DNA of 64,000 nt from Epithemia pelagica (Eukaryota; Protista; Bacillariophyta). A program made the translations under genes and the position numbers. Shown here one piece after another: positions 1-64,000 of this stretch. Every line of letters starts with the position of its first letter. Position 1 is the stretch's first letter. The notes beneath the pieces are model-generated. The model ran no database searches and had not been told where the DNA came from. It was given only the letters and a program-made list of their open reading frames with translations. Location of the stretch: NCBI GenBank assembly GCA_946965045.2, contig OX337237.1, positions 868,001 to 932,000 on the forward strand, read 5' to 3'.

Positions 1-1667
1 ATGCCGGGTGGGCGACCATTGGGGATCTCAAGAGGGATATGGCCCGAAACGGTCACGACGTACGTTGTCCTCTTAACGGTCTGATAACGGTTCTCAGCCA
101 TGTTCTGATCTTGGAGGTATGGTTTGGAACAGTATTCTCCAAGCAGGGGTGTGAAGAAGGAAGGCGTATCAGGTCCATGATCGTAAGGTAAATCCAAGAG
201 AAGGTTGAGGTTACAGACAACACGATTGGTATACTTCCCAAAAGCATCATTCGGATTGCCATCATTTTCAACAGTCCTCGAAGAAGGTGCCGTATCTTGC
301 ATGGGATCAAGATACCAATGATTATAGCCAGTCAATTGATTGTCACCGGAGAAAGTAGACATGCGAGAGAGCAGATGTCGAGATATCTCAACTTTCTGTT
401 TACAGTTGTTGTTCTCGAGGCAATCATTAGGGACGGATGTTGCCTTGGTATTGGACACCAAATTAGCAAGATCAGATGTTGGATGATTGACATCAAAATT
501 GGTCACAACTTGTGGAACCAACCGGGTAATCAGATCAAAGAAATTATCTTGATGGTCTTGGGAATCATCTTGAATCATGTCGTCAATCCATGCACGACCA
601 GGGTCGGGATCAGGTTCCGGATCAATGTCAAGAGTATGCGTCTGTTCCATGCATGCAGTTGTTGATGACACATTCTGGGTAGACTTGTTGTACGCAATGA
701 TTACTTGACGACTATTGTCGTTGAGTTTACTCCATAGATTTCTTGGAAGACTGATCTTTGGACGAAGCGAAGATGATTCCTTGGTCTTCACGTTAGTTCT
801 CTTAATCATGCGGTGTTTTTCTTTGGGTGATAGATCTTTGATATCAAAATCTTGATCATATTGAAAGTCGCATTGCTTGGTATGCTTAAGTCGGTTAGAC
901 TTTGGTGCTCGAGTTGCTTGGTTATGATCATATGCGGCATCAAGGAGAAGACGGAAATATGATTGATAACAAAGTGTCTTTGCACCAGACAAGATGTTGA
1001 CTTGTCGTAAATCAGGTACCTTTTCAACGGCTTTCATCAGGAAGGTCATCCAAGTGGAGTGGCCAGGAATGTGATCAAACATTGATCCCAGATTGTCAAG
1101 AAGATGGAATTGGTGTTGAAAGTGGAGAAGAAACTGATAGGTTGTGCCGTGCCATGAATCATCGAGACGAAGATTGGAGATGTAGTTGTTAAGACGTAGC
1201 ACCTCTCTTTTTGCTAAACGAAATGACAAAATGCAACCTTGGTTCAGACGGAGCTTGGTGAAGTCTGCATTGATTCTCCAATGATCATAATTGGCCTTGG
1301 TGAGGTTCAACCAGGTAGAGCGAGGTAAATCAGACTGCTGCAGGGTTGAGGTTTGTTCTCGTGACCAATGTGCTAGGATCTTCAGTTGATGCCTTGTATA
1401 TGTCTTCAGGTCCATGGTCTTGTTCCCATACTTGTATTGTCCAAGGTCCTTGATATTCTTTTCTGGATTGACTGCAAGATAGTCGATGACATTCATAATG
1501 TGTTCGAAACCACTATGTTTTATCCATTGATGAAGGGCTTGAGCTTGTTCTTCATCACATTCAAATAGATGCTGGGTGATATGATTGAACACTTGTGTAT
1601 CTGATATGTCAGGCGGTACTGAGTCGTCAGAAGGAAGAGAAGGTGTCTTGGGGTATGTTGGATCCAT
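1..1667 (-). CDS. Gag-pol-derived ORF (partial, open to window edge) carrying several in-frame deletions
   Basis: Hand translation from ATG 1667 (MDPTYPKTP...) found no stop down to base 1, so it is absent from the ORF track. Matches to the inner element include WRINADF, LAKREVLRLNNYISNLRLDD, TFLMKAVEKVPDL, RVVCNLNLLLDLPYDHGPD and AENRYQTVKR. Confidence 0.88.
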   Translation of the reverse strand, partial: MDPTYPKTPSLPSDDSVPPDISDTQVFNHITQHLFECDEEQAQALHQWIKHSGFEHIMNVIDYLAVNPEKNIKDLGQYKYGNKTMDLKTYTRHQLKILAHWSREQTSTLQQSDLPRSTWLNLTKANYDHWRINADFTKLRLNQGCILSFRLAKREVLRLNNYISNLRLDDSWHGTTYQFLLHFQHQFHLLDNLGSMFDHIPGHSTWMTFLMKAVEKVPDLRQVNILSGAKTLCYQSYFRLLLDAAYDHNQATRAPKSNRLKHTKQCDFQYDQDFDIKDLSPKEKHRMIKRTNVKTKESSSLRPKISLPRNLWSKLNDNSRQVIIAYNKSTQNVSSTTACMEQTHTLDIDPEPDPDPGRAWIDDMIQDDSQDHQDNFFDLITRLVPQVVTNFDVNHPTSDLANLVSNTKATSVPNDCLENNNCKQKVEISRHLLSRMSTFSGDNQLTGYNHWYLDPMQDTAPSSRTVENDGNPNDAFGKYTNRVVCNLNLLLDLPYDHGPDTPSFFTPLLGEYCSKPYLQDQNMAENRYQTVKRTTYVVTVSGHIPLEIPNGRPPG

Positions 1668-1836
1668 GGTAGTATATGGTTGGTTCGTTGTTTATTTAAT
1701 GTGTGGTGTGATCTGAACCCGGATGTACCACGTGTGTGCCACGTATGTAAGTACCCGGATGTGTGTTGTGCTTGGAACCCGGATGTGAGGGTCTCGGTTT
1801 TGTCTCTGGTTTGTCGTGGAAACTACTTAAAGTTAC

Positions 1837-2157
1837 TTATCCTTGGTCACTTCCAGACTCGTTGCGGTGATCGAGTTGAACCGGGGAGTCAGGAATAGTG
1901 GTAGCTTCCTCGTCTTGCTCGTAGTCCTCAACAAAGTACTGGTCAGGTGAGTATTGGGAAGGTAGTTGCACGGAGTCCTGGTCCAGCTTGAGGTCCTGGA
2001 ATAGGAGAGGGTTGGTGACCCTAGCCTCAGCCAGGCTGGCCCTGTTGTTGGGTTGGGTAGTTTTGTCCTCTAACTCTTGTTTGTTGGGGTAGCTCAATCT
2101 GTAATGGGTGTAGATGGGTAAGTAAAGTATCCAATGCAACTGCAGGGCAATGAGCAT
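1837..2157 (-). CDS. Short extra ORF (ORF0) between PBS and gag
   Basis: 106-aa ATG ORF in the same position as the 259-aa ORF0 of the inner element; both have acidic C-termini; sequence similarity is weak. Confidence 0.4.
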   Translation of the reverse strand: MLIALQLHWILYLPIYTHYRLSYPNKQELEDKTTQPNNRASLAEARVTNPLLFQDLKLDQDSVQLPSQYSPDQYFVEDYEQDEEATTIPDSPVQLDHRNESGSDQG

Positions 2158-2171
2158 TGAGACTGTTAATC
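2157..2171 (-). promoter_or_regulatory. Primer-binding site GATTAACAGTCTCAA (tRNA-Asn anticodon arm complement)
   Basis: Directly abuts the LTR and is identical over 15 nt to 35135-35149 in a diverged relative. Confidence 0.75.
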
Positions 2172-2928
2172 TAGCAGAACTCTCATTGAGAATTCAGAAG
2201 GGTAATAGGTAGTTGGGTAAAAGGCTCGCTGAGCCGACAATCGAATCACCAACCGATACAACAATCCTCCACGGGTCAGAGAAGAGTTGCAAGTCAAAGT
2301 CCGCCGTGGGTGGGGGCATTCGGTCCACTGATAAGAGGTTAGTCTTAAGATGAGTGTTAAAATGGTGATATTAATGATTGTGAGATGATTACTAACTAAG
2401 GTGTTTGATGAAGGTCGAGGTCCTGGCTCTTGTATACAGCCATGGATCTGGTGTGATAGGTCCTCAAATGGTTGGAGTAGACCTGCATTGTTGTATTGAA
2501 AGTATATGCAGTTGTATATCATATACCAATACCAACAGCTCTTGCTTTGTTGTGATATAGGTAGTTTTCTTGGCGCGTTGTTGATTGCATTCTTGGAATT
2601 GTGGGAAAGGAAATATGGTCTCGCGTGATCGTGATTCGTGCTTTGATTACTTAGGTCGTTGAGGTAAGTCGTGGAGGTGCTCACTCGGATCGTGATTGCG
2701 CGCGCTTGAGAATATTGGGCGCGCACGTGATGGGCCATAGTCAATATCCGAGCGGTCGCCGATAGCGCGTGCATTGCGAGCATGCCTTGGCCAAAATTAT
2801 AGGTCCGCGAGCATGCCGTCATTCTTTTCTCACTTTTACACAAATGTCATCGGATGCCATAAAATACTAGCATCAGTCGATGTGTTGTAGATTCCACCAC
2901 CACCTAGTTAAAGGTGAGAATCCTAACA
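2172..2928 (-). repeat. 5' LTR (757 bp) of the left element
   Basis: TG start; shares blocks with the 34352-35134 LTR (e.g. CACGATCACGCGAGACCATATTTCC); ends ...CTGCTA rather than CA. Confidence 0.85.
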
Positions 2929-4041
2929 CACTGTCGTCAGAATCGGAATCGTCATCCGATATCTTACCTGTTGGCAGTAGCTTCTGTCCAATATAGGACG
3001 AGTAGTTGATCGCTCCCTTGGTGGCCAGCAGAAATGGATCCGGTAGGCAGGAACGGTCCAAGTGAAACGTTCCTTTGGCAACCTTGATTTGTTCCCAATC
3101 GAGGTTTTGTTTTAGTACTGGCAGTGGATACTTTGGGGAGTCCAAGCCTCTCAAATGCTCCACCAGCTTGATCCACGTCACGGCCGCCACATCTCTTGTT
3201 TGTCCCACGGCAAGGGTAAAGTCCTCCAATACGTCATGCTGCTCACGAGTATCCAGCAACGAACCCGCCATGTCCTGGACAAAGCCACTCAAAATACCAA
3301 TGCCCTCTTGGACTTGGTCTCGTGTACAGGTCGAGCGTACAAACTGTAACGTTTGTGCGGCCGCATAAGTTGCGTCCTCTCCGCAGGGAAGGACCATGGC
3401 ATCATACGGAGTCGTCCCATTCCAGGCCTTGATTTGCGACAATGGCAAGAGCGGTACAAGAATGAGGGATGGAGGGGTTGCGTCCTCCATTAATGATTTG
3501 TGGAGAAACAAGTGGATCTTGTTGTATTTGCTGTGTTTCAGTCCGGAATGCCGAATTCTCCGATCCCGACCGTGCATCCCATTGAGCAATTTGCGACGCT
3601 TGGTGGAGTCTTGCAAAAGAACCCAGTGGCAGCCTGTGACAATTGGAAATACGCCGCATGGCAAACCGGTGCGGTGGATACCAAATGAGCTGTCTCTCCC
3701 ACTTCGTTCCACAGGAAATCGACGGCCGTTACTATTTGATGTGTGTGCGTGGTATCGGACCGTTCATCAGCAGTCTGGGAGGAGAATTCTGGCGCCGATT
3801 CCAACAGTGTTTCGTCGACCGTCCTGGGATACAGGGCCCTCCCTTGATCAAGGCTTCTCCGAATGACGGGAAACGGCAGAGAGGCCGCCTCAATGGGAAA
3901 CAGTTTCTCCGTGTCACAAAGGGCCTCGAAAACGGTAAAAAACTCGCCATGACTCCTTGCTAGGACTTTCTCGGAGGGAAGCGAGTGGCGGAATTCTTGA
4001 TTCTCTTGGCGAATATGATGCCGAAAGGAACGTGTGCTCAT
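2929..4041 (-). pseudogene. HNH-like nuclease family gene, frameshifted near 3600-3620 and cut at its 3' end by the LTR insertion
   Basis: ORFs 3538-4239 (TAHLVST) and 2873-3712 (GLKHSKYNK...ILVPLLPL...WNG...PDPFLLATKGAIN) join into one homolog of 11088-12725. The reading frame runs straight into the LTR at 2928. Confidence 0.6.
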
Positions 4042-4287
4042 AGTAGTAGTAGTATTGACGTGTAGGAAGACTTGGATGGAGGAGGATAGTCTGTATGGGG
4101 TATTACCGCGTTGAGGAAACGTTGTGGTTGCTATACCGTAATGCGGCGTTCCAGTTGTCATCAGTTGTTCTCTGCGGTTCGGGGACCGCTGTGATTTTCG
4201 AGAGAATGTGCGGCCGTCCCCATTTTGACGGGTACCCAAAAACCCAAACCGACTGTGGATTGTGGCAAGGGCTTTGAACCCGGAAAT

Positions 4288-4307
4288 TTGACGTCAATGT
4301 GACGTCA
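4288..4307. promoter_or_regulatory. Two TGACGTCA (CRE/bZIP-type) palindromes in a divergent intergenic region
   Basis: TTGACGTCAA at 4288-4297 and TGACGTCA at 4300-4307. Confidence 0.35.
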
Positions 4308-4680
4308 AGTCGGTTAAGATTTTTAACTCCCCCTCCCAGCGGGGGTGAGTCACGAAAACGAAAATTAGTGATTCGATACTTCACTCGAAAGACTATTTAC
4401 ATCGAATTCATGACACATATGCGACCAAAATGTTTGCCGCGGGGGATTAGACACAGGCCACGCATCGGAAAACACACACCTCTTCCTTTTCGGTTGTCCA
4501 ACAGACCTGCATGAAAGAGATGGAACAAGAGAAGAACCGAGAGCAACGAGATTGAACAACCGAGAGCAAGACAAGACAAGAGAAACGTGTTACATCGCCC
4601 ATCTCAGCGACTGGAAAGTCCACAGAGAACGTGTGTGGTGTTCCACAACCACAACAACCACAACACTTCTGGTTGGGAGA

Positions 4681-6855
4681 ATGGAAGCTCTCGCAGCAGC
4701 AGCGCCCAGGAACCAAGAACCCAACCACCACCTCCACAACCACCACAACCCAACCACCACCACCAAGACAATGACCACCATGGACCATGATGATCGGTGG
4801 ACCAAACAAGACAAGGGTCGATACAAAAAGTTGCGCAAACGAGGGAGCACCGTCGCAACCCATCAAAGTGTCAGTGGTTTCGTGTCGGTCCACGAGTGGT
4901 ATGAATGGCACACCTTGGTGACGCGTCGTCGACGGCAGTGTGGTCCACCATTACAAGAGCAACCAAAACAAGACGACCCTGGCACTGCCACAACTACCAC
5001 TACAGCAGATGACGACGTTGTGGCTCCCCACTTTTATTGGAGACGGGGTTCTTGTCCCGAAGGACGCCTGGTCGAAGGATCGCATCATCGAGATATTTTG
5101 TTTAGTCTCGCCATGCCAACATCCACCATCACACCACCCGAGAACAAGGGTACCACCCAATTGGCAGCCGGAACCAAACGATCGCACCACCAAGCTTCCT
5201 CCTCGTCCTCGTCGTCGTCTATGATGCGATACAAGAGTCTTCCGTCCTGGTTGTGTTTGCACAATCCTGTCAGTGTCGCAAGTGTCGTGGTAGTAGAAGT
5301 CCATACCACGACACGAGCCCTTCACCAATCGCTCGTGCAAGAGCTATCCACCCTCGTGGCTTGCAACAACAACAACCACCACACGAACAAGAACCACAAG
5401 AATGAGCATAACCGTTGCAAGCGATCCTCTCTCGTGGTACCCACGGCCTGGTTTGCCAAGGGTCACTCGGCACGATGCATTACCGATGCTCTCTTGTTTG
5501 CCTCACCCGAACGCGACAAACCAAAGAATTCCAAAAAACCCAAGAAACAACCAGCAAAGATGACTCCCAACACAACCTTGACAGACATTGTGACAAAAGT
5601 TCAAACGCTTGTCTTGTCTCCCGAGGATTTGGTGCGGGCCAAGCATCCACAGCAACCAGATCCAAATGACGAGGATTGGATTGTCTCGGTGGCTCCTCCT
5701 CCGCCACAACAACAACAACAACAGTCACACAACGACGACAACAACAATAGCAGCAATAGCAACACTGCACGCCCAACACAACCCAAACTCTTTGCCTTGG
5801 ATTGTGAAATGGTGGAAACGACCGAGGGTCGGGCCTTGGCACGCTTTACCCTGATCGAGGCCATTGGATATAGTCCCAAGAAACAACAACAACAAGTCAC
5901 GACACGGGTCGCCTTGGATACCCTGGTGCAACCGCAGCATACCATTACCAATTATGTTACGCACATTAGTGGTATTTCCCCGCATGTCTTGGAACAAGGA
6001 CCGACCATGACCTTGTCGCAAGTCCAAGCCTACATTGCCTCGCACATTTTTAGCCACGATATTCTCGTGGGACATTCCCTCGAAAATGATTTGCGCGTCT
6101 GTCAGTGGATTCATCCCACCTGTGTTGATACGGCCCTGGTCTTTGCCCATTCATCCTTCAAGTATTCCCTCCGTCATTTGACGCGTGTCTTGTTGCACCG
6201 TGTCATTCAAAGTCCCCATGAACCGCATTGCAGTCGACAAGATGCCCAAGCGAGTTTGGACTTGGCCGTGGGTCGAGCGATGCACGGCACCGACTTTGGT
6301 CTCCCCAATACCAAGAGTACCAATCAATGGAAGGCCTTGACCCGACGCAGCAATAATGGCAATGACAATGCCGCCGTGGCTATTGGACCCTCGGCCTGGT
6401 TGGAAAAGTACATGACGTGTCAGGCCACTCCGGCTCATGCCTTGTCCATGGAAACTGTGATGGATTCCACCACGGCGCGGGCCGTCCTGTCCTTTGTCGC
6501 CAACAAACAAAGGAAACAAAAGAAGCGATCTCCCTTGGCTTGGACGCACTATCGTGTTTCCAATGACTCGGAACAAGCCGCCTGTTGTCAAGTCTTGCAA
6601 AAAGTCGTGGACCAAACCGCGGAGGTTAGTGATACCGTCCTGTTGGTCGCTCTCCAATGTGGATATGCCCATGTCGCTCAAGAACAAGAACGACGACGCA
6701 TTCTACGCAATCCCACTACCACCTTGACCTGGACGGATGCCGACGAACAAGCCTTGATCGAATCCGTGGAAACCTGCCGACTTGGACATGTTGTGTGGGT
6801 CGGGGGCGGAGGCCAAACCAAAGCCGCCAGCAAGACGACGACGAGTTCCGGATGA
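4681..6855 (+). CDS. DEDDh 3'-5' RNA exonuclease (REXO1/Rex1-like)
   Basis: Motifs FALDCEMVET, ITNYVTHISGI, ILVGHSLENDL, VDTALVF, HCSRQDAQASLDL. The start is taken at ATG 4681; the 3' end could continue through an intron. Confidence 0.88.
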   Translation: MEALAAAAPRNQEPNHHLHNHHNPTTTTKTMTTMDHDDRWTKQDKGRYKKLRKRGSTVATHQSVSGFVSVHEWYEWHTLVTRRRRQCGPPLQEQPKQDDPGTATTTTTADDDVVAPHFYWRRGSCPEGRLVEGSHHRDILFSLAMPTSTITPPENKGTTQLAAGTKRSHHQASSSSSSSSMMRYKSLPSWLCLHNPVSVASVVVVEVHTTTRALHQSLVQELSTLVACNNNNHHTNKNHKNEHNRCKRSSLVVPTAWFAKGHSARCITDALLFASPERDKPKNSKKPKKQPAKMTPNTTLTDIVTKVQTLVLSPEDLVRAKHPQQPDPNDEDWIVSVAPPPPQQQQQQSHNDDNNNSSNSNTARPTQPKLFALDCEMVETTEGRALARFTLIEAIGYSPKKQQQQVTTRVALDTLVQPQHTITNYVTHISGISPHVLEQGPTMTLSQVQAYIASHIFSHDILVGHSLENDLRVCQWIHPTCVDTALVFAHSSFKYSLRHLTRVLLHRVIQSPHEPHCSRQDAQASLDLAVGRAMHGTDFGLPNTKSTNQWKALTRRSNNGNDNAAVAIGPSAWLEKYMTCQATPAHALSMETVMDSTTARAVLSFVANKQRKQKKRSPLAWTHYRVSNDSEQAACCQVLQKVVDQTAEVSDTVLLVALQCGYAHVAQEQERRRILRNPTTTLTWTDADEQALIESVETCRLGHVVWVGGGGQTKAASKTTTSSG

Positions 6856-7514
6856 GACAAGGAATGGTTTCCGATAATGCATGGGCGACAAATGATTGGG
6901 GCCTCATTGGGGCACAGCTGGCATGGATGTTTCATGTCCACAAAAGTCCGCTTTGTCCCGACAGGAGGACCCAAAGAGTGAGGACGATCCCAAAACGGGG
7001 CCCTCTCGTAGAGGGGTTCTCCACATCACGAAAAGAAAAGTCCTAGGAGTATAGGGTCTATTGGAACGCTGCCGTGCGGAGTGAGTCGACCGACGCGCCG
7101 GGCCTAACAAAGGCGAGGACTAACACAAATTGAATATTGTGGGTGAATTTTCCGGAATGTAGGAAGCCACAACACGTACTCAAATTGTATATTATGATGG
7201 CTTCTTGTCCTGGCATATTTTTAGGCTATGAAGGGGAATGAAAGGGAGAAAAAAGAAGGAATCCACTTCCTTTCATCAGTCCTTTCATTTTCATTTCCTT
7301 CTCGAACTGCTCTATGGCATCACCAGAATTCTCAAACAGTTTTTTTTTTCAGATTTCTTGCATTGCGCGCTCTTGATTTACTTGTTGTTGCCCGGTCGTG
7401 GTGATAGGTTGCGTTTCTGCACGACTTGTATTCATAGCCAGCAGAATGTGACTACGATATCATTTATGTCGTCTATGCCCGTTGGGCAAAACAAGCGACT
7501 GAAGTTGCGAGTTC

Positions 7515-8930
7515 TCAATTCCATATCGAACAGGATATACCGTCGGATTCATTGTTGCCTCCGTTGTCGTGTAGCAGAGGAGTCGTCACGACAACAACCG
7601 CCCCAACAAAATTCTTGTACCGCGCCACAGACGTTACTGGTACTGCATCTCGATTATCTAAATCATGGCTTGTCAAAGATGATGAATCAGATTCGCAGTC
7701 GTAATCGGAATCATCGCTGGAGTCGTAATCGGAATCATCGCTATCAACAGCCTTGCACCCGCCCGTCAACAGTCTTATGCCCCTTTGACGGAAATTATTG
7801 GCGCCTTTAGCAGCAACCACAATAGGATCGGGAGCAGGCTGTTGGTGAATACGAACTTTCAAAACATGCTTGCCCTCCTCACCAAAATGGTTTGTCGCTG
7901 GTGGGCGAGGGACGGCCATCCCATGACTCTCAAGGTGACCACAAAGGTCTTTCATGCCCTCGACGATATCTTTGTGATTTTGACATGATGTCGTCCCTGC
8001 TCTCGACGAAACAACTTGTGTTTTGATGGTCTCGTCTAGATCGAGGATTTGCGGACCCCCCGTAACTCGTGTATGCAGGTCGGCTAGCGCGAGGCCCATC
8101 TCTTTCAAGCCTTGGGCTACTGTTTTGAGGTCTTGTACACTACAAACTTTGATTCCCTGTTCCTGTTCATCAGGTCCTTCAGGTTGATAACCAAGTCCGA
8201 GACGGCGACTCAAGACCTGCTCGGCCTGTTCTTGAGACTCCTTAGATTTTCTATCCTTCCACACAAAACGGTTGCCACTGCATATGTCACTTTCTTTTCT
8301 CTGGCCAACGAAAATGGCAAGTTCATAGGCCTCGCCCTTCTACTCCAGCATCTGTTGCTTTGTTTGGATCGGAAAAATAACCCAATTGCAACCAATATCG
8401 TAGTACTCGGCGTGGGGGCTTGGAACATATAAGATGTTTCGTACGTTACTTCTCATGCCACCCATCCCATTCCTTACACCGTTTGTCATGACAATCAGTG
8501 CTTTGTAGAGCTTCTTCTTCAATTCTGCTTTCTCCGCAGGGTCATTCTCGGCTTCGATTTTCCGTAACTGATCGTCAAACTTCTCCACTCTCCCAATCAT
8601 CCATAGGTAAACAAGAGCCCACCATGCACCAAATGGGGCGGAATCACATCCTTGGTTTGCCCTGTGGCCTTTCGTTCCGGGGATGATGCATTTCCTTCGT
8701 TGATTCTTTTCAACGGTATGACTGCTGGCCCCCAATGCAGATAGAGACGTATTTTCTGGTTCTATGGTTCCGTCTAAGGCTGTCTCAAGCGATTCAACTT
8801 GTTCACGGTAAAAAAGGCGTCCAGACTGACGCATGAATTGGTTCGCCTTACCCCGAATATCCGTCATGCTCTTCCGTTCAAAGTCATCCGCAGGAAATAT
8901 TTCGGACGCTTTAGCATACCGAGGGACCAC
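7515..8930 (-). pseudogene. Paralog of 11088-12725, 5'-truncated, with one in-frame TAG (TGG in the paralog) at 8340-8342
   Basis: ORFs 8340-8930 and 7515-8264 are in the same frame; MLE*KGEAYELAIFVG versus MLEWDGKPYELAIFVG. Confidence 0.82.
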
Positions 8931-8944
8931 CGTCGTGTGGATTT

Positions 8945-10720
8945 AAATACCAAACTGGAACAACTCTCTCCTACCGATGCAAAAGTAGTATCTGTCCCAG
9001 ATATCGAAGCAGAACAAGGAACGCACGTCCAAGACAAGAAACGCAGTACGAGCAGCGAGAAAGACGCTGGCCGCAAGAGGAGCAATCATGATTCTTCTCT
9101 CGTACAACCGGAACCGAAGCAGGGATCCTCCGTTATTCTGGCAGATGAGCTCCAACCAGAGTCACTTCCAGTCGTGTTGGAATTGGACAAGACTGATAAA
9201 AGCATCCTTGATAGGGCCAACATGAGTGTCACTGGTAATCGGTGGTCCAATGACCGCGAACGTGACACCACCACATCCACGGAGCTACACGCTTCTGGAA
9301 CGACAAATTCCGTGGCAACCACTGATTTTTCCCAAGGATCGCAACCAGCAACTCTGGAGCCAGGAGCCTTTTCGTATTCGCTCAATCACGGTCAACACGG
9401 ACAGCGACGGCTTCCCATTCGTGATTATCAACGAAAAAGTGCATCGGGCAATAGTATTCGTCGTCCAGCGTCACATGCTAGTAGTCTCCGGGACGATTTT
9501 CTCACTTCGTCTTCGGATGACGAGGAAGAAATGGATTCTCAACAAGACCCATTGACTGCCAATCAGTACTTTGACAACTCCGCTCCGATTGCTGCCACGT
9601 TGGTGGACGACGAACTTACCAACAATCGTCGCCGTCAGGAACCTAACATGTCCTTGGTCAATGATACGCATTTGCCGCCATTGGTCGATGCACGAACGCT
9701 CTCTGATCGGAAGGGTCGTCCAAATGAAACTGGAGGCTTGGGAGACAATGGTCCGGGCGACGAGGTGACCATACAGCATCCTCAGGCATCGGACGAGCCA
9801 CGACGACTGTGCAAAAATGTTCCAATAAGTATATGAGTTGTTCTGGCCATCCAATCGATTGTACTGGCCATTGTCGTAGTGACAGCGGTGGTGGTGGTAG
9901 TTCTTGTGACTACTGGTGGTAGTAGTGGAAGTGGGGAGGATGGTCAAGTCACGGTCGATGGAACAGAACAACCGGTCATTTCGCCCGTGCCTACAGTGGA
10001 TCCAACGCCGATTTTTCTCACCAGTAAAATACCATCCTCAAGTCCCGAGCCTTCCTATTCGGCTGTGCCCAGTGCATTGCCGTCGACCAGTGGGGTACCC
10101 TCAACGTTGCCTTCCACTTCCTCTGAACCCTCTCTATCGCCCACTCGATAACTTTAGGGCATGCAAGTAATGTTGCGCACCAATTTCCCAGAAGTGTTTG
10201 AACAAGAAGACAAGGTAGCATTAGCCTTTAATGACGAGTCCGCGTACTGGATGAGAGCGCTATGCTTTGTGGAGGAGGCATCTTCAGATATGGAGGAATG
10301 GAGAATAGTGCAACGGTATATGATTGACATGCATCTAATGCCACCAACGGTGTTCGACCCACAAACAACGGGTGGGACAATGTACGGTGGCTTGGGGAAA
10401 TGACACAGTTGCGTGAACTCAGTCTTTCTAGAACCGGGTTTTGGCAATGATCGGGGATTGCCACTTGAGTTCGGAAGTTTGACCAACCTTGTTGCACTCG
10501 ACCTGTCGTATTCCCTGTTTATGGGTCCTTTCACTGCCACTGTGATTTTCAAAGATCTAACCAAGCTCGAGAATGTCTTGCTGTCAGGACTGAACCTGTC
10601 CAATGCAACAACCATTTTTGGCATTCTACCGTCGCTACCAAACCTCACTGATCTGTGTTTGAGTGATATTTTTTTTGAGAGTGCGTTATCATTGATTGCA
10701 AGAATCATTCTAGACGACAT
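8945..10720 (+). pseudogene. Degenerate type II membrane LRR protein gene (paralog of 17317-20484)
   Basis: Shared PGAFSYSLNHGQHG.RRLPIRDYQRKS, TM segment and GLPLEFGSLTNL; in-frame stops at 9834-9836 and 10149-10157, internal deletions and truncation at both ends. Confidence 0.82.
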
Positions 10721-10745
10721 TCTTTGTGCTACCAGGAAATCCGCG

Positions 10746-11035
10746 TCTGCGTTTCTGCACGACTTTTGTATTCGTAGCCAGTCTCAATTCCATGTCGAAC
10801 AGGAAATACTGTCGGGTTCATTGTTGCCTTCGTTGTCGTGTAGGCCAGGAGTCACGACAACAACCGCCCCAACAAAATTCTTGTACGGCACCACAGGCGT
10901 CACTGGTACGGCGTCTCCATTTTCTAAATCATGGCTTGTCAAAGATGATGAATCAGATTCGTAGTCGTTATCGGAATCATCGCTGGAGTCGTAATCGGAA
11001 TCATCGCTATCAACAGCCTTGCACCCCGTCAACAG
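10746..11035 (-). repeat. Duplicated 3' tail of the HNH-like family gene
   Basis: Near-copy of about 7410-7780 (GCKAVDSDDSDYDSS...SCSTWN plus 3' flank). Confidence 0.8.
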
Positions 11036-11087
11036 TCTCTTTACCTTGGAGTCTCATTTCAATACGGCGAATTATACTGCGAGTTCT

Positions 11088-12725
11088 TCAATTCCATGTC
11101 ACACAGGATGTCGTGTCGGATTCATCTTCGCCTCTAGTGTTGTGTAGGTCAAAATGCACGACGATAACCACCCCAACCAACGGCCCCATAGGCGCTGGAG
11201 GCGTCACTGGTACTGCATCTGCGTTGTCTAAATCCTGGCTTGTCAAGGAGGATGAATCGTATTCGGAGATGTAATCGGGATCATCCCTGCCAAGAGGCGT
11301 GTAGTCCGCCAACAGTCTCATGCCCCTTTGTCGAAAGAAATTATTGGCGCCTTTCGCAGCAACCACAATCGGATCAGGAGGATGCTGTTGAGGAATCAGA
11401 ACTTTCAAAACATGCTTACCCTCTTCACCAAAATGGTTTGTCGGTGGTGGGAAAGGGACGGTCATCCCATCACTCTCAAGGCGACCACAAAGCTCTTTCA
11501 TGCCCTTGACAATATCGTCGTGATTTTTCTTGGCTCTGTTCCGTTTCGATGGAAGAATTTCGTGTTGGATGGTCTCATCCAGATCGAGGATTCGAGGATC
11601 CCCTGTATCTCGCGTATGCAGGTCGGCTAACGCGAGACCCATCTCTCCCAAGCCTTGTGCTACTGTTTTGAGGTCTTGCACACTACAAAGTTTGATATCG
11701 ATATCCATTGACGATGCCGAGAAGAAAACCCCTCCGAGTGGTTGAGTCAACCTTCGCTCAGCCTCTACTTGAGAAATCGAAGAGTTTGTGTCCTTCCAGA
11801 CATTTCTGTGGGTGACATTGTCGTTGTCGTCTTCTTCTTCCGCAATTACTCGTCTCCCGCCAACGAATATGGCAAGTTCATAGGGCTTACCGTCCCATTC
11901 CAGCATCTCTTTTCTTGTTTGGATCGGAAAAATAACCCAGTTGCAACCATTATCGTAGTACATGTAATGGGGGTATGGAACATGTAAGACGTTTCGTTCG
12001 TTACTTCTCATGCCTCTCACCCCGCCCCTTTCCCCGTTTGTCATGACGATCAGTGCTTTGTACAGCTTGTTCTTCAATTTTTCTTTTTCCATAGGCTCCT
12101 CCTCGGCTTCGATTTTCCGCAACTGGTTGTCGAACTTCTCCACTCTCCCAACCATCCAACGGTAAACAAGAGCCCACCATGGACCAACTGCGGGGGATTC
12201 ACATCCTTGGTGCCCCTTGTGGCCTCGCTCTCCTTTGATGATGCAGGCATTTGGATTGTCGGCTTCATTCGTCCTTCTGGAAAAAGTGCTGTACTCCGAT
12301 GTAGCGAGAGATTTAGTGTCGGGTTCTATGGCTTCGTCTAAGGCTTTCACAAGCAATGCCCGTTCTTCATCGTATGCAGTGTGTTCAGACGCACGCATGA
12401 ACTTGTTCGCCATGCCCCGAATATCTTGCATATTCTTCTGTTCAAAATCTTCCTCAGAAAATATTTCGGACGCTTTAGCAAAGTATCGACCATTTTGTAG
12501 CTGTTTTTCGAGATTATCCCTTTTGTCCCACAACGCAAATTTCTTTTCATACAACGAACTCTTTTCTTCCATAAAGGCATGTTTATCGCTTTGGTTTTCA
12601 AACGTTAAAGGTACGCTTGCCTTGAATCGTTCCAATTCATCCGTAGCTCGTTCGAGTTCGGCTTTGGCACGAGAGAGGCGATCTTGGACGAGAGAGCGGC
12701 GTTCTTGGTTTGTTGATTCGGTCAT
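11088..12725 (-). CDS. 545-aa protein: N-terminal coiled coil plus putative HNH-like nuclease region and acidic tail
   Basis: Intact ATG ORF with GHKGH...GMRSNERNVLHV..H..YYD...VIFPI..W.G and PDPIVVAAKGANN; three related copies in the window. The HNH call is an inference. Confidence 0.65.
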   Translation of the reverse strand: MTESTNQERRSLVQDRLSRAKAELERATDELERFKASVPLTFENQSDKHAFMEEKSSLYEKKFALWDKRDNLEKQLQNGRYFAKASEIFSEEDFEQKNMQDIRGMANKFMRASEHTAYDEERALLVKALDEAIEPDTKSLATSEYSTFSRRTNEADNPNACIIKGERGHKGHQGCESPAVGPWWALVYRWMVGRVEKFDNQLRKIEAEEEPMEKEKLKNKLYKALIVMTNGERGGVRGMRSNERNVLHVPYPHYMYYDNGCNWVIFPIQTRKEMLEWDGKPYELAIFVGGRRVIAEEEDDNDNVTHRNVWKDTNSSISQVEAERRLTQPLGGVFFSASSMDIDIKLCSVQDLKTVAQGLGEMGLALADLHTRDTGDPRILDLDETIQHEILPSKRNRAKKNHDDIVKGMKELCGRLESDGMTVPFPPPTNHFGEEGKHVLKVLIPQQHPPDPIVVAAKGANNFFRQRGMRLLADYTPLGRDDPDYISEYDSSSLTSQDLDNADAVPVTPPAPMGPLVGVVIVVHFDLHNTRGEDESDTTSCVTWN

Positions 12726-12947
12726 ATTCCTTTGATGTTGTTTTGTTGGTGGTCAAAGAAATGAACACCAAAAAGTGCAGGTATGTGGTAGTCCTAGGCT
12801 TCAGTCGAAGGTGGCCATGGCATGTACGTTCGTAGACGGTGCACGTTTGTGAAAACGAATCCGCGCATGGTAGGACTCACCGAAAAACCTGAAATACCTC
12901 CTTCGTGACATAGGGTAGTTTTCTCGCAACTAGGCCCTAGTCCAGCC

Positions 12948-13169
12948 CTAGTTATTCGCAGTTCTTTCTTGTTTAAACAACGCATCCTTTTGTTGTTGCA
13001 ACGCATCCATTTGTTCAATCAACTTTTGCATTAACGCAACCTGTTCTTCCGGAGAGGCGTTACTGTCGATTCGAGAAGTGCTTGGATTGAGTTGTTCCAA
13101 TTCTTTACGGATGGTTTCGAGTTTCTCTTTGGTACGAGAGAGACGATCTTGGTTTGCTGCTTCGCTCAT
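12948..13169 (-). CDS. Stand-alone coiled-coil 'header' ORF, paralogous to the N-terminus of 11088-12725
   Basis: MSEAANQDRLSRTKEKLE versus MTESTNQ...QDRLSRAKAELE; upstream regions 12730-12920 and 13175-13360 are also paralogous. Confidence 0.5.
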   Translation of the reverse strand: MSEAANQDRLSRTKEKLETIRKELEQLNPSTSRIDSNASPEEQVALMQKLIEQMDALQQQKDALFKQERTANN

Positions 13170-13886
13170 GTTCCTTTTCTCTTTTGCTTTTGGAAACGAA
13201 AACAAAAAGGTGCAGATTTCGGACTCCTGGGTTTAAGGTGAAATACGTTCCCATTCGTGCACGTTTGTGAGACCAGCGCTCATCCGCTGATGGCTCTGGG
13301 TATGATTCACTGAAAAACTTGAAATCTCCTTCTTGACTAAGGGTATAGTTTTTTCAAAACTAAGCCTTTTTGTCTTTCTATCCTCAGTGGTACGAAAGAG
13401 TGCCAATTGGCTGCAAGAATAGGGCTCTTGCTTGCATTTTGTTGAACAATATCTTGAACGCCTTTCATGGGCGACATTCGTTCTGCGGCGGATGGATGAG
13501 GCATTTGACTTAATGATTCTGTCAACAAACAGCCTCGACCACTCACGAGGACCCGTCCATCAAAAGTTGCCATATTTGGACCGTAACCTGTACGAATTTT
13601 GGATCGAGTAGGCACCACAGAAAGCCAGACATATTCATGTTCGCTGCAGAAGACATGCGGGATGATTCCCACACCGAGAAGCATCATATTGCATCCAAAA
13701 ACCTGCACACATGTTGCAATATTCATTCCAAGCAGACCGTCGTTGTGCTACCAGGAAACTCGTTTCAGTAAAATGACATTGCCCGTACCGGGACTGCATG
13801 GATGGTATTAAGTGTGTTGTCGCACAACCAGGACACTTGTTATTGTATACCATGACATTGCCCGTACCTTGTTTGGCATGGAGTCG

Positions 13887-16517
13887 CTACTTCGAGGCTT
13901 CCAATTCAGTCGGTGGTACGGTGGAAACAAATTCCGTCCAATGATCTTCGCTTATGATCCCACCTCCCAAACATTCCGTTGTGGTAGGATCGTAAAAGAC
14001 CACGTATTGACCTGGTGCCAAACCACCATCTTTGGTATCCAATCGAACCTTCCACGTCCCTGTACCAGTTGTTATTGTTGTCGAGTCACTTGTTTCAGTA
14101 TGAATCGTCTCTGTGCTGTCACTGGTCGTCATTGAGCTGTCATGCTTATCGGGTAGCCATTGCAATGTTCCTCGCACAATCTTGGGGCCATGTCGAATCT
14201 TCATATCTAATCTCCACATCCATTCTGTTTTTGGGTGGTCATCCGCAGACGAGCTATGGTTGTTGCTTTGGTTGTCGTCGTGGTACAGAGGCCGTGGCAT
14301 GGTTCCAGTTATCCACGAAACATCGTGGACAGTAAATTTCGATCGGGCTTGATCAAACTGATTTTGTTGATAGTCGTTGGAACAGTAGACAATCCGTCGT
14401 GAAGGGTCCTTGGCCACAACATACCATGGTCCTAACGCCGTGGCTTGCGGAAAGAGGTAGGGTCCGATGCCCTTGCGTTGTCCCACGGTATGGAACCAGA
14501 CACCCTTGTGTTGGCCCAATATTTGACCGGTTCCGGCATTGACAATGGGCCCGGGTTCTTGACCCAAGTAGGATTCCATAAAGTCTTGAAATTTCACCTT
14601 GCCCAAAAAACACAAGCCTTGCGAGTCGGGACGATGACGATTGGGTAAACCCCAGGCATTGGCCAATTCTCGAACTTGATGCTTGTGCAATTGGCCCAAT
14701 GGAAACAACACCCGACGCAACTGATCTTGTGTCAAGGCGCACAAAAAGTAGGATTGATCCTTGACCGGATCTGGGGCACGAAACAAACGGACCACGTCAT
14801 CCTCCTTGCCTCTATCTGGAATGGCAGTGTGCTCGTCATTGGAATCTGGTCGTTGTAGTCGCGCATAATGACCCGTGGCAATAAAATCAAATCCAGTATC
14901 CACACCTTCTTGTGCAGTATGATGAATGGAACGACAGTAATGCTGGAGGGCTTGATAAAAGCATCCAAATTTGATACGGGCATTGCACAAAACATCTGGA
15001 TTGGGTGTCCGTCCCGCCTTGGCTTGATCCATGGTCGTGCGAATCACATATTGTTGATATTCGTCTTGGAGGGACAATGTATGCAAGGGTACCGTTACGG
15101 ATCTATTCCATAAGGAGGACAAGGACTCGGCCGCGTGATGACAAACGCTTCGACAGGAATCGACATCGTCTTGCCAGGGACAGGTTCCCAAATGAGCCAC
15201 TTCATCTTGTAACCAAATTTTCAAGTAAAAGGCCGTCACATTGTAGCCCTGTCGCAACAAGAGATGCAAGGCGACGGACGAATCGACACCACCCGACAAT
15301 AGCAAGGCCACACGAGGAGAGCGACGAACAGTCTGGTCTTGGTGACTCATGGACACGAGATTGTCAGTTGTTATGCTATCCAACAAGGGCGATGCAACCG
15401 TGCTGTTTTGGTTGCCATCATTGTTATGTGTTGGAAGTGCCGGACCAATCAGGTCTCGGAGCGGTTCTGGGGGTGAGGCTGTAAACGGCGATTCTCGTCC
15501 GGTGGTGGTGAATGGCGTCTGTTGTTCTAGAACCAAGAGTGGGTCTAATGGTGACTCGTCTAGTTGTAGTAGGGAGGACGACGCTGTCATGTTCAGCGAC
15601 TTGACCGACAATAACAGTTTGCGGACCAAGTCTTGTGTGGTGTGGACCAAACTGGCCATTCCATCGTTGCGACCGGGTGACAGGGCCACTCGCAAGTGCC
15701 ATTCGTCGGCCAAGGTATTGGGGTCTTGGTGCAGAACATCAATGGGACATTGCCCGTGACATTGTCGACACCACAAGGCCAACAAACCTCGAGAGACGAG
15801 AGCATCACACGTACCGACAATGGCCACCGAATACTCGTCCTGTGGTGCGGATGGATGGGTGGTTGTTTCGTTCGTGTGGATCTCCTTGTTGGGTGGCCAT
15901 GACGAGTCCTTGTCGTACAGCAATACTTGAATTTGAACATTGGCGGTACAACCAGGAACCATGGTCGGTGGTGACTTTGCTACCAATCGCTGACGTGTTG
16001 GAGAGTGTTCTTTTTGTTGTTGTTGTTGAAGGGCAAAGTCATGTCCTACTTGAACCAAGTGTTTTTGAAGAGCTGTCGTTGTAGCCGACAAGGAAGAAGA
16101 GGTGGATGATGATGATGCGTTGGTCGTTGTTGCCATCTGTACAATACTCCACAATTCGGAGCGAATCAATTCTTGTTGATGAATCCATGACGACCAAGTG
16201 GTGTTGGTCGTTGTTGATACAGTTCTTGTAGGTGATAAATGAGTTGCTGTTGTTGTTGTTGTTGTGGAGTTGTTGCGGATGTAGAAGAAGTTTGGTTGTT
16301 GAAGGTTTGTTGTTTTTGGTGTCGTTCGAGAATCCATGTCTGGCCTCGTTGCGGATGCCAAACTTGTCGCCCTGCCATTGGGCTTGAAGGAGGCTGGTAA
16401 CCCCACGAATTGGAACGGTCGGCGTTGTTGTGGTTTGGGAGGTATCACCATCCATGCCTCAACGAGTCGTTCCATCCAACCGACACATAAAACTACAAGC
16501 ACACACCCACCAATCAT
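13887..16517 (-). CDS. mnmA: tRNA 2-thiouridylase MnmA fused to an N-terminal SufE-like domain; predicted plastid targeting
   Basis: MnmA motifs LLSGGVDSSVAL, TPNPDVLCN, IATGHYAR, KDQSYFL, DSQGLCFLG, PGQYVVFY. SufE-like motifs VPGC, GTCDALVSRGLLAL, LSPGRNDGMASL. The N-terminus is a hydrophobic signal ending VEA/WMV. Confidence 0.9.
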   Translation of the reverse strand: MIGGCVLVVLCVGWMERLVEAWMVIPPKPQQRRPFQFVGLPASFKPNGRATSLASATRPDMDSRTTPKTTNLQQPNFFYIRNNSTTTTTTATHLSPTRTVSTTTNTTWSSWIHQQELIRSELWSIVQMATTTNASSSSTSSSLSATTTALQKHLVQVGHDFALQQQQQKEHSPTRQRLVAKSPPTMVPGCTANVQIQVLLYDKDSSWPPNKEIHTNETTTHPSAPQDEYSVAIVGTCDALVSRGLLALWCRQCHGQCPIDVLHQDPNTLADEWHLRVALSPGRNDGMASLVHTTQDLVRKLLLSVKSLNMTASSSLLQLDESPLDPLLVLEQQTPFTTTGRESPFTASPPEPLRDLIGPALPTHNNDGNQNSTVASPLLDSITTDNLVSMSHQDQTVRRSPRVALLLSGGVDSSVALHLLLRQGYNVTAFYLKIWLQDEVAHLGTCPWQDDVDSCRSVCHHAAESLSSLWNRSVTVPLHTLSLQDEYQQYVIRTTMDQAKAGRTPNPDVLCNARIKFGCFYQALQHYCRSIHHTAQEGVDTGFDFIATGHYARLQRPDSNDEHTAIPDRGKEDDVVRLFRAPDPVKDQSYFLCALTQDQLRRVLFPLGQLHKHQVRELANAWGLPNRHRPDSQGLCFLGKVKFQDFMESYLGQEPGPIVNAGTGQILGQHKGVWFHTVGQRKGIGPYLFPQATALGPWYVVAKDPSRRIVYCSNDYQQNQFDQARSKFTVHDVSWITGTMPRPLYHDDNQSNNHSSSADDHPKTEWMWRLDMKIRHGPKIVRGTLQWLPDKHDSSMTTSDSTETIHTETSDSTTITTGTGTWKVRLDTKDGGLAPGQYVVFYDPTTTECLGGGIISEDHWTEFVSTVPPTELEASK

Positions 16518-17316
16518 TTTTGTGGAGAAGGAGGGAGGGTCTTGATCGTATAGCAGTTTTCGAATGGTGCAACCTTGACAACAGGAAAAAGGCAAGATGG
16601 AGAAGACCAAACCGGGTCGTCGAACGAATCCTTGATGGAACGAGACTGTGTGTGTCTAGTAGTGGTGAGCAATATGTACAGAAATGTTGCCGAGGAACGG
16701 TTCGACATTCATTGTCTTTGGATCACAACAAAGAATCTTGATGTGTGATGGATGGCGATTGTGTCGTTGGATTTGGGGATGGATGATAGATGGGTTCATA
16801 CAATAAGAGTTCTCAAGAGCGACCAAAAGGTTTTTCGACACGCTTCAAAGTCGCTTTTAGGTCTCACCGGTTCCGTACTTTGTGAGGTACACTGTTACAA
16901 AACAATCTATACTAAGAAATCAGATAGAGTCTGTTGCTCCTCAAGAGTACATTTTATTCATAGAGCATCGCAGGCCGACCATTCCTCGCCCCGCGGAGGT
17001 GCACTCCCGCACAAGATTCTCGCCCCGTTTGTTGCTGTCTCTCTTTCGCATCGTCGTCTCCAGCAGAATGAATGTATCATCCAGATTGGCAAATTGCTCC
17101 AGACATTGATGTCTCAAGAACTCAAACTACAGACTCTCGTACAAAGAAAAGCCTTTGTTCCGTTGTAGTTTCTGCACGCCTCAAACACAGCCTGCAAGGA
17201 ACAAGGACGAGATTCAAAAAAATACCAGACCTATCAGCAGCTGAATAAGGGGGCCACAATAAGGTCCATGCCAGTACGGCCGGCTGTTAATCATTTTGCA
17301 GGATTGTAACATTATC

Positions 17317-20300
17317 ATGACAAACAAAGAAAGCGCCTCGTCGGAATCTCCACCACGAAAGACTGGCGACCATGGTGGAGAGGAGAGCGAGAGTGATTCT
17401 GTACAAACGGACAACAAGAACGACAAGAATCCTCCAATTAATGAGACCATCCAAACGTCCATTCATCTTGTCATGATGGATTACCAACAACAACAACACG
17501 ACAAGTCCATACCCTCTTTGGACGAAACGACGAAACGTACCACCGAAACCAAAACTAGCAAAATGAACCCGAGCGACACTCGCAGACAACACAAGACACA
17601 TGAAGCTCGTGAAACAAAGCATGGATCGTCCACTATTCGCAACGATGGCTGCCAAGCACAAGACGATTCACGGTCTGCAGTGTCGAAAGGAGTGGATGAA
17701 ACGCATGACATGGATTCCGTCACCAAACTAGAACAAGACAAATCTCTTGAAGAAAAGACTGCCAGTCATACCAAGAACAAGTATGATTCTCGGATGGAAC
17801 TTGAACCGAAACAGGGATTCCCCGTCATTCTTGCCGATGCGGTTTGCCATGACGATGCACCCCTTACAAAAAATGGTGGAAAGGTTAACAAGGATGAGGA
17901 GAGGATTCTTTTTGACAACAAGGACTCCGACGATTGGACCGCTGACTTGGACGAACATGACGCTCAAACCAATGAACGACACACCAGAAGAATGGATCAC
18001 GATGCATTTCCTGCCACTCTAAGTATGGATTTTTTGCAAGGTGCACAACAACCATTGGTACCGGGAGCTTTTTCGTATTCACTGAATCACGGTCAACATG
18101 GAGAACGGCGACTCCCCATTCGAGATTATCAGAGGAAAAGCCTACAACCTGTAGCAGATCAACAACTGTCTTCTAAAGCGGCCCGCAGAAGCGTTCGAGA
18201 AGAGGTGTCCAATTCTTCCGATGACGAAGAAGTGGATTCGCAAGACGATTCGCAAGACAATCCTCCTCCTCACACCTTGACTCCAAATCACCTCATTCAT
18301 CACTACTCAACACTCATTTCTGCCACATTGGTGGACGACCATGGTCACCACGAAACAACAAATAGCAACAGCATGTTGACAATGGTCAATGATACGCATT
18401 TGTTGCCTTTGGTCGATGCATGAACCTTATCCGAAACACCGGGCAACAATAGGCAAGGTGACGAAGCGTCCCCACCACATCCTCCGGATGACGAGCGACC
18501 AGGACGACGACGCCACCGAGGATTCTGTCACAAACAATCCAGTGCTTTTATACGCGTTCCAATGATTGCATGGTTGCTTCTGGTCATTGTCGTTGTTGCA
18601 GTGGTGGTCGTGGTGGTTCTGGTGACGACTGTGGGTGGAGGTGGGGATAATCGTGAGACCAACGCCATTGCAGCGGAACAACCGCCCGTTCCTACCGAGA
18701 ACCCAACGACGCTATATTTCTACAGTGGCATGCCGTCATTAAGTGCAGCGCCTTCCTTTTCGTCTGCACCAAGCACAGTGCCTTCTACGAGTATGGCACC
18801 GTCCACAGTACCGTCGACTTCACAAGAACCTTCCATATCGCCCACACGATCTGTTTCGGCAATGGAACTCATGTTACGCACCAATTATCCAGAAGTGTTT
18901 GAACAAGAAGATAAAGCAATACTGGCAGACCATGACGAGTCAGCGTACTGGATGAAGGCATTGCGGTTTGTTGAGGAGACATCTTCAAAGATGGCGGATT
19001 GGAGAATCGCACAGCGCTACGCACTGACATGCATTTATTATGCTACCAATGGTGTTTCCACACCCTATTACGTTGAAAACTTTATGAATGAAAATGACAC
19101 AGATGTACCAGAATGGAGCAGTAGGATTGGATGGGCTGAGAGAGCGGATACGACCCGCGAATGTGGTTGGGCTGGTGTGGAGTGCAAAGACCTCGTGATT
19201 GATCCTTCAAACATTCTCAATACAGAATCACATGTCATATCCATCGTCCTGGATAGGAAACTTCTTTTGGTTACAGGAACATTTCCGATCGAAGTCATCA
19301 TCTTGAAAGAAACTTTGGAAGAGCTAAGAATAGTTGACTGTCCTGTGTCGAACAACGTTTTGGAGGACTTATGGTGGTTGGGGGAACTGGCACAAATGCG
19401 TGAGCTTGTTCTTCGAAGAACCGGTTTCGGATATGACCAGGGTTTGCCACTTGAGTTAGGATCTCTGACTAACCTCGAGAGACTCGATGTGTCTTACTCA
19501 CTGTTTAGAGGACGATTGGACGCAAAGACAGCCTTTCAAAATTTATCAAGCCTTGAATATCTTTCGCTGTCGGGACTCAACTTCACAAATCCCATCACTC
19601 TTTTTGACAGTCTGTCGTCTTTGCATAGCCTCACAACTTTGAGAATGAGTGACATCTCTTTTCAGGGTGCTTTGTCATTCAAATTTTCTGAACTTGCGAA
19701 TCTTCGGAGAGTCTCTATTGAGAATGCTGATCTTACTGGAACCCTTGACGTCATTCTCAGCGACAACTCGTTCACCGGTTACGAAACGGACGTGCGACAA
19801 CTCTTCTTATCAGGCAACCCAAATCTTCGAGGTACCCTTCCTCGTACCATAGGTCTATTTTCGGAATTGACCGACTTACGACTTGAAAATTGTGGCCTGA
19901 CTGGACAAATCCCAGCAGAACTGGGATGGCTTCAAAAAGTACGATATGTGCAAATGGGAAACAACGCATTCAATGGAACATTTCCTTCGAATTTTGGGAA
20001 CCTTTCGAGTCTGGGGACTCTGTACCTTCAGGACAACAATTCGACTGGAGGATTGGATGCTTTTCTGGGTGATCACAGGGACGCAGGATATTCGTTCCAC
20101 CTTACTTCTCTGAACCTTACCAACAACTACCTTCTGGGCGGTTCAATACCAACCTCAGTGGGTTTATTTACGGATTTACGCAGATTGGTTCTGGGAAATT
20201 GTGACTTGACTGGTCCCGTCCCATCGCAAATCGGACTGCTCCATTCTCTCCTGAATCTTGATTTGCACGACAATACCCTCAATGGGACAATACCGTCACA

Positions 20301-20484
20301 ACTTGGTGAAATCACCTCACTTGGTTACGGTCACGTGCAATTGCACTACAATGATCTTACAGGTGCTGTCCCTCAATCTATATGTGAGCTGCCACAAGAT
20401 GATTTTGATTATGTCTTCACGACGGATTGTAGTACACCTGGAAAAGTGTCATGTGAAATACCTTGCTGCACAATGTGCTATTGA
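17317..20484 (+). CDS. Type II membrane leucine-rich-repeat protein interrupted by a single in-frame TGA (18421-18423)
   Basis: ORFs 17296-18423 and 18562-20484 share one frame with no other stop between them. TM segment WLLLVIVVVAVVVVVVLV, then plant-type LRRs (L..N.L.G.IP..LG.L) and a terminal Cys cap (CEIPCCTMCY). Confidence 0.85.
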
Positions 20485-20811
20485 ATCAAAGGTTCAAGAA
20501 GGCGACGCTCTCACCCGTATATTGCGACGAAAGTGGCCTGATTTTGACCGTTGCCTTGCCACGTTACTACGTTTCTTTCAATTAATCAAGAAGACAAGGC
20601 TGGATATCACGTCTGGTCATAACAGAAACCATTCCACCGTGGGTGGGATCGGCGCACAAGAAGATGAAATGACAGCCTCTCGACAGCGCTTGCAAGTGTT
20701 TGCACCGCAGGTTGCCTCCTCGTATTGTACTCGATTCAAAGCTTACGACTCCCGGTTGGTCTCGAAGGAACAGAGCCGTAAAATAACCGCGTGCTGCTGC
20801 AATGGACAGCA

Positions 20812-23535
20812 TTACCACACTTGTCGTTGAATGTCTTGCAACAATTGCAGTGACTCGGGTTGAGAAGAATCAAATTTCCGGGCAAATAGAAACCCCAATT
20901 GACGTGCACGATGCAAGAAATGGAGCGTTTCATTGGACCAAAAGTACGCGTCACATTGATTCAGTGCTGGAGAGGAATTGCGAATCGACGGTGGATTCTG
21001 GTCAAGTGGTGCGTTTGTGTGAATCGTGGAATTGCCATGTTGCGTCTTGGTCAATGACGACGGCGAGATTACAGTTGGATCTCCTTCCAAGCACTCTCCA
21101 CCACCTGGCTTTCGACTGGACCACACAAAAGGCAGTTGATGCTTGGTGAGGTTGGTATCTCCTTGTCTATCGAGTAGGACCATGGTAACATCATCCAACT
21201 TGTAGCAAAACGGCAACACCTCGTTGCTACGTTCCTTGTTTGTCTCGTCGTTTTCGTTGTTGTTCCATTCGCCCTGGATCCCTTTTGTGTTGTAAGTCCC
21301 TGATCTGTGGTTCTGTTTTCCCATCAAGACTGCATTGCGCTTGGAGGATTCACAGACACCGGGTTTGGTACCCCCATAGGTTTGAAAGACAGCCGGAGGA
21401 AAGAAGGTTGCTGATTCTTGTGGCGCCACACGGGCCGTTGTCCGTTTCAAATCCTCCTCCTGGGTACCTTGTCCACTTGGTATTATTATTGGTGGTGGAC
21501 GTGGGGAGGGAAGATGCAGGAGTTGCAAGGCCGCACTCCAAATGCGTTCTTCCATACAACAAAAGGCGGCATATTTGGATTTGGCAAACAATTCTTGAAC
21601 CTGGGCCGAGTGAACCATGGAATGGAGAATGGATTCGTGATAAATGGCGGTATTGCCCGAATGGGTTTTCCCTCCTCGGACCAGGGCCTCAACCAAGGCG
21701 GCATCCCCCTTCAATGCACCGAGTGTTGTTGTTGTTGTTGTTGGGGAATGAGTCTGCTGCTTGTTGTTATTCTTGTTGTTGTTATGTGTGACAAAGGTTT
21801 GGGCTGGCAATCGCATGGTCCATTTCCAATATAGTGTCTCCTCCTGGTCGTTGTCATTCTTGCTGGCAAAGTCATGAGACGTGAAAAAGAGACGTTTTCG
21901 ACGCAACAACAAGAGCGATTGCTGTCCCAGGGACGACGTGAGCAACGACGACGACGACGACAAATTGGTGGATGCCGCAGCAGCACCCAACACTTGTCCC
22001 TTGTGCAATTGCGGACCCAACCATGCCCATTGGTTCTGTATCTGTAACTGACGCGCCAATTCCTGGGGCGACCACAGGGGAAAGGAGGCTCCATCCAAGG
22101 CAATATAATAGTCAAACCAGCGGCGGCGGTGGGACGACGGTTCGTCGTCTTGTTGTTCTTGTTGTTGAACGTACCAATTCCACACGGTCCAATGCAGTTG
22201 CGACACCGAATCGGTCCCATAGACAATTGTGCCAAAGGTGACACACACCACATTGGACCAGGACGACTGACGAATCCACTCTTGGACGGCTTGGGCAAAG
22301 CGTTGTGCGGAACGTGTGGGAGAACGTTCCAAATGGACCACAATGACATGTTGCGGTTGATGCACGGCAGCAATCACGTGTTGCAACAGGACCAAATCGC
22401 GATAGGCCACCAGGACCAACAAGAGGCGCGGAGGAGTCGTCGTCCTGGTAGTTGTCGTGGCGACAGGCCGTTTCAACTGCTGTACCAGGGCCTTCCAATC
22501 GTCTTGTTGGTACACCGAGGGAGGAAGCGTCGGTCGATAGGATTGGTACTGGCACATATCATGGTATTGGGCATACAGTTCCAACAATTGGAACAAGACT
22601 TGTTGTTGCAAGTCATGGGTAATCCTTTCGAGTCTGTTTGCGGTGGATCCGGCAGAAAACTGGTTGGGAGTCGTCTCAGTGCGGTTGCTCGCGTTGGGTC
22701 CATTCCTCCAGTGGAACTGGGCATGTTGGCGTTCAAAGGTTTGAAGGGTGCGTTGCCACAAGGGATGGGCCCACTGGGAAAAGTCCTTCCAAAACTGCCA
22801 TGTCGTTGTCGTGGCATTCAGGTCGGCAGCAAGACCTGTGGGATTTCCCGTAGGAGTCATGATCAGAATGGTACAATAGTGCAATTGTGCGACACCATCT
22901 CCCTGCATTTCCCAACCGTTGGTGGTGGAACCATGCTGCTGCTGCTGCCTCCTTTTGGTCAAGACGTACATCGGATGATCCAACGAGGCATGATTGGTCC
23001 AAATTGTTTCAAACACTTGATCGAACGACTGCGAGGAGGAAGCGTTTGGACGGGAGGACGACGGTTTGGGTTCGTCTGGATGCCCTGCCGCTGACGCACG
23101 GCTTTCACCAACACTACTACGATTGCCATTAGGGAGACCATCACCATCATCACCACCCGTACTGGTTGTCGTTGGGCTCTTGTTGTGGGGGCTGCGGACG
23201 GCGTTTCCCGCGTGTCGTCGACTCGGTGGTGGCGCCCACACCCATTGGACCGTTGTGGCGATGATTGGCTCGTCCAATCGTCCAACGAGTGGTGGTCCTG
23301 GTTCTTCTCGTCGTCGCCCGTGAAACCAGAGACTGACAAGGACCGTCAGGCACAACCATATACCCAGACAGTCTCTCCACCACTGCCAATACGAACGACG
23401 ACGACGACGACAACGACGAGAAACCACAACAAGATCACAGCTATTACTGCTACCAGGACGAGGAATGAGACGTTGGCGATCCTGTGGACTGCTCTTGACT
23501 GGTTGAATGATGCACGACACTCCATTCCGATGCAT
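20812..23535 (-). CDS. GT14 (core-2/I-branching GlcNAc- or xylosyl-transferase-like) glycosyltransferase, type II membrane
   Basis: N-terminal TM; LLLVLVAYRD, VIVVHLERS, FDYYIALDGASFPL, CCMEERIWS and C-terminal FLFARKFD. Confidence 0.78.
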   Translation of the reverse strand: MHRNGVSCIIQPVKSSPQDRQRLIPRPGSSNSCDLVVVSRRCRRRRRSYWQWWRDCLGIWLCLTVLVSLWFHGRRREEPGPPLVGRLDEPIIATTVQWVWAPPPSRRHAGNAVRSPHNKSPTTTSTGGDDGDGLPNGNRSSVGESRASAAGHPDEPKPSSSRPNASSSQSFDQVFETIWTNHASLDHPMYVLTKRRQQQQHGSTTNGWEMQGDGVAQLHYCTILIMTPTGNPTGLAADLNATTTTWQFWKDFSQWAHPLWQRTLQTFERQHAQFHWRNGPNASNRTETTPNQFSAGSTANRLERITHDLQQQVLFQLLELYAQYHDMCQYQSYRPTLPPSVYQQDDWKALVQQLKRPVATTTTRTTTPPRLLLVLVAYRDLVLLQHVIAAVHQPQHVIVVHLERSPTRSAQRFAQAVQEWIRQSSWSNVVCVTFGTIVYGTDSVSQLHWTVWNWYVQQQEQQDDEPSSHRRRWFDYYIALDGASFPLWSPQELARQLQIQNQWAWLGPQLHKGQVLGAAAASTNLSSSSSLLTSSLGQQSLLLLRRKRLFFTSHDFASKNDNDQEETLYWKWTMRLPAQTFVTHNNNKNNNKQQTHSPTTTTTTLGALKGDAALVEALVRGGKTHSGNTAIYHESILHSMVHSAQVQELFAKSKYAAFCCMEERIWSAALQLLHLPSPRPPPIIIPSGQGTQEEDLKRTTARVAPQESATFFPPAVFQTYGGTKPGVCESSKRNAVLMGKQNHRSGTYNTKGIQGEWNNNENDETNKERSNEVLPFCYKLDDVTMVLLDRQGDTNLTKHQLPFVWSSRKPGGGECLEGDPTVISPSSLTKTQHGNSTIHTNAPLDQNPPSIRNSSPALNQCDAYFWSNETLHFLHRARQLGFLFARKFDSSQPESLQLLQDIQRQVW

Positions 23536-23664
23536 GGGTCGACGGAGAGAACCCCCTCTTGTCTTTGTCGTCATGGGGGAGCATTGGTCGTGGCTCGATC
23601 GCTTGGTGGCAACTCTGGAAAGGAATCCATTGTGGAGAATTGGAGTGGGTGATGGAACCTCCTT

Positions 23665-23681
23665 GGGTTAGGGTTAGGGTT
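23665..23681 (+). repeat. Short interstitial (GGGTTA)n telomere-like tract
   Basis: GGGTTAGGGTTAGGGTT. Confidence 0.6.
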
Positions 23682-23843
23682 CCGTTGACGCGCCCGCCGG
23701 TCTTGTTGGGGTTTCATTGCCGAGCGACAAATCACAGCCAATCAAAGTGCGTCACGCAGCGCCTGCAACACCGCAACAACAGCTTTGTGCGACGATCGAC
23801 ACACCACAACACACAACATGGTTCATTGCTGGAACCAACGACC

Positions 23844-24848
23844 ATGTCGTCGACACCGTGGAACCGAGTTTCACCGGACGCCTACAAGTCATGGCTTCTG
23901 GAAGACATGACAGCTGCAGAGTACAATGCACTAGGTCCTGTGGAACGACGAACTCTACGGACTCAATTTCAGCAACAGCAGCAGCAGCAACAGCAACAGC
24001 AGCTCGAGGGTGACATTGCGGCGGAGATGCAAGCGATGCGTCTGGAGATTCATGCTGTTCGAGAGACCTTGCCAACAGTGCTCGTCGGAAATGTCATTAC
24101 GCCGTCACAAGCATGGCGAATACCACAGGTTGTGTCCAGCGTCTTTGATTCTCTTGGAGTATCGCTGTCACCTCGAGCTATTATTACGGGGGAGCCGTAC
24201 CAGTACGAGCTGCCGACGAGCTGTGGCGATGAATGGAAGTTTTCCTGGAACTGGAACAGTGGCACAACCATGGATGACAGAGCTCTAGAACGAACGTCGT
24301 ACAAACCGGTAGAGGAATTTCTACGGGGGGTGGGTTTGTTCTGTGTGGATATAAGTGAGGGTCACTATTGTGTCAAGAAACTGCTGTATACTGTCGACGT
24401 TTACACCAAGAGAAACCAGAATCCTTTGCAAGTTCGAGGCCAACCGGTTTTCCTCCGACACTGTGTACAAGGCCGCAGTGATCTTGCGGTGTTGCGAGCA
24501 GATAATGAAGGCGGTTACATACTACGAAACAATGTCAAATTTGTTGTGGAGATAAAGACCGTGACTGGCTACAGACAGTCGCAAACAGGATGCAGGAGGG
24601 AGGCGCAGCTTCAGGTGATTGGTCTCAACGCGTTCAACACCAACAACTCTCCTCCTGTTGTGCTTTCCGACTTGGCAAGGGTACACCAAGTCTTGTACCT
24701 CGACACGGATCAAGACTGGAACTATTCCATCCGAGTCAGGCAGTGTTTTTCTTTTGCTGCCGCTATTCACTTCGCGAACACTCTGAGTGAACGTGCCTGT
24801 ATCTCCCATCATTTCTCTCGGCCGAAATCCCCAGATCCGGAATTGTAG
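23844..24848 (+). CDS. Putative PD-(D/E)xK nuclease-fold (Crinkler/CR-like) protein, 334 aa
   Basis: Short helical header (MTAAEYNALGPVERRTLRTQF) and polyQ, then GRSDL...FVVEIK...EAQLQ.IG...SPPVVLSDL. Confidence 0.6.
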   Translation: MSSTPWNRVSPDAYKSWLLEDMTAAEYNALGPVERRTLRTQFQQQQQQQQQQQLEGDIAAEMQAMRLEIHAVRETLPTVLVGNVITPSQAWRIPQVVSSVFDSLGVSLSPRAIITGEPYQYELPTSCGDEWKFSWNWNSGTTMDDRALERTSYKPVEEFLRGVGLFCVDISEGHYCVKKLLYTVDVYTKRNQNPLQVRGQPVFLRHCVQGRSDLAVLRADNEGGYILRNNVKFVVEIKTVTGYRQSQTGCRREAQLQVIGLNAFNTNNSPPVVLSDLARVHQVLYLDTDQDWNYSIRVRQCFSFAAAIHFANTLSERACISHHFSRPKSPDPEL

Positions 24849-25317
24849 TTTCCTGATAATCTCAGCTGTGGACTGGGAATGATCATTGATGGTCTCGGGA
24901 AACATCGTGTGGCGTTGCTGTAGCCTAAAACCGTTGGCGGTGCCATCGACTTGTTGTGGATTCGAGAACAAACATTGGCGCCATGGCGAGAACAGATGAA
25001 AAAGCGATGATCACTATTCTTTCTCAACCAAGACTTCTTAGTCTATGTTGTTGAAACGGCTTGGAACCCTCCTCAGCAATGGCGGTCAACGATTTCGGTC
25101 CCAACCGCTTGCTTGTGATTCCACTAGTTTCCTCAGTTGGCCTTGCTCGCCGTCAAAGCAACAAAGAAGGTGATTCTTCATGGTAGTGTGAAGCGGGGGT
25201 ATTCTAGACAGCTTCACTGGTATTCGAAGAGAACAAGAGAAAGTGGCGGAAGATATCTCGAGCTGGCAAGACAAGATCGACGTGGAAGTTCCGCTCTTTT
25301 GACAAAAATAGCTAACT

Positions 25318-25394
25318 TCTTTTGGATCATCATCTCCCAATGGAGCCTCGGGAGGATCGTCTCGTCTTTTGGATCATCATCTCCCAATGGAGCC
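25318..25394 (+). repeat. 30-bp direct repeat x2 (TCTTTTGGATCATCATCTCCCAATGGAGCC)
   Basis: Copies at 25318-25347 and 25365-25394. Confidence 0.85.
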
Positions 25395-25819
25395 AATGGA
25401 TCACAAAGTAGTGGAAGTTCTCCCTTTGGCAATGGTTACAATCCATCGTCCAGCACCGGTAATAAAAAGTCGTACAATAGAGTACCTGCGTGGCCCGTCT
25501 TTCCACGCACAATTCGAAAGGATTACCTCAACAACCGTCAAGGATCAATCATTCTCATGCTTCTCTGGCGTTGTATTAATCCGCTCACCGCTGTAGGATC
25601 GGAACCATTGGTAGTTGACTGTAGTGGAATGGAATAGAAAGAATAGGAAATGATACCCACTCCCACGTCTTTTGTGTCTGGGTGTTGCGCTTTTGTCATT
25701 GTTTGGAATCGACGGCTTTGCCGATCCGTGACTAACTGGGTCATGATTGAAATAGAAAACTATATGTAATGATGGGGTTTCTCTTGGAAAAAGATCCAAG
25801 ACGACGACCACCACAACAA

Positions 25820-25921
25820 TTGTCGGCCTTTTCTCCTTCGTTGTGGAATCTCTGCATCTACGGACCACACTTGTCGGCCTTTTCTCCTTCGTTGTGGAAT
25901 CTCTGCATCTACGGACCACAC
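25820..25921 (+). repeat. Perfect 51-bp tandem duplication
   Basis: TTGTCGGCCTTTTCTCC...CGGACCACAC at 25820-25870 and 25871-25921. Confidence 0.92.
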
Positions 25922-26055
25922 AGATATAGAAACGTTCACAGTCCTATTCCTATTTTTGCTGGTTTCGACACTGGACATTTGGTACTGCGAGTCATGGTTT
26001 GATAAAATCCTATCCTTAAAACTAGCCCCAGCTGTGTGCGTCCATCCTCATTGGA

Positions 26056-26082
26056 CTCTCTCTCTCTCTCTCTCTCTCTCTC
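26056..26082 (+). repeat. (CT)n microsatellite
   Basis: 27-bp CT run just 3' of the MAPEG-like gene. Confidence 0.95.
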
Positions 26083-26182
26083 ACGTGTGTGTCTATGTCC
26101 TTTTCGAGCCACGTCCATGGGAACCAATCGTTGTGTGCGTGTGTGTGCGTGCATGTTCTATGGGATTCTTCTTTTCTTGTAC

Positions 26183-26593
26183 TTAAAAGGCCAGTTGATA
26201 GACTTGCCAACACAAGAGACCCAAGGCCCCGTATCGAATCGTGGCGACGCCGGCCGTGGGAAGACTGGGATATCCGGTCAAAATACGGAGCCAGTAATAG
26301 CCCACTTGAGAAACGGCGGCCAGGGTTCCAGCCAAATGGGGTCGAGCCGTTTCTCCACCGTCTTGGACGTGGACCAAGACGAGCAAGGCGACAAACAGGG
26401 GTGCATATTCGGCCTCATTGAGTTGGGCGGCCTTGAGTCGTTGCATCAAGGAGGTACTTTCCAATTTGGCCATTTCCGTCTTGTCATGCGAGGCAAACGT
26501 TTGCCAGAGGCGCAATCCAAATGTGACGGAGAGTTTGGCAAAGGTGGTTTGACCCGCAATCACTGCGGCAGCTTGAAGGGCCGTCAAGGACAT
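26183..26593 (-). CDS. MAPEG-family-like small membrane protein, 136 aa
   Basis: Several hydrophobic helices and the motif RLKAAQLNEAEYAPLF. Confidence 0.65.
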   Translation of the reverse strand: MSLTALQAAAVIAGQTTFAKLSVTFGLRLWQTFASHDKTEMAKLESTSLMQRLKAAQLNEAEYAPLFVALLVLVHVQDGGETARPHLAGTLAAVSQVGYYWLRILTGYPSLPTAGVATIRYGALGLLCWQVYQLAF

Positions 26594-26730
26594 AATGTCG
26601 AATAGAAAATTTGGAGAAAGAGGAGGAAGAATCGAAAGAGCAAAGCTTTTGGTTTGGTTGTGGTGGTCGATCTGGAGACCTTGGATCTTTTTTTGTGAGA
26701 GAAAGTACCCTTGTTTTCTTGGAAAGGTTG

Positions 26731-27056
26731 AGTCAGAGTTAACAAGGACGGGAAGATCTCGGAGAGGTCTGACCGCCAACGAACTAGCCCGTGGGAAAAC
26801 TACCCTCCCACGGATTTCCTAACATAACCATGCAGGAGTCTAATGTTCCTATGATTTAGGTCAAGTCATGGATGAAATGAACCAGACAAGGAACGAATGA
26901 ATAGACAACCTTGAAAAAGCAAAGTTCTAGAATAAACAACCTTATAATATATAACAACTTTGCTAAAGCAACTTGTTCGTCCAACTTGCTGCAGAGGACT
27001 GATCAACTCTGTAGCGAGCCCAGTGGTATTGCCTAGTTTACTTGCGTACTTTGATT
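26731..27056 (+). repeat. 5' LTR of outer element (326 bp, AGTCA...TGATT termini)
   Basis: Differs from 43418-43747 by about 3 substitutions and one small indel. Confidence 0.92.
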
Positions 27057-27070
27057 GGTTATTGAGCCCA
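27057..27070 (+). promoter_or_regulatory. PBS GGTTAT(T)GAGCCCA, half-molecule tRNA-iMet type
   Basis: Resembles the Drosophila copia PBS GGTTATGGGCCCAG; complementary to the iMet anticodon arm TGGGCTCATAACC with one extra T. Confidence 0.72.
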
Positions 27071-27367
27071 ATTGTTGTTTCTAACAATTGCTTGCGCTTC
27101 CTTTTGTCGCCCTGGAGATTGTTGAGTCGACGCAGCATCTCCTCCCCTTTGCCTCGCACCGAGAGCCCGTTCCCGAACCGTTCCCTTGCACCAGCCAACT
27201 GGTAGCCTCCTTCCAAGCTGTCGGACCAACAAGAGTCTCCGACCTACAGCCTTGGCAGTTTCTCCTTCCCCAAATACGACGAAGAAGAAATCCTTTTGAC
27301 CAACGATTCCGCCGCCAAAGACGACGAGCCAGAGATTGTTGAGATACCGTTGATTGTTGAGCCAAAC

Positions 27368-30300
27368 ATGTCTGCTCCTGCACCACCTCCTCCGCCAACA
27401 ACCACTACCTTCCGTCCGACGAAACCCATCATGGGCGATCTGATTCAGACTGATGAAACCAAGTGGGCCGTTTGGACTGGTGGTAAGCCGAATGCCACCT
27501 GGACTGGCCTTGATTCGTCCGCTGCCACCCACGACAAGACCCCCTTTCAACGACGCTTCGCCAAGGACGCTTCCGCCTTTGAAGCCCGATGTGCCGGACT
27601 ACCGCACCTGTTCAAGAAAGGACATAATCTGAATCAGTTTATGAAAGATATCAAGGAGACATTGGAGATTCGGGGTATGGACACCATTACTTACCTTGTT
27701 GACCCTGCCGATCCGACTGTGATGCGCAACATCATCTCCGAGCACACTCGCTTCACCGCTGAGTATGTTTCTACCGTTGCTGCCACCCAGAAGAAGAAGT
27801 ATGACAGCTACAATGTGCAGAATGACACTGCTGCCATTCAAATGTTCAAGGCCTCTTTGGACTCGCGGCTCGTGCAACAAGTGAAGAATCGTCTCAAGCC
27901 TGACATGTGTTTTCTTGAAGCATGGATGATTTTGATCACGGTTGTCCAAACGGACTCCGTTGATAAGTACGACAAGCTCAAGCAAGATATCAAGTCACGC
28001 ACGCCGTTCCTCTACTCCGGACAAAACATCACGACTATGGCCCAGACTACTCGCGAGTCGTGTGATGACTTAGTTACAGCTGGTTTCTTCGAGCAGTCGC
28101 TTGTCCTTACCATTCTCGAGTCGTTCTTGCTCGCAGATGGAAGTGAGTTCTACAAGCAGTCCCTTCTCCAGCTCCACTCCAAGGTCCACTCCAAGATTTT
28201 GGATATCCGCTACAAGCACCATGATGACCAACAACGTGCTATGGAAGCCGATGGTATCTCCTACGATGATATCTGCCGTATTGCTGACGATCTCTACGTT
28301 ACAGATGTAGCTAAAGGACGTTGGTCGCCCGCCGTTTCAAATCGAGACTCCAAGACTCCTGCCCGAGCCTTCTCCAATTTGTCCACTGTGCAAACTCTTG
28401 CTCTCCAGCAGCACATGACAAGCCGTCAATCGAATCGCCCGAAAAACAAGTCCAACTCATTCCAGTCGTCAAGCAATCGCTCCCGTTCCTCCGGCAATCA
28501 ATCCAACCATCGCTCCAACCGATCCCAGAGCGACAACAACAGCCGCAGTTCTAACCGCTCAAGTGGATCGACCAACTGGCGTCGTGTCCCACCGACCGAT
28601 CCCAACGAATCAAGCCGAGCCGTTGATGAAGTGACGTATTACTGGTGTGGAGTTTGCCGTCGTTGGACCACCAACCACACTACTGAGCAACATTGTAGTG
28701 GCATGGGAAAGAACAACAATAACAAGAAACCACAGCGCCCCAAACCACAGGCCAACACCTTCTGCACCGATGTTTCTGCATGGGCCGCCCGTTTTCCGTT
28801 GTATTCTCCCATTCGCAGTGTCCGCGCCGCTAGCCCACCTGTGGAATCCGACTCGTCCTCCGCCACCAGCAGCTCTGTCCCCGATTCCTTTTGGGACAAC
28901 TTCAGCAACCGAGACTCCGAAGACGACGACAATGTTTCCGCCGATGCCTTGCCCGACCAAGTCGTCAGTGATGCCCATGTGTTCCATGGCAACGACCCTG
29001 TTCCTGAATGGGCCATGGATGACGACGATGATTTTGCTGCTTCTGCCTCCAGCGACGACTTGCTCTCTTTGGACGCCGATGCACCAAAACCTGACGACGA
29101 TGTCAATTCCACCGACTCCACCATGTCTTGGACCAACGTTGAACCTCCAATGGATGCCAAGCCTTGTACCAACACCACTCTCCAAGCCATGCCAGCCCCC
29201 TTCCCTTCTGTTGCTCGCCCTTCCGTCCAATTTGCAGATCCGTCGTCCTCTCCTGACACCTTGACCGACGACGATGCCAAACTATGCGGTGAAGTACCTC
29301 CTGCTTCACTCAAGCAAGACTGTGACACGTCTACCGTACACGATTCGACACTGTCTCCACGTTCCCCCACGTCTGTGCACGAACCACCTTTGTCTCAACG
29401 TGACAAGGTTCTTTCTAGTGAATTCGTGTACGATGCCTGTACAGCCCTTCTGGAAAATTTGGATCTTACCGGTGACTTAACCGACCCCAAGACTCAAGCG
29501 CCAGCCTCTCCGGACGAACTCGATGTCATGCTCTCCACAGCTTCCGAGTACTTACTTCATCCCCACACGGCTTGCGCGAAAGAACCAGATTCTGCCTTGC
29601 GACAGGATCTACTAGACAAGATTCCCCTCCATCAGACACGTTTGAAACAGATTTGGCTATATGTGTTAGATCAAGAAATGACTTTCGGTTCTCCCTACCA
29701 AGACCGTCGTCCCCTTTTGTCTACCACGCACGATGCAGTTTGGCATTTGGCCAACGCTCCCCTACCAGTTTTCGATGCTGCGTCCTCGACTCCTTCTGAC
29801 GCTCCTGACTCGAAACCACCCCCTGCGGAGCCCCAACCAAGTGACCATGCCGTTGAACTCTCGTCGTCGCCCATGCCTCCGACCAAGAAGCCACGTACTG
29901 ATCCACATGCCACTTATCTTTGTTTCCTCAAGCATCCAAAGCTGAAGGTCACTCCAGTCGATTTCTCCGATGCTTTCACCTCTGTTCCCTTTGATCATGT
30001 GCCTGTGCCTCGTACAGTGTCTTTCCGTACTCGTCGCTCCCCAAGTCCTCGTGTCCCTTCCCGTCGTCCTCGTGCTGTTCCCTCCAAGGCCACGCCCCAG
30101 CCGAAGCCGAACAAGAAGAAGAAGAAGTTTCACCGTCGTCGCTTCCATGCACAACGCCCACGACCACCACCAGTGCCTCGCCCCAAGCCGTTGCCACCCC
30201 ATCTTCGTTGTCTCCAGCGGCCTTACTTACCTCCAAACTATGTGCCACCCCACCACGTTTCCAAGTCTACCGCGTGGTCCTTTGGCAAGCGCCTCAAGTT

Positions 30301-33300
30301 TGGATTGTTGGGTTGCCTTTCTGTTTTATTGTCGTGTGAAGCTCTCGGTTATCCGTGCCTTTCGTTTGTGGCCCGCCTCCTTTGGCGTCTTGGTTGCCAC
30401 CTACCGGTTCTGTTTTGTTGGTTCCCGTTGGCCATGTGTGTGACCTCTATTTGCCCCAAACTGGAAGCCCGTGCCCAGTCTTGGTTCTACGGCCCACCAA
30501 GTCAAGACCAAACGCTCCCTTGGACACCCTTTTGGCGTCTCATTGAACTGACTCTGTTCCCCTCCTCATCTTTTGCCTCACGAGACGGAGAGAGGAAGCA
30601 GCCAACTGGTCATCCACCATGTTATGGCATCAGCTCCATTCCGGTTGATTGTCAAGACAAATTCGTTCGGAACCCAGACCAGCCGTCAATATCGATCACG
30701 TATCGATCAAAAGATGAGCACCCGACAAGACGGTACATCCTCGACCACCCTTTTCGCACATTCACCGAGCAATACAAATACCGACAGAGGAAGATGTACG
30801 AGTACATCTTGAAGAAACCTGAGCGAGACCGATACCGTTCACCAAATCACCCCGACTCATTGCTGGACACAGAGCATCTCCGAATGGCATGCGTGGCAGC
30901 AGCGAAAGTGTTCAACAAACTACACAAGCTGTCAAAATGGAACGAAGCACGGCAGAGAAAGTTTCAACCGAACAAGACAAACAAGAAAAACAAATGGAAC
31001 AAGAACAAGAGTAAAAGGAAAGATGAGAACGAACTCAACCTTGGAAGTGCGCGCAAGAGTTTACCTTCGAAGCTCATGGCATGTAGTGCAATCAAACACT
31101 ACAGTGCCGCTCTCAAGATGGCTCTCCAAGCTCCATCCAAGTTTTGTGGTTCCATGACCGACTTGACCATGTTCCCGATTGTTTGGGATTCGGGTGCAAG
31201 CACAGCTGTCTCATTCTGCAAGAAAGACTTTGCTGGACCAATTGAACCACTCAAAGATGAAGAAATGCAATTGAGTGGAGTCGCACAAGAAGTGAAAGTT
31301 GAGGGAACAGGGCATGTCAAGTGGTCTATGATGGACGAAAGTGGTGGATTGCGTACCTTTGTTCTGCCTGCACTCCATGTGCCACTGTCAACGATCTGTC
31401 TGTTGAGCACAACACATCTGCTGCAAACCTATCCAGGTGAATCGATCACTCAAACTAAATCTAGTGTGAGATTGTCAGGCATCAAAGACGACCCAAAGCG
31501 ACGCAGTATCCGAGTCCATATTGACCCAGAAAACAACTTACCTCAGTGTTATGGGTACACGGACAAAGGAATCAAGAAAGCAACACGAGCAATGGCAAAC
31601 ACCGTCTCGTGTGTTGACGATGCCAATCTGAACCTGTCCGCCCCTTCAAAGGAATGGCTCAAGTGGCACTACCGTCTTGGGCATGTGAGCTTTCGTAAAT
31701 TACAAATGTTGTCTCGAAGCGGAGTTTTGGCTGCCACTGAATCTGCCAAACGATTGCACACTGCCATTTGTAAATTGGTCACTCCTCCTTTATGCGCTGC
31801 GTGTCAATACGGTCGACAGAAGCTACGTTCAAGTCCAGGACAGAAGACGATCAAGATCCAAGACAACGAAGGAGCTTTGAAACGAGAGAACTTGTTTGCT
31901 GGACAGTGTGTGTCTGCCGACCATTTTGTGAATTCCACCAAGGGTCGTCTGTTTACATCAAAAGGAAAGACAAAAGAAGACAAGATGTACTCAGGAGGAT
32001 GCATTTTTGTTGATCATGCAAGCGGCTATGTCTTTGTCGCGTTTCAGACCCACCTTAACACGCACGAAACGTTGAAAGCCAAGGACGCCTTCGAGAAGCA
32101 TTGCAGTGATGTTGGTGTTGTGGTCCAACAGTATCACACCGACAATGGGAGCGCCTTCACTTCGGCCATATACACCGACCATCTCAAACAATTTCGGCAA
32201 ATCACTTCGTGTGCCGGAGTTGGAGCGCACCATCACAACGGTGTGGCCGAACGGGCCATCCAGACGATCATGTCGATCAGTCGGACGATGATGCTGCACT
32301 CGAGCATCCATGGGGTCGACGTGGCGGATCCGTCGCTGTGGCCCATGGCCATCCAACATGCCGTCTTCCTCTTCAATCGATTTCCCAACACTGACACTGG
32401 AATCAGCCCCTTTGACTTGTTCACCAGGACCCGATGGGAGCAACGTCGTTTCCATGATTGTCACGTTTGGGGATCGCCAGTCTATGTGTTGGACAAGACC
32501 ATCGTCAACGGAAAGAAGATCCCTCGCTGGAAACCAAGGTCGACTCGTGGAATGTTTGTCGGGTTCAGCAACCAACACGCCCATTCTTCGCCACTTGTTC
32601 TGGACCTTGAGACCGGTGCCATTACTCCCCAGTATCACTTGATCTTTGATGACTGGTTTGCAACCGTCACCGCCACTGATTCTTCTGATCGAGCCGCTAC
32701 CGCCGACGCTGTCCTGACCAAGATCTTTGGCGACTTGTCAAACCATCTACATGCACCAGGATACGAGAGTTGTGATGGCGATGACTCCGAGGACTGGTAT
32801 TCTGTTTCGGATGCAACATCCTTTCACCGTCACTCGCAAAATGTAAAAAAAATCTCTGAAGCCATTGATCACACGTCCCCAATCGTTCCCTTAGCCGTGC
32901 CACCTTTACCAGCACGTGCCTCCAGTCCCTTGACACCGTCGCGAGTCACACCGGCAACACCTTTTCCGACTGTCACGCCGTCCGTGCCTACTCCGGTTGC
33001 ACAGTCTGAGTCTGTTGAGCCTCCTAACGACACGAGTCCGCGCAAGGTGAGCTTCGCTGAGCCACCTGTCTCCGATCTCGTCCCCGTTTCGTCGGTTCAG
33101 AGGGAGAGTGAACCAAGTGTTGATCCAGTTGAGACTCCATCACCCAAACCAGCTGCTACCGTGACACCATCGCCCAAGACCCCGCCATCTTCTCGTCAGA
33201 GGGAGTCTACTCCACCACCAGTACGTCGCTCCGGTCGAGAACGCAAACCTACAACGAGACTCATTGAAACTATGACGGCTGCCTTTCGCTTCTCCGTTTC

Positions 33301-34351
33301 ACCGTTTCTCAACGCATGGATGGCATCATCTACAGCAAGTTTTGGTACACCACCGTCTCCTACTATGTTTAAGGCTGCTAAAAGTGATCCTGACACCTTG
33401 TTTTACCAAGAAGCAATGGCAACTGACGAATATTTGGGATGGTGCAAGGCTGCAAACAGGGAAATTGATGAGTTGACCGAAAAGGGAACATGGAAGGAAG
33501 TCCCTGCAAGCGAAGCAAAGACAAGAATCATTCCTGGCACGTGGGTATTCAAGAGGAAGAGGCACCCTGACGGCACCATGAAAAAGTATAAGGCAAGATA
33601 CTGTGTCAGAGGTGACCTTCAAGAAGGAACATTCGAGACGTACTCACCTGTCGCCTCATGGACCACCATTCGGATTGTTTTGGTTTTGGCCCTTACCCTC
33701 GGTTGGGTAATGGTGTGTGTCGATTTCAGTAATGCCTTTGTGCAGGCCGAGCTTGACGAGCCAATCTGGATTCAAATTCCAAAAGGGTGCCATTCAACGT
33801 CGTCCGTACCAACATGCCTCCAACTGTTGAAGAGTCTGTATGGTTTGTCCGTGGCCCCTCGGTTGTGGTATCTGAAGTTGAAACAGGCCTTACTTGATGA
33901 TGGGTTCCAACAAAGCAACCATGACGAATGCTTGTTTCTGAAGGAAGACATGATTGTGTTCTTGTGGGTTGACGATTGTGGGATCATCGCAAAGACCATG
34001 CAAATTGTTGACAACTTCATCAAGAGATTGGAAAAGGCAGGGTTTGCTTTGACAAAGGACAGTGACTTTGCCGAGTACCTTGGCATCAACTTCGCGCACA
34101 ACAAAGAGGATGGCACCATCAGCATGACGCAACCAGGATTAATCAAGAAAATTGTTGCGGCAACTGGGATGGAGAACTGCAACCCAAATCGAATACCAGC
34201 AGCACAAGCAGCACTTGGAAGCGACGAAGATGGACCACCCATGGCAGAACAATGGCACTATCGATCCATCGTCGGAATGTTGTTGTATCTTTCAAACAAC
34301 ACCCGACCCGACATTGCCTTCGCCGTCTCGCAAGTTGCCCGATTCTCCAAC
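27368..34351 (+). CDS. Gag-Pol polyprotein of outer element (gag, PR, IN, RT), truncated by the insertion
   Basis: Zn motif WCGVCRRWTTNH; PR WDSGAS; IN ADHF/HTDNG/NGVAER; RT YKARYCVRGD, DFSNAFVQ, SLYGLS, LWVDD. Confidence 0.95.
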
Positions 34352-35134
34352 TGTTAGAATTCTCACCGTCTATGGTGGTTAGATTCTACATCTCATCGAT
34401 TCCCCATGTCACATAGCCTCGTGCTATCGCATCATGCCATATAGCTTCGAGCTATGTTCCCTAGCTTCGTGCTATATCGACCTATATTTCTTCGCAAATC
34501 ATGAAAAGTGAGAATAGATTGACGAACTCACTCTCAAGACTAAACTGGGTCGTGCGGTATTACAACGGACATAAATTTGGCCGTTGCTCGGACATTATAC
34601 TAACGCCCTAAGCGTACGCGCCCGAAATCATCGAGCGCGCCCAAGCGACATCCGAGCGCTATCGGCATCTATCCGATCCAACGGTCTAAGTATCCCAAGC
34701 ACGACACACGATCACGCGAGACCATATTTCCATTCCCACAATCTCCAAATTGTCAACAAGCTGCGCGCCATGAAAACAACTATGCCGACCCAAAGCAAGA
34801 GCTGTTGACCCTGTATATGTTATCCGCCCACATATACATGTCATATACATCACATGAATCGACTCCAACTATTCCAAACCTGTTGCCGCCAAGAACCTAT
34901 GACACATGACCCTTGGCAGGACCGAACATTTCACGTAGACCTATTGTAGTAATCAACACACAATCTAACAATATCACCATTTATCACATCCTCTTTTGTG
35001 TCCCGACTATCCTTCTGATAGACTTCGACTTGCTTGCTTCTCTGACCCTGAGAAGCTTGTATCGGTTGGTGACCTACCTGATTGTCTGCTCTACCGAGCA
35101 TCAATGTCCCTACGATTCAGAAAGAATTGTAACA
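34352..35134 (+). repeat. 5' LTR of inner element
   Basis: TGTTAGAAT...TGTAACA. Confidence 0.97.
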
Positions 35135-35149
35135 GATTAACAGTCTCAA
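35135..35149 (+). promoter_or_regulatory. PBS GATTAACAGTCTCAA (tRNA-Asn anticodon arm complement)
   Basis: Abuts the LTR; its reverse complement TTGAGA-CTGTTAA-TC has the C32-U33-GUU-A37-A38 loop. Confidence 0.78.
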
Positions 35150-35170
35150 AGCTTATTTCCTTGTGGTTTC

Positions 35171-35950
35171 ATGGATACTAACGAGATTATCACTCCTGTA
35201 CGACAGATCTATCGAGCCAACCTGCATCCCGGGCAGCCCGATACCCTGGTGCAGCAGGAACTGGTGCCGACGCCGAAGGCAGCCAACACATCGGTCAACA
35301 TCTCCGTCGACAGTTCCAACAGCAACCCATTCGAGACTCCAACCCAGCCTCACGCTCCGATCCCTGCGCCGTTGCTTCGGTCCCCGAGTCCGCCTCGTCG
35401 GCTCGTCCCTTCTCGATCCCGTCGTACCACCCGGTTGATTGCTGATCATATCAAGTACTTCCGCCAACCAACTTGTTCGACCTTCGATCCCGAGATCATC
35501 CGTGGGGAGACCCAGATCGAACGCCAGTTCCAATCGGTGACCCACATCGTCGACCAAGAAGACATTGACCGTCTGAACGACCAACTTCATCGTTCTCCGA
35601 GGCGTCGCCTCATCTTTGCCGCCCTCTCGGGCAACCCCATCCGTACTGTCCACCTCCGCTTCCTAACCTTCGAGCGCCCAACTGGATACTACAATACCAT
35701 CCACGTCGTGAACGCGACGACTTGCCCTCTGCCTCCTAACGTTGTACGCCTAGATAACTACGTTGCCTACATCCACGAGGTCCATACTATCGAGGACCAT
35801 CGTGCAACTATCTACCCTTTGCGTACCGAGGTCGAGAACCACCTGGCTGAAGGTGATACCCCTTCTTCTGTTGCTTGTGCTGCCCCATCTGAGCCTGGAA
35901 GCGACTCTGATCATTCGGAAGAGGGTGAGGATTCGGAGACCGAAGCTTAA
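35171..35950 (+). CDS. Extra upstream ORF0 (259 aa, unknown function) of inner element
   Basis: Intact ATG ORF between PBS and gag, with a Pro/Ser-rich N-terminus and acidic tail. Confidence 0.62.
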   Translation: MDTNEIITPVRQIYRANLHPGQPDTLVQQELVPTPKAANTSVNISVDSSNSNPFETPTQPHAPIPAPLLRSPSPPRRLVPSRSRRTTRLIADHIKYFRQPTCSTFDPEIIRGETQIERQFQSVTHIVDQEDIDRLNDQLHRSPRRRLIFAALSGNPIRTVHLRFLTFERPTGYYNTIHVVNATTCPLPPNVVRLDNYVAYIHEVHTIEDHRATIYPLRTEVENHLAEGDTPSSVACAAPSEPGSDSDHSEEGEDSETEA

Positions 35951-36270
35951 TTACTCATAGTTAACTCCCGTCCTCTCAAAACCTTTCCAAGACTTAAACT
36001 CAACGCACATCCGGGTACCCTTGGTCGCACAACACGCCACACATTCCCGTCAAATCGCGAAAATTCGGCGAAAATTTGTTGAAACTCGGCGAAAATTTGT
36101 CGAAATCAACGGAAATTTCCAGGAGTCGCACATCACAACACACATCCGGGTATCACATACGTGGTACATACGTGGCACACGTGGTACATCCGGGTTCACA
36201 TCACATCACACATTAAATAAACCACATCACACCGCACATTAAATAAACATCGAACCAACCAAATAACACC

Positions 36271-39200
36271 ATGGATCCTCAATCACCCAAGACACCTACG
36301 ACTCCTAAGGGAGAAGATAACCAAGACAATGTCTCGGACACAGACCTATTCGACCACATCATATTTACTGTCTGCCAATTCTTCACCAAAGAAAGGGCCG
36401 ACTACTTAATGAAGTGGATGAAATACCATGGTTTTGAGAACATTACCCATGTTATCTCGTATATGCAAACTAATACCGAGGAATCCATGAAGGAACTGAC
36501 ACAATACAAGGTCAACAAACAGACACATGATCTACAAGGCCCCACAAGACAGCAGATCAAGCTCTTGGCTTATTGGGCCACATACAAGACCAATGAAATT
36601 CAAGACGAGCTATCCAATAGCGACTGGATGAACCTAACGAGGAAAGAGTTCAACACTTGGAGGATCAACACAGATTTCTCTAAGGGACCACCTAGCCAAG
36701 TCCCAGTCTCGCCAATGAAGTCACCGTCATCTGTGAAATCTGTCAGCACAGTTACTGCCGCATCCCAATCTCAACAAGACCTTACAGCATTCAGAAAGGG
36801 AACTAAGCGCGACGCAACTGCATATGAGGTATTCAAGGATGAACGATACTACGATTCATTCTGGCGTGTATTCAAGACTACAGCTAAGGCTCAAGGCCTA
36901 TCCAACGTTCTGAATTTCAAATACACACCACCCCATGATGATGAGTATGCCGAAGAACTTTTTCAAGAGCAACAAGTATTTCTTTACTCCGTTCTTGTCC
37001 GTATCATTCAGACTGACCAAGGTCGAGCCTATGTACGTGAACATGAACATGATGAAGATGCGCGTGCCGTATTGCAGAAGTTACACTCTTTGCATACCGA
37101 ATCCGACCTAGCAAAGCGAGAAGTCCTCCGCTTAACCAACTACATTTCCAATCTACGTCTTGACGACACATGGCGCGGAACAACACGTCAATTTCTTCTA
37201 CACTTTCAAGAGCAGCTACGTTTGCTAGACAATTTAGTGACATTGTCTGACCGCATCCCTGATCATACCAGGATGACCTTCCTCATGCAAGCTGTAGAAA
37301 AGGTACCTGATCTCCGCCGAGTCAAGATCTTGGATAATGTGGTGAACACCAAATCCGGTGCAAAATCCCTTTGCTATCAATCATACTTCCGTCTCCTTCT
37401 AGACGCAGCTTATGACCATGATCAAGCAACCCAGTCATCTGTTCATAGTCGCCGTCGACATGTCAAACAACATGAATCACTATATGGCCAAGATACAGAT
37501 GCTGACATAACCTCACAAGATGATATGGAGTATCATGTCCACAACACCAAAGCGACATCTGAATCTCGATCCTCTTCGTCCAAGGTTAGTCTACCGCGTG
37601 ACCTATGGTTCAAACTTTCTGAAGAAGATCGCAAGTTGATCATTGAGTATAACAAGATGATTCAAGCACCTTCATCAACAACACCGAGGACAGTGCAAAC
37701 ACATGCCCTCGACATTGATCCGGAACCTGATCCTGACCCCAACCAAGTTGCATCTGATGACGACTCACCTGGCGTAGTCCCTGAGCATTCAGATGATTCA
37801 GATCCGGTTACACAATTTATCAACCAAGCCATGACGACTGATATCAATCACCCGGCAACTGACCTGACTAGTGTTCTTTCTAACGCCAAGTCCAAGACGA
37901 GCAAGAAGGTTACTTTCAAAGCCAACATGCATAAACAAGCAGGACATGTTCCACGCTATTTGTTTTCCAGGAAATCTACTTTACCAGGAAATCAATTGAT
38001 TGACCGTGGTGCTAATGGAGGACTTGCTGGTTCTGACATGCGCATCCTTTCTAAGACTGGCCGCCATATCACTATTGTGGGTATTGATAACCATGAACTT
38101 ACTGGACTTCCTGTCGTCACATGTGCCGCAAAGTTTGAGACCAATGATGGACCTATTGTCGGCATCTTCAATGAATATGCTTATTATGGGAAGGGCTTAT
38201 CTATCCATGCTCCTGGTCAATTCGAGCATTTCGGACTTGCTGTTGATGAACGATCTGTTAAAGTTGATGGTAAACAACGCATCACTACACTTGATGGTCG
38301 TGCCATACCCCTTCACATCAAGGATGGGTTAGCCTACATCCACTCCTTGGGTATCCCCAGCGACGATGACATGGATACCTTACCTCAGATCATCTTCACG
38401 TCACCCGACACATGGGATCCTGGTGTTCTGGACCATTCGTATTCTCCCACACCCTCTGACAATGATCCTGATTGGAAACACGTCAAGACTGATGGTAGTA
38501 TGTCGAACCATCCATATGACAACTATGGGGAGTACACTGATCGTGTTGTTTGTAACCTCAATCTCCTTTTGGATCTCCCATACGATCATGGACCTGACGA
38601 CGCACCCTTCTTTTCTATCTATGCTGACGCAGAAGGTAATGATCCTACACTTCATGCCTCTGTCCACCGTCGTTACCAGGAAGCGTATGACTGGAAGAAG
38701 TTCCGTCCATTCTTTGGTTGGCAATCTGAAGATGTTATTGCCGATACGTTCAAGCACACTACACGTAATGGTAGCATTACTTTTGACCACGACACCCTCA
38801 AGAAACATTTCAAGGCTCGCAATCCGGTCCTTAATATACCTCGACGCCATGAACCCGTTGCTACTGACTCGGTTTTCTCCGACACCCCTGCTGTTGACCA
38901 TGGCGGTAAAGTCGCACAAATCTTTGTTGGTCGAGATACTCTGGTTACTGATATCTATGGGATCAAGTCAACCAAACAGTTTGTCAATACTCTTCAGGAC
39001 AACATCCGGTTTCGTGGTGCCATGGAGACTCTTATCAGTGATGGTGGTTCATCTCTCATCTCTCAAAAGGTTAAAGACATTCTTCGCACTTTGCTTATTG
39101 GGGAGTATCGATCCGAACCTTATCATCAACACCAGAATAAGGCTGAAAACCGTTACCAGACCGTTAAACGTATGACCAACACTCTCATGAATGCCACTGG

Positions 39201-41958
39201 TTGCCCTGCCAACACCTGGCTTCTTTGCCTTGAGTATGTCTGTGACTTATTGAACCATACGTCATCACCCACCCACTCCGGTCGCACTCCTCTTGAGGCT
39301 CTCTCCGGACGCCCACCCGACATTACTCATCTCTTGTTCTTTCCTTTCTGGGATGAGGTTTACTACCGTGTCGACCCCGCTGAACCCAATTCCGGTTCAT
39401 ATCCATCTTCTTCTGATGAGAAACTTGGCCACTGGGTTGGTTTTGCTCACAACGTTGGTGATTCTTTTACTTGGAAGATTCTCACCCAGGATCACCAGAT
39501 AATCTACCGTTCTGCCGTTCGCCGTGTTGAATCCACTACACCTAACCTACGTGTGGATCGACCTTCAGGGGAGGATTCGTCTGAGAAGGATGACAATGAT
39601 AAGCAAGCTGACACTGTCTTCATTCGCAGTGATAGTGAAGATCCATCCAAACCAATGCCCACGATCGATTTTGACGACATGATAGGACGCACATTCCTAT
39701 GCGACACAGAAGAAAATGGGGAGCGACACCGTGCACGTGTCATCAAACGAGTCATTGATCTTAATGAAGAAGCAACGAAACAGGAAGAACGTGTCAAGTA
39801 CATCTACCGAAAGACAAATTCTGATGTTGATGAGATGATATCCTATAATCAACTCATGGAGTATATCGAACGAGATAACCAAGCTCAAACCTCTGGAGAT
39901 AATCTTTTCAGGTTCAGGGACGTCATTGCCCATCAAGGCCCACTGAACACAACTGATCCAGATTACAAGGGGAGCAAATATAATTTGCTTGTTGATTGGG
40001 AAACTGGGGAGACTACCTATGAACCTTTATCACTCATCGCCAATGATGATCCGATCACTGTAGCAATTTATGGAAAGAAACATGATTTACTCAACGAACC
40101 TGGATGGAAGCATTTGAAACGTTATGTCAAAACAAGCAAACGTCTCATTCGAGCAGCCAAACAGTCAAGGATTAAACAAGTTCACCATTCCGTCAAGTAT
40201 AAGTTTGGATTTCAAGTACCACGCAATTATGAGGAAGCTGTCGCTCTTGATAAACAACATGGTAACACAAAGTGGCAAGATGCAACAGAATTAGAATTGT
40301 CACAGATCCAGTCCTACAAGACATTCAAGGATTTTGGGAAAGCCATCTTCATTAAAGGGAAAGTATCCAATGCACCTGAAGGATATCATAAGATACGTGT
40401 ACATCTTGTCTTTGACGTAAAACATGATGGACGACATAAAGCAAGACTTGTCGCAGATGGACATCTCACAAAAGAACCTGTTGAGACAATCTATTCAGGT
40501 GTTGTTTCCATTCGCAACCTCCGCATCGCCTTATTCCTGGGTACTTTGAATGACTTGGAAATATGGGGAGCAGATATTGGAAACGCATATCTGGAAGCCT
40601 TGACAGGGGAGAAAATTTTCATTGTCGCAGGACCTGAATTCAAGGAATTAGAAGGTCACATCCTGATTATATACAAGGCACTTTATGGATTGAAGTCATC
40701 AGGCGCACGCTGGCATGATGTCTTATTCGATGTTTTGACAGACATGGGATTTTCACCAAGCAAAGCAGATCCAGATATCTGGATGAGGAAAGCACCTGGA
40801 GAAGACTGTTACGAATACATTGCCGTATACGTTGATGACTTAGCCATTATTTCTACTGATCCTGGGAATATCTGTAAGATCCTGAAGGAGAAATACAACT
40901 TCAAACTCAAAGGAGATGGACCTATTGATTTCCACTTGGGATGTTGTTACACCAAGGATTCTGATGGAACATTAGTAGCAGATCCAAGACGCTACATTGG
41001 TAAGATGATGGACACTTTCGAACGAATCTTCAAGGAAAAACCCAAGAAAGCCAAAACACCTCTTATTGAAGGAGACCATCCTGAATTGGATGATTCTGAG
41101 CTCCTTGATGAAGAAGGTACTAACCATTTCCAAACTCTGATTGGACAACTCCAATGGGTGATCACTATTGGTCGTTTCGACGTCTTCACCGCTACAATGA
41201 CGCTATCACGCTTTCGTGCTGCTCCGAGGAAAGGACATCTTGATAGAGCCAAGCGTATCTATGGATACCTTGCACATCTCCCAGAAGGCGCAATCAGATT
41301 TAGGATTGGAGAGCCTGATTATTCAAGTCTTCCTACCCAAGAATTTGATTGGACTCGCACTGTCTATTCGAATGCAAGTGAACGTATTCCTGAAGACTGC
41401 CCAACACCTCTTGGCCGCTATGTTACCACAACTCATTATGTTGATGCCAATCTCATGCATGACATAGTCACTGGTAAATCCGTCACTGCTGTTCTACATT
41501 TGTTGAACGGAACACCTATTGACTGGTACAGCAAGAGACAGAGCACGGTGGAAACTGCTACCTATGGATCCGAGTTTGTGGCTGCAAGGACAGCAATAGA
41601 TCAGATTACAGAATTACGACATTCTCTCCGCTACCTTGGAGTACCTATCCGAGAGCGAAGTTACATGTACGGAGATAACAGATCTGTTGTGCTCAATGCA
41701 ACCGTTCCTCATTCCATACTATCCAAGAGACACCATCTTCTGTCATACCACCGAGTTCGTGAAGCCATCGCAGCAAAGTATGTTGCATTCTACTGGAAAG
41801 ATGGAAAGACCAACCCTGCCGATATCCTTAGCAAACATTGGGATTTCGTATCTATTTGGCCCATGCTCAAGCCATTGTTGTTTTGGAAAGGAGAAGTTCA
41901 AGACCTCAACAAATCCAATGATGACAAGGCTGAAACGACGAGTTGTGGGGAGTGTTAG
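36271..41958 (+). CDS. Gag-Pol polyprotein (gag, PR, IN, chromo-like domain, RT, RNase H)
   Basis: PR LIDRGANGG; IN ATDSVF/ISDGG/AENRY; RT ADIGNAYL, ALYGLKSSG, YVDDL; RH YVDANL, TYGSEF, GDNRS, ADILSK. The stop lies in the first bases of the 3' LTR. Confidence 0.97.
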   Translation: MDPQSPKTPTTPKGEDNQDNVSDTDLFDHIIFTVCQFFTKERADYLMKWMKYHGFENITHVISYMQTNTEESMKELTQYKVNKQTHDLQGPTRQQIKLLAYWATYKTNEIQDELSNSDWMNLTRKEFNTWRINTDFSKGPPSQVPVSPMKSPSSVKSVSTVTAASQSQQDLTAFRKGTKRDATAYEVFKDERYYDSFWRVFKTTAKAQGLSNVLNFKYTPPHDDEYAEELFQEQQVFLYSVLVRIIQTDQGRAYVREHEHDEDARAVLQKLHSLHTESDLAKREVLRLTNYISNLRLDDTWRGTTRQFLLHFQEQLRLLDNLVTLSDRIPDHTRMTFLMQAVEKVPDLRRVKILDNVVNTKSGAKSLCYQSYFRLLLDAAYDHDQATQSSVHSRRRHVKQHESLYGQDTDADITSQDDMEYHVHNTKATSESRSSSSKVSLPRDLWFKLSEEDRKLIIEYNKMIQAPSSTTPRTVQTHALDIDPEPDPDPNQVASDDDSPGVVPEHSDDSDPVTQFINQAMTTDINHPATDLTSVLSNAKSKTSKKVTFKANMHKQAGHVPRYLFSRKSTLPGNQLIDRGANGGLAGSDMRILSKTGRHITIVGIDNHELTGLPVVTCAAKFETNDGPIVGIFNEYAYYGKGLSIHAPGQFEHFGLAVDERSVKVDGKQRITTLDGRAIPLHIKDGLAYIHSLGIPSDDDMDTLPQIIFTSPDTWDPGVLDHSYSPTPSDNDPDWKHVKTDGSMSNHPYDNYGEYTDRVVCNLNLLLDLPYDHGPDDAPFFSIYADAEGNDPTLHASVHRRYQEAYDWKKFRPFFGWQSEDVIADTFKHTTRNGSITFDHDTLKKHFKARNPVLNIPRRHEPVATDSVFSDTPAVDHGGKVAQIFVGRDTLVTDIYGIKSTKQFVNTLQDNIRFRGAMETLISDGGSSLISQKVKDILRTLLIGEYRSEPYHQHQNKAENRYQTVKRMTNTLMNATGCPANTWLLCLEYVCDLLNHTSSPTHSGRTPLEALSGRPPDITHLLFFPFWDEVYYRVDPAEPNSGSYPSSSDEKLGHWVGFAHNVGDSFTWKILTQDHQIIYRSAVRRVESTTPNLRVDRPSGEDSSEKDDNDKQADTVFIRSDSEDPSKPMPTIDFDDMIGRTFLCDTEENGERHRARVIKRVIDLNEEATKQEERVKYIYRKTNSDVDEMISYNQLMEYIERDNQAQTSGDNLFRFRDVIAHQGPLNTTDPDYKGSKYNLLVDWETGETTYEPLSLIANDDPITVAIYGKKHDLLNEPGWKHLKRYVKTSKRLIRAAKQSRIKQVHHSVKYKFGFQVPRNYEEAVALDKQHGNTKWQDATELELSQIQSYKTFKDFGKAIFIKGKVSNAPEGYHKIRVHLVFDVKHDGRHKARLVADGHLTKEPVETIYSGVVSIRNLRIALFLGTLNDLEIWGADIGNAYLEALTGEKIFIVAGPEFKELEGHILIIYKALYGLKSSGARWHDVLFDVLTDMGFSPSKADPDIWMRKAPGEDCYEYIAVYVDDLAIISTDPGNICKILKEKYNFKLKGDGPIDFHLGCCYTKDSDGTLVADPRRYIGKMMDTFERIFKEKPKKAKTPLIEGDHPELDDSELLDEEGTNHFQTLIGQLQWVITIGRFDVFTATMTLSRFRAAPRKGHLDRAKRIYGYLAHLPEGAIRFRIGEPDYSSLPTQEFDWTRTVYSNASERIPEDCPTPLGRYVTTTHYVDANLMHDIVTGKSVTAVLHLLNGTPIDWYSKRQSTVETATYGSEFVAARTAIDQITELRHSLRYLGVPIRERSYMYGDNRSVVLNATVPHSILSKRHHLLSYHRVREAIAAKYVAFYWKDGKTNPADILSKHWDFVSIWPMLKPLLFWKGEVQDLNKSNDDKAETTSCGEC

Positions 41959-42735
41959 AATTCTCACCGTCTATGGTGGTTAGATTCTACATCTCATCGA
42001 TTCCCCATGTCACATAGCCTCGTGCTATCGCATCATGCCATATAGCTTCGAGCTATGTTCCCTAGCTTCGCGCTATATCGACCTATATTTCTTCGCAAAT
42101 CATGAAAAGTGAGAATAGATTGACGAACTCACTCTCAAGACTAAACTGGGTCGTGCGGTATTACAACGGACATAAATTTGGCCGTTGCTCGGACATTATA
42201 CTAACGCCCTAAGCGTACGCGCCCGAAATCATCGAGCGCGCCCAAGCGACATCCGAGCGCTATCGGCATCTATCCGATCCAACGGTCTAAGAATCCCAAG
42301 CACGACACACGATCACGCGAGACCATATTTCCATTCCCACAATCTCCAAATTGTCAACAAGCTGCGCGCCATGAAAACAACTATGCCGACCCAAAGCAAG
42401 AGCTGTTGACCCTGTATATGTTATCCGCCCACATATACATGTCATATACATCACATGAATCGACTCCAACTATTCCAAACCTGTTGCCGCCAAGAACCTA
42501 TGACACATGACCCTTGGCAGGACCGAACATTTCACGTAGACCTATCGTAGTAATCAACACACAATCTAACAATATCACCATTTATCACATCCTCTTTTGT
42601 GTCCCGACTATCCTTCTGATAGACTTCGACTTGCTTGCTTCTCTGACCCTGAGAAGCTTGTATCGGTTGGTGACCTACCTGATTGTCTGCTCTACCGAGC
42701 ATCAATGTCCCTACGATTCAGAAAGAATTGTAACA
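41953..42735 (+). repeat. 3' LTR of inner element
   Basis: Near-identical to 34352-35134. Confidence 0.97.
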
Positions 42736-42740
42736 CCAAC

Positions 42741-43348
42741 AACCCCAAAGCAAGTCATGCAAAAGCTATCAAGTGGATTGTCCGATATCTGGCCTCGACA
42801 ATGAACCAAGGAACCATCTTCCATCCAACCACCAAGTACCAGCTTGATTGTTACGTTGATGCTGATTTCATGGGGCTTCATGGACGCGAAAAAGAAGAGA
42901 AGCCAATCAGCGCTAAATCTCGAACCGGTTACATCATCAACTTTGGAGGATGTCCGCTGATTTGGAAGTCACAGCTCCAGTCAGAAACCGCTCTGAGCAC
43001 CTTCCACGCCGAATATGTTGCCTTGTCCCAGTGTATGAGAGAAATCTTGTGGATCCAACGAGTTTTTCAAGAGATCAACAGCACCTTGAAATTGCCAACC
43101 GACACACCAAACATCCACGCAACTGTTTTGAAGACAACAACAGTGCTTATCTTCTGGCAAACAGTCAAAAGGTGAGCCACCGATCGCGGAGCCTGAACTG
43201 CAAGTTCCATTTCTTCTGGGAGATGATCAACAACAAATCCGCCACTGTGGAAAAATGTGATACAACTGTGATGCGCGCGGATTATTTGACGAAGGGACTG
43301 AGCCACGAAGTGTTCGAACGCCTTCGCAAGTTGAATCAAGGTTGGTGA
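42741..43348 (+). pseudogene. RNase H remainder of the outer pol, with a one-base frameshift at T-run 43126-43129
   Basis: Removing the nested element and one TSD rejoins ARFSN|NPKASHAKAIK...YVDADF...STFHAEY. The expected VFEDN motif is split by a missing T, followed by ADYLTKGL. Confidence 0.9.
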
Positions 43349-43417
43349 CACGACGTCTGCCCTTCACACCATCCGTATCTTTCTTTGCTACCCCTCTCAT
43401 TCGATCTCTAGAGGGAG

Positions 43418-43747
43418 AGTCAGAGTTAACAAGGACGGGAAGATCTCGGAGAGGTCTGACCGCCAACGAACTAACCCGTGGGAAAACTACCCTCCCACGG
43501 ATTTCCTAACATAACCATGCGGGAGTCTAATGTTCCTATGATTTAGGTCAAGTCATGGATGAAATGAACCAGACAAGGAACGAATGAATAGACGACCTTG
43601 AAAAAGCAAAGTTCTAGAATAAACAACCTTATAATATCATCAGAACAACTTTGCTAAAGCAACTTGTTCGTCCAACTTGCTGCAGAGGACTGATCAACTC
43701 TGTAGCGAGCCCAGTGGTATTGCCTAGTTTACTTGCGTACTTTGATT
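43418..43747 (+). repeat. 3' LTR of outer element (330 bp)
   Basis: Direct repeat of 26731-27056, preceded by the PPT. Confidence 0.92.
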
Positions 43748-44665
43748 GGTTGGAACACTTCCGATCCTCATCCTGCAGGTTCCAAAGAGTGCAGACCAAT
43801 TCCATTGATCTTGCCCAGGCAATCTAATGATTGTGGGCCTGTGACCGATGGGGAATGGTGGCGTACGTACAGCTCTATACTCTGCCTCTGCCCCTCCTTC
43901 GAGTAGAGAGGTAGAGTGGGTAGTACGATAGTGATTTGCTTCCGAGTAACGTCTTTTGTGTCCCTTCCACAGACAAGGGGCCCCCTTATTCATTTTCCCG
44001 GAATGACTGTTCGTCCCCCCTGTTTTTCAAATTCTCACGCCGTTGGAACAACGGTTGGAGTCCTTTGGTGCATATGGGACCAACGGTTTCGTGCCCCGCG
44101 TGTATACACTGGACCACACTGAGGGGCCACGTCACCCCCTAAATTCTTCGAAGAATCCGAGTGCGTACAAAATGCGCACCTGGTTTCTGGGTCTGTGGGC
44201 CGGGCTCGCAACAACCGTTCGGAAGATACCCTCCAACTGTCGGTCGTCCCCATCGTCCAGTTGTTTCGGGAAGCTGTCGTCTCCTCACGCCTCACGCACC
44301 GTCCAACGAACAAGAACCGTGCTGGTGATGGGGTGTGTCACACCGTCCCATCACACATCATTCGCATTTGGAATCTTTTTTCCATTCCATCATAATTTTT
44401 CCATCCATGACATCCACAAACTCTCGATTGGAACCAACCACTCGGCTCATCTGGATCCATTCTCAACCCCAACGAGAATTGACCACAAGAAGAACAAGAG
44501 AGAGTCTGATTATTTGCTTCATCGTCTCTCCCATAAAACCAACCGATTGCCTGACAGCCTCCCCTTGTATCTCTTTTGCTACCTTTCAGTTTTCCTTGGG
44601 TATCGAAATCACTGACTCACTCCATCCATTGGAAATTCCTCAAGAAAAAAGAACCTTTGTTCACC

Positions 44666-46753
44666 ATGATGTGGCCCACCAGTACTCCACCTCGAGTACT
44701 CTCCGTCGGATCGCTCATCGCCACCGTGTTGCTGGCCCTTCCGCAACTCCAGCCATGCTCGGCCTTTCCCCCCTTCCTTCCGGCCATGGAACCACCGTCG
44801 TGCAGCAGCAGCAGCAGCACTCCGGTCGCCCCCAAGAACATGCCGAGTAGTTCCCCCTCTTCGTCGTCGCTCTTGTTGTTGGTACCTCCGGAAGATCGGT
44901 TCGATTGTACCTACTATACGACGACCACACGACGGTCCTCGTCGTCGTCCAAACAACGTCGCTTCTGGAACAAGCTGACACAACGCTTTCGTCGTCGTTG
45001 TCGTCATGGAGGAGGAGATTTGGTCCAGTGTGCCAGCGCGGCGGTCCTCACCCCTCCTCCCTTGGAGGAAGTGGACCGTACCCTCCCTCGCAACGATCCG
45101 GACGACATTCCACAAGACGACGACATGACTGTAGCACCGCATCATGATTTTCATCACGAAATGGCTGGTTTGTGTCACATGATGAATCAATTGGAACAAG
45201 AAATTGAACGCACCAGTCGAACGGCTCTAGTCTCCCAACCCTCGTCCTCTCGTGGACGTCGGCGACAAGAACAACACGAGGAACACGTGACAACCTTGCA
45301 TACCTACTACGAGGCCGCCAAATCCACCATTCCTCGCTTGACACAAATTCAACAAGAATTGACCGATTTGGAAAAGGCCCTCGATGAATTGGAAGCCTGG
45401 AATGCCAAACGATTTCCCGACCGACCGAGTCACCCCAAACGTGCGGGCGACAAGGACACGATCAAAACGTCCTTTTCAGTAGCCGCACCACCCCTTGAAG
45501 AAGAAGAAGAAGAAAGGTCATTGGAACGAGAGCAAGCGTCTGAGGCCAAAAAGAATGGCAAATTTCCCTTTTTCTTTGCCGACATGTGGGCGCCCCGTCA
45601 TCGCTTGCGCACCCATGTCGTACCAGAATCTACCGTGGTAGTGGCAGCCGCTGACCAGGAGCCAGAAATCGGCACAGACACTGACCAAGAGCAAGAGTCA
45701 CAAAATACGGCGGCCCATGTCGCCATGATGATGCGAGCCAAGCAATTTTTGCAAGGCATGAATCGACAAGCCAAAAAGGAAGAACAAGAACAAGAAGACA
45801 CTGTATCGTCGTCCGATTCGAATCGACCCAAATTTCCTCATCATGCCTGGAGCCCCGTCACACCCACAGCTGAAACCAAACAAGCCAAATCGGAACTCAC
45901 GGATACGTCCACTCCCACAAATGTCACATCCTCCAACAGTTTGTTGGAGACCAAAATGGATCAAGAATGGAAGGCTCTTCAAAAACTCAATACGGATGGT
46001 CCCCAATACATTTCCTCCTCGTCGCCACAGCCCAATGCAAGCCAAACACTTGCTCCGAATCAGGAGAGTGACGACAATACTCAGGACAAGGAAGATCATT
46101 TTTCCTTGAAAGAATTGGCCCAACAATGGGTGGCCACTCGAGATGCGGCCCAGGAGGACGGACAAGAAGAAGACGACGACGAATCACGACAAACCGCCAA
46201 AGTTCCATCCGTCACCACAACCAGTCGAACCACAACAGTCCCCAAAGTCTCCCACAAACCATTGACCATGGGTGCTGTGAAATCATCATCGTCGTCCCGG
46301 ATTGGTGGCAAACCCATTCCAGCTGCCAATACCCACATGCCAGCTTCGACGGGTACCATGATGACGACCACGGCCACCAAGAAACGTGTGGTCGTGGGTC
46401 GACGAAAAGTCGTGGTGGGATCCACGACAACAACAACAACAACAAGCACCGTATCCAGTCCTTCCATGCAACACAGCAAACGTGTTCCTATTCGTTCCAT
46501 GGCCAGTACTACCAGAACACCGACCAAGGATTCCAACCAACAAAATCCATTCGTCGGACGGTTGTCCACTACCAGCAGTATCGAAGTCACAAATGGTGCA
46601 ACCGTACCATCTGGGGACACTCCTCCTCCATCTGCTATCGACCAAGATGATGAAATGGACAAGGAAAACACTCAAGAAAAGCCTCAACGTGTGTTGAAAC
46701 GATACTTGACCAAGAGGAAACAACAACAACCCGAAGAATCTACCACACTCTAG
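44666..46753 (+). CDS. Unknown low-complexity/coiled-coil protein with a predicted bipartite plastid presequence
   Basis: Hydrophobic signal ending CSA/FPP followed by a Ser-rich transit-like region; long open frame. Confidence 0.6.
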   Translation: MMWPTSTPPRVLSVGSLIATVLLALPQLQPCSAFPPFLPAMEPPSCSSSSSTPVAPKNMPSSSPSSSSLLLLVPPEDRFDCTYYTTTTRRSSSSSKQRRFWNKLTQRFRRRCRHGGGDLVQCASAAVLTPPPLEEVDRTLPRNDPDDIPQDDDMTVAPHHDFHHEMAGLCHMMNQLEQEIERTSRTALVSQPSSSRGRRRQEQHEEHVTTLHTYYEAAKSTIPRLTQIQQELTDLEKALDELEAWNAKRFPDRPSHPKRAGDKDTIKTSFSVAAPPLEEEEEERSLEREQASEAKKNGKFPFFFADMWAPRHRLRTHVVPESTVVVAAADQEPEIGTDTDQEQESQNTAAHVAMMMRAKQFLQGMNRQAKKEEQEQEDTVSSSDSNRPKFPHHAWSPVTPTAETKQAKSELTDTSTPTNVTSSNSLLETKMDQEWKALQKLNTDGPQYISSSSPQPNASQTLAPNQESDDNTQDKEDHFSLKELAQQWVATRDAAQEDGQEEDDDESRQTAKVPSVTTTSRTTTVPKVSHKPLTMGAVKSSSSSRIGGKPIPAANTHMPASTGTMMTTTATKKRVVVGRRKVVVGSTTTTTTTSTVSSPSMQHSKRVPIRSMASTTRTPTKDSNQQNPFVGRLSTTSSIEVTNGATVPSGDTPPPSAIDQDDEMDKENTQEKPQRVLKRYLTKRKQQQPEESTTL

Positions 46754-47398
46754 ACGACGCAACAAGAAACCAGACTTTGTTCTCAACAACACGTTTAGTT
46801 GATGGGCAGGGAATACAAGTCTAGCAAAACGATGGTAGAAACAAGAGGACGGTTGAAAAGAGGACGGGGACGACGCTATGATACGCGAATGGTAGGTGAG
46901 GAAGAAGGAGCCACAGCCACACAAGACGCGTTGGAGACGAGGCTCTGCGATGATGCAAAGAAGAAAAACGATCCGCGGTGCCATTATTCCGTTTATGATG
47001 CTCCAAGACCAATGCAATGGACCATATATCTATTTATCAGTTCTATAATATACTTGCATTTACCAACCCTTCACCGATCCCTCTTTTTGTCTCTGAGCAA
47101 AATTGACAAGCAATTTATGTACTTATCTCGAATCCGACCCCTAAATTTGATCCTTTCATCCGAGCAGAAAAATATTACCAGTTGGAATCACAACTCGCTA
47201 CTCGCTACCTCTCCCCGAAAGGTGGCATTCTTTCAAAAGGCAAGTCATTCCTACGATAGTGGTAATATCGGATCTGTATTTCCTAGTACTCCTACGAATT
47301 ATTTCAGAATGAATAGATATCCGTAGTTCCGTAGTTGAATTACTGGGATATGCATACAGAATGAAGAAACGCGGGATGCCCTCAAAGGTTTCATTCCT

Positions 47399-49045
47399 TT
47401 AGGGAGACATGACCAATAGGATATTCGCTTCGGCTTGCTTCAATTGGCCGAGCCACTTTCCCGTTGGGATCCCGACAAAGTCTGCCAAAAGTCGCTTGTA
47501 GTGGACCAATGTTTCACAGCCCTGATTGAGAAGGGTGAGAGAAGTCCCGGTGTCTTGGACAGTTTGTGTCGACAGCATGTTGGCCAGAATGCATGATGAA
47601 AAGGTCTCAAACGGTGTCAACTCTCTTCGAAGAAAAGCCAAGTACCTTTCAATGCGACGATTTTCTCCTGTGTCATAAAGTTCCGACACGGCATTCAAAG
47701 TAACCTCCAGAGACTTTGCAAACGCTGCGGTCATTACTTTCGGATGCCAACGCATGGGTCCTTTAATCTTTTTGTGCAAGGATGGATTCTGCTCCACGAC
47801 CTCATAAACAAAGGATAAATCCCGGCGGAAATAGTACAGCGCTATGTTACTGTCCGATCCACCGGTTTTCGCGTACGCAAGGCTGGTTTCTCGATCCCTT
47901 AGCCATCGATACATTGTTTTACCCAGCGGAAAGAGGCAGTGTCCGGCACTTATCCACGCTTTTGCAAACGCACGCTTTCTTAAAAACAAGGGGTGGAGTG
48001 TCGTGACTATCTGATGTAGCCGTGATTCGCAAAATTTCGGAACTGCTTCGATGATCAGATCCTGGTGCTGCAGCTGCATTTCGTGGGGGACATACTGGAC
48101 CACATTTGCGTTACGAACGAGCAACTGCTCCCAAAACCCAGGGTCTCTGGTCAAGTTCCGACTCAAAAGAGGGAGAGCGTCGACACAGTAGCCGCATATT
48201 TCGAACATCAGTTCAGAATCCGACCGTACGTCCATCGGGGCGTATGTACTCATCAGATCAACGAAATCGTTCCTGATATTTCCTGGAAGCTCGCAGGACA
48301 TTTTCCATATCTTCCGCCAAAATTGCTGGTCTCTGCATACCTCGACGACATGCTGACACATTTCTTGAAGTGTGTCGATATCTGTTATATGCGAGATCCT
48401 GCGAGCAAAGGATTCACTCCCCCTCAATAGTTCGGGAAGCTGCCCCCAACTAAGTTTCCCTTTTTCTATGGCATGCTGGAAAAATGCGTCATCAAAGCAA
48501 GGGCAATCCTCTGATCTGAGGTGATTGTGTTGAATTCCATGTAGTGCTATCTCGAGATGGTTCCGCTGAAGGTGATACGAGACGTTCTCAAAGGATATTT
48601 TCCCATGAATGACAGCAGTCGCGAGAAGACTATTGTTTGAATGAAGCGTGATGGGTATATCTGTCCAATTTGGACCATTCATGGCTCGAAGAGCATGGAA
48701 AGCAACTTGTTCATTTTTCTTCAACTCAAGCGGCAACTTCTTCCATGTTGCTTCTACCAGTTCAAGGTCTGTATCATCAGCGTAGCACTCTGCAAACTCA
48801 TCTCGCTGCCCTTTGGCATTGATATCCACACAGAAAGATTTGAATATAGCACATGCCGTATCGGCATCAAGCACCTGTTTGCCTGATGACAGGTCGACTG
48901 ATGGAGTATTGTCCGTTAGTAGGTTGTACAGAGTCCCTTCACGAAACGCATCCAGTAGGAATTGCTTGAGATCAGGATTTTGATGCAACTGATTAATCAT
49001 CTTGTGATTATCTTCTTTATTCTTTGTTTGAGTCTCGATCATCAT
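47399..49045 (-). CDS. DUF4116-like helical repeat protein
   Basis: Repeated W..LP..L..(D/N)..F...A units (WKKLPLELKKNEQVA, WGQLPELLRGSESFA, YFRRDLSFVYEVV) and a C-terminal LIADFVGIP-like motif. Confidence 0.6.
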   Translation of the reverse strand: MMIETQTKNKEDNHKMINQLHQNPDLKQFLLDAFREGTLYNLLTDNTPSVDLSSGKQVLDADTACAIFKSFCVDINAKGQRDEFAECYADDTDLELVEATWKKLPLELKKNEQVAFHALRAMNGPNWTDIPITLHSNNSLLATAVIHGKISFENVSYHLQRNHLEIALHGIQHNHLRSEDCPCFDDAFFQHAIEKGKLSWGQLPELLRGSESFARRISHITDIDTLQEMCQHVVEVCRDQQFWRKIWKMSCELPGNIRNDFVDLMSTYAPMDVRSDSELMFEICGYCVDALPLLSRNLTRDPGFWEQLLVRNANVVQYVPHEMQLQHQDLIIEAVPKFCESRLHQIVTTLHPLFLRKRAFAKAWISAGHCLFPLGKTMYRWLRDRETSLAYAKTGGSDSNIALYYFRRDLSFVYEVVEQNPSLHKKIKGPMRWHPKVMTAAFAKSLEVTLNAVSELYDTGENRRIERYLAFLRRELTPFETFSSCILANMLSTQTVQDTGTSLTLLNQGCETLVHYKRLLADFVGIPTGKWLGQLKQAEANILLVMSP

Positions 49046-50109
49046 TGTCGTTGGTCGAGGTTTTACATATGGATACAAAGGAAAGAACCTTGGCGCTTTT
49101 CTCTCTGCTGCTGGAAAAATGCGAGAACAAGGGTAAATGTGGCGCGGTGGTTCGTTTCCGATTGTTTGGCAGTCCTCCGGCGCGCGCCGGAGCTCCAGAA
49201 CGGACGGACGGAGGTGAGGCTGGGCGCGCTTGACCTCTAGAAGGAGCAGCGCTTGCACAGACTCGCACGCCAAGGAATAAGGAACAGCACATTATTGACG
49301 AGCACAACGAACAACGACAACGACAACGACACTACCAACTACCACAGCAGCTTGTTCACATTATTGAAAGAGTGTCGATCGCCCATCATCCATCATTGGT
49401 CCTGCCTCCTTCTTCTGTCGTTTGGTCTTTTGTTTGGACGTGAGACAAAGTGAACACGATGAATGATGGATGTGCATGGGGCAGAGCAATCCACAGAATC
49501 GCATGAAGCACAACTGGATTGGACGATCAAGCACAGTCCACAATTTCTGCCTGGATAAAGCTCCTCTGGTTTTTCCTTGTCCTTGTTGAATCACTGTTTG
49601 GACAATCATTGTTGTTTGTGGAAACTTGTGTCAAACAACAGTGAAGAAACCTCGGGGACCGAATCTCTTGTTTCACAACAACCATGCCGGATGCTAACAA
49701 AGAATCATATCCACTGTGAGGTATTCGAAAAACGAAATGAGTAAACAACATTGTCGCGCACTGTAAACTGAACGACCTTTTTATTCAACCGATGACATTT
49801 TCCCGAATTCGGGGACAGGTGTACTTTGTCACACGCCTTGCTCTGCTTTTGTCGTGCTCTAACTGTGGTTTAGTCCTGGAGAGGTAAGGTTGGCAAACCA
49901 AAATCAAGGGGATATCATGACTTGTTGAGACGAACAAGCCAATGATTCACCTTCGCATCACCTTTCAAAACCAGGGTACGACCAAGACATTCTTTTTGGA
50001 AACGGCTCCACTGCCCAATGAAGATACGGCGACGTATCACAAGGTTTCTCCCACGCCGAACCGGGTAGAATCGTAAAATTTGGCGGTGACTGTTGTCACC
50101 AACAACCAT

Positions 50110-50810
50110 AACAACGAGCCAGGAATCAAGAACGACAATGAGGAAGACATAGACTCACAGAGCATGAATCGACAAGTCAAAAGAAGAGAAGAACAACAAC
50201 AACACGACACGAAACTGTCGTTCGATTCGGATCGACCCAAAGTTCCTCGTCGTGTCTGGAGCCGACAGCCGGAAAAACAAAACAGCCGAAGTTCACTCCC
50301 AAGAATGTTACATCCAACAGTTTGTTGGAGACCAAAATGGTTCAACAATCGAAGGCCCTTCAACAACGCAATTCGGCTGGTCCTCCTCTTCGCATCAGCC
50401 CAATGCAAGCCAAGCACTTGCTCAGACTCAGGATAGTGACGACAGTACTCACGACAAGGAAGATCATTCTACCGTTTCCTTGAAAAAAATGGCCCATCAA
50501 TGGTTGGCCAGAACAACCACAACAAACCACCAAAGTTCCGTCGGTCACCACAACCAGTCGAACCACAACAGCCCCCAAAGTCTCCCAAAAACCATTGGCC
50601 ATGGGTGCTGTGAAGCCATCCTTGTCCCGGACTGGTGGCAAACCCATTCCAGCTGCCAGTACCCACATGCCAGCTTCTACGGATACCATGATGACGACCA
50701 CTGCTACCAAGAAACGTGTGGTCGTAGGTTGGCGAAACGTTGTCGTGAGATCCAGGACAACGACAACACCCGCATCTGTTTCTAGTCCCTCTATGCAACA
50801 CAGCAAAATG
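50110..50810 (+). pseudogene. Degenerate partial duplicate of the 3' half of gene 44666-46753
   Basis: Frameshifted homology to about 45650-46470 (HMPAST.TMMTTTATKKRVVVG); a smaller fragment recurs at about 51845-51940. Confidence 0.8.
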
Positions 50811-51024
50811 ATATGGTGTACTATACTTCCGACAAGAGAAGATTACGCTCTAAATGTGGGAGCTTCGCAAAGTTGCACTCCTTCTGGACCATACTGTTGG
50901 CTGGCTTGACCTTTGGGAGATACATTTTTCCTCCGCATCGATCGACTTTGGACGTAAAAGACAAAGTGTTCCACCCAAAAGCTTGCCAATGTGAAGGATA
51001 CTGCTCAAGGCATCCATGACAGGT

Positions 51025-51642
51025 TTAAGAGCGTTTCATTTCGACGTCATTGCTTCGGTCGGTCATTGTGACATCGCTCTGGGTGCTACGCTGGGTGCTG
51101 ATCTCCATTGATGAAATTGCGTCATTCATAGACTCGTTGCTGCTTACGTTGGAAAGACCGGTCAACTCCGACGGAGTGTCATGAGATGCGGTGTCTTCAA
51201 TGGTGTCCGGAAGCAGGGTAAACTCTTCATAAAAAATCGAAAGATTCATCAAGTGAGAAGCAAAGGAACGAGAAAATGCGTCTTCTTTCCAGTTGTCAAA
51301 TTTCTCCAATGCCTGATGGAGATCGTGCACTTCGGCCGTCGTTTTCGAAATCGCATTGAGAATTTGCTGAATAGAATCAGTTTGTTTCATTGTTTCTTTA
51401 AACTTATCCGCATCGTTGTTTTCGACGATTTCCTTCAAAAATCGCCGGATATCTGCAGCTCCATGCGTGGGAATTTCGTTCCTCTTGTTGCTCTTGTTTC
51501 TCTTTTTGGTTTTTCGCTTGACCAACCTTTGCTTCGACTTTTTGTCTTCCTCCGACCACACAACGCCCGGGAAGTGAACCTTCTTTTTGTGTGTAGGGGG
51601 TGAAGTGGAATCAATGGGAGACTCTGGAAGGTTTTTGAACAT
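51025..51642 (-). CDS. Unknown 205-aa basic/acidic protein
   Basis: Intact ATG ORF with a K/R-rich NLS-like block; paralog at 52305-52885. Confidence 0.5.
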   Translation of the reverse strand: MFKNLPESPIDSTSPPTHKKKVHFPGVVWSEEDKKSKQRLVKRKTKKRNKSNKRNEIPTHGAADIRRFLKEIVENNDADKFKETMKQTDSIQQILNAISKTTAEVHDLHQALEKFDNWKEDAFSRSFASHLMNLSIFYEEFTLLPDTIEDTASHDTPSELTGLSNVSSNESMNDAISSMEISTQRSTQSDVTMTDRSNDVEMKRS

Positions 51643-52304
51643 GATAAAGCAAGCAAGGAAGGAAGAAAAGGAAGGATGAAACGCCCCAAACACTTTGTGG
51701 GTCCATCGTCGATTGCTACTTGCTACACACGAAAATCTCAAGACGTGACGCCGTAAGTACCGGCCGTCGCTTCAAGTGATCCACAATTGCGGGAGAAACA
51801 AACAGGGGCCACAGCCCACAGCCAACCGCTTTTTTCACCATAAAACCAGTCGAACCACAACAGCCCCGAAGTCTCCCACAAACCATTGGCCATGGGTGCT
51901 GTGAAACCATCCTTTGTCCCGGACTGGTTGCAAACCCATTCCATCTCCCATAGCTCAGGCATCCTACTCCTAGTCATGTCATCTCGTTCGTTGCGTTGTC
52001 GAATGAAAGTCGTCATTCAAGCCAAAAGGTAATCCTATGACGTACGATAAAAAGTGAATCATATGGTACTATACCTCCGACAAGAGAAGATTACGCTCTA
52101 AATGTGGGAGCTTCGCAACGTTGTTCTGGACCATACTGTTGGCTGGCTTGACCTTTGAGAGATACAGTTTTCCTCCGCATCGATCGACTTTGGACGTAAA
52201 AGACAAAGTGTTCCACCCAAAAGCTTGCCAATGTGAAGGATACTGCTCAAGGCATCCATGACAAGTTTAAGAGCGTTTCATTTCGACGTCATTGCTTCGG
52301 TCGG

Positions 52305-52885
52305 TCATTTTGTGACATCGCTCTGGGTGCTACGCTGGGTGCTGATCTCCATGGATGAAATTGCGTCATTCATAGACTCGTTGCTGCTGACGCTGGAAGG
52401 GCCAGTCAGCTCCGACGGAGTTTCCGGGGATCCTGTTTTTTCAGCAATCGTCTGAAGACGAAGTGAAAATTCATGGTGAATTCCGATCGACAGAGTCATC
52501 AAAATTGAAGCACGCAAACGAGCATCGAAGCTTTCGTTCCAGCTGTGAAAGTACTCCAATGCCTCATGGAGATTGTGCACTTGGGTCGTTTTTGAAATCT
52601 CGTCTAGGAGCTTCGGTATGGAATCAGTTTCTTTCATCGTTTCTTTAAACTTGTCGTTGTGTTTGACGATTTCTGTCAAAAATCGCCGGTATCTTCAGTT
52701 CCATGCGTGGGTAGTATTTCGTGCCTCTTGTTGCTCTTGTTTCTCTTTTTGGTTTTTCGCTTGACCAACCGTTGCGTTGACTTTTTGTCTTCCTCCGACC
52801 ACACAACGCCCGGGAAGTGAACCTTCTTTTGGTGTGTAGGTGGTGCAGAGGAATCCATGGGAGACTCTGCAAAGTTTTGGGGCAT
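52305..52885 (-). pseudogene. Frameshifted tandem paralog of 51025-51642
   Basis: ORF pieces 52676-52945 and 52305-52679 align to the N- and C-halves; 3' flanks 50810-51130 and 52060-52390 are near identical. Confidence 0.72.
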
Positions 52886-52963
52886 GACAAAGCAACACGC
52901 AAGGAGACGAGAGAACCAGTGGATCCACCATCGATTGCTGTACACACGAAAATCTGAAGAATC

Positions 52964-53206
52964 TGTTGAAACTCAAACAAGCTGTGCCGTAAAAGCAACT
53001 CTTTATAGGCTTATCGAACTACGTAATCTCCTTAGAATGAACTCTTGCTTGTTCCTCTTGCCTATTGTTGCTTTTGCCACGTCGACGGACCAAAGTCCAT
53101 GCTTCGGCATCTTCGTCATTCAAGCTTAGATCCTTTGCTTCCGAATCACTCTCTTTAGTCGCGCCTTGTTCGCTGCTGCTCGTCGCCTGGTCACATATCC
53201 TCAACA
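52964..53206 (-). repeat. 3' LTR
   Basis: Direct repeat of 58936-59178. Confidence 0.97.
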
Positions 53207-56200
53207 CACTCCTTTGGGCCGAGGAGTGATACTTACTACTCGGGACCACATTCATGATGATATCCCGCAGGCGATAAAAAGCTTGACCCTGCAACGGTTT
53301 TGTAAAGAAATCAGCTATCATCTCGTCCGTCGGGCAGAAACGCACACTCACGTCCTTTCGGCGAATACAATCTGTGATACAAAAATAACGTAGATTGATG
53401 TGTTTGGTTCTTTTCGAGCTCGACAACCGACCGTTTCGCTCCAGCAGGATACTGCTTTGATTGTCCTGGTGAAGTACAACGTTCTTCACTTCATGGCCTT
53501 GGGCTCTCAGAAAGTTCTGACTCCATAACATTGACGGTAACACGTCGTGCACGCCAATCAACTCACATTCGGTCGAACTTCGCGCCACAAGTTTTTGTTT
53601 TGACGAGGCAGTCATGACGGCACCCTTGCCCATAGTCATTACTCCGCCGGTCTGTCCTTTCATGTCTGGGTGAGTAGCGAAGGAGGCATCCACCCACCAA
53701 CAGAGTGTTCCAGATCCATCACCCTCTAGGCGTAGGATTAAGTCCTTGGTTGATTGTAGGTACTTGAGAACCCGACCGAGTTTTCTCTGATCGTCAACGT
53801 CTGGATTCATGACACGAGTGCTCAAAAAGGCCACAGCAGTGCGAATATCCGGTCGTCCTCTTTGCGCCATGTAAGCTAACTGCATTGTGACACTGTGGAA
53901 GCGATCCGCTTCCTCCTCATTGAGCGTTCGAGCGTTCAGGTCCGTATGATATAAATGCTTAGCTGCGGGTGACCGTGCTTTACCGATCCATTCTTTTGGT
54001 AGCGAGATCAAAATGGTGTCCAGGTAGGATCTCATATCCACCTGCACAACCCCATCCTCTCCATAGTCTAAGAACATGCCCAAATAGTCGTGCCTTGTCC
54101 CTTCCGACACGGAGATTTCTCCCAACTGTCCGAATTCTGCTTTGAGGTCGTCAATAAATTTGTTCACAACGGCACCATCCACATGCGATATCTTCAGATC
54201 GTCAATGTGCCAAGTTACCGTACATTGTTTGTTGTTGATTGTTTTGTTGGCAACGCATGAATCATAGGGATTGATTTGAAATCCCCAGCTTTTGAGCACC
54301 GCGGTCAATTTTTCCCAGAAGAGACGAGCTGCACGCAACGTCCCGTAAAGGGCCTTCAACATTTCCACATATATAACCGGCTCGCCCTTCTCGTATGTCA
54401 GATAAGGGGCATATGCTTCATAATCGACTTCTAGGAGTAGCTCGGCCATTAGACCAGTAAGCCGCATGTACACTCCAGGATCCATATCCGAGTGCATAAA
54501 CGCATCTGGGATATCTGCCACAGCGACCACACGTCGTTCCAAGGCATCAATGACGGCAGTGATGAATACAGAGTCGGTGGCCACGGTAGGAGAAGCTGAA
54601 TCTTCCTTCTCTATGTACGCACGTTGTTTGCGTCCGTCGGCACAGCCTCTTCCTTTTATCTTGCCACACCTTTTTCGTTTCAAAAACATTAGGTACCCCA
54701 GAGCTTGTTGTACCTCATTCCAACTGAGGTCAGTTTTGTGTACTGCCCTCAGTACTCCTCGATCATGCAATTGTTGGATTTCTACCTTCACGGCGGCCAC
54801 TCCCTTATTCCCAAACAGTTTGATGCCTTTCTTCATAGGCATCTGCGGTGTGGCTTGATTCACCTCAGTGGCCACAAGAAACAACACTCCATCTCGAAGG
54901 ATTCCATCATAGCGCCCGCCTTTTAGGTTATCGATGCAAGCAAACGAGTGCCCGTATCTGTGCGCGTAGCTCCTTTCACGATTCGGCCGTAGATTGTATC
55001 TGTGTGGTTCTTGTTGTTGTTGTTGTTGTTGTTGATGTACCGGATCGTTAGCGTCAGTGTCCTGTCCCTCATCCACATTCCTTCCACCGGCTAGCTCCCC
55101 CCCATTCTCCTCTACATCCTCCTCCACATCCATCACTGCCTCCTCCGGGACTGCGCCTCCACCAACATCATCTTCTGGGATAGGATGGTTTGGCAGTTCT
55201 CCATCTGCCTCCACTCCTTCAATTTCAGGACCGTTCATGTCGTCAAGTTCTGCGGCTACTGGGTCACCCACTCCTTGAATTTCCATGTGTTGGTCATCGG
55301 GAGCAATCATCGGGTTGATTGCAGGTTCGCCGTTGACATCTGCTTCCGGATCAACATAGTCGGGATTGTTGACGTCATCCCCCAACTCATCTTCGATCAT
55401 CTCTTCATCATAGCGTAGCTCGATGTCCTCCTCTTCTTCATTGGTGTAGGATTCATCGTCTTCTTCGTTATAAATGTCGTTGTCTTGATCCATCCACAAA
55501 ATCCGATTATCTCTATTACCGAAGGCTAATCCTGGTTGCATATTCTGGGCTCTAGCCAATTGGTGCACACGTTGGATCACTTCTTGGGGCATCGGTAGGA
55601 CTGTGGTGTGATTCCGTGTTATGACTCGGCCGCTGACAAGACTCAAAAAATAATAACTACCCTGACGATTCCCAGTAGGCCTCAATGCTAGAGCACCTAT
55701 GGTCCTGGGCGCCATCGTGTTGTCATGTTCTTCATGACATTGGACGTACTGTCCAAATTTGAAACGACAATGCTTGTTGAAGTCCACTTGTTCTCCCGTG
55801 ACGAGCAGTCGGGGGCTTTCTGATTGTGAAATCCCCAACCGATGAGGGAAACTATTCAGCCAGAAAGTAGCGAATTTGGCCATCTCAATTATCATGACCT
55901 TCGGGATTTCTTTGAATGGTAGTGTGTTATAAACACATCTCATCCTTTCTTTTACTGTACGTATGTACCTTTCAATATCTCCCACATGTTCATCTCTTGC
56001 GGTAGGATTTAACAATACACCGATCAATTGCAGCTCGGTCTTCATCTTGTCGGAACAGAAGGCTCCGTCGGCAAGTAACATCCGCGGGCGCAAACCACCT
56101 CTGCGGTAGATCGCAACCACTTTGCGCAACGAGTTCATGACATCATCATCATTGGTATTGGCCATTGCTTCCATGGTCCCAAAATGCAGCTTCCTTGACG

Positions 56201-56588
56201 TCGTTGCTAGGAAAGGAATGTTGTTCACGTGGAGAACATCAACAGTGAGGGTCACATCCTTGTGTTCTTCTTTGATCCGTGGTGGTACGGTGTATGATGA
56301 GTCAACCACAGGCGCTTTATGACGAGTCGTCTTCCCTTTGAGACTACCAAGGTCTGGTCCATATATTTTCTCGGCCCTCTTGATGTCTTCCACAGTGATC
56401 GTTGTGTTAGGTAACAGGTTGTTTCGTATGATGTGTACGAAATCACGAGTGGATGGACGACCTATCTTGGCCATTAATGATCTTGCCAGTTTAGCCCTAT
56501 AGACTTCGTCTTGAGAATAAGCAGATTCATTATCATTAACCGTAGTGATGAAACTACTCTGCATTCTCGACGTATCCATATAGAACAA
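53019..56588 (-). CDS. Pol (integrase, RT, RNase H)
   Basis: IN TVDVLHVN/ADGAF/HVGDIER; RT KIKGRGCADG, ALYGTLRAARLFW, WHIDDL; RH WVDASFA, SSTECEL, QDNQS, ADFFTKPL. Confidence 0.95.
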   Translation of the reverse strand: MFYMDTSRMQSSFITTVNDNESAYSQDEVYRAKLARSLMAKIGRPSTRDFVHIIRNNLLPNTTITVEDIKRAEKIYGPDLGSLKGKTTRHKAPVVDSSYTVPPRIKEEHKDVTLTVDVLHVNNIPFLATTSRKLHFGTMEAMANTNDDDVMNSLRKVVAIYRRGGLRPRMLLADGAFCSDKMKTELQLIGVLLNPTARDEHVGDIERYIRTVKERMRCVYNTLPFKEIPKVMIIEMAKFATFWLNSFPHRLGISQSESPRLLVTGEQVDFNKHCRFKFGQYVQCHEEHDNTMAPRTIGALALRPTGNRQGSYYFLSLVSGRVITRNHTTVLPMPQEVIQRVHQLARAQNMQPGLAFGNRDNRILWMDQDNDIYNEEDDESYTNEEEEDIELRYDEEMIEDELGDDVNNPDYVDPEADVNGEPAINPMIAPDDQHMEIQGVGDPVAAELDDMNGPEIEGVEADGELPNHPIPEDDVGGGAVPEEAVMDVEEDVEENGGELAGGRNVDEGQDTDANDPVHQQQQQQQQEPHRYNLRPNRERSYAHRYGHSFACIDNLKGGRYDGILRDGVLFLVATEVNQATPQMPMKKGIKLFGNKGVAAVKVEIQQLHDRGVLRAVHKTDLSWNEVQQALGYLMFLKRKRCGKIKGRGCADGRKQRAYIEKEDSASPTVATDSVFITAVIDALERRVVAVADIPDAFMHSDMDPGVYMRLTGLMAELLLEVDYEAYAPYLTYEKGEPVIYVEMLKALYGTLRAARLFWEKLTAVLKSWGFQINPYDSCVANKTINNKQCTVTWHIDDLKISHVDGAVVNKFIDDLKAEFGQLGEISVSEGTRHDYLGMFLDYGEDGVVQVDMRSYLDTILISLPKEWIGKARSPAAKHLYHTDLNARTLNEEEADRFHSVTMQLAYMAQRGRPDIRTAVAFLSTRVMNPDVDDQRKLGRVLKYLQSTKDLILRLEGDGSGTLCWWVDASFATHPDMKGQTGGVMTMGKGAVMTASSKQKLVARSSTECELIGVHDVLPSMLWSQNFLRAQGHEVKNVVLHQDNQSSILLERNGRLSSSKRTKHINLRYFCITDCIRRKDVSVRFCPTDEMIADFFTKPLQGQAFYRLRDIIMNVVPSSKYHSSAQRSVLRICDQATSSSEQGATKESDSEAKDLSLNDEDAEAWTLVRRRGKSNNRQEEQARVHSKEIT

Positions 56589-58201
56589 ACCGTCTTGACT
56601 TGGTGTCGCCCTGAAGATTGGTCGTAGAGATTGAACGTGTTGCCGTTATCGCTGTCATACTTGATTGTGAACCTTGTGCGTGCGTTGTTGAGTGATATGA
56701 TGTTGGCCGGCCCTTCCGGGTCATGCCAGACGATGCCATATCCGGGGAGTAGGCCTTGTTTGGAGATCTGACGCCGCCCAGCGTGACTTTGGATCATGAT
56801 TGGTCGCTCGGCTGTGTGAATATTCTTGAGGAGGTTGGGTTCTTGGATAATGTCTACTTTCGATTGGTTGTCGAGGAGTAGCCATTCGGGGGATATGCTA
56901 GCCTGTGAAGAAGAAGCAGAAAACGAATATTGGAGTGAGTCACGATGTGCATCCTGGAGGCCCGTTGATTCATTGATCTCATTCCATTCACCATTATTGT
57001 TGGTTTGTGTTTGATTTGATTCATGGCCTCGTGATTGGCCGCTGCCCGTGCTCGCTTGTTCTCTTCCTCGGCCATTGTTGCCATTACCATTTCGACTCTG
57101 GGCTTGGCGCAAATTTGTTGTCATGTGGCTGTTACCGGTCAATGTGGACGCCGCTTGGCTTTCGTTGCTGTTGTCCAACTCTTGTGTATGATATGCCATA
57201 CCAGTAGCATTCTCAGTCGGGGTCTGCTGATTTTGATTCGGTTGCTTCTGTTTACCTGTCATGCAGTTATCAAGAATTGCCCTTGCATCCGCCAGAGTGG
57301 CAGGATACACATCTTTGTGGCCGTCCAAAAACATGTTTTGCAAATGGGCCTCATACTCGCGATGGCCACATGTTCGGATGAATCGGATTGCCACACATCT
57401 CTCTTGTGCTTCTTCACGATCGATGGATGATGGAGGGTCCCTTCCGTTTTTCTTGGCTATCATCTCCACGAGATCTTTATCATACAACACCACACCGACC
57501 TCATTGAGAACTTTCACTTTTGCCCTAAACACTTCATAATAGCTGTGTAGGGTTTGATTGTTTCTGCGTTTCAAACCATAAAACTCTTCTTTCAACTTGT
57601 CACGACCGACCAGCTTGTAGATTCGGCCGGAATCAAACGTGAAGGTTGTTTGTTTGATCAACTTGAGTAGAGCTACACCGTCCCTTTCATCGTTGATCGC
57701 TTCATATTCTGGTTTGGCATGCAACTTGTCCTTCATGAGGGGCGTACATTGCCCGAGAATGACACTGAACAAGGAAGCGCGAAAGTTGCGATAGGCCTTC
57801 ACTTGATCCTTTCTTGCCTTGTACTCCATTTTCCATTCTTCCATCTGAATGGGGTCCGTGGGATCATCTGGAACCTTTGCTTTCTCTGGATCTTTAAGTT
57901 CCAATTTCTCCAGCGCCTTTTGATACTCTAGGTTGTAGTAGTCGAATGATGTCCCCACGTAGCCCACTAACAACTCAACGTTGCGTAGGTAACGCTTCGA
58001 CTGGGGATCTTCACTATAATCAAACAAGCAATCTTTCAGCGATGGTTCTTGGCCCTGAAAGCGAGTGTTTGATTGTTGGCCTTGGTTTTTGCCACGACCT
58101 CCTCGTCCTCTGCCTCCATTGGATCGACCGCCCGTTTGATTACCTCGTCCGCTGCTTGATTCTGCTCCATCCGGCCGAGGGCCGTTCCCACCAGTCGACA
58201 T
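56474..58201 (-). CDS. Gag plus protease; -1 frame relative to pol near 56590-56645
   Basis: RGG-rich N-terminus, gag helices (LFSVILGQCT..MKDKL), protease WLLLDNQS. The pol-like GLFYMD continues in another frame. Confidence 0.9.
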   Translation of the reverse strand: MSTGGNGPRPDGAESSSGRGNQTGGRSNGGRGRGGRGKNQGQQSNTRFQGQEPSLKDCLFDYSEDPQSKRYLRNVELLVGYVGTSFDYYNLEYQKALEKLELKDPEKAKVPDDPTDPIQMEEWKMEYKARKDQVKAYRNFRASLFSVILGQCTPLMKDKLHAKPEYEAINDERDGVALLKLIKQTTFTFDSGRIYKLVGRDKLKEEFYGLKRRNNQTLHSYYEVFRAKVKVLNEVGVVLYDKDLVEMIAKKNGRDPPSSIDREEAQERCVAIRFIRTCGHREYEAHLQNMFLDGHKDVYPATLADARAILDNCMTGKQKQPNQNQQTPTENATGMAYHTQELDNSNESQAASTLTGNSHMTTNLRQAQSRNGNGNNGRGREQASTGSGQSRGHESNQTQTNNNGEWNEINESTGLQDAHRDSLQYSFSASSSQASISPEWLLLDNQSKVDIIQEPNLLKNIHTAERPIMIQSHAGRRQISKQGLLPGYGIVWHDPEGPANIISLNNARTRFTIKYDSDNGNTFNLYDQSSGRHQVKTVCSIWIRRECRVVSSLRLMIMNLLILKTKSIGLNWQDH

Positions 58202-58202
58202 C

Positions 58203-58874
58203 TTATTCGATTACAGCTAGGCTGTCTCGGTGTCGACGATGTTCTTCGTGTTTCCCGGTAGATGGATTCCAAATGCGTAGGAAGTGGTAGAAACTACCGT
58301 GTCGTGATATGACTCCTTCAAGATAGGTGGTGGAGGTTTGATTCTTCAACTTGAGGGGATTGAGTACCCACACTCTAGTTCCAATTGGGATCCACCTTAT
58401 GGGGCTGTTTCTTTGCGATGCGATTGAAGGAGGCTGTGGGACTTGCACTGGATGACTTGTTTGAGATTGAGGCGTACTGTTTTGGGATCTTGGTCCAGCT
58501 GTCTGTTTTACCTCTGGTTCGGGCGTCGCCTGTCTTGATGGTTGCGGTGGATCCGGTGTAGTTGACCAGGGTTCTGGGACAGGTGTCTTGTCCTCGTCAA
58601 GGAATTGGATTTCTCTCAACAAGCTGTCACGTTTTGCCTGAGCTTTTTCAAACACAAGTTGCTTCCGAATCTCACACTCGTCGTATGCGTTGTCACGATC
58701 CGTTTCTCGTTGACGCTCAAGAGCCGCCACCGTTTGACGGTGTTGAGCTTCTCTTCTTCGGTATTCTTGTTGAAAGCGCTCTTCAATTGAGTGTACTTCT
58801 TCTTGTTCCTCGAGAGTCAGCTGAGCCAATTGAGCCAATATATCTTGCCAACGCGCTTCAAGTCTCTCGCTCAT
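58203..58874 (-). CDS. Extra upstream ORF0 (223 aa): coiled coil, Pro-rich linker and small beta-rich C-terminal domain
   Basis: Intact ATG ORF whose stop is one base from the gag ATG (TAAgATG). Confidence 0.7.
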   Translation of the reverse strand: MSERLEARWQDILAQLAQLTLEEQEEVHSIEERFQQEYRRREAQHRQTVAALERQRETDRDNAYDECEIRKQLVFEKAQAKRDSLLREIQFLDEDKTPVPEPWSTTPDPPQPSRQATPEPEVKQTAGPRSQNSTPQSQTSHPVQVPQPPSIASQRNSPIRWIPIGTRVWVLNPLKLKNQTSTTYLEGVISRHGSFYHFLRIWNPSTGKHEEHRRHRDSLAVIE

Positions 58875-58921
58875 ATACCGTAGTTCCCTTCACAGTCTGT
58901 GATGCGATATAATGCTTTAAT

Positions 58922-58935
58922 TTCTAAGGAGATTA
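58922..58935 (-). promoter_or_regulatory. PBS position TAATCTCCTTAGAA, perfectly complementary to LTR bases 59009-58996
   Basis: 14-bp perfect inverted repeat read directly from the sequence; no TGG and no tRNA-loop register. Confidence 0.75.
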
Positions 58936-59178
58936 TGTTGAAACTCAAACAAGCCGTGCCGTAAAAGCAACTCTTTATAGGCTTATCGAACTACGTAATC
59001 TCCTTAGAATGAACTCTTGCTTGTTCCTCTTGCCTATTGTTGCTTTTGCCACGTCGACGGACCAAAGTCCATGCTTCGGCATCTTCGTCATTCAAGTTTA
59101 GATCCTTTGCTTCCGAATCACTCTCTTTAGTCGCGCCTTGTTCGCTGCTGCTCGTCGCCTGGTCACATATCCTCAACA
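58936..59178 (-). repeat. 5' LTR
   Basis: TGTTGAGG...TTTCAACA on the minus strand. Confidence 0.97.
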
Positions 59179-59555
59179 GAATCACTGAGAAATGTGCGCA
59201 TCACCGTCCGCAAGTACCGCACGGCGCGGAGCACGTATACGAAAAGCTTTTATGCGACTAAAATTACAGAAACACGTCCAGAGGAGCTAGTACTACTTTG
59301 TTATAAGAGTACAATTAAAAAAATTTTACTATACATTAAATTGTACGGACGAGGATACGAGCTGGTTCACGTTGCGGAGTGCATGAGTATATTAGTGTAC
59401 AAGACTGTACCCGAAAAAAACCAGTACACAAAACTCCACAGTGGATAATCCGCAGCAACCATGACAATGGGATGGATCGATGTTTGGACAAATACGATGC
59501 CATTCCTGGCTACAAACACAACAAGTACTATTGCTAATCGACTAAGTAGGTTCTA

Positions 59556-60065
59556 TTACGCATCTGCTGTAAAGAACAGGCTCTGGGTAGGGTATTTTGT
59601 CGTCATGTAGGCAAGAGCAGTCTTGAGCTCTTCCATGTGGAAGAGGCTCATGTAGAGGGTGACGACCATTGGGTCCATGCTGCTCTTCGTATCGATCGTG
59701 CACCGTGTGTAGAATTGAATGCGGCCCTTCTTCTTGCTGGAGTCCGTGGGTGAGAGAACTTCCTTCATCACTGTCTTGACAATGAACCCAACTGGCAGCA
59801 CAAGCAGCGGGTCGGCAAACTCGGACCGCGCTTCCCTCTTGTAAAATGCCAACCGAAGATAGTCTGTGCTTGTCTCCCGTTGGAGGAGAACATGCCCACG
59901 GTCGACAACATTCCGTCCATTTTGTTCTGCGCCGTTGTCGACAATGTCTCCAACGAGAACATTGACCCTGTCCGCGTAAAAGCTCGTCCGAAAGTTACAT
60001 CGACTTCGATCGTCTTCAGAGCCAAACTTGTCCTTGTTGAAAAAGAACTCGACCTCGTCCTCCAT
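59556..60065 (-). CDS. Unknown 169-aa protein
   Basis: ATG ORF with globular, beta-rich-looking composition; no family recognised. Confidence 0.5.
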   Translation of the reverse strand: MEDEVEFFFNKDKFGSEDDRSRCNFRTSFYADRVNVLVGDIVDNGAEQNGRNVVDRGHVLLQRETSTDYLRLAFYKREARSEFADPLLVLPVGFIVKTVMKEVLSPTDSSKKKGRIQFYTRCTIDTKSSMDPMVVTLYMSLFHMEELKTALAYMTTKYPTQSLFFTADA

Positions 60066-60374
60066 GCCGTTGTTGATTGTTGGTGTTGGTAGCATCGTAC
60101 TCCGAACTCCGCACGTTAGGTTGATTGTTCGATCGATTCAAAGCAGTGGGTTGTTTCGTGTTTGCATGTTTCGTTTCCGGATGCATCCAAAATGTGGGAG
60201 CCACACGGGTTGGTCGGATCTTTACGCGCACCTCTTTCCGTTCAGCTATCCGTTGATCTAAGTAGGTTGTTTGAGTTTGGTCTTGAGATCGCGAGCAGGT
60301 ACATTCCACATCCCATTACAAGACACAGCACGATGCTCTCAGTTGTGTGTTCGTCTCACAAAAAACAAAACAAG

Positions 60375-61300
60375 ATGAGCAACAACAGCCATCGTCGCTA
60401 CCCAAGTCGCACCCGCACCAAAACACCAAGCTTCCTGGATGACATCCAGGAAGATACTGTTCCTCCACCAGGGAAGACGCCAGGGAAGACACCAGCGAAG
60501 ACACCAGCGAAGACACCGAGCAAGAAGCTCCCTCCGAAGAAGAGCTCCACGAAGAAGAACGCAAACAAGAAGCGTCGAACAAAGAAGACGAGTCCGGAGC
60601 TCCCCCCACCCCAGTCTCCAGATTTCGTCATTTCCAAGGTGGTTGAAGGGGAGACTCCAAGAGGAGCAAACGAGGACATAGTGGTATTGATGCCGGTGGC
60701 CATCGACGACAAGGCGCAGAGGCTCAAGGATGCATTGAACAAAGCAACGCAGTGGCATCTCATCCTTGGTGATGAGAATGGAGCCACGACCCTGGTGCTT
60801 GGTCGAAACCACCATCATCATTCGGGCAAAGTCTCGATTGCCGAGATTGTGGAAACGCTTAAGCAGTCTGAGCGTAGCCACAAGCCCAGAAACAATGAAA
60901 CAATCAACGAAAATGGTAAGTTGATTGTGCCTTTGTAATTGATTGGAACGATCGTAGTACTCACCTCATTTTGTTTTCAGGACAAGAGGATGGAATGCTG
61001 ATGGAGACTCGCACTCCATTGAAGAAGGAGGAGTCCATTGGTGAGGCGGAGACTGTCATGAAATCCAATGTGGTGGATTGGCAGTACTTGACGCCTGGTG
61101 AGAAGCACGCCCAAAAGAGACGTGAGGCCGAGAGGGCTGTGCATTTCATGGCTGACAGTTGTGCAAGCCCGAGTCTCTTTCGTGAGGCTGCTTCAACGAC
61201 GTCGGATGATGACGCCACGTATGACTCTCACGTTGATGATGGATTTGAAGATACGCAGGAGGAAAATATGTTTAGTCAGGAGGACTACTACAAGTATTAG
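60375..61300 (+). CDS. Unknown basic/disordered protein, two exons (intron 60916-60980)
   Basis: GTAAGT...TTTTCAG 65-bp intron joins ORFs 60162-60938 and 60971-61300 in frame (NENG/QEDG); TPGK/TPAK repeats. Confidence 0.65.
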
Positions 61301-61364
61301 TTACGTAAAATAAACCATTCTAAATACTGAATAATTGTTGTCCTTTACTTTCATCATCGTGGCC

Positions 61365-62450
61365 TTAGTCGCTTTCTTCTTCTTCATCGTCATCTTCGTC
61401 TTCGTCGTGCGAATCCTGATCTTTCTCGTTGTTGTTGCCTTTGTCATCTTCCTCGTCATCCGAATCCGAATCTGAATCCTCATCTTCATCTCCTTCATCA
61501 TCCGACTTCTCGGATTCCTCGTCGTCGTTGCCATCTGAAGATTCATCTTGCTCATCCTGGCTGCCAGTCCTCATGCCCGACGCCAGATTGTAGCACCAGA
61601 ACAACTCTTGATTTTTTTTAATGTTGCGTTTGGCTGTAGCCTTGAGCTTTCCATCGACCTGGACGTTGTAGCATTTGTCGTCCGGGTCAACAGGTTGGTT
61701 GTCGTGATACTTGGCATAGTTTGGATCGTTTGCAAAGTGCAAACCCATCCAAAGGTCTGCCGCGGATGGATCAACCAAGACAGAAGGCCTTGTACGCAGT
61801 CGGACAGCGTAAGCAGAAGGCGGACGAGACTTGTCAAGGACCTTACCACCATAGAATCCCAGCATTTCGCCTTTTTTGTAGGGCTTTGCTGCAAAAAGCC
61901 CGAGACGAGCGTTGTCCAAGGTTGATCGCTTGATGACAAACAAGTCTTCGTCGACGTACCGAACAATGCACTCGGACTTTTGTGAATTGTCGTTTAGGTC
62001 CACCATCATTGTCCCTTCGACAAGTAGATTGTTCTTGTGTTTCTTGTTGATTCCCGACCCTTTCTTATTGTTGTATTTACTTGGAGCATAGTGTTTGATT
62101 GCTGTGCCAACAGGTTTGCCCTTGGAGCCGTGGGCTTTCCGGACCTGTGCACCTTCGATGCTCACGATGCCCTTGATGTGGGAGGAAATGAACCGATATA
62201 ATTCGGTTCTTTCCTCCAAAGTACCTGATCCATACAGGCCTTCAAGCTTGGCCATGAGATTCTCCGCCTTCACTGCCCGTGGCGTTCTCGTTGTTGCAAT
62301 CTTCTTCCTCGCTCGTTGTTTCTGATTGAGCTCATCCATTTTGTATTTTCGATTTTGCTGCATGCGACGAGGCGGCTTTGCTGCTCTTGTTCGTGTTCTT
62401 GCGGAACTCGCCTGTTGCTTTGTAGCGGAACGTGTCTGTCGCTTTCCCAT
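61365..62450 (-). CDS. SET-domain protein (minimal SET, basic N-terminus, acidic tail)
   Basis: STLDNARLGLFAAKPYKKGE..GFYGG, HFANDP, ATAKRNIKKNQELFWCY. Confidence 0.82.
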   Translation of the reverse strand: MGKRQTRSATKQQASSARTRTRAAKPPRRMQQNRKYKMDELNQKQRARKKIATTRTPRAVKAENLMAKLEGLYGSGTLEERTELYRFISSHIKGIVSIEGAQVRKAHGSKGKPVGTAIKHYAPSKYNNKKGSGINKKHKNNLLVEGTMMVDLNDNSQKSECIVRYVDEDLFVIKRSTLDNARLGLFAAKPYKKGEMLGFYGGKVLDKSRPPSAYAVRLRTRPSVLVDPSAADLWMGLHFANDPNYAKYHDNQPVDPDDKCYNVQVDGKLKATAKRNIKKNQELFWCYNLASGMRTGSQDEQDESSDGNDDEESEKSDDEGDEDEDSDSDSDDEEDDKGNNNEKDQDSHDEDEDDDEEEESD

Positions 62451-62800
62451 GGCTGTTGCAGGCTGCTGCACTTTGTCGCTGTCGAAAAATTCTGACTGCT
62501 GCACTTTTATGAACTTGGGCTGCTGCACTTTTTGGAGAAGGCGCAGAAACGCCAACCCCTTTGAGCTTCCGAATGAGAGTGAAAACCGCATTGACAGTCA
62601 TCAGACTGTCGTTTGTACACTGTGGACCAGTCTATTTTTGGTGTCACCAATAAACTTCGCAGCACTTGAGAGGTACAAAAAAGATTCTCTCATAAAATTT
62701 GCTTCTGGAAAAAGTGAAACAGAGTCTCGTGCATGACAAGCCTACAAGTATGAAGATGAAGAGTAGTTCTATGGTACGTAAATGTGTTACAATATGAATT

Positions 62801-64000
62801 TCAGCGTTCTGCTTCTTGTGCCTCCTTCCAGACTTGCTGGATGAACGAGTGCTCTTGATCGAGCGTGCACCGGTGAGTCTTCATACTCACATTCACATAC
62901 TTCTCGATTTCGACAAACAGGATGTCATCTGTTGCACTTTGATTCCTGCTGTCAAACAACAAATAGGTAAGCATGTACCGCCTTGCTTTCGCTGAGAACC
63001 TGCGAACGGTTCTCAGCGAAACTTTCCCCATACTGTCTCTCACCACTTGCATGAACTTCGTCTTGTTGCCTTTCTTGTTTCTTGTCAAGCGTCGGAAGTA
63101 TCGCTTCCCAAGACCCCATGCGTACTCGATCCCTTCACCCGCCAGTTCGCAGTGGTATTTTGGTGTGACGAGGATTTCAAGGTTGCGAGAATATCGCTGC
63201 GAGAGATCAGCCGCCAGTTGTTCGAGGGCTGATCTCTCATTCTTGAAGTCCTCGCACGATCCCATCAGGTAAGTCAAGGAATACTTCTTGTATTCCTCCA
63301 TCTTGTCCTCACAGACCTGTCCTGAACCATCCAACCATGTCTTACTCATGTCCTTGCGGTATTCCTGGAGCTTGGTGGTGTCAATGAAACCACGCTCGCC
63401 CAGAACTTGGAAGAGACCCTTTGGTTGCCCGAGCCAGCCCTGCTCCATGACAACTCGGTCTACCTCGGTTGGTAGCTGCCTTGCTGTCGAAATTGCCTGG
63501 AGCTGGTCAAGGGATTTGGAATGGTAGGCTTGAAGTGCCCTGTCGCCATGTTGAGCTCCTTGTTGAATGTCATGGCGAATGAGCTCACCAATCAATTCTT
63601 TCTTGGACAGCTTGTGTTTCTTTGTTTGATTGGTTGGGTGGTCGAACTTCATTCGTTGTCGTTGCTCCTCAGTGAGAGGAACACCCTTATAAGCAAATGG
63701 GCCAGGGTCCGCATCCGTGTATACCATGGATTGCTTCGACCCTGGCTGAAGACGATGAGGGTGTGGATATGGACCGATGCACTCAACAATTGTCTCATGC
63801 ATTTTGGGTACCACTCCACCCCAATCCTTGTTCATGGTCTTCTCGTTGAGCCCATCCTTCTGTTTTCGTCCATGACCGCTACTGTTGTCAAAGAGAAAAG
63901 CAAAATCAAAGGATGGATAGAGGACCATCAAACAATCAACCAAGTCCTCAAATTGGAGGGCCATGTGATCGTAGTTCCACCAGCCATCATTGTTGGATCC
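62801..64000 (-). CDS. IS630/Tc1-like DDE transposase (partial; frame open to right edge)
   Basis: GSNNDGWWNYDHMALQFED, FLFDNSSGH, KGLFQVLGERG, TPKYHCELAGEGIEYAWG..KRYFR. Confidence 0.78.
   Translation of the reverse strand, partial: GSNNDGWWNYDHMALQFEDLVDCLMVLYPSFDFAFLFDNSSGHGRKQKDGLNEKTMNKDWGGVVPKMHETIVECIGPYPHPHRLQPGSKQSMVYTDADPGPFAYKGVPLTEEQRQRMKFDHPTNQTKKHKLSKKELIGELIRHDIQQGAQHGDRALQAYHSKSLDQLQAISTARQLPTEVDRVVMEQGWLGQPKGLFQVLGERGFIDTTKLQEYRKDMSKTWLDGSGQVCEDKMEEYKKYSLTYLMGSCEDFKNERSALEQLAADLSQRYSRNLEILVTPKYHCELAGEGIEYAWGLGKRYFRRLTRNKKGNKTKFMQVVRDSMGKVSLRTVRRFSAKARRYMLTYLLFDSRNQSATDDILFVEIEKYVNVSMKTHRCTLDQEHSFIQQVWKEAQEAER

Follow-up and report, generated by a model that had tools for sequence, protein, structure and literature searches.

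For Lys, Glu and Gln codons to be decoded accurately, U34 must be 2-thiolated, a modification made by MnmA with persulfide sulfur derived from a desulfurase. In Escherichia coli (IscS-TusABCDE-MnmA), the sulfur reaches a D-type MnmA from IscS through five Tus carriers and SufS is unusable; in Bacillus subtilis, the dedicated desulfurase YrvO touches a MnmA of the same type directly. Sulfur delivery to plastid MnmA is understood in part, and the published precedent for the protein described here comes from Apicomplexa. Toxoplasma TgMnmA, which has SufE and tRNA_Me_trans domains, was localized to the apicoplast in 2022 (PMC9420914), and a SufE-like domain has been recognized in the N-terminal extension of Plasmodium PfMnmA and its Babesia, Theileria, Toxoplasma and Eimeria orthologues (PMC10219651). 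The latter paper, a 2023 study of Plasmodium SufS and MnmA, proposed that sulfur passes from SufS via the SufE-like domain to MnmA, and found that apicoplast maintenance needs SufS and MnmA but not stand-alone SufE (PMC10219651). The SufE-free MnmA of B. subtilis replaced PfMnmA in one of four attempts, suggesting that the fused domain may help without being obligatory, and the authors favored direct transfer from SufS to MnmA (PMC10219651). Plastid SufE is likewise fused to a presumed client in plant SUFE3 (SufE-NadA) and SUFE1 (SufE-BolA), where it lies N-terminal to quinolinate synthase or BolA, but those clients are an Fe-S enzyme or trafficking factor rather than a tRNA thiolase. MnmA is the third client of plastid SufE fusions after BolA and NadA, and one that has no place in algal Fe-S surveys, a 2021 survey of algal SUF components included (PMC8003979).

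Within the window, a stretch of 64,000 nucleotides from the diatom Epithemia pelagica, lies a nuclear diatom gene encoding SufE and MnmA in one polypeptide; the features and conserved residues that demonstrate these domain identities are collected in Table 1. The minus strand forms a single open frame over 13887..16610, and its first in-frame ATG, at 16517, gives 876 amino acids followed by a stop, as a preliminary description had proposed in reporting an uninterrupted reading frame. Contigs from the sequencing runs show no joints across the coding sequence, and 19 of the 28 allelic differences listed within it are synonymous. Like the apicomplexan MnmA proteins (TGGT1_309110, PfMnmA and those of Babesia, Theileria and Eimeria), the product carries a targeting sequence, a SufE or SufE-like domain, a linker and a complete MnmA, and the diatom plastid, like that of apicomplexans, is of red-algal ancestry and has a SUF system. 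The diatom proteins are shorter, however, and their SufE domain is detectable by sequence (Pfam, above cut-off), whereas a structure-based approach was required to recognize the SufE-like domain of Plasmodium; the diatom plastid, unlike the apicoplast, is photosynthetic. The likeness is one of domain order and of superposition of the N-terminal model: the modeled domain matches an apicomplexan MnmA cluster with a TM of 0.68 over 165 residues, compared with 0.59–0.62 for stand-alone SufE clusters.

The same preliminary description knew of no characterization of this architecture, which had in fact already been published for Toxoplasma (PMC9420914) and Plasmodium (PMC10219651). Its domain assignment and its route from SufS through the SufE domain to MnmA fit all in silico tests. 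Our literature search found no paper on diatom SufE-MnmA proteins, and these proteins open no new kind of system.

Table 1. Features of the SufE-MnmA fusion gene, in positions of the window; a slash marks predicted cleavage.
Feature	Position	Strand	Basis
SufE-MnmA fusion CDS, complete, single-exon, 876 codons + stop	13887..16517	-	ORF listing; end-to-end alignment with diatom homologues
Predicted ER-type signal peptide, residues 1-21, h-region CVLVVLCVGW, cleavage VEA/W, aromatic at +1	16455..16517	-	Hydropathy and motif inspection, homologue comparison
Residues 22-104: transit-peptide-like stretch, then Thr/Ser-rich low-complexity spacer	16206..16454	-	Sequence composition
SufE domain, residues ~105-312	15582..16205	-	Pfam, family profile, AF2 model, Foldseek, VIA-align
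Codon of the putative persulfide acceptor Cys190 (Cys51 in E. coli SufE)	15948..15950	-	Aligned on GC of IQGCQSQVW in 1MZG
Inter-domain linker, residues 313-401, poorly conserved	15315..15581	-	Without Pfam match
Complete MnmA, residues 402-855: HUP/PP-loop domain, PRC barrel, C-terminal barrel	13953..15314	-	Pfam, NCBIfam, 2DER
PP-loop S408GGVDS413, predicted ATP binding and tRNA adenylation	15279..15296	-	Sequence motif
D508-V-L-C511, D-type DxxC, equivalent to E. coli D99 and C102	14985..14996	-	Motif, 2DER alignment
Cys636 codon, equivalent to E. coli MnmA Cys199, persulfide-receiving cysteine	14610..14612	-	DSQGLC636 motif, 2DER alignment

The N-terminal domain belongs to the SufE family as judged by profile, acceptor cysteine and modeled fold. 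Both Pfam families anticipated for this protein, SufE (PF02657) and tRNA_Me_trans, match the ORF, the former at 34.5 bits (cut-off 27) over residues 230–295, which span the C-terminal half of the domain only. As a single-sequence query of the PDB, residues 100–320 likewise gave weak CsdE and SufE matches in the C-terminal half (E 0.013–0.9), and a family profile was therefore needed to place Cys190 on Cys51. That profile, made from 60 homologous SufE domains, matches E. coli and Salmonella SufE at 4–6e-11 and CsdE at ~1e-8, and aligns D238 and R283 with Asp74 and Arg119 of E. coli SufE. The corresponding motifs (VPGC190TANV, GTCD238A and GR283NDG) are all present, and Cys190, D238 and R283 vary little or not at all across the 120 homologues listed, which are the best 120 matches of a word search and, where named, all come from diatoms. 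Conservation of the acceptor is strict: Cys190 is a cysteine, and the surrounding VPGC-x-A-x-V loop is unchanged, in all 118 of the listed matches that cover the site.

An AF2 model of the domain (pLDDT 86.8, pTM 0.83) contains two long N-terminal helices, the Cys loop, a 27-residue insertion at 203–229 and C-terminal helices. Its best Foldseek matches are SufE and CsdE (probability 1.00), and VIA-align superimposes it on these proteins with Z scores of 13.8–14.1 (rmsd 3.2–3.4 Å, 133–137 of 138–143 residues aligned), with IscU/SufU well below at ~9. ESM Atlas matches to the SufE part alone, by sequence features, score ≤0.83 and serve as leads only. CsdE is the best or tied match in both structure and NCBIfam comparisons. 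This E. coli protein, a SufE-like acceptor, lies outside the core Fe-S pathway and is linked to the tRNA modification ct6A through TcdA, yet it stands alone, unlike the diatom domain. Pfam, profile, predicted fold and the alignment of Cys190 with Cys51 thus all agree with the SufE-like domain and acceptor cysteine first proposed for this locus; the span given there, ~15620–15965, falls within the domain, but the folded unit is longer (Table 1).

The C-terminal part is, by sequence, a member of the MnmA tRNA 2-thiouridine(34) synthase family, and s2U34 formation is its predicted activity. Pfam finds the tRNA_Me_trans HUP domain at residues 402–640 (2.3e-58), the PRC-barrel domain at 644–713 and the C-terminal barrel at 785–855; the score of the NCBIfam MnmA equivalog NF001138 (296.3 bits) exceeds its cut-off of 284, as does that of TIGR00420 (288.7 against 236.95). 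E. coli MnmA (2DER) matches at 4e-55, and the TPNPDxLCN and DSxGxCF motifs align. With the equivalog cut-off passed and S408GGVDS, D508VLC511N and DSQGLC636 all present, MnmA is as complete as had been claimed. G409–S413, D508xxC511 and Cys636 are invariant in all 120 homologues listed, and S408 is kept in 119 of them and is Thr in one. Variation is found elsewhere, in lineage-specific insertions at ~455–475, ~555–575 and ~740–820 and in the distance from the SufE cysteine to the PP-loop, which ranges from ~110 to ~220 residues in most homologues.

From an N-terminus that resembles the plastid presequences of diatoms, we infer plastid localization. By inspection rather than by a calibrated predictor, the h-region occupies residues 5–14 (mean hydropathy 3.2) and the VEA/W junction falls at 21/22; residues 22–59 contain six Arg/Lys and no acidic residue, and region 22–104 as a whole is not conserved among homologues. 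The homologues have A/F or A/W junctions (for example LVEA/FAPQ, VASA/FVPS and RIQA/WILPS), and many, again by inspection, have canonical ASAF-type junctions and read as textbook diatom plastid presequences.

Taken together, these features suggest that the protein is probably a plastid tRNA 2-thiouridine(34) synthase fed by SufS via its own SufE domain, with sulfur moving from Cys190 to the MnmA cysteines. The protein would enter the ER by its signal peptide and then the stroma by a transit peptide starting with an aromatic residue. There, the SufE domain would dock on the plastid class II cysteine desulfurase (SufS/NFS2), Cys190 would take persulfide sulfur from that enzyme, and the sulfur would pass across the flexible linker to the catalytic Cys636 and Cys511 of the protein's own MnmA domain. 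The MnmA PP-loop would adenylate U34 of plastid tRNA-Lys, tRNA-Glu and tRNA-Gln, with formation of s2U34 to follow. The fused SufE domain would thus fill the role of TusA-E in E. coli or of direct YrvO contact in Bacillus, the diatom MnmA having a SufE-type carrier built in. Beyond the localization, we infer the partner desulfurase and both the direction and the necessity of transfer through Cys190. Such a relay is plausible, but not new. By analogy with Plasmodium, where genetics indicate that SufS serves both processes, it would also tie translation fidelity in the diatom to the Fe-S pathway. The diatom SufE domain, far clearer than that of Plasmodium and conserving the acceptor cysteine and the Asp74 and Arg119 equivalents, strengthens the hypothesis published for the apicoplast; diatoms, being free-living and amenable to genetics, are organisms in which that hypothesis could be tested.

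Other roles for the SufE domain deserve consideration. The domain might supply sulfur for a labile Fe-S cluster held on MnmA by Asp508, Cys511 and Cys636, with the cluster carrying out sulfur insertion. The D-type MnmA of E. coli, which shares the DxxC...C pattern of the diatom protein, reportedly binds such a cluster through two Cys and one Asp, although the cluster dependence of D-type enzymes is disputed (PMC13066941), and the SufE domain of SUFE3 has been suggested to serve [4Fe-4S] cluster formation on its fused NadA (PMC8003979). Plasmodium without SufC or SufD, and hence without Fe-S assembly, nevertheless keeps its apicoplast, whereas parasites without SufS or MnmA do not (PMC10219651). 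This result speaks against a need of apicoplast MnmA for clusters made by SUF, and we consider a cluster-serving SufE domain unlikely.

It is also rather improbable that the SufE domain is mainly a docking and activating module that recruits and stimulates SufS, with SufS handing its persulfide directly to the cysteines of MnmA and Cys190 lying off the obligatory path. SufE proteins are known to activate SufS (PMC8003979, PMC10219651), and the one success with B. subtilis MnmA in Plasmodium points the same way (PMC10219651). A pure docking role, however, is hard to reconcile with the invariance of the Cys190 loop among the homologues listed. Action in another compartment (the mitochondrion, the periplastidial space or several sites by dual targeting), with another desulfurase, for example the second class II enzyme that some algae possess, as its sulfur source, appears very unlikely. 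Plastid localization of the diatom protein does rest on inspection of the presequence, but the strongly hydrophobic h-region and A/W junction are typical of diatom stromal import, the ASAF-type junctions of many homologues agree with it, and the apicomplexan counterparts are apicoplast proteins (PMC9420914, PMC10219651).

The SufE-MnmA fusion is conserved across diatoms. Both domains occur in the same order in all 120 homologues listed, 119 of which carry a precomputed SufE Pfam match, and public database entries of diatom proteins already bear both Pfam domains. Among these homologues, four complete MMETSP transcripts from other diatoms encode SufE and MnmA together. None of the four sequencing runs found for Epithemia pelagica, all from one study, is recorded as RNA, and the single transcript is thus seen in its relatives only; the runs look like DNA because their contigs span genes and most spacers equally and show allelic variants. 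The suspicion that the long ORF is an artefact, in which two adjoining genes run together or a gene is decaying, could draw on this lack of RNA, but it is effectively refuted by the unbroken frame, the shared architecture, the complete transcripts, the intact catalytic residues and the mostly synonymous allelic differences. The fusion gene is real and conserved, and is no accident of the Epithemia pelagica genome.

Two minor observations concern the same data. One thin run (X4) is alone in being confined to ORFs, which proves nothing about transcription. The ORFs adjacent to the fusion gene comprise one LRR protein and others without a Pfam match, and these neighbors give no functional context.

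Outside eukaryotes, we examined 80 bacterial mnmA loci (38–43% identity), obtained by scanning the genomes of 185,579 species with two peptide patterns. None of these nearest bacterial loci sampled has an N-terminal extension or SufE fusion, and none has a SufE-like ORF within 3 kb; the two patterns bias this sample, so that no firm conclusion on a cyanobacterial or any other origin follows from it. As a tentative proposal, which we hold to be possible rather than probable, the fusion might have arisen once, early in red-alga-derived complex plastids, and have been inherited by both diatoms and apicomplexans as a general route for SufS sulfur to tRNA in these organelles. A single early fusion would account for the ability of the apicoplast to persist without stand-alone SufE, and it would make transformable diatoms a test bed for the SufE domain of an essential apicoplast protein.

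In the AlphaFold2 model of residues 105-312 (pLDDT 86.8, pTM 0.83; confident except for a 27-residue insertion), the N-terminal domain of the SufE-MnmA fusion is a full SufE, ~70 residues longer than bacterial SufE. We make this assignment because a profile built from alignment A1 (60 homologous domains) detects SufE of both Salmonella and E. coli (4-6e-11) as well as CsdE (~1e-8), and because VIA-align superposes the model on SufE/CsdE at Z 13.8-14.1, covering 133-137 of their 138-143 residues, versus Z ~9 for IscU and SufU, which have a related fold. The best solved structures in a Foldseek search with this model were all SufE or CsdE. By single-sequence methods, the region is one of four domains in the protein that exceed curated Pfam cut-offs; NCBIfam SufE and CsdE models match it weakly, and residues 100-320 as a lone query in a PDB sequence search gave only marginal CsdE and SufE matches. 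In the profile alignment, the Gly-Cys that is invariant in the diatom loop pairs with Gly50-Cys51 of E. coli SufE, G-T-x-D238-A with G-D-S-D74-A, and G-R283-N-D-G with S-R119-S-Q-G (E. coli numbers counted by us from chain positions in that alignment). The insertion, of ~27 residues, is lineage-specific, separates the first strands from the G-T-x-D-A helix, is modelled with low confidence and differs in length among diatoms.

Both NCBIfam MnmA equivalog models score above cut-off (296 vs 284 bits and 289 vs 237), and E. coli MnmA (2DER) matches the fusion at 4e-55, its TPNPDILCN aligning with TPNPDVLCN and its DSTGICFIG with DSQGLCFLG. Judged by these motifs, the MnmA part is a D-type enzyme (Asp-x-x-Cys plus a second Cys). 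The preliminary description, which reported one ORF joining SufE-like and MnmA domains, is thus borne out: the frame is uninterrupted, Pfam and NCBIfam models match, every quoted motif is present where it was placed, and the SufE assignment is upheld by Pfam, family profile and structure.

A word search with the fusion protein returned 436 significant proteins, the top match being an Epithemia protein at 52% identity. Among the best 120, precomputed Pfam places SufE and MnmA domains together in 119, and the remaining one keeps an ERVPGCVANV loop. All source-named matches among these are diatoms, including Epithemia, Seminavis, Nitzschia, Cylindrotheca, Pseudo-nitzschia, Cyclotella, Thalassiosira, Conticribra and Attheya. 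When all 120 were aligned with MAFFT, the proposed acceptor cysteine (Cys190) proved to be kept in every homologue reaching the site (118/118), as the preliminary description would require. D238 and R283 are invariant in the same alignment of the best 120, as are the PP-loop, D508 and C511 of the DxxC motif, and C636, save for one Thr at 408; the linker and N-terminal spacer of these homologues vary freely in length. Four homologues of 1147-1186 aa (P0034, P0058, P0074 and P0114) carry a SET domain (PF00856) ahead of the SufE-MnmA unit, and represent either merged gene models or a genuine three-part fusion in some diatoms.

Among proteins imported into diatom plastids, those of the stroma are characterised by Leu or an aromatic residue at position +1. 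The fusion begins with a strongly hydrophobic core (residues 5-14), followed by VEA/W and a basic, acid-free stretch, and classical junctions are common among its homologues (VASA/FVPS, LVEA/FAPQ, CSA/FLPL, RIQA/WILPS). These features suggest that the protein resides in the plastid stroma.

The best-supported role for the fused domain, still putative, is a sulfur relay via Cys190. SufS persulfide would pass to Cys190, from there to Cys636 and Cys511 of the MnmA domain, and finally to adenylated U34. This relay, which the preliminary description proposed, is reasonable but not novel: it is already in print for apicomplexans. Toxoplasma TgMnmA was described in 2022 as combining a SufE domain with tRNA_Me_trans domains, and was localised to the apicoplast (PMC9420914). 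Plasmodium SufS is required for Fe-S synthesis and for MnmA-dependent apicoplast maintenance (Swift et al. 2023, PMC10219651); a 421-residue N-terminal extension of PfMnmA, and four other apicomplexan orthologues, contain a SufE-like structural domain that, those authors proposed, could take sulfur from SufS and hand it on to the MnmA domain. The apicoplast is maintained without stand-alone SufE, one attempt in four to rescue the MnmA deletion with B. subtilis MnmA alone succeeded, and Swift et al. inclined to direct transfer from SufS to MnmA (PMC10219651). In an ESM Atlas shape search with our SufE-domain model, the two nearest clusters were diatom SufE-MnmA (TM 0.71) and an apicomplexan MnmA (974 residues; TM 0.68 over 165 residues), whereas stand-alone SufE and SufE-BolA were further away (0.59-0.62). 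The nearest green-lineage MnmA clusters have 509-532 residues and no listed SufE domain. A survey of Fe-S factors in algal plastids, published in 2021 (PMC8003979), names only SUFE1 and SUFE3 and is silent on tRNA thiolation. Our literature search found no papers on diatom SufE-MnmA proteins, an architecture that is conserved and automatically annotated but, as far as we found, undescribed.

The main rival to the relay is that the fused domain feeds Fe-S cluster assembly in situ on MnmA. D-type MnmA has been reported with a labile cluster ligated by two Cys and one Asp (PMC13066941), and the SufE domain of SUFE3 has been proposed to serve cluster formation on its fused NadA (PMC8003979), but the apicoplast remains intact in Plasmodium SufC and SufD deletions (PMC10219651). 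A second rival, in which the domain only docks on and activates SufS, sits poorly with a Cys loop that is absolutely conserved.

Among bacterial and archaeal genomes (one per species, scanned for mnmA with two peptide patterns), the 80 loci nearest to the fusion's MnmA, at 38-43% identity, come from Pseudomonadota MAGs, Dependentiae/Babeliales, Peregrinibacteria, Ignavibacteria and Spirochaetes. In this pattern-biased set of 80, no bacterial locus encodes an N-terminally extended MnmA or has a SufE-like ORF closer than 3 kb, and none is cyanobacterial; because of the two-pattern bias, we draw no conclusion on origin.

Features of the SufE-MnmA gene and long ORFs within 10 kb
Feature	Window	Residues	Strand	Evidence
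Single open frame	13887-16610		minus	ORF listing
SufE-MnmA product	first in-frame ATG 16517; stop 13887-13889	876	minus
Insertion in SufE domain	15831-15911	203-229
SufE domain		230-295		Pfam, 34.5 bits vs cut-off 27
MnmA HUP/PP-loop domain		402-640		Pfam, 2.3e-58
PRC barrel		644-713		Pfam
C-terminal barrel		785-855		Pfam
LRR protein ORF	18562-20484	640	plus	LRR_14, 5.8e-14
Long ORF	4552-6855			no Pfam match
Long ORF	8799-9836			no Pfam match
Long ORF	11088-12725			no Pfam match
Long ORF	17296-18423			no Pfam match
Long ORF	20812-23574			no Pfam match
Long ORF	23559-24848			no Pfam match

No frame of similar length overlaps the gene on either strand; the short overlapping frames are ordinary by-products of a long coding region, and G+C is uniform across the gene (0.46-0.53). 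Linkage of neighbouring genes is not expected in a eukaryote. Four of the listed matches are complete MMETSP transcriptome ORFs, and SufE and MnmA therefore share one mRNA in those relatives; for Epithemia pelagica, the single message implied by the preliminary description is only inferred. The sequencing-run search found no run on record as RNA covering the gene. One thin run of unknown kind (X4, depth 2-4) has pieces within ORFs only across window 12900-17400 (13827-15876 in the SufE-MnmA gene, 13065-13304 and 17152-17302; none in the spacer 16524-17127), and could be RNA.

Contigs from four sequencing runs cover the genes and most spacers without joints and contain allelic variants. Of 28 listed differences within the CDS, 19 are synonymous and nine are not, the pattern of a gene under purifying selection. 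Over window 13500-15730, the public-run contigs include a second allele with many differences, among them a 10-bp deletion at 13544, immediately 3' of the stop codon.
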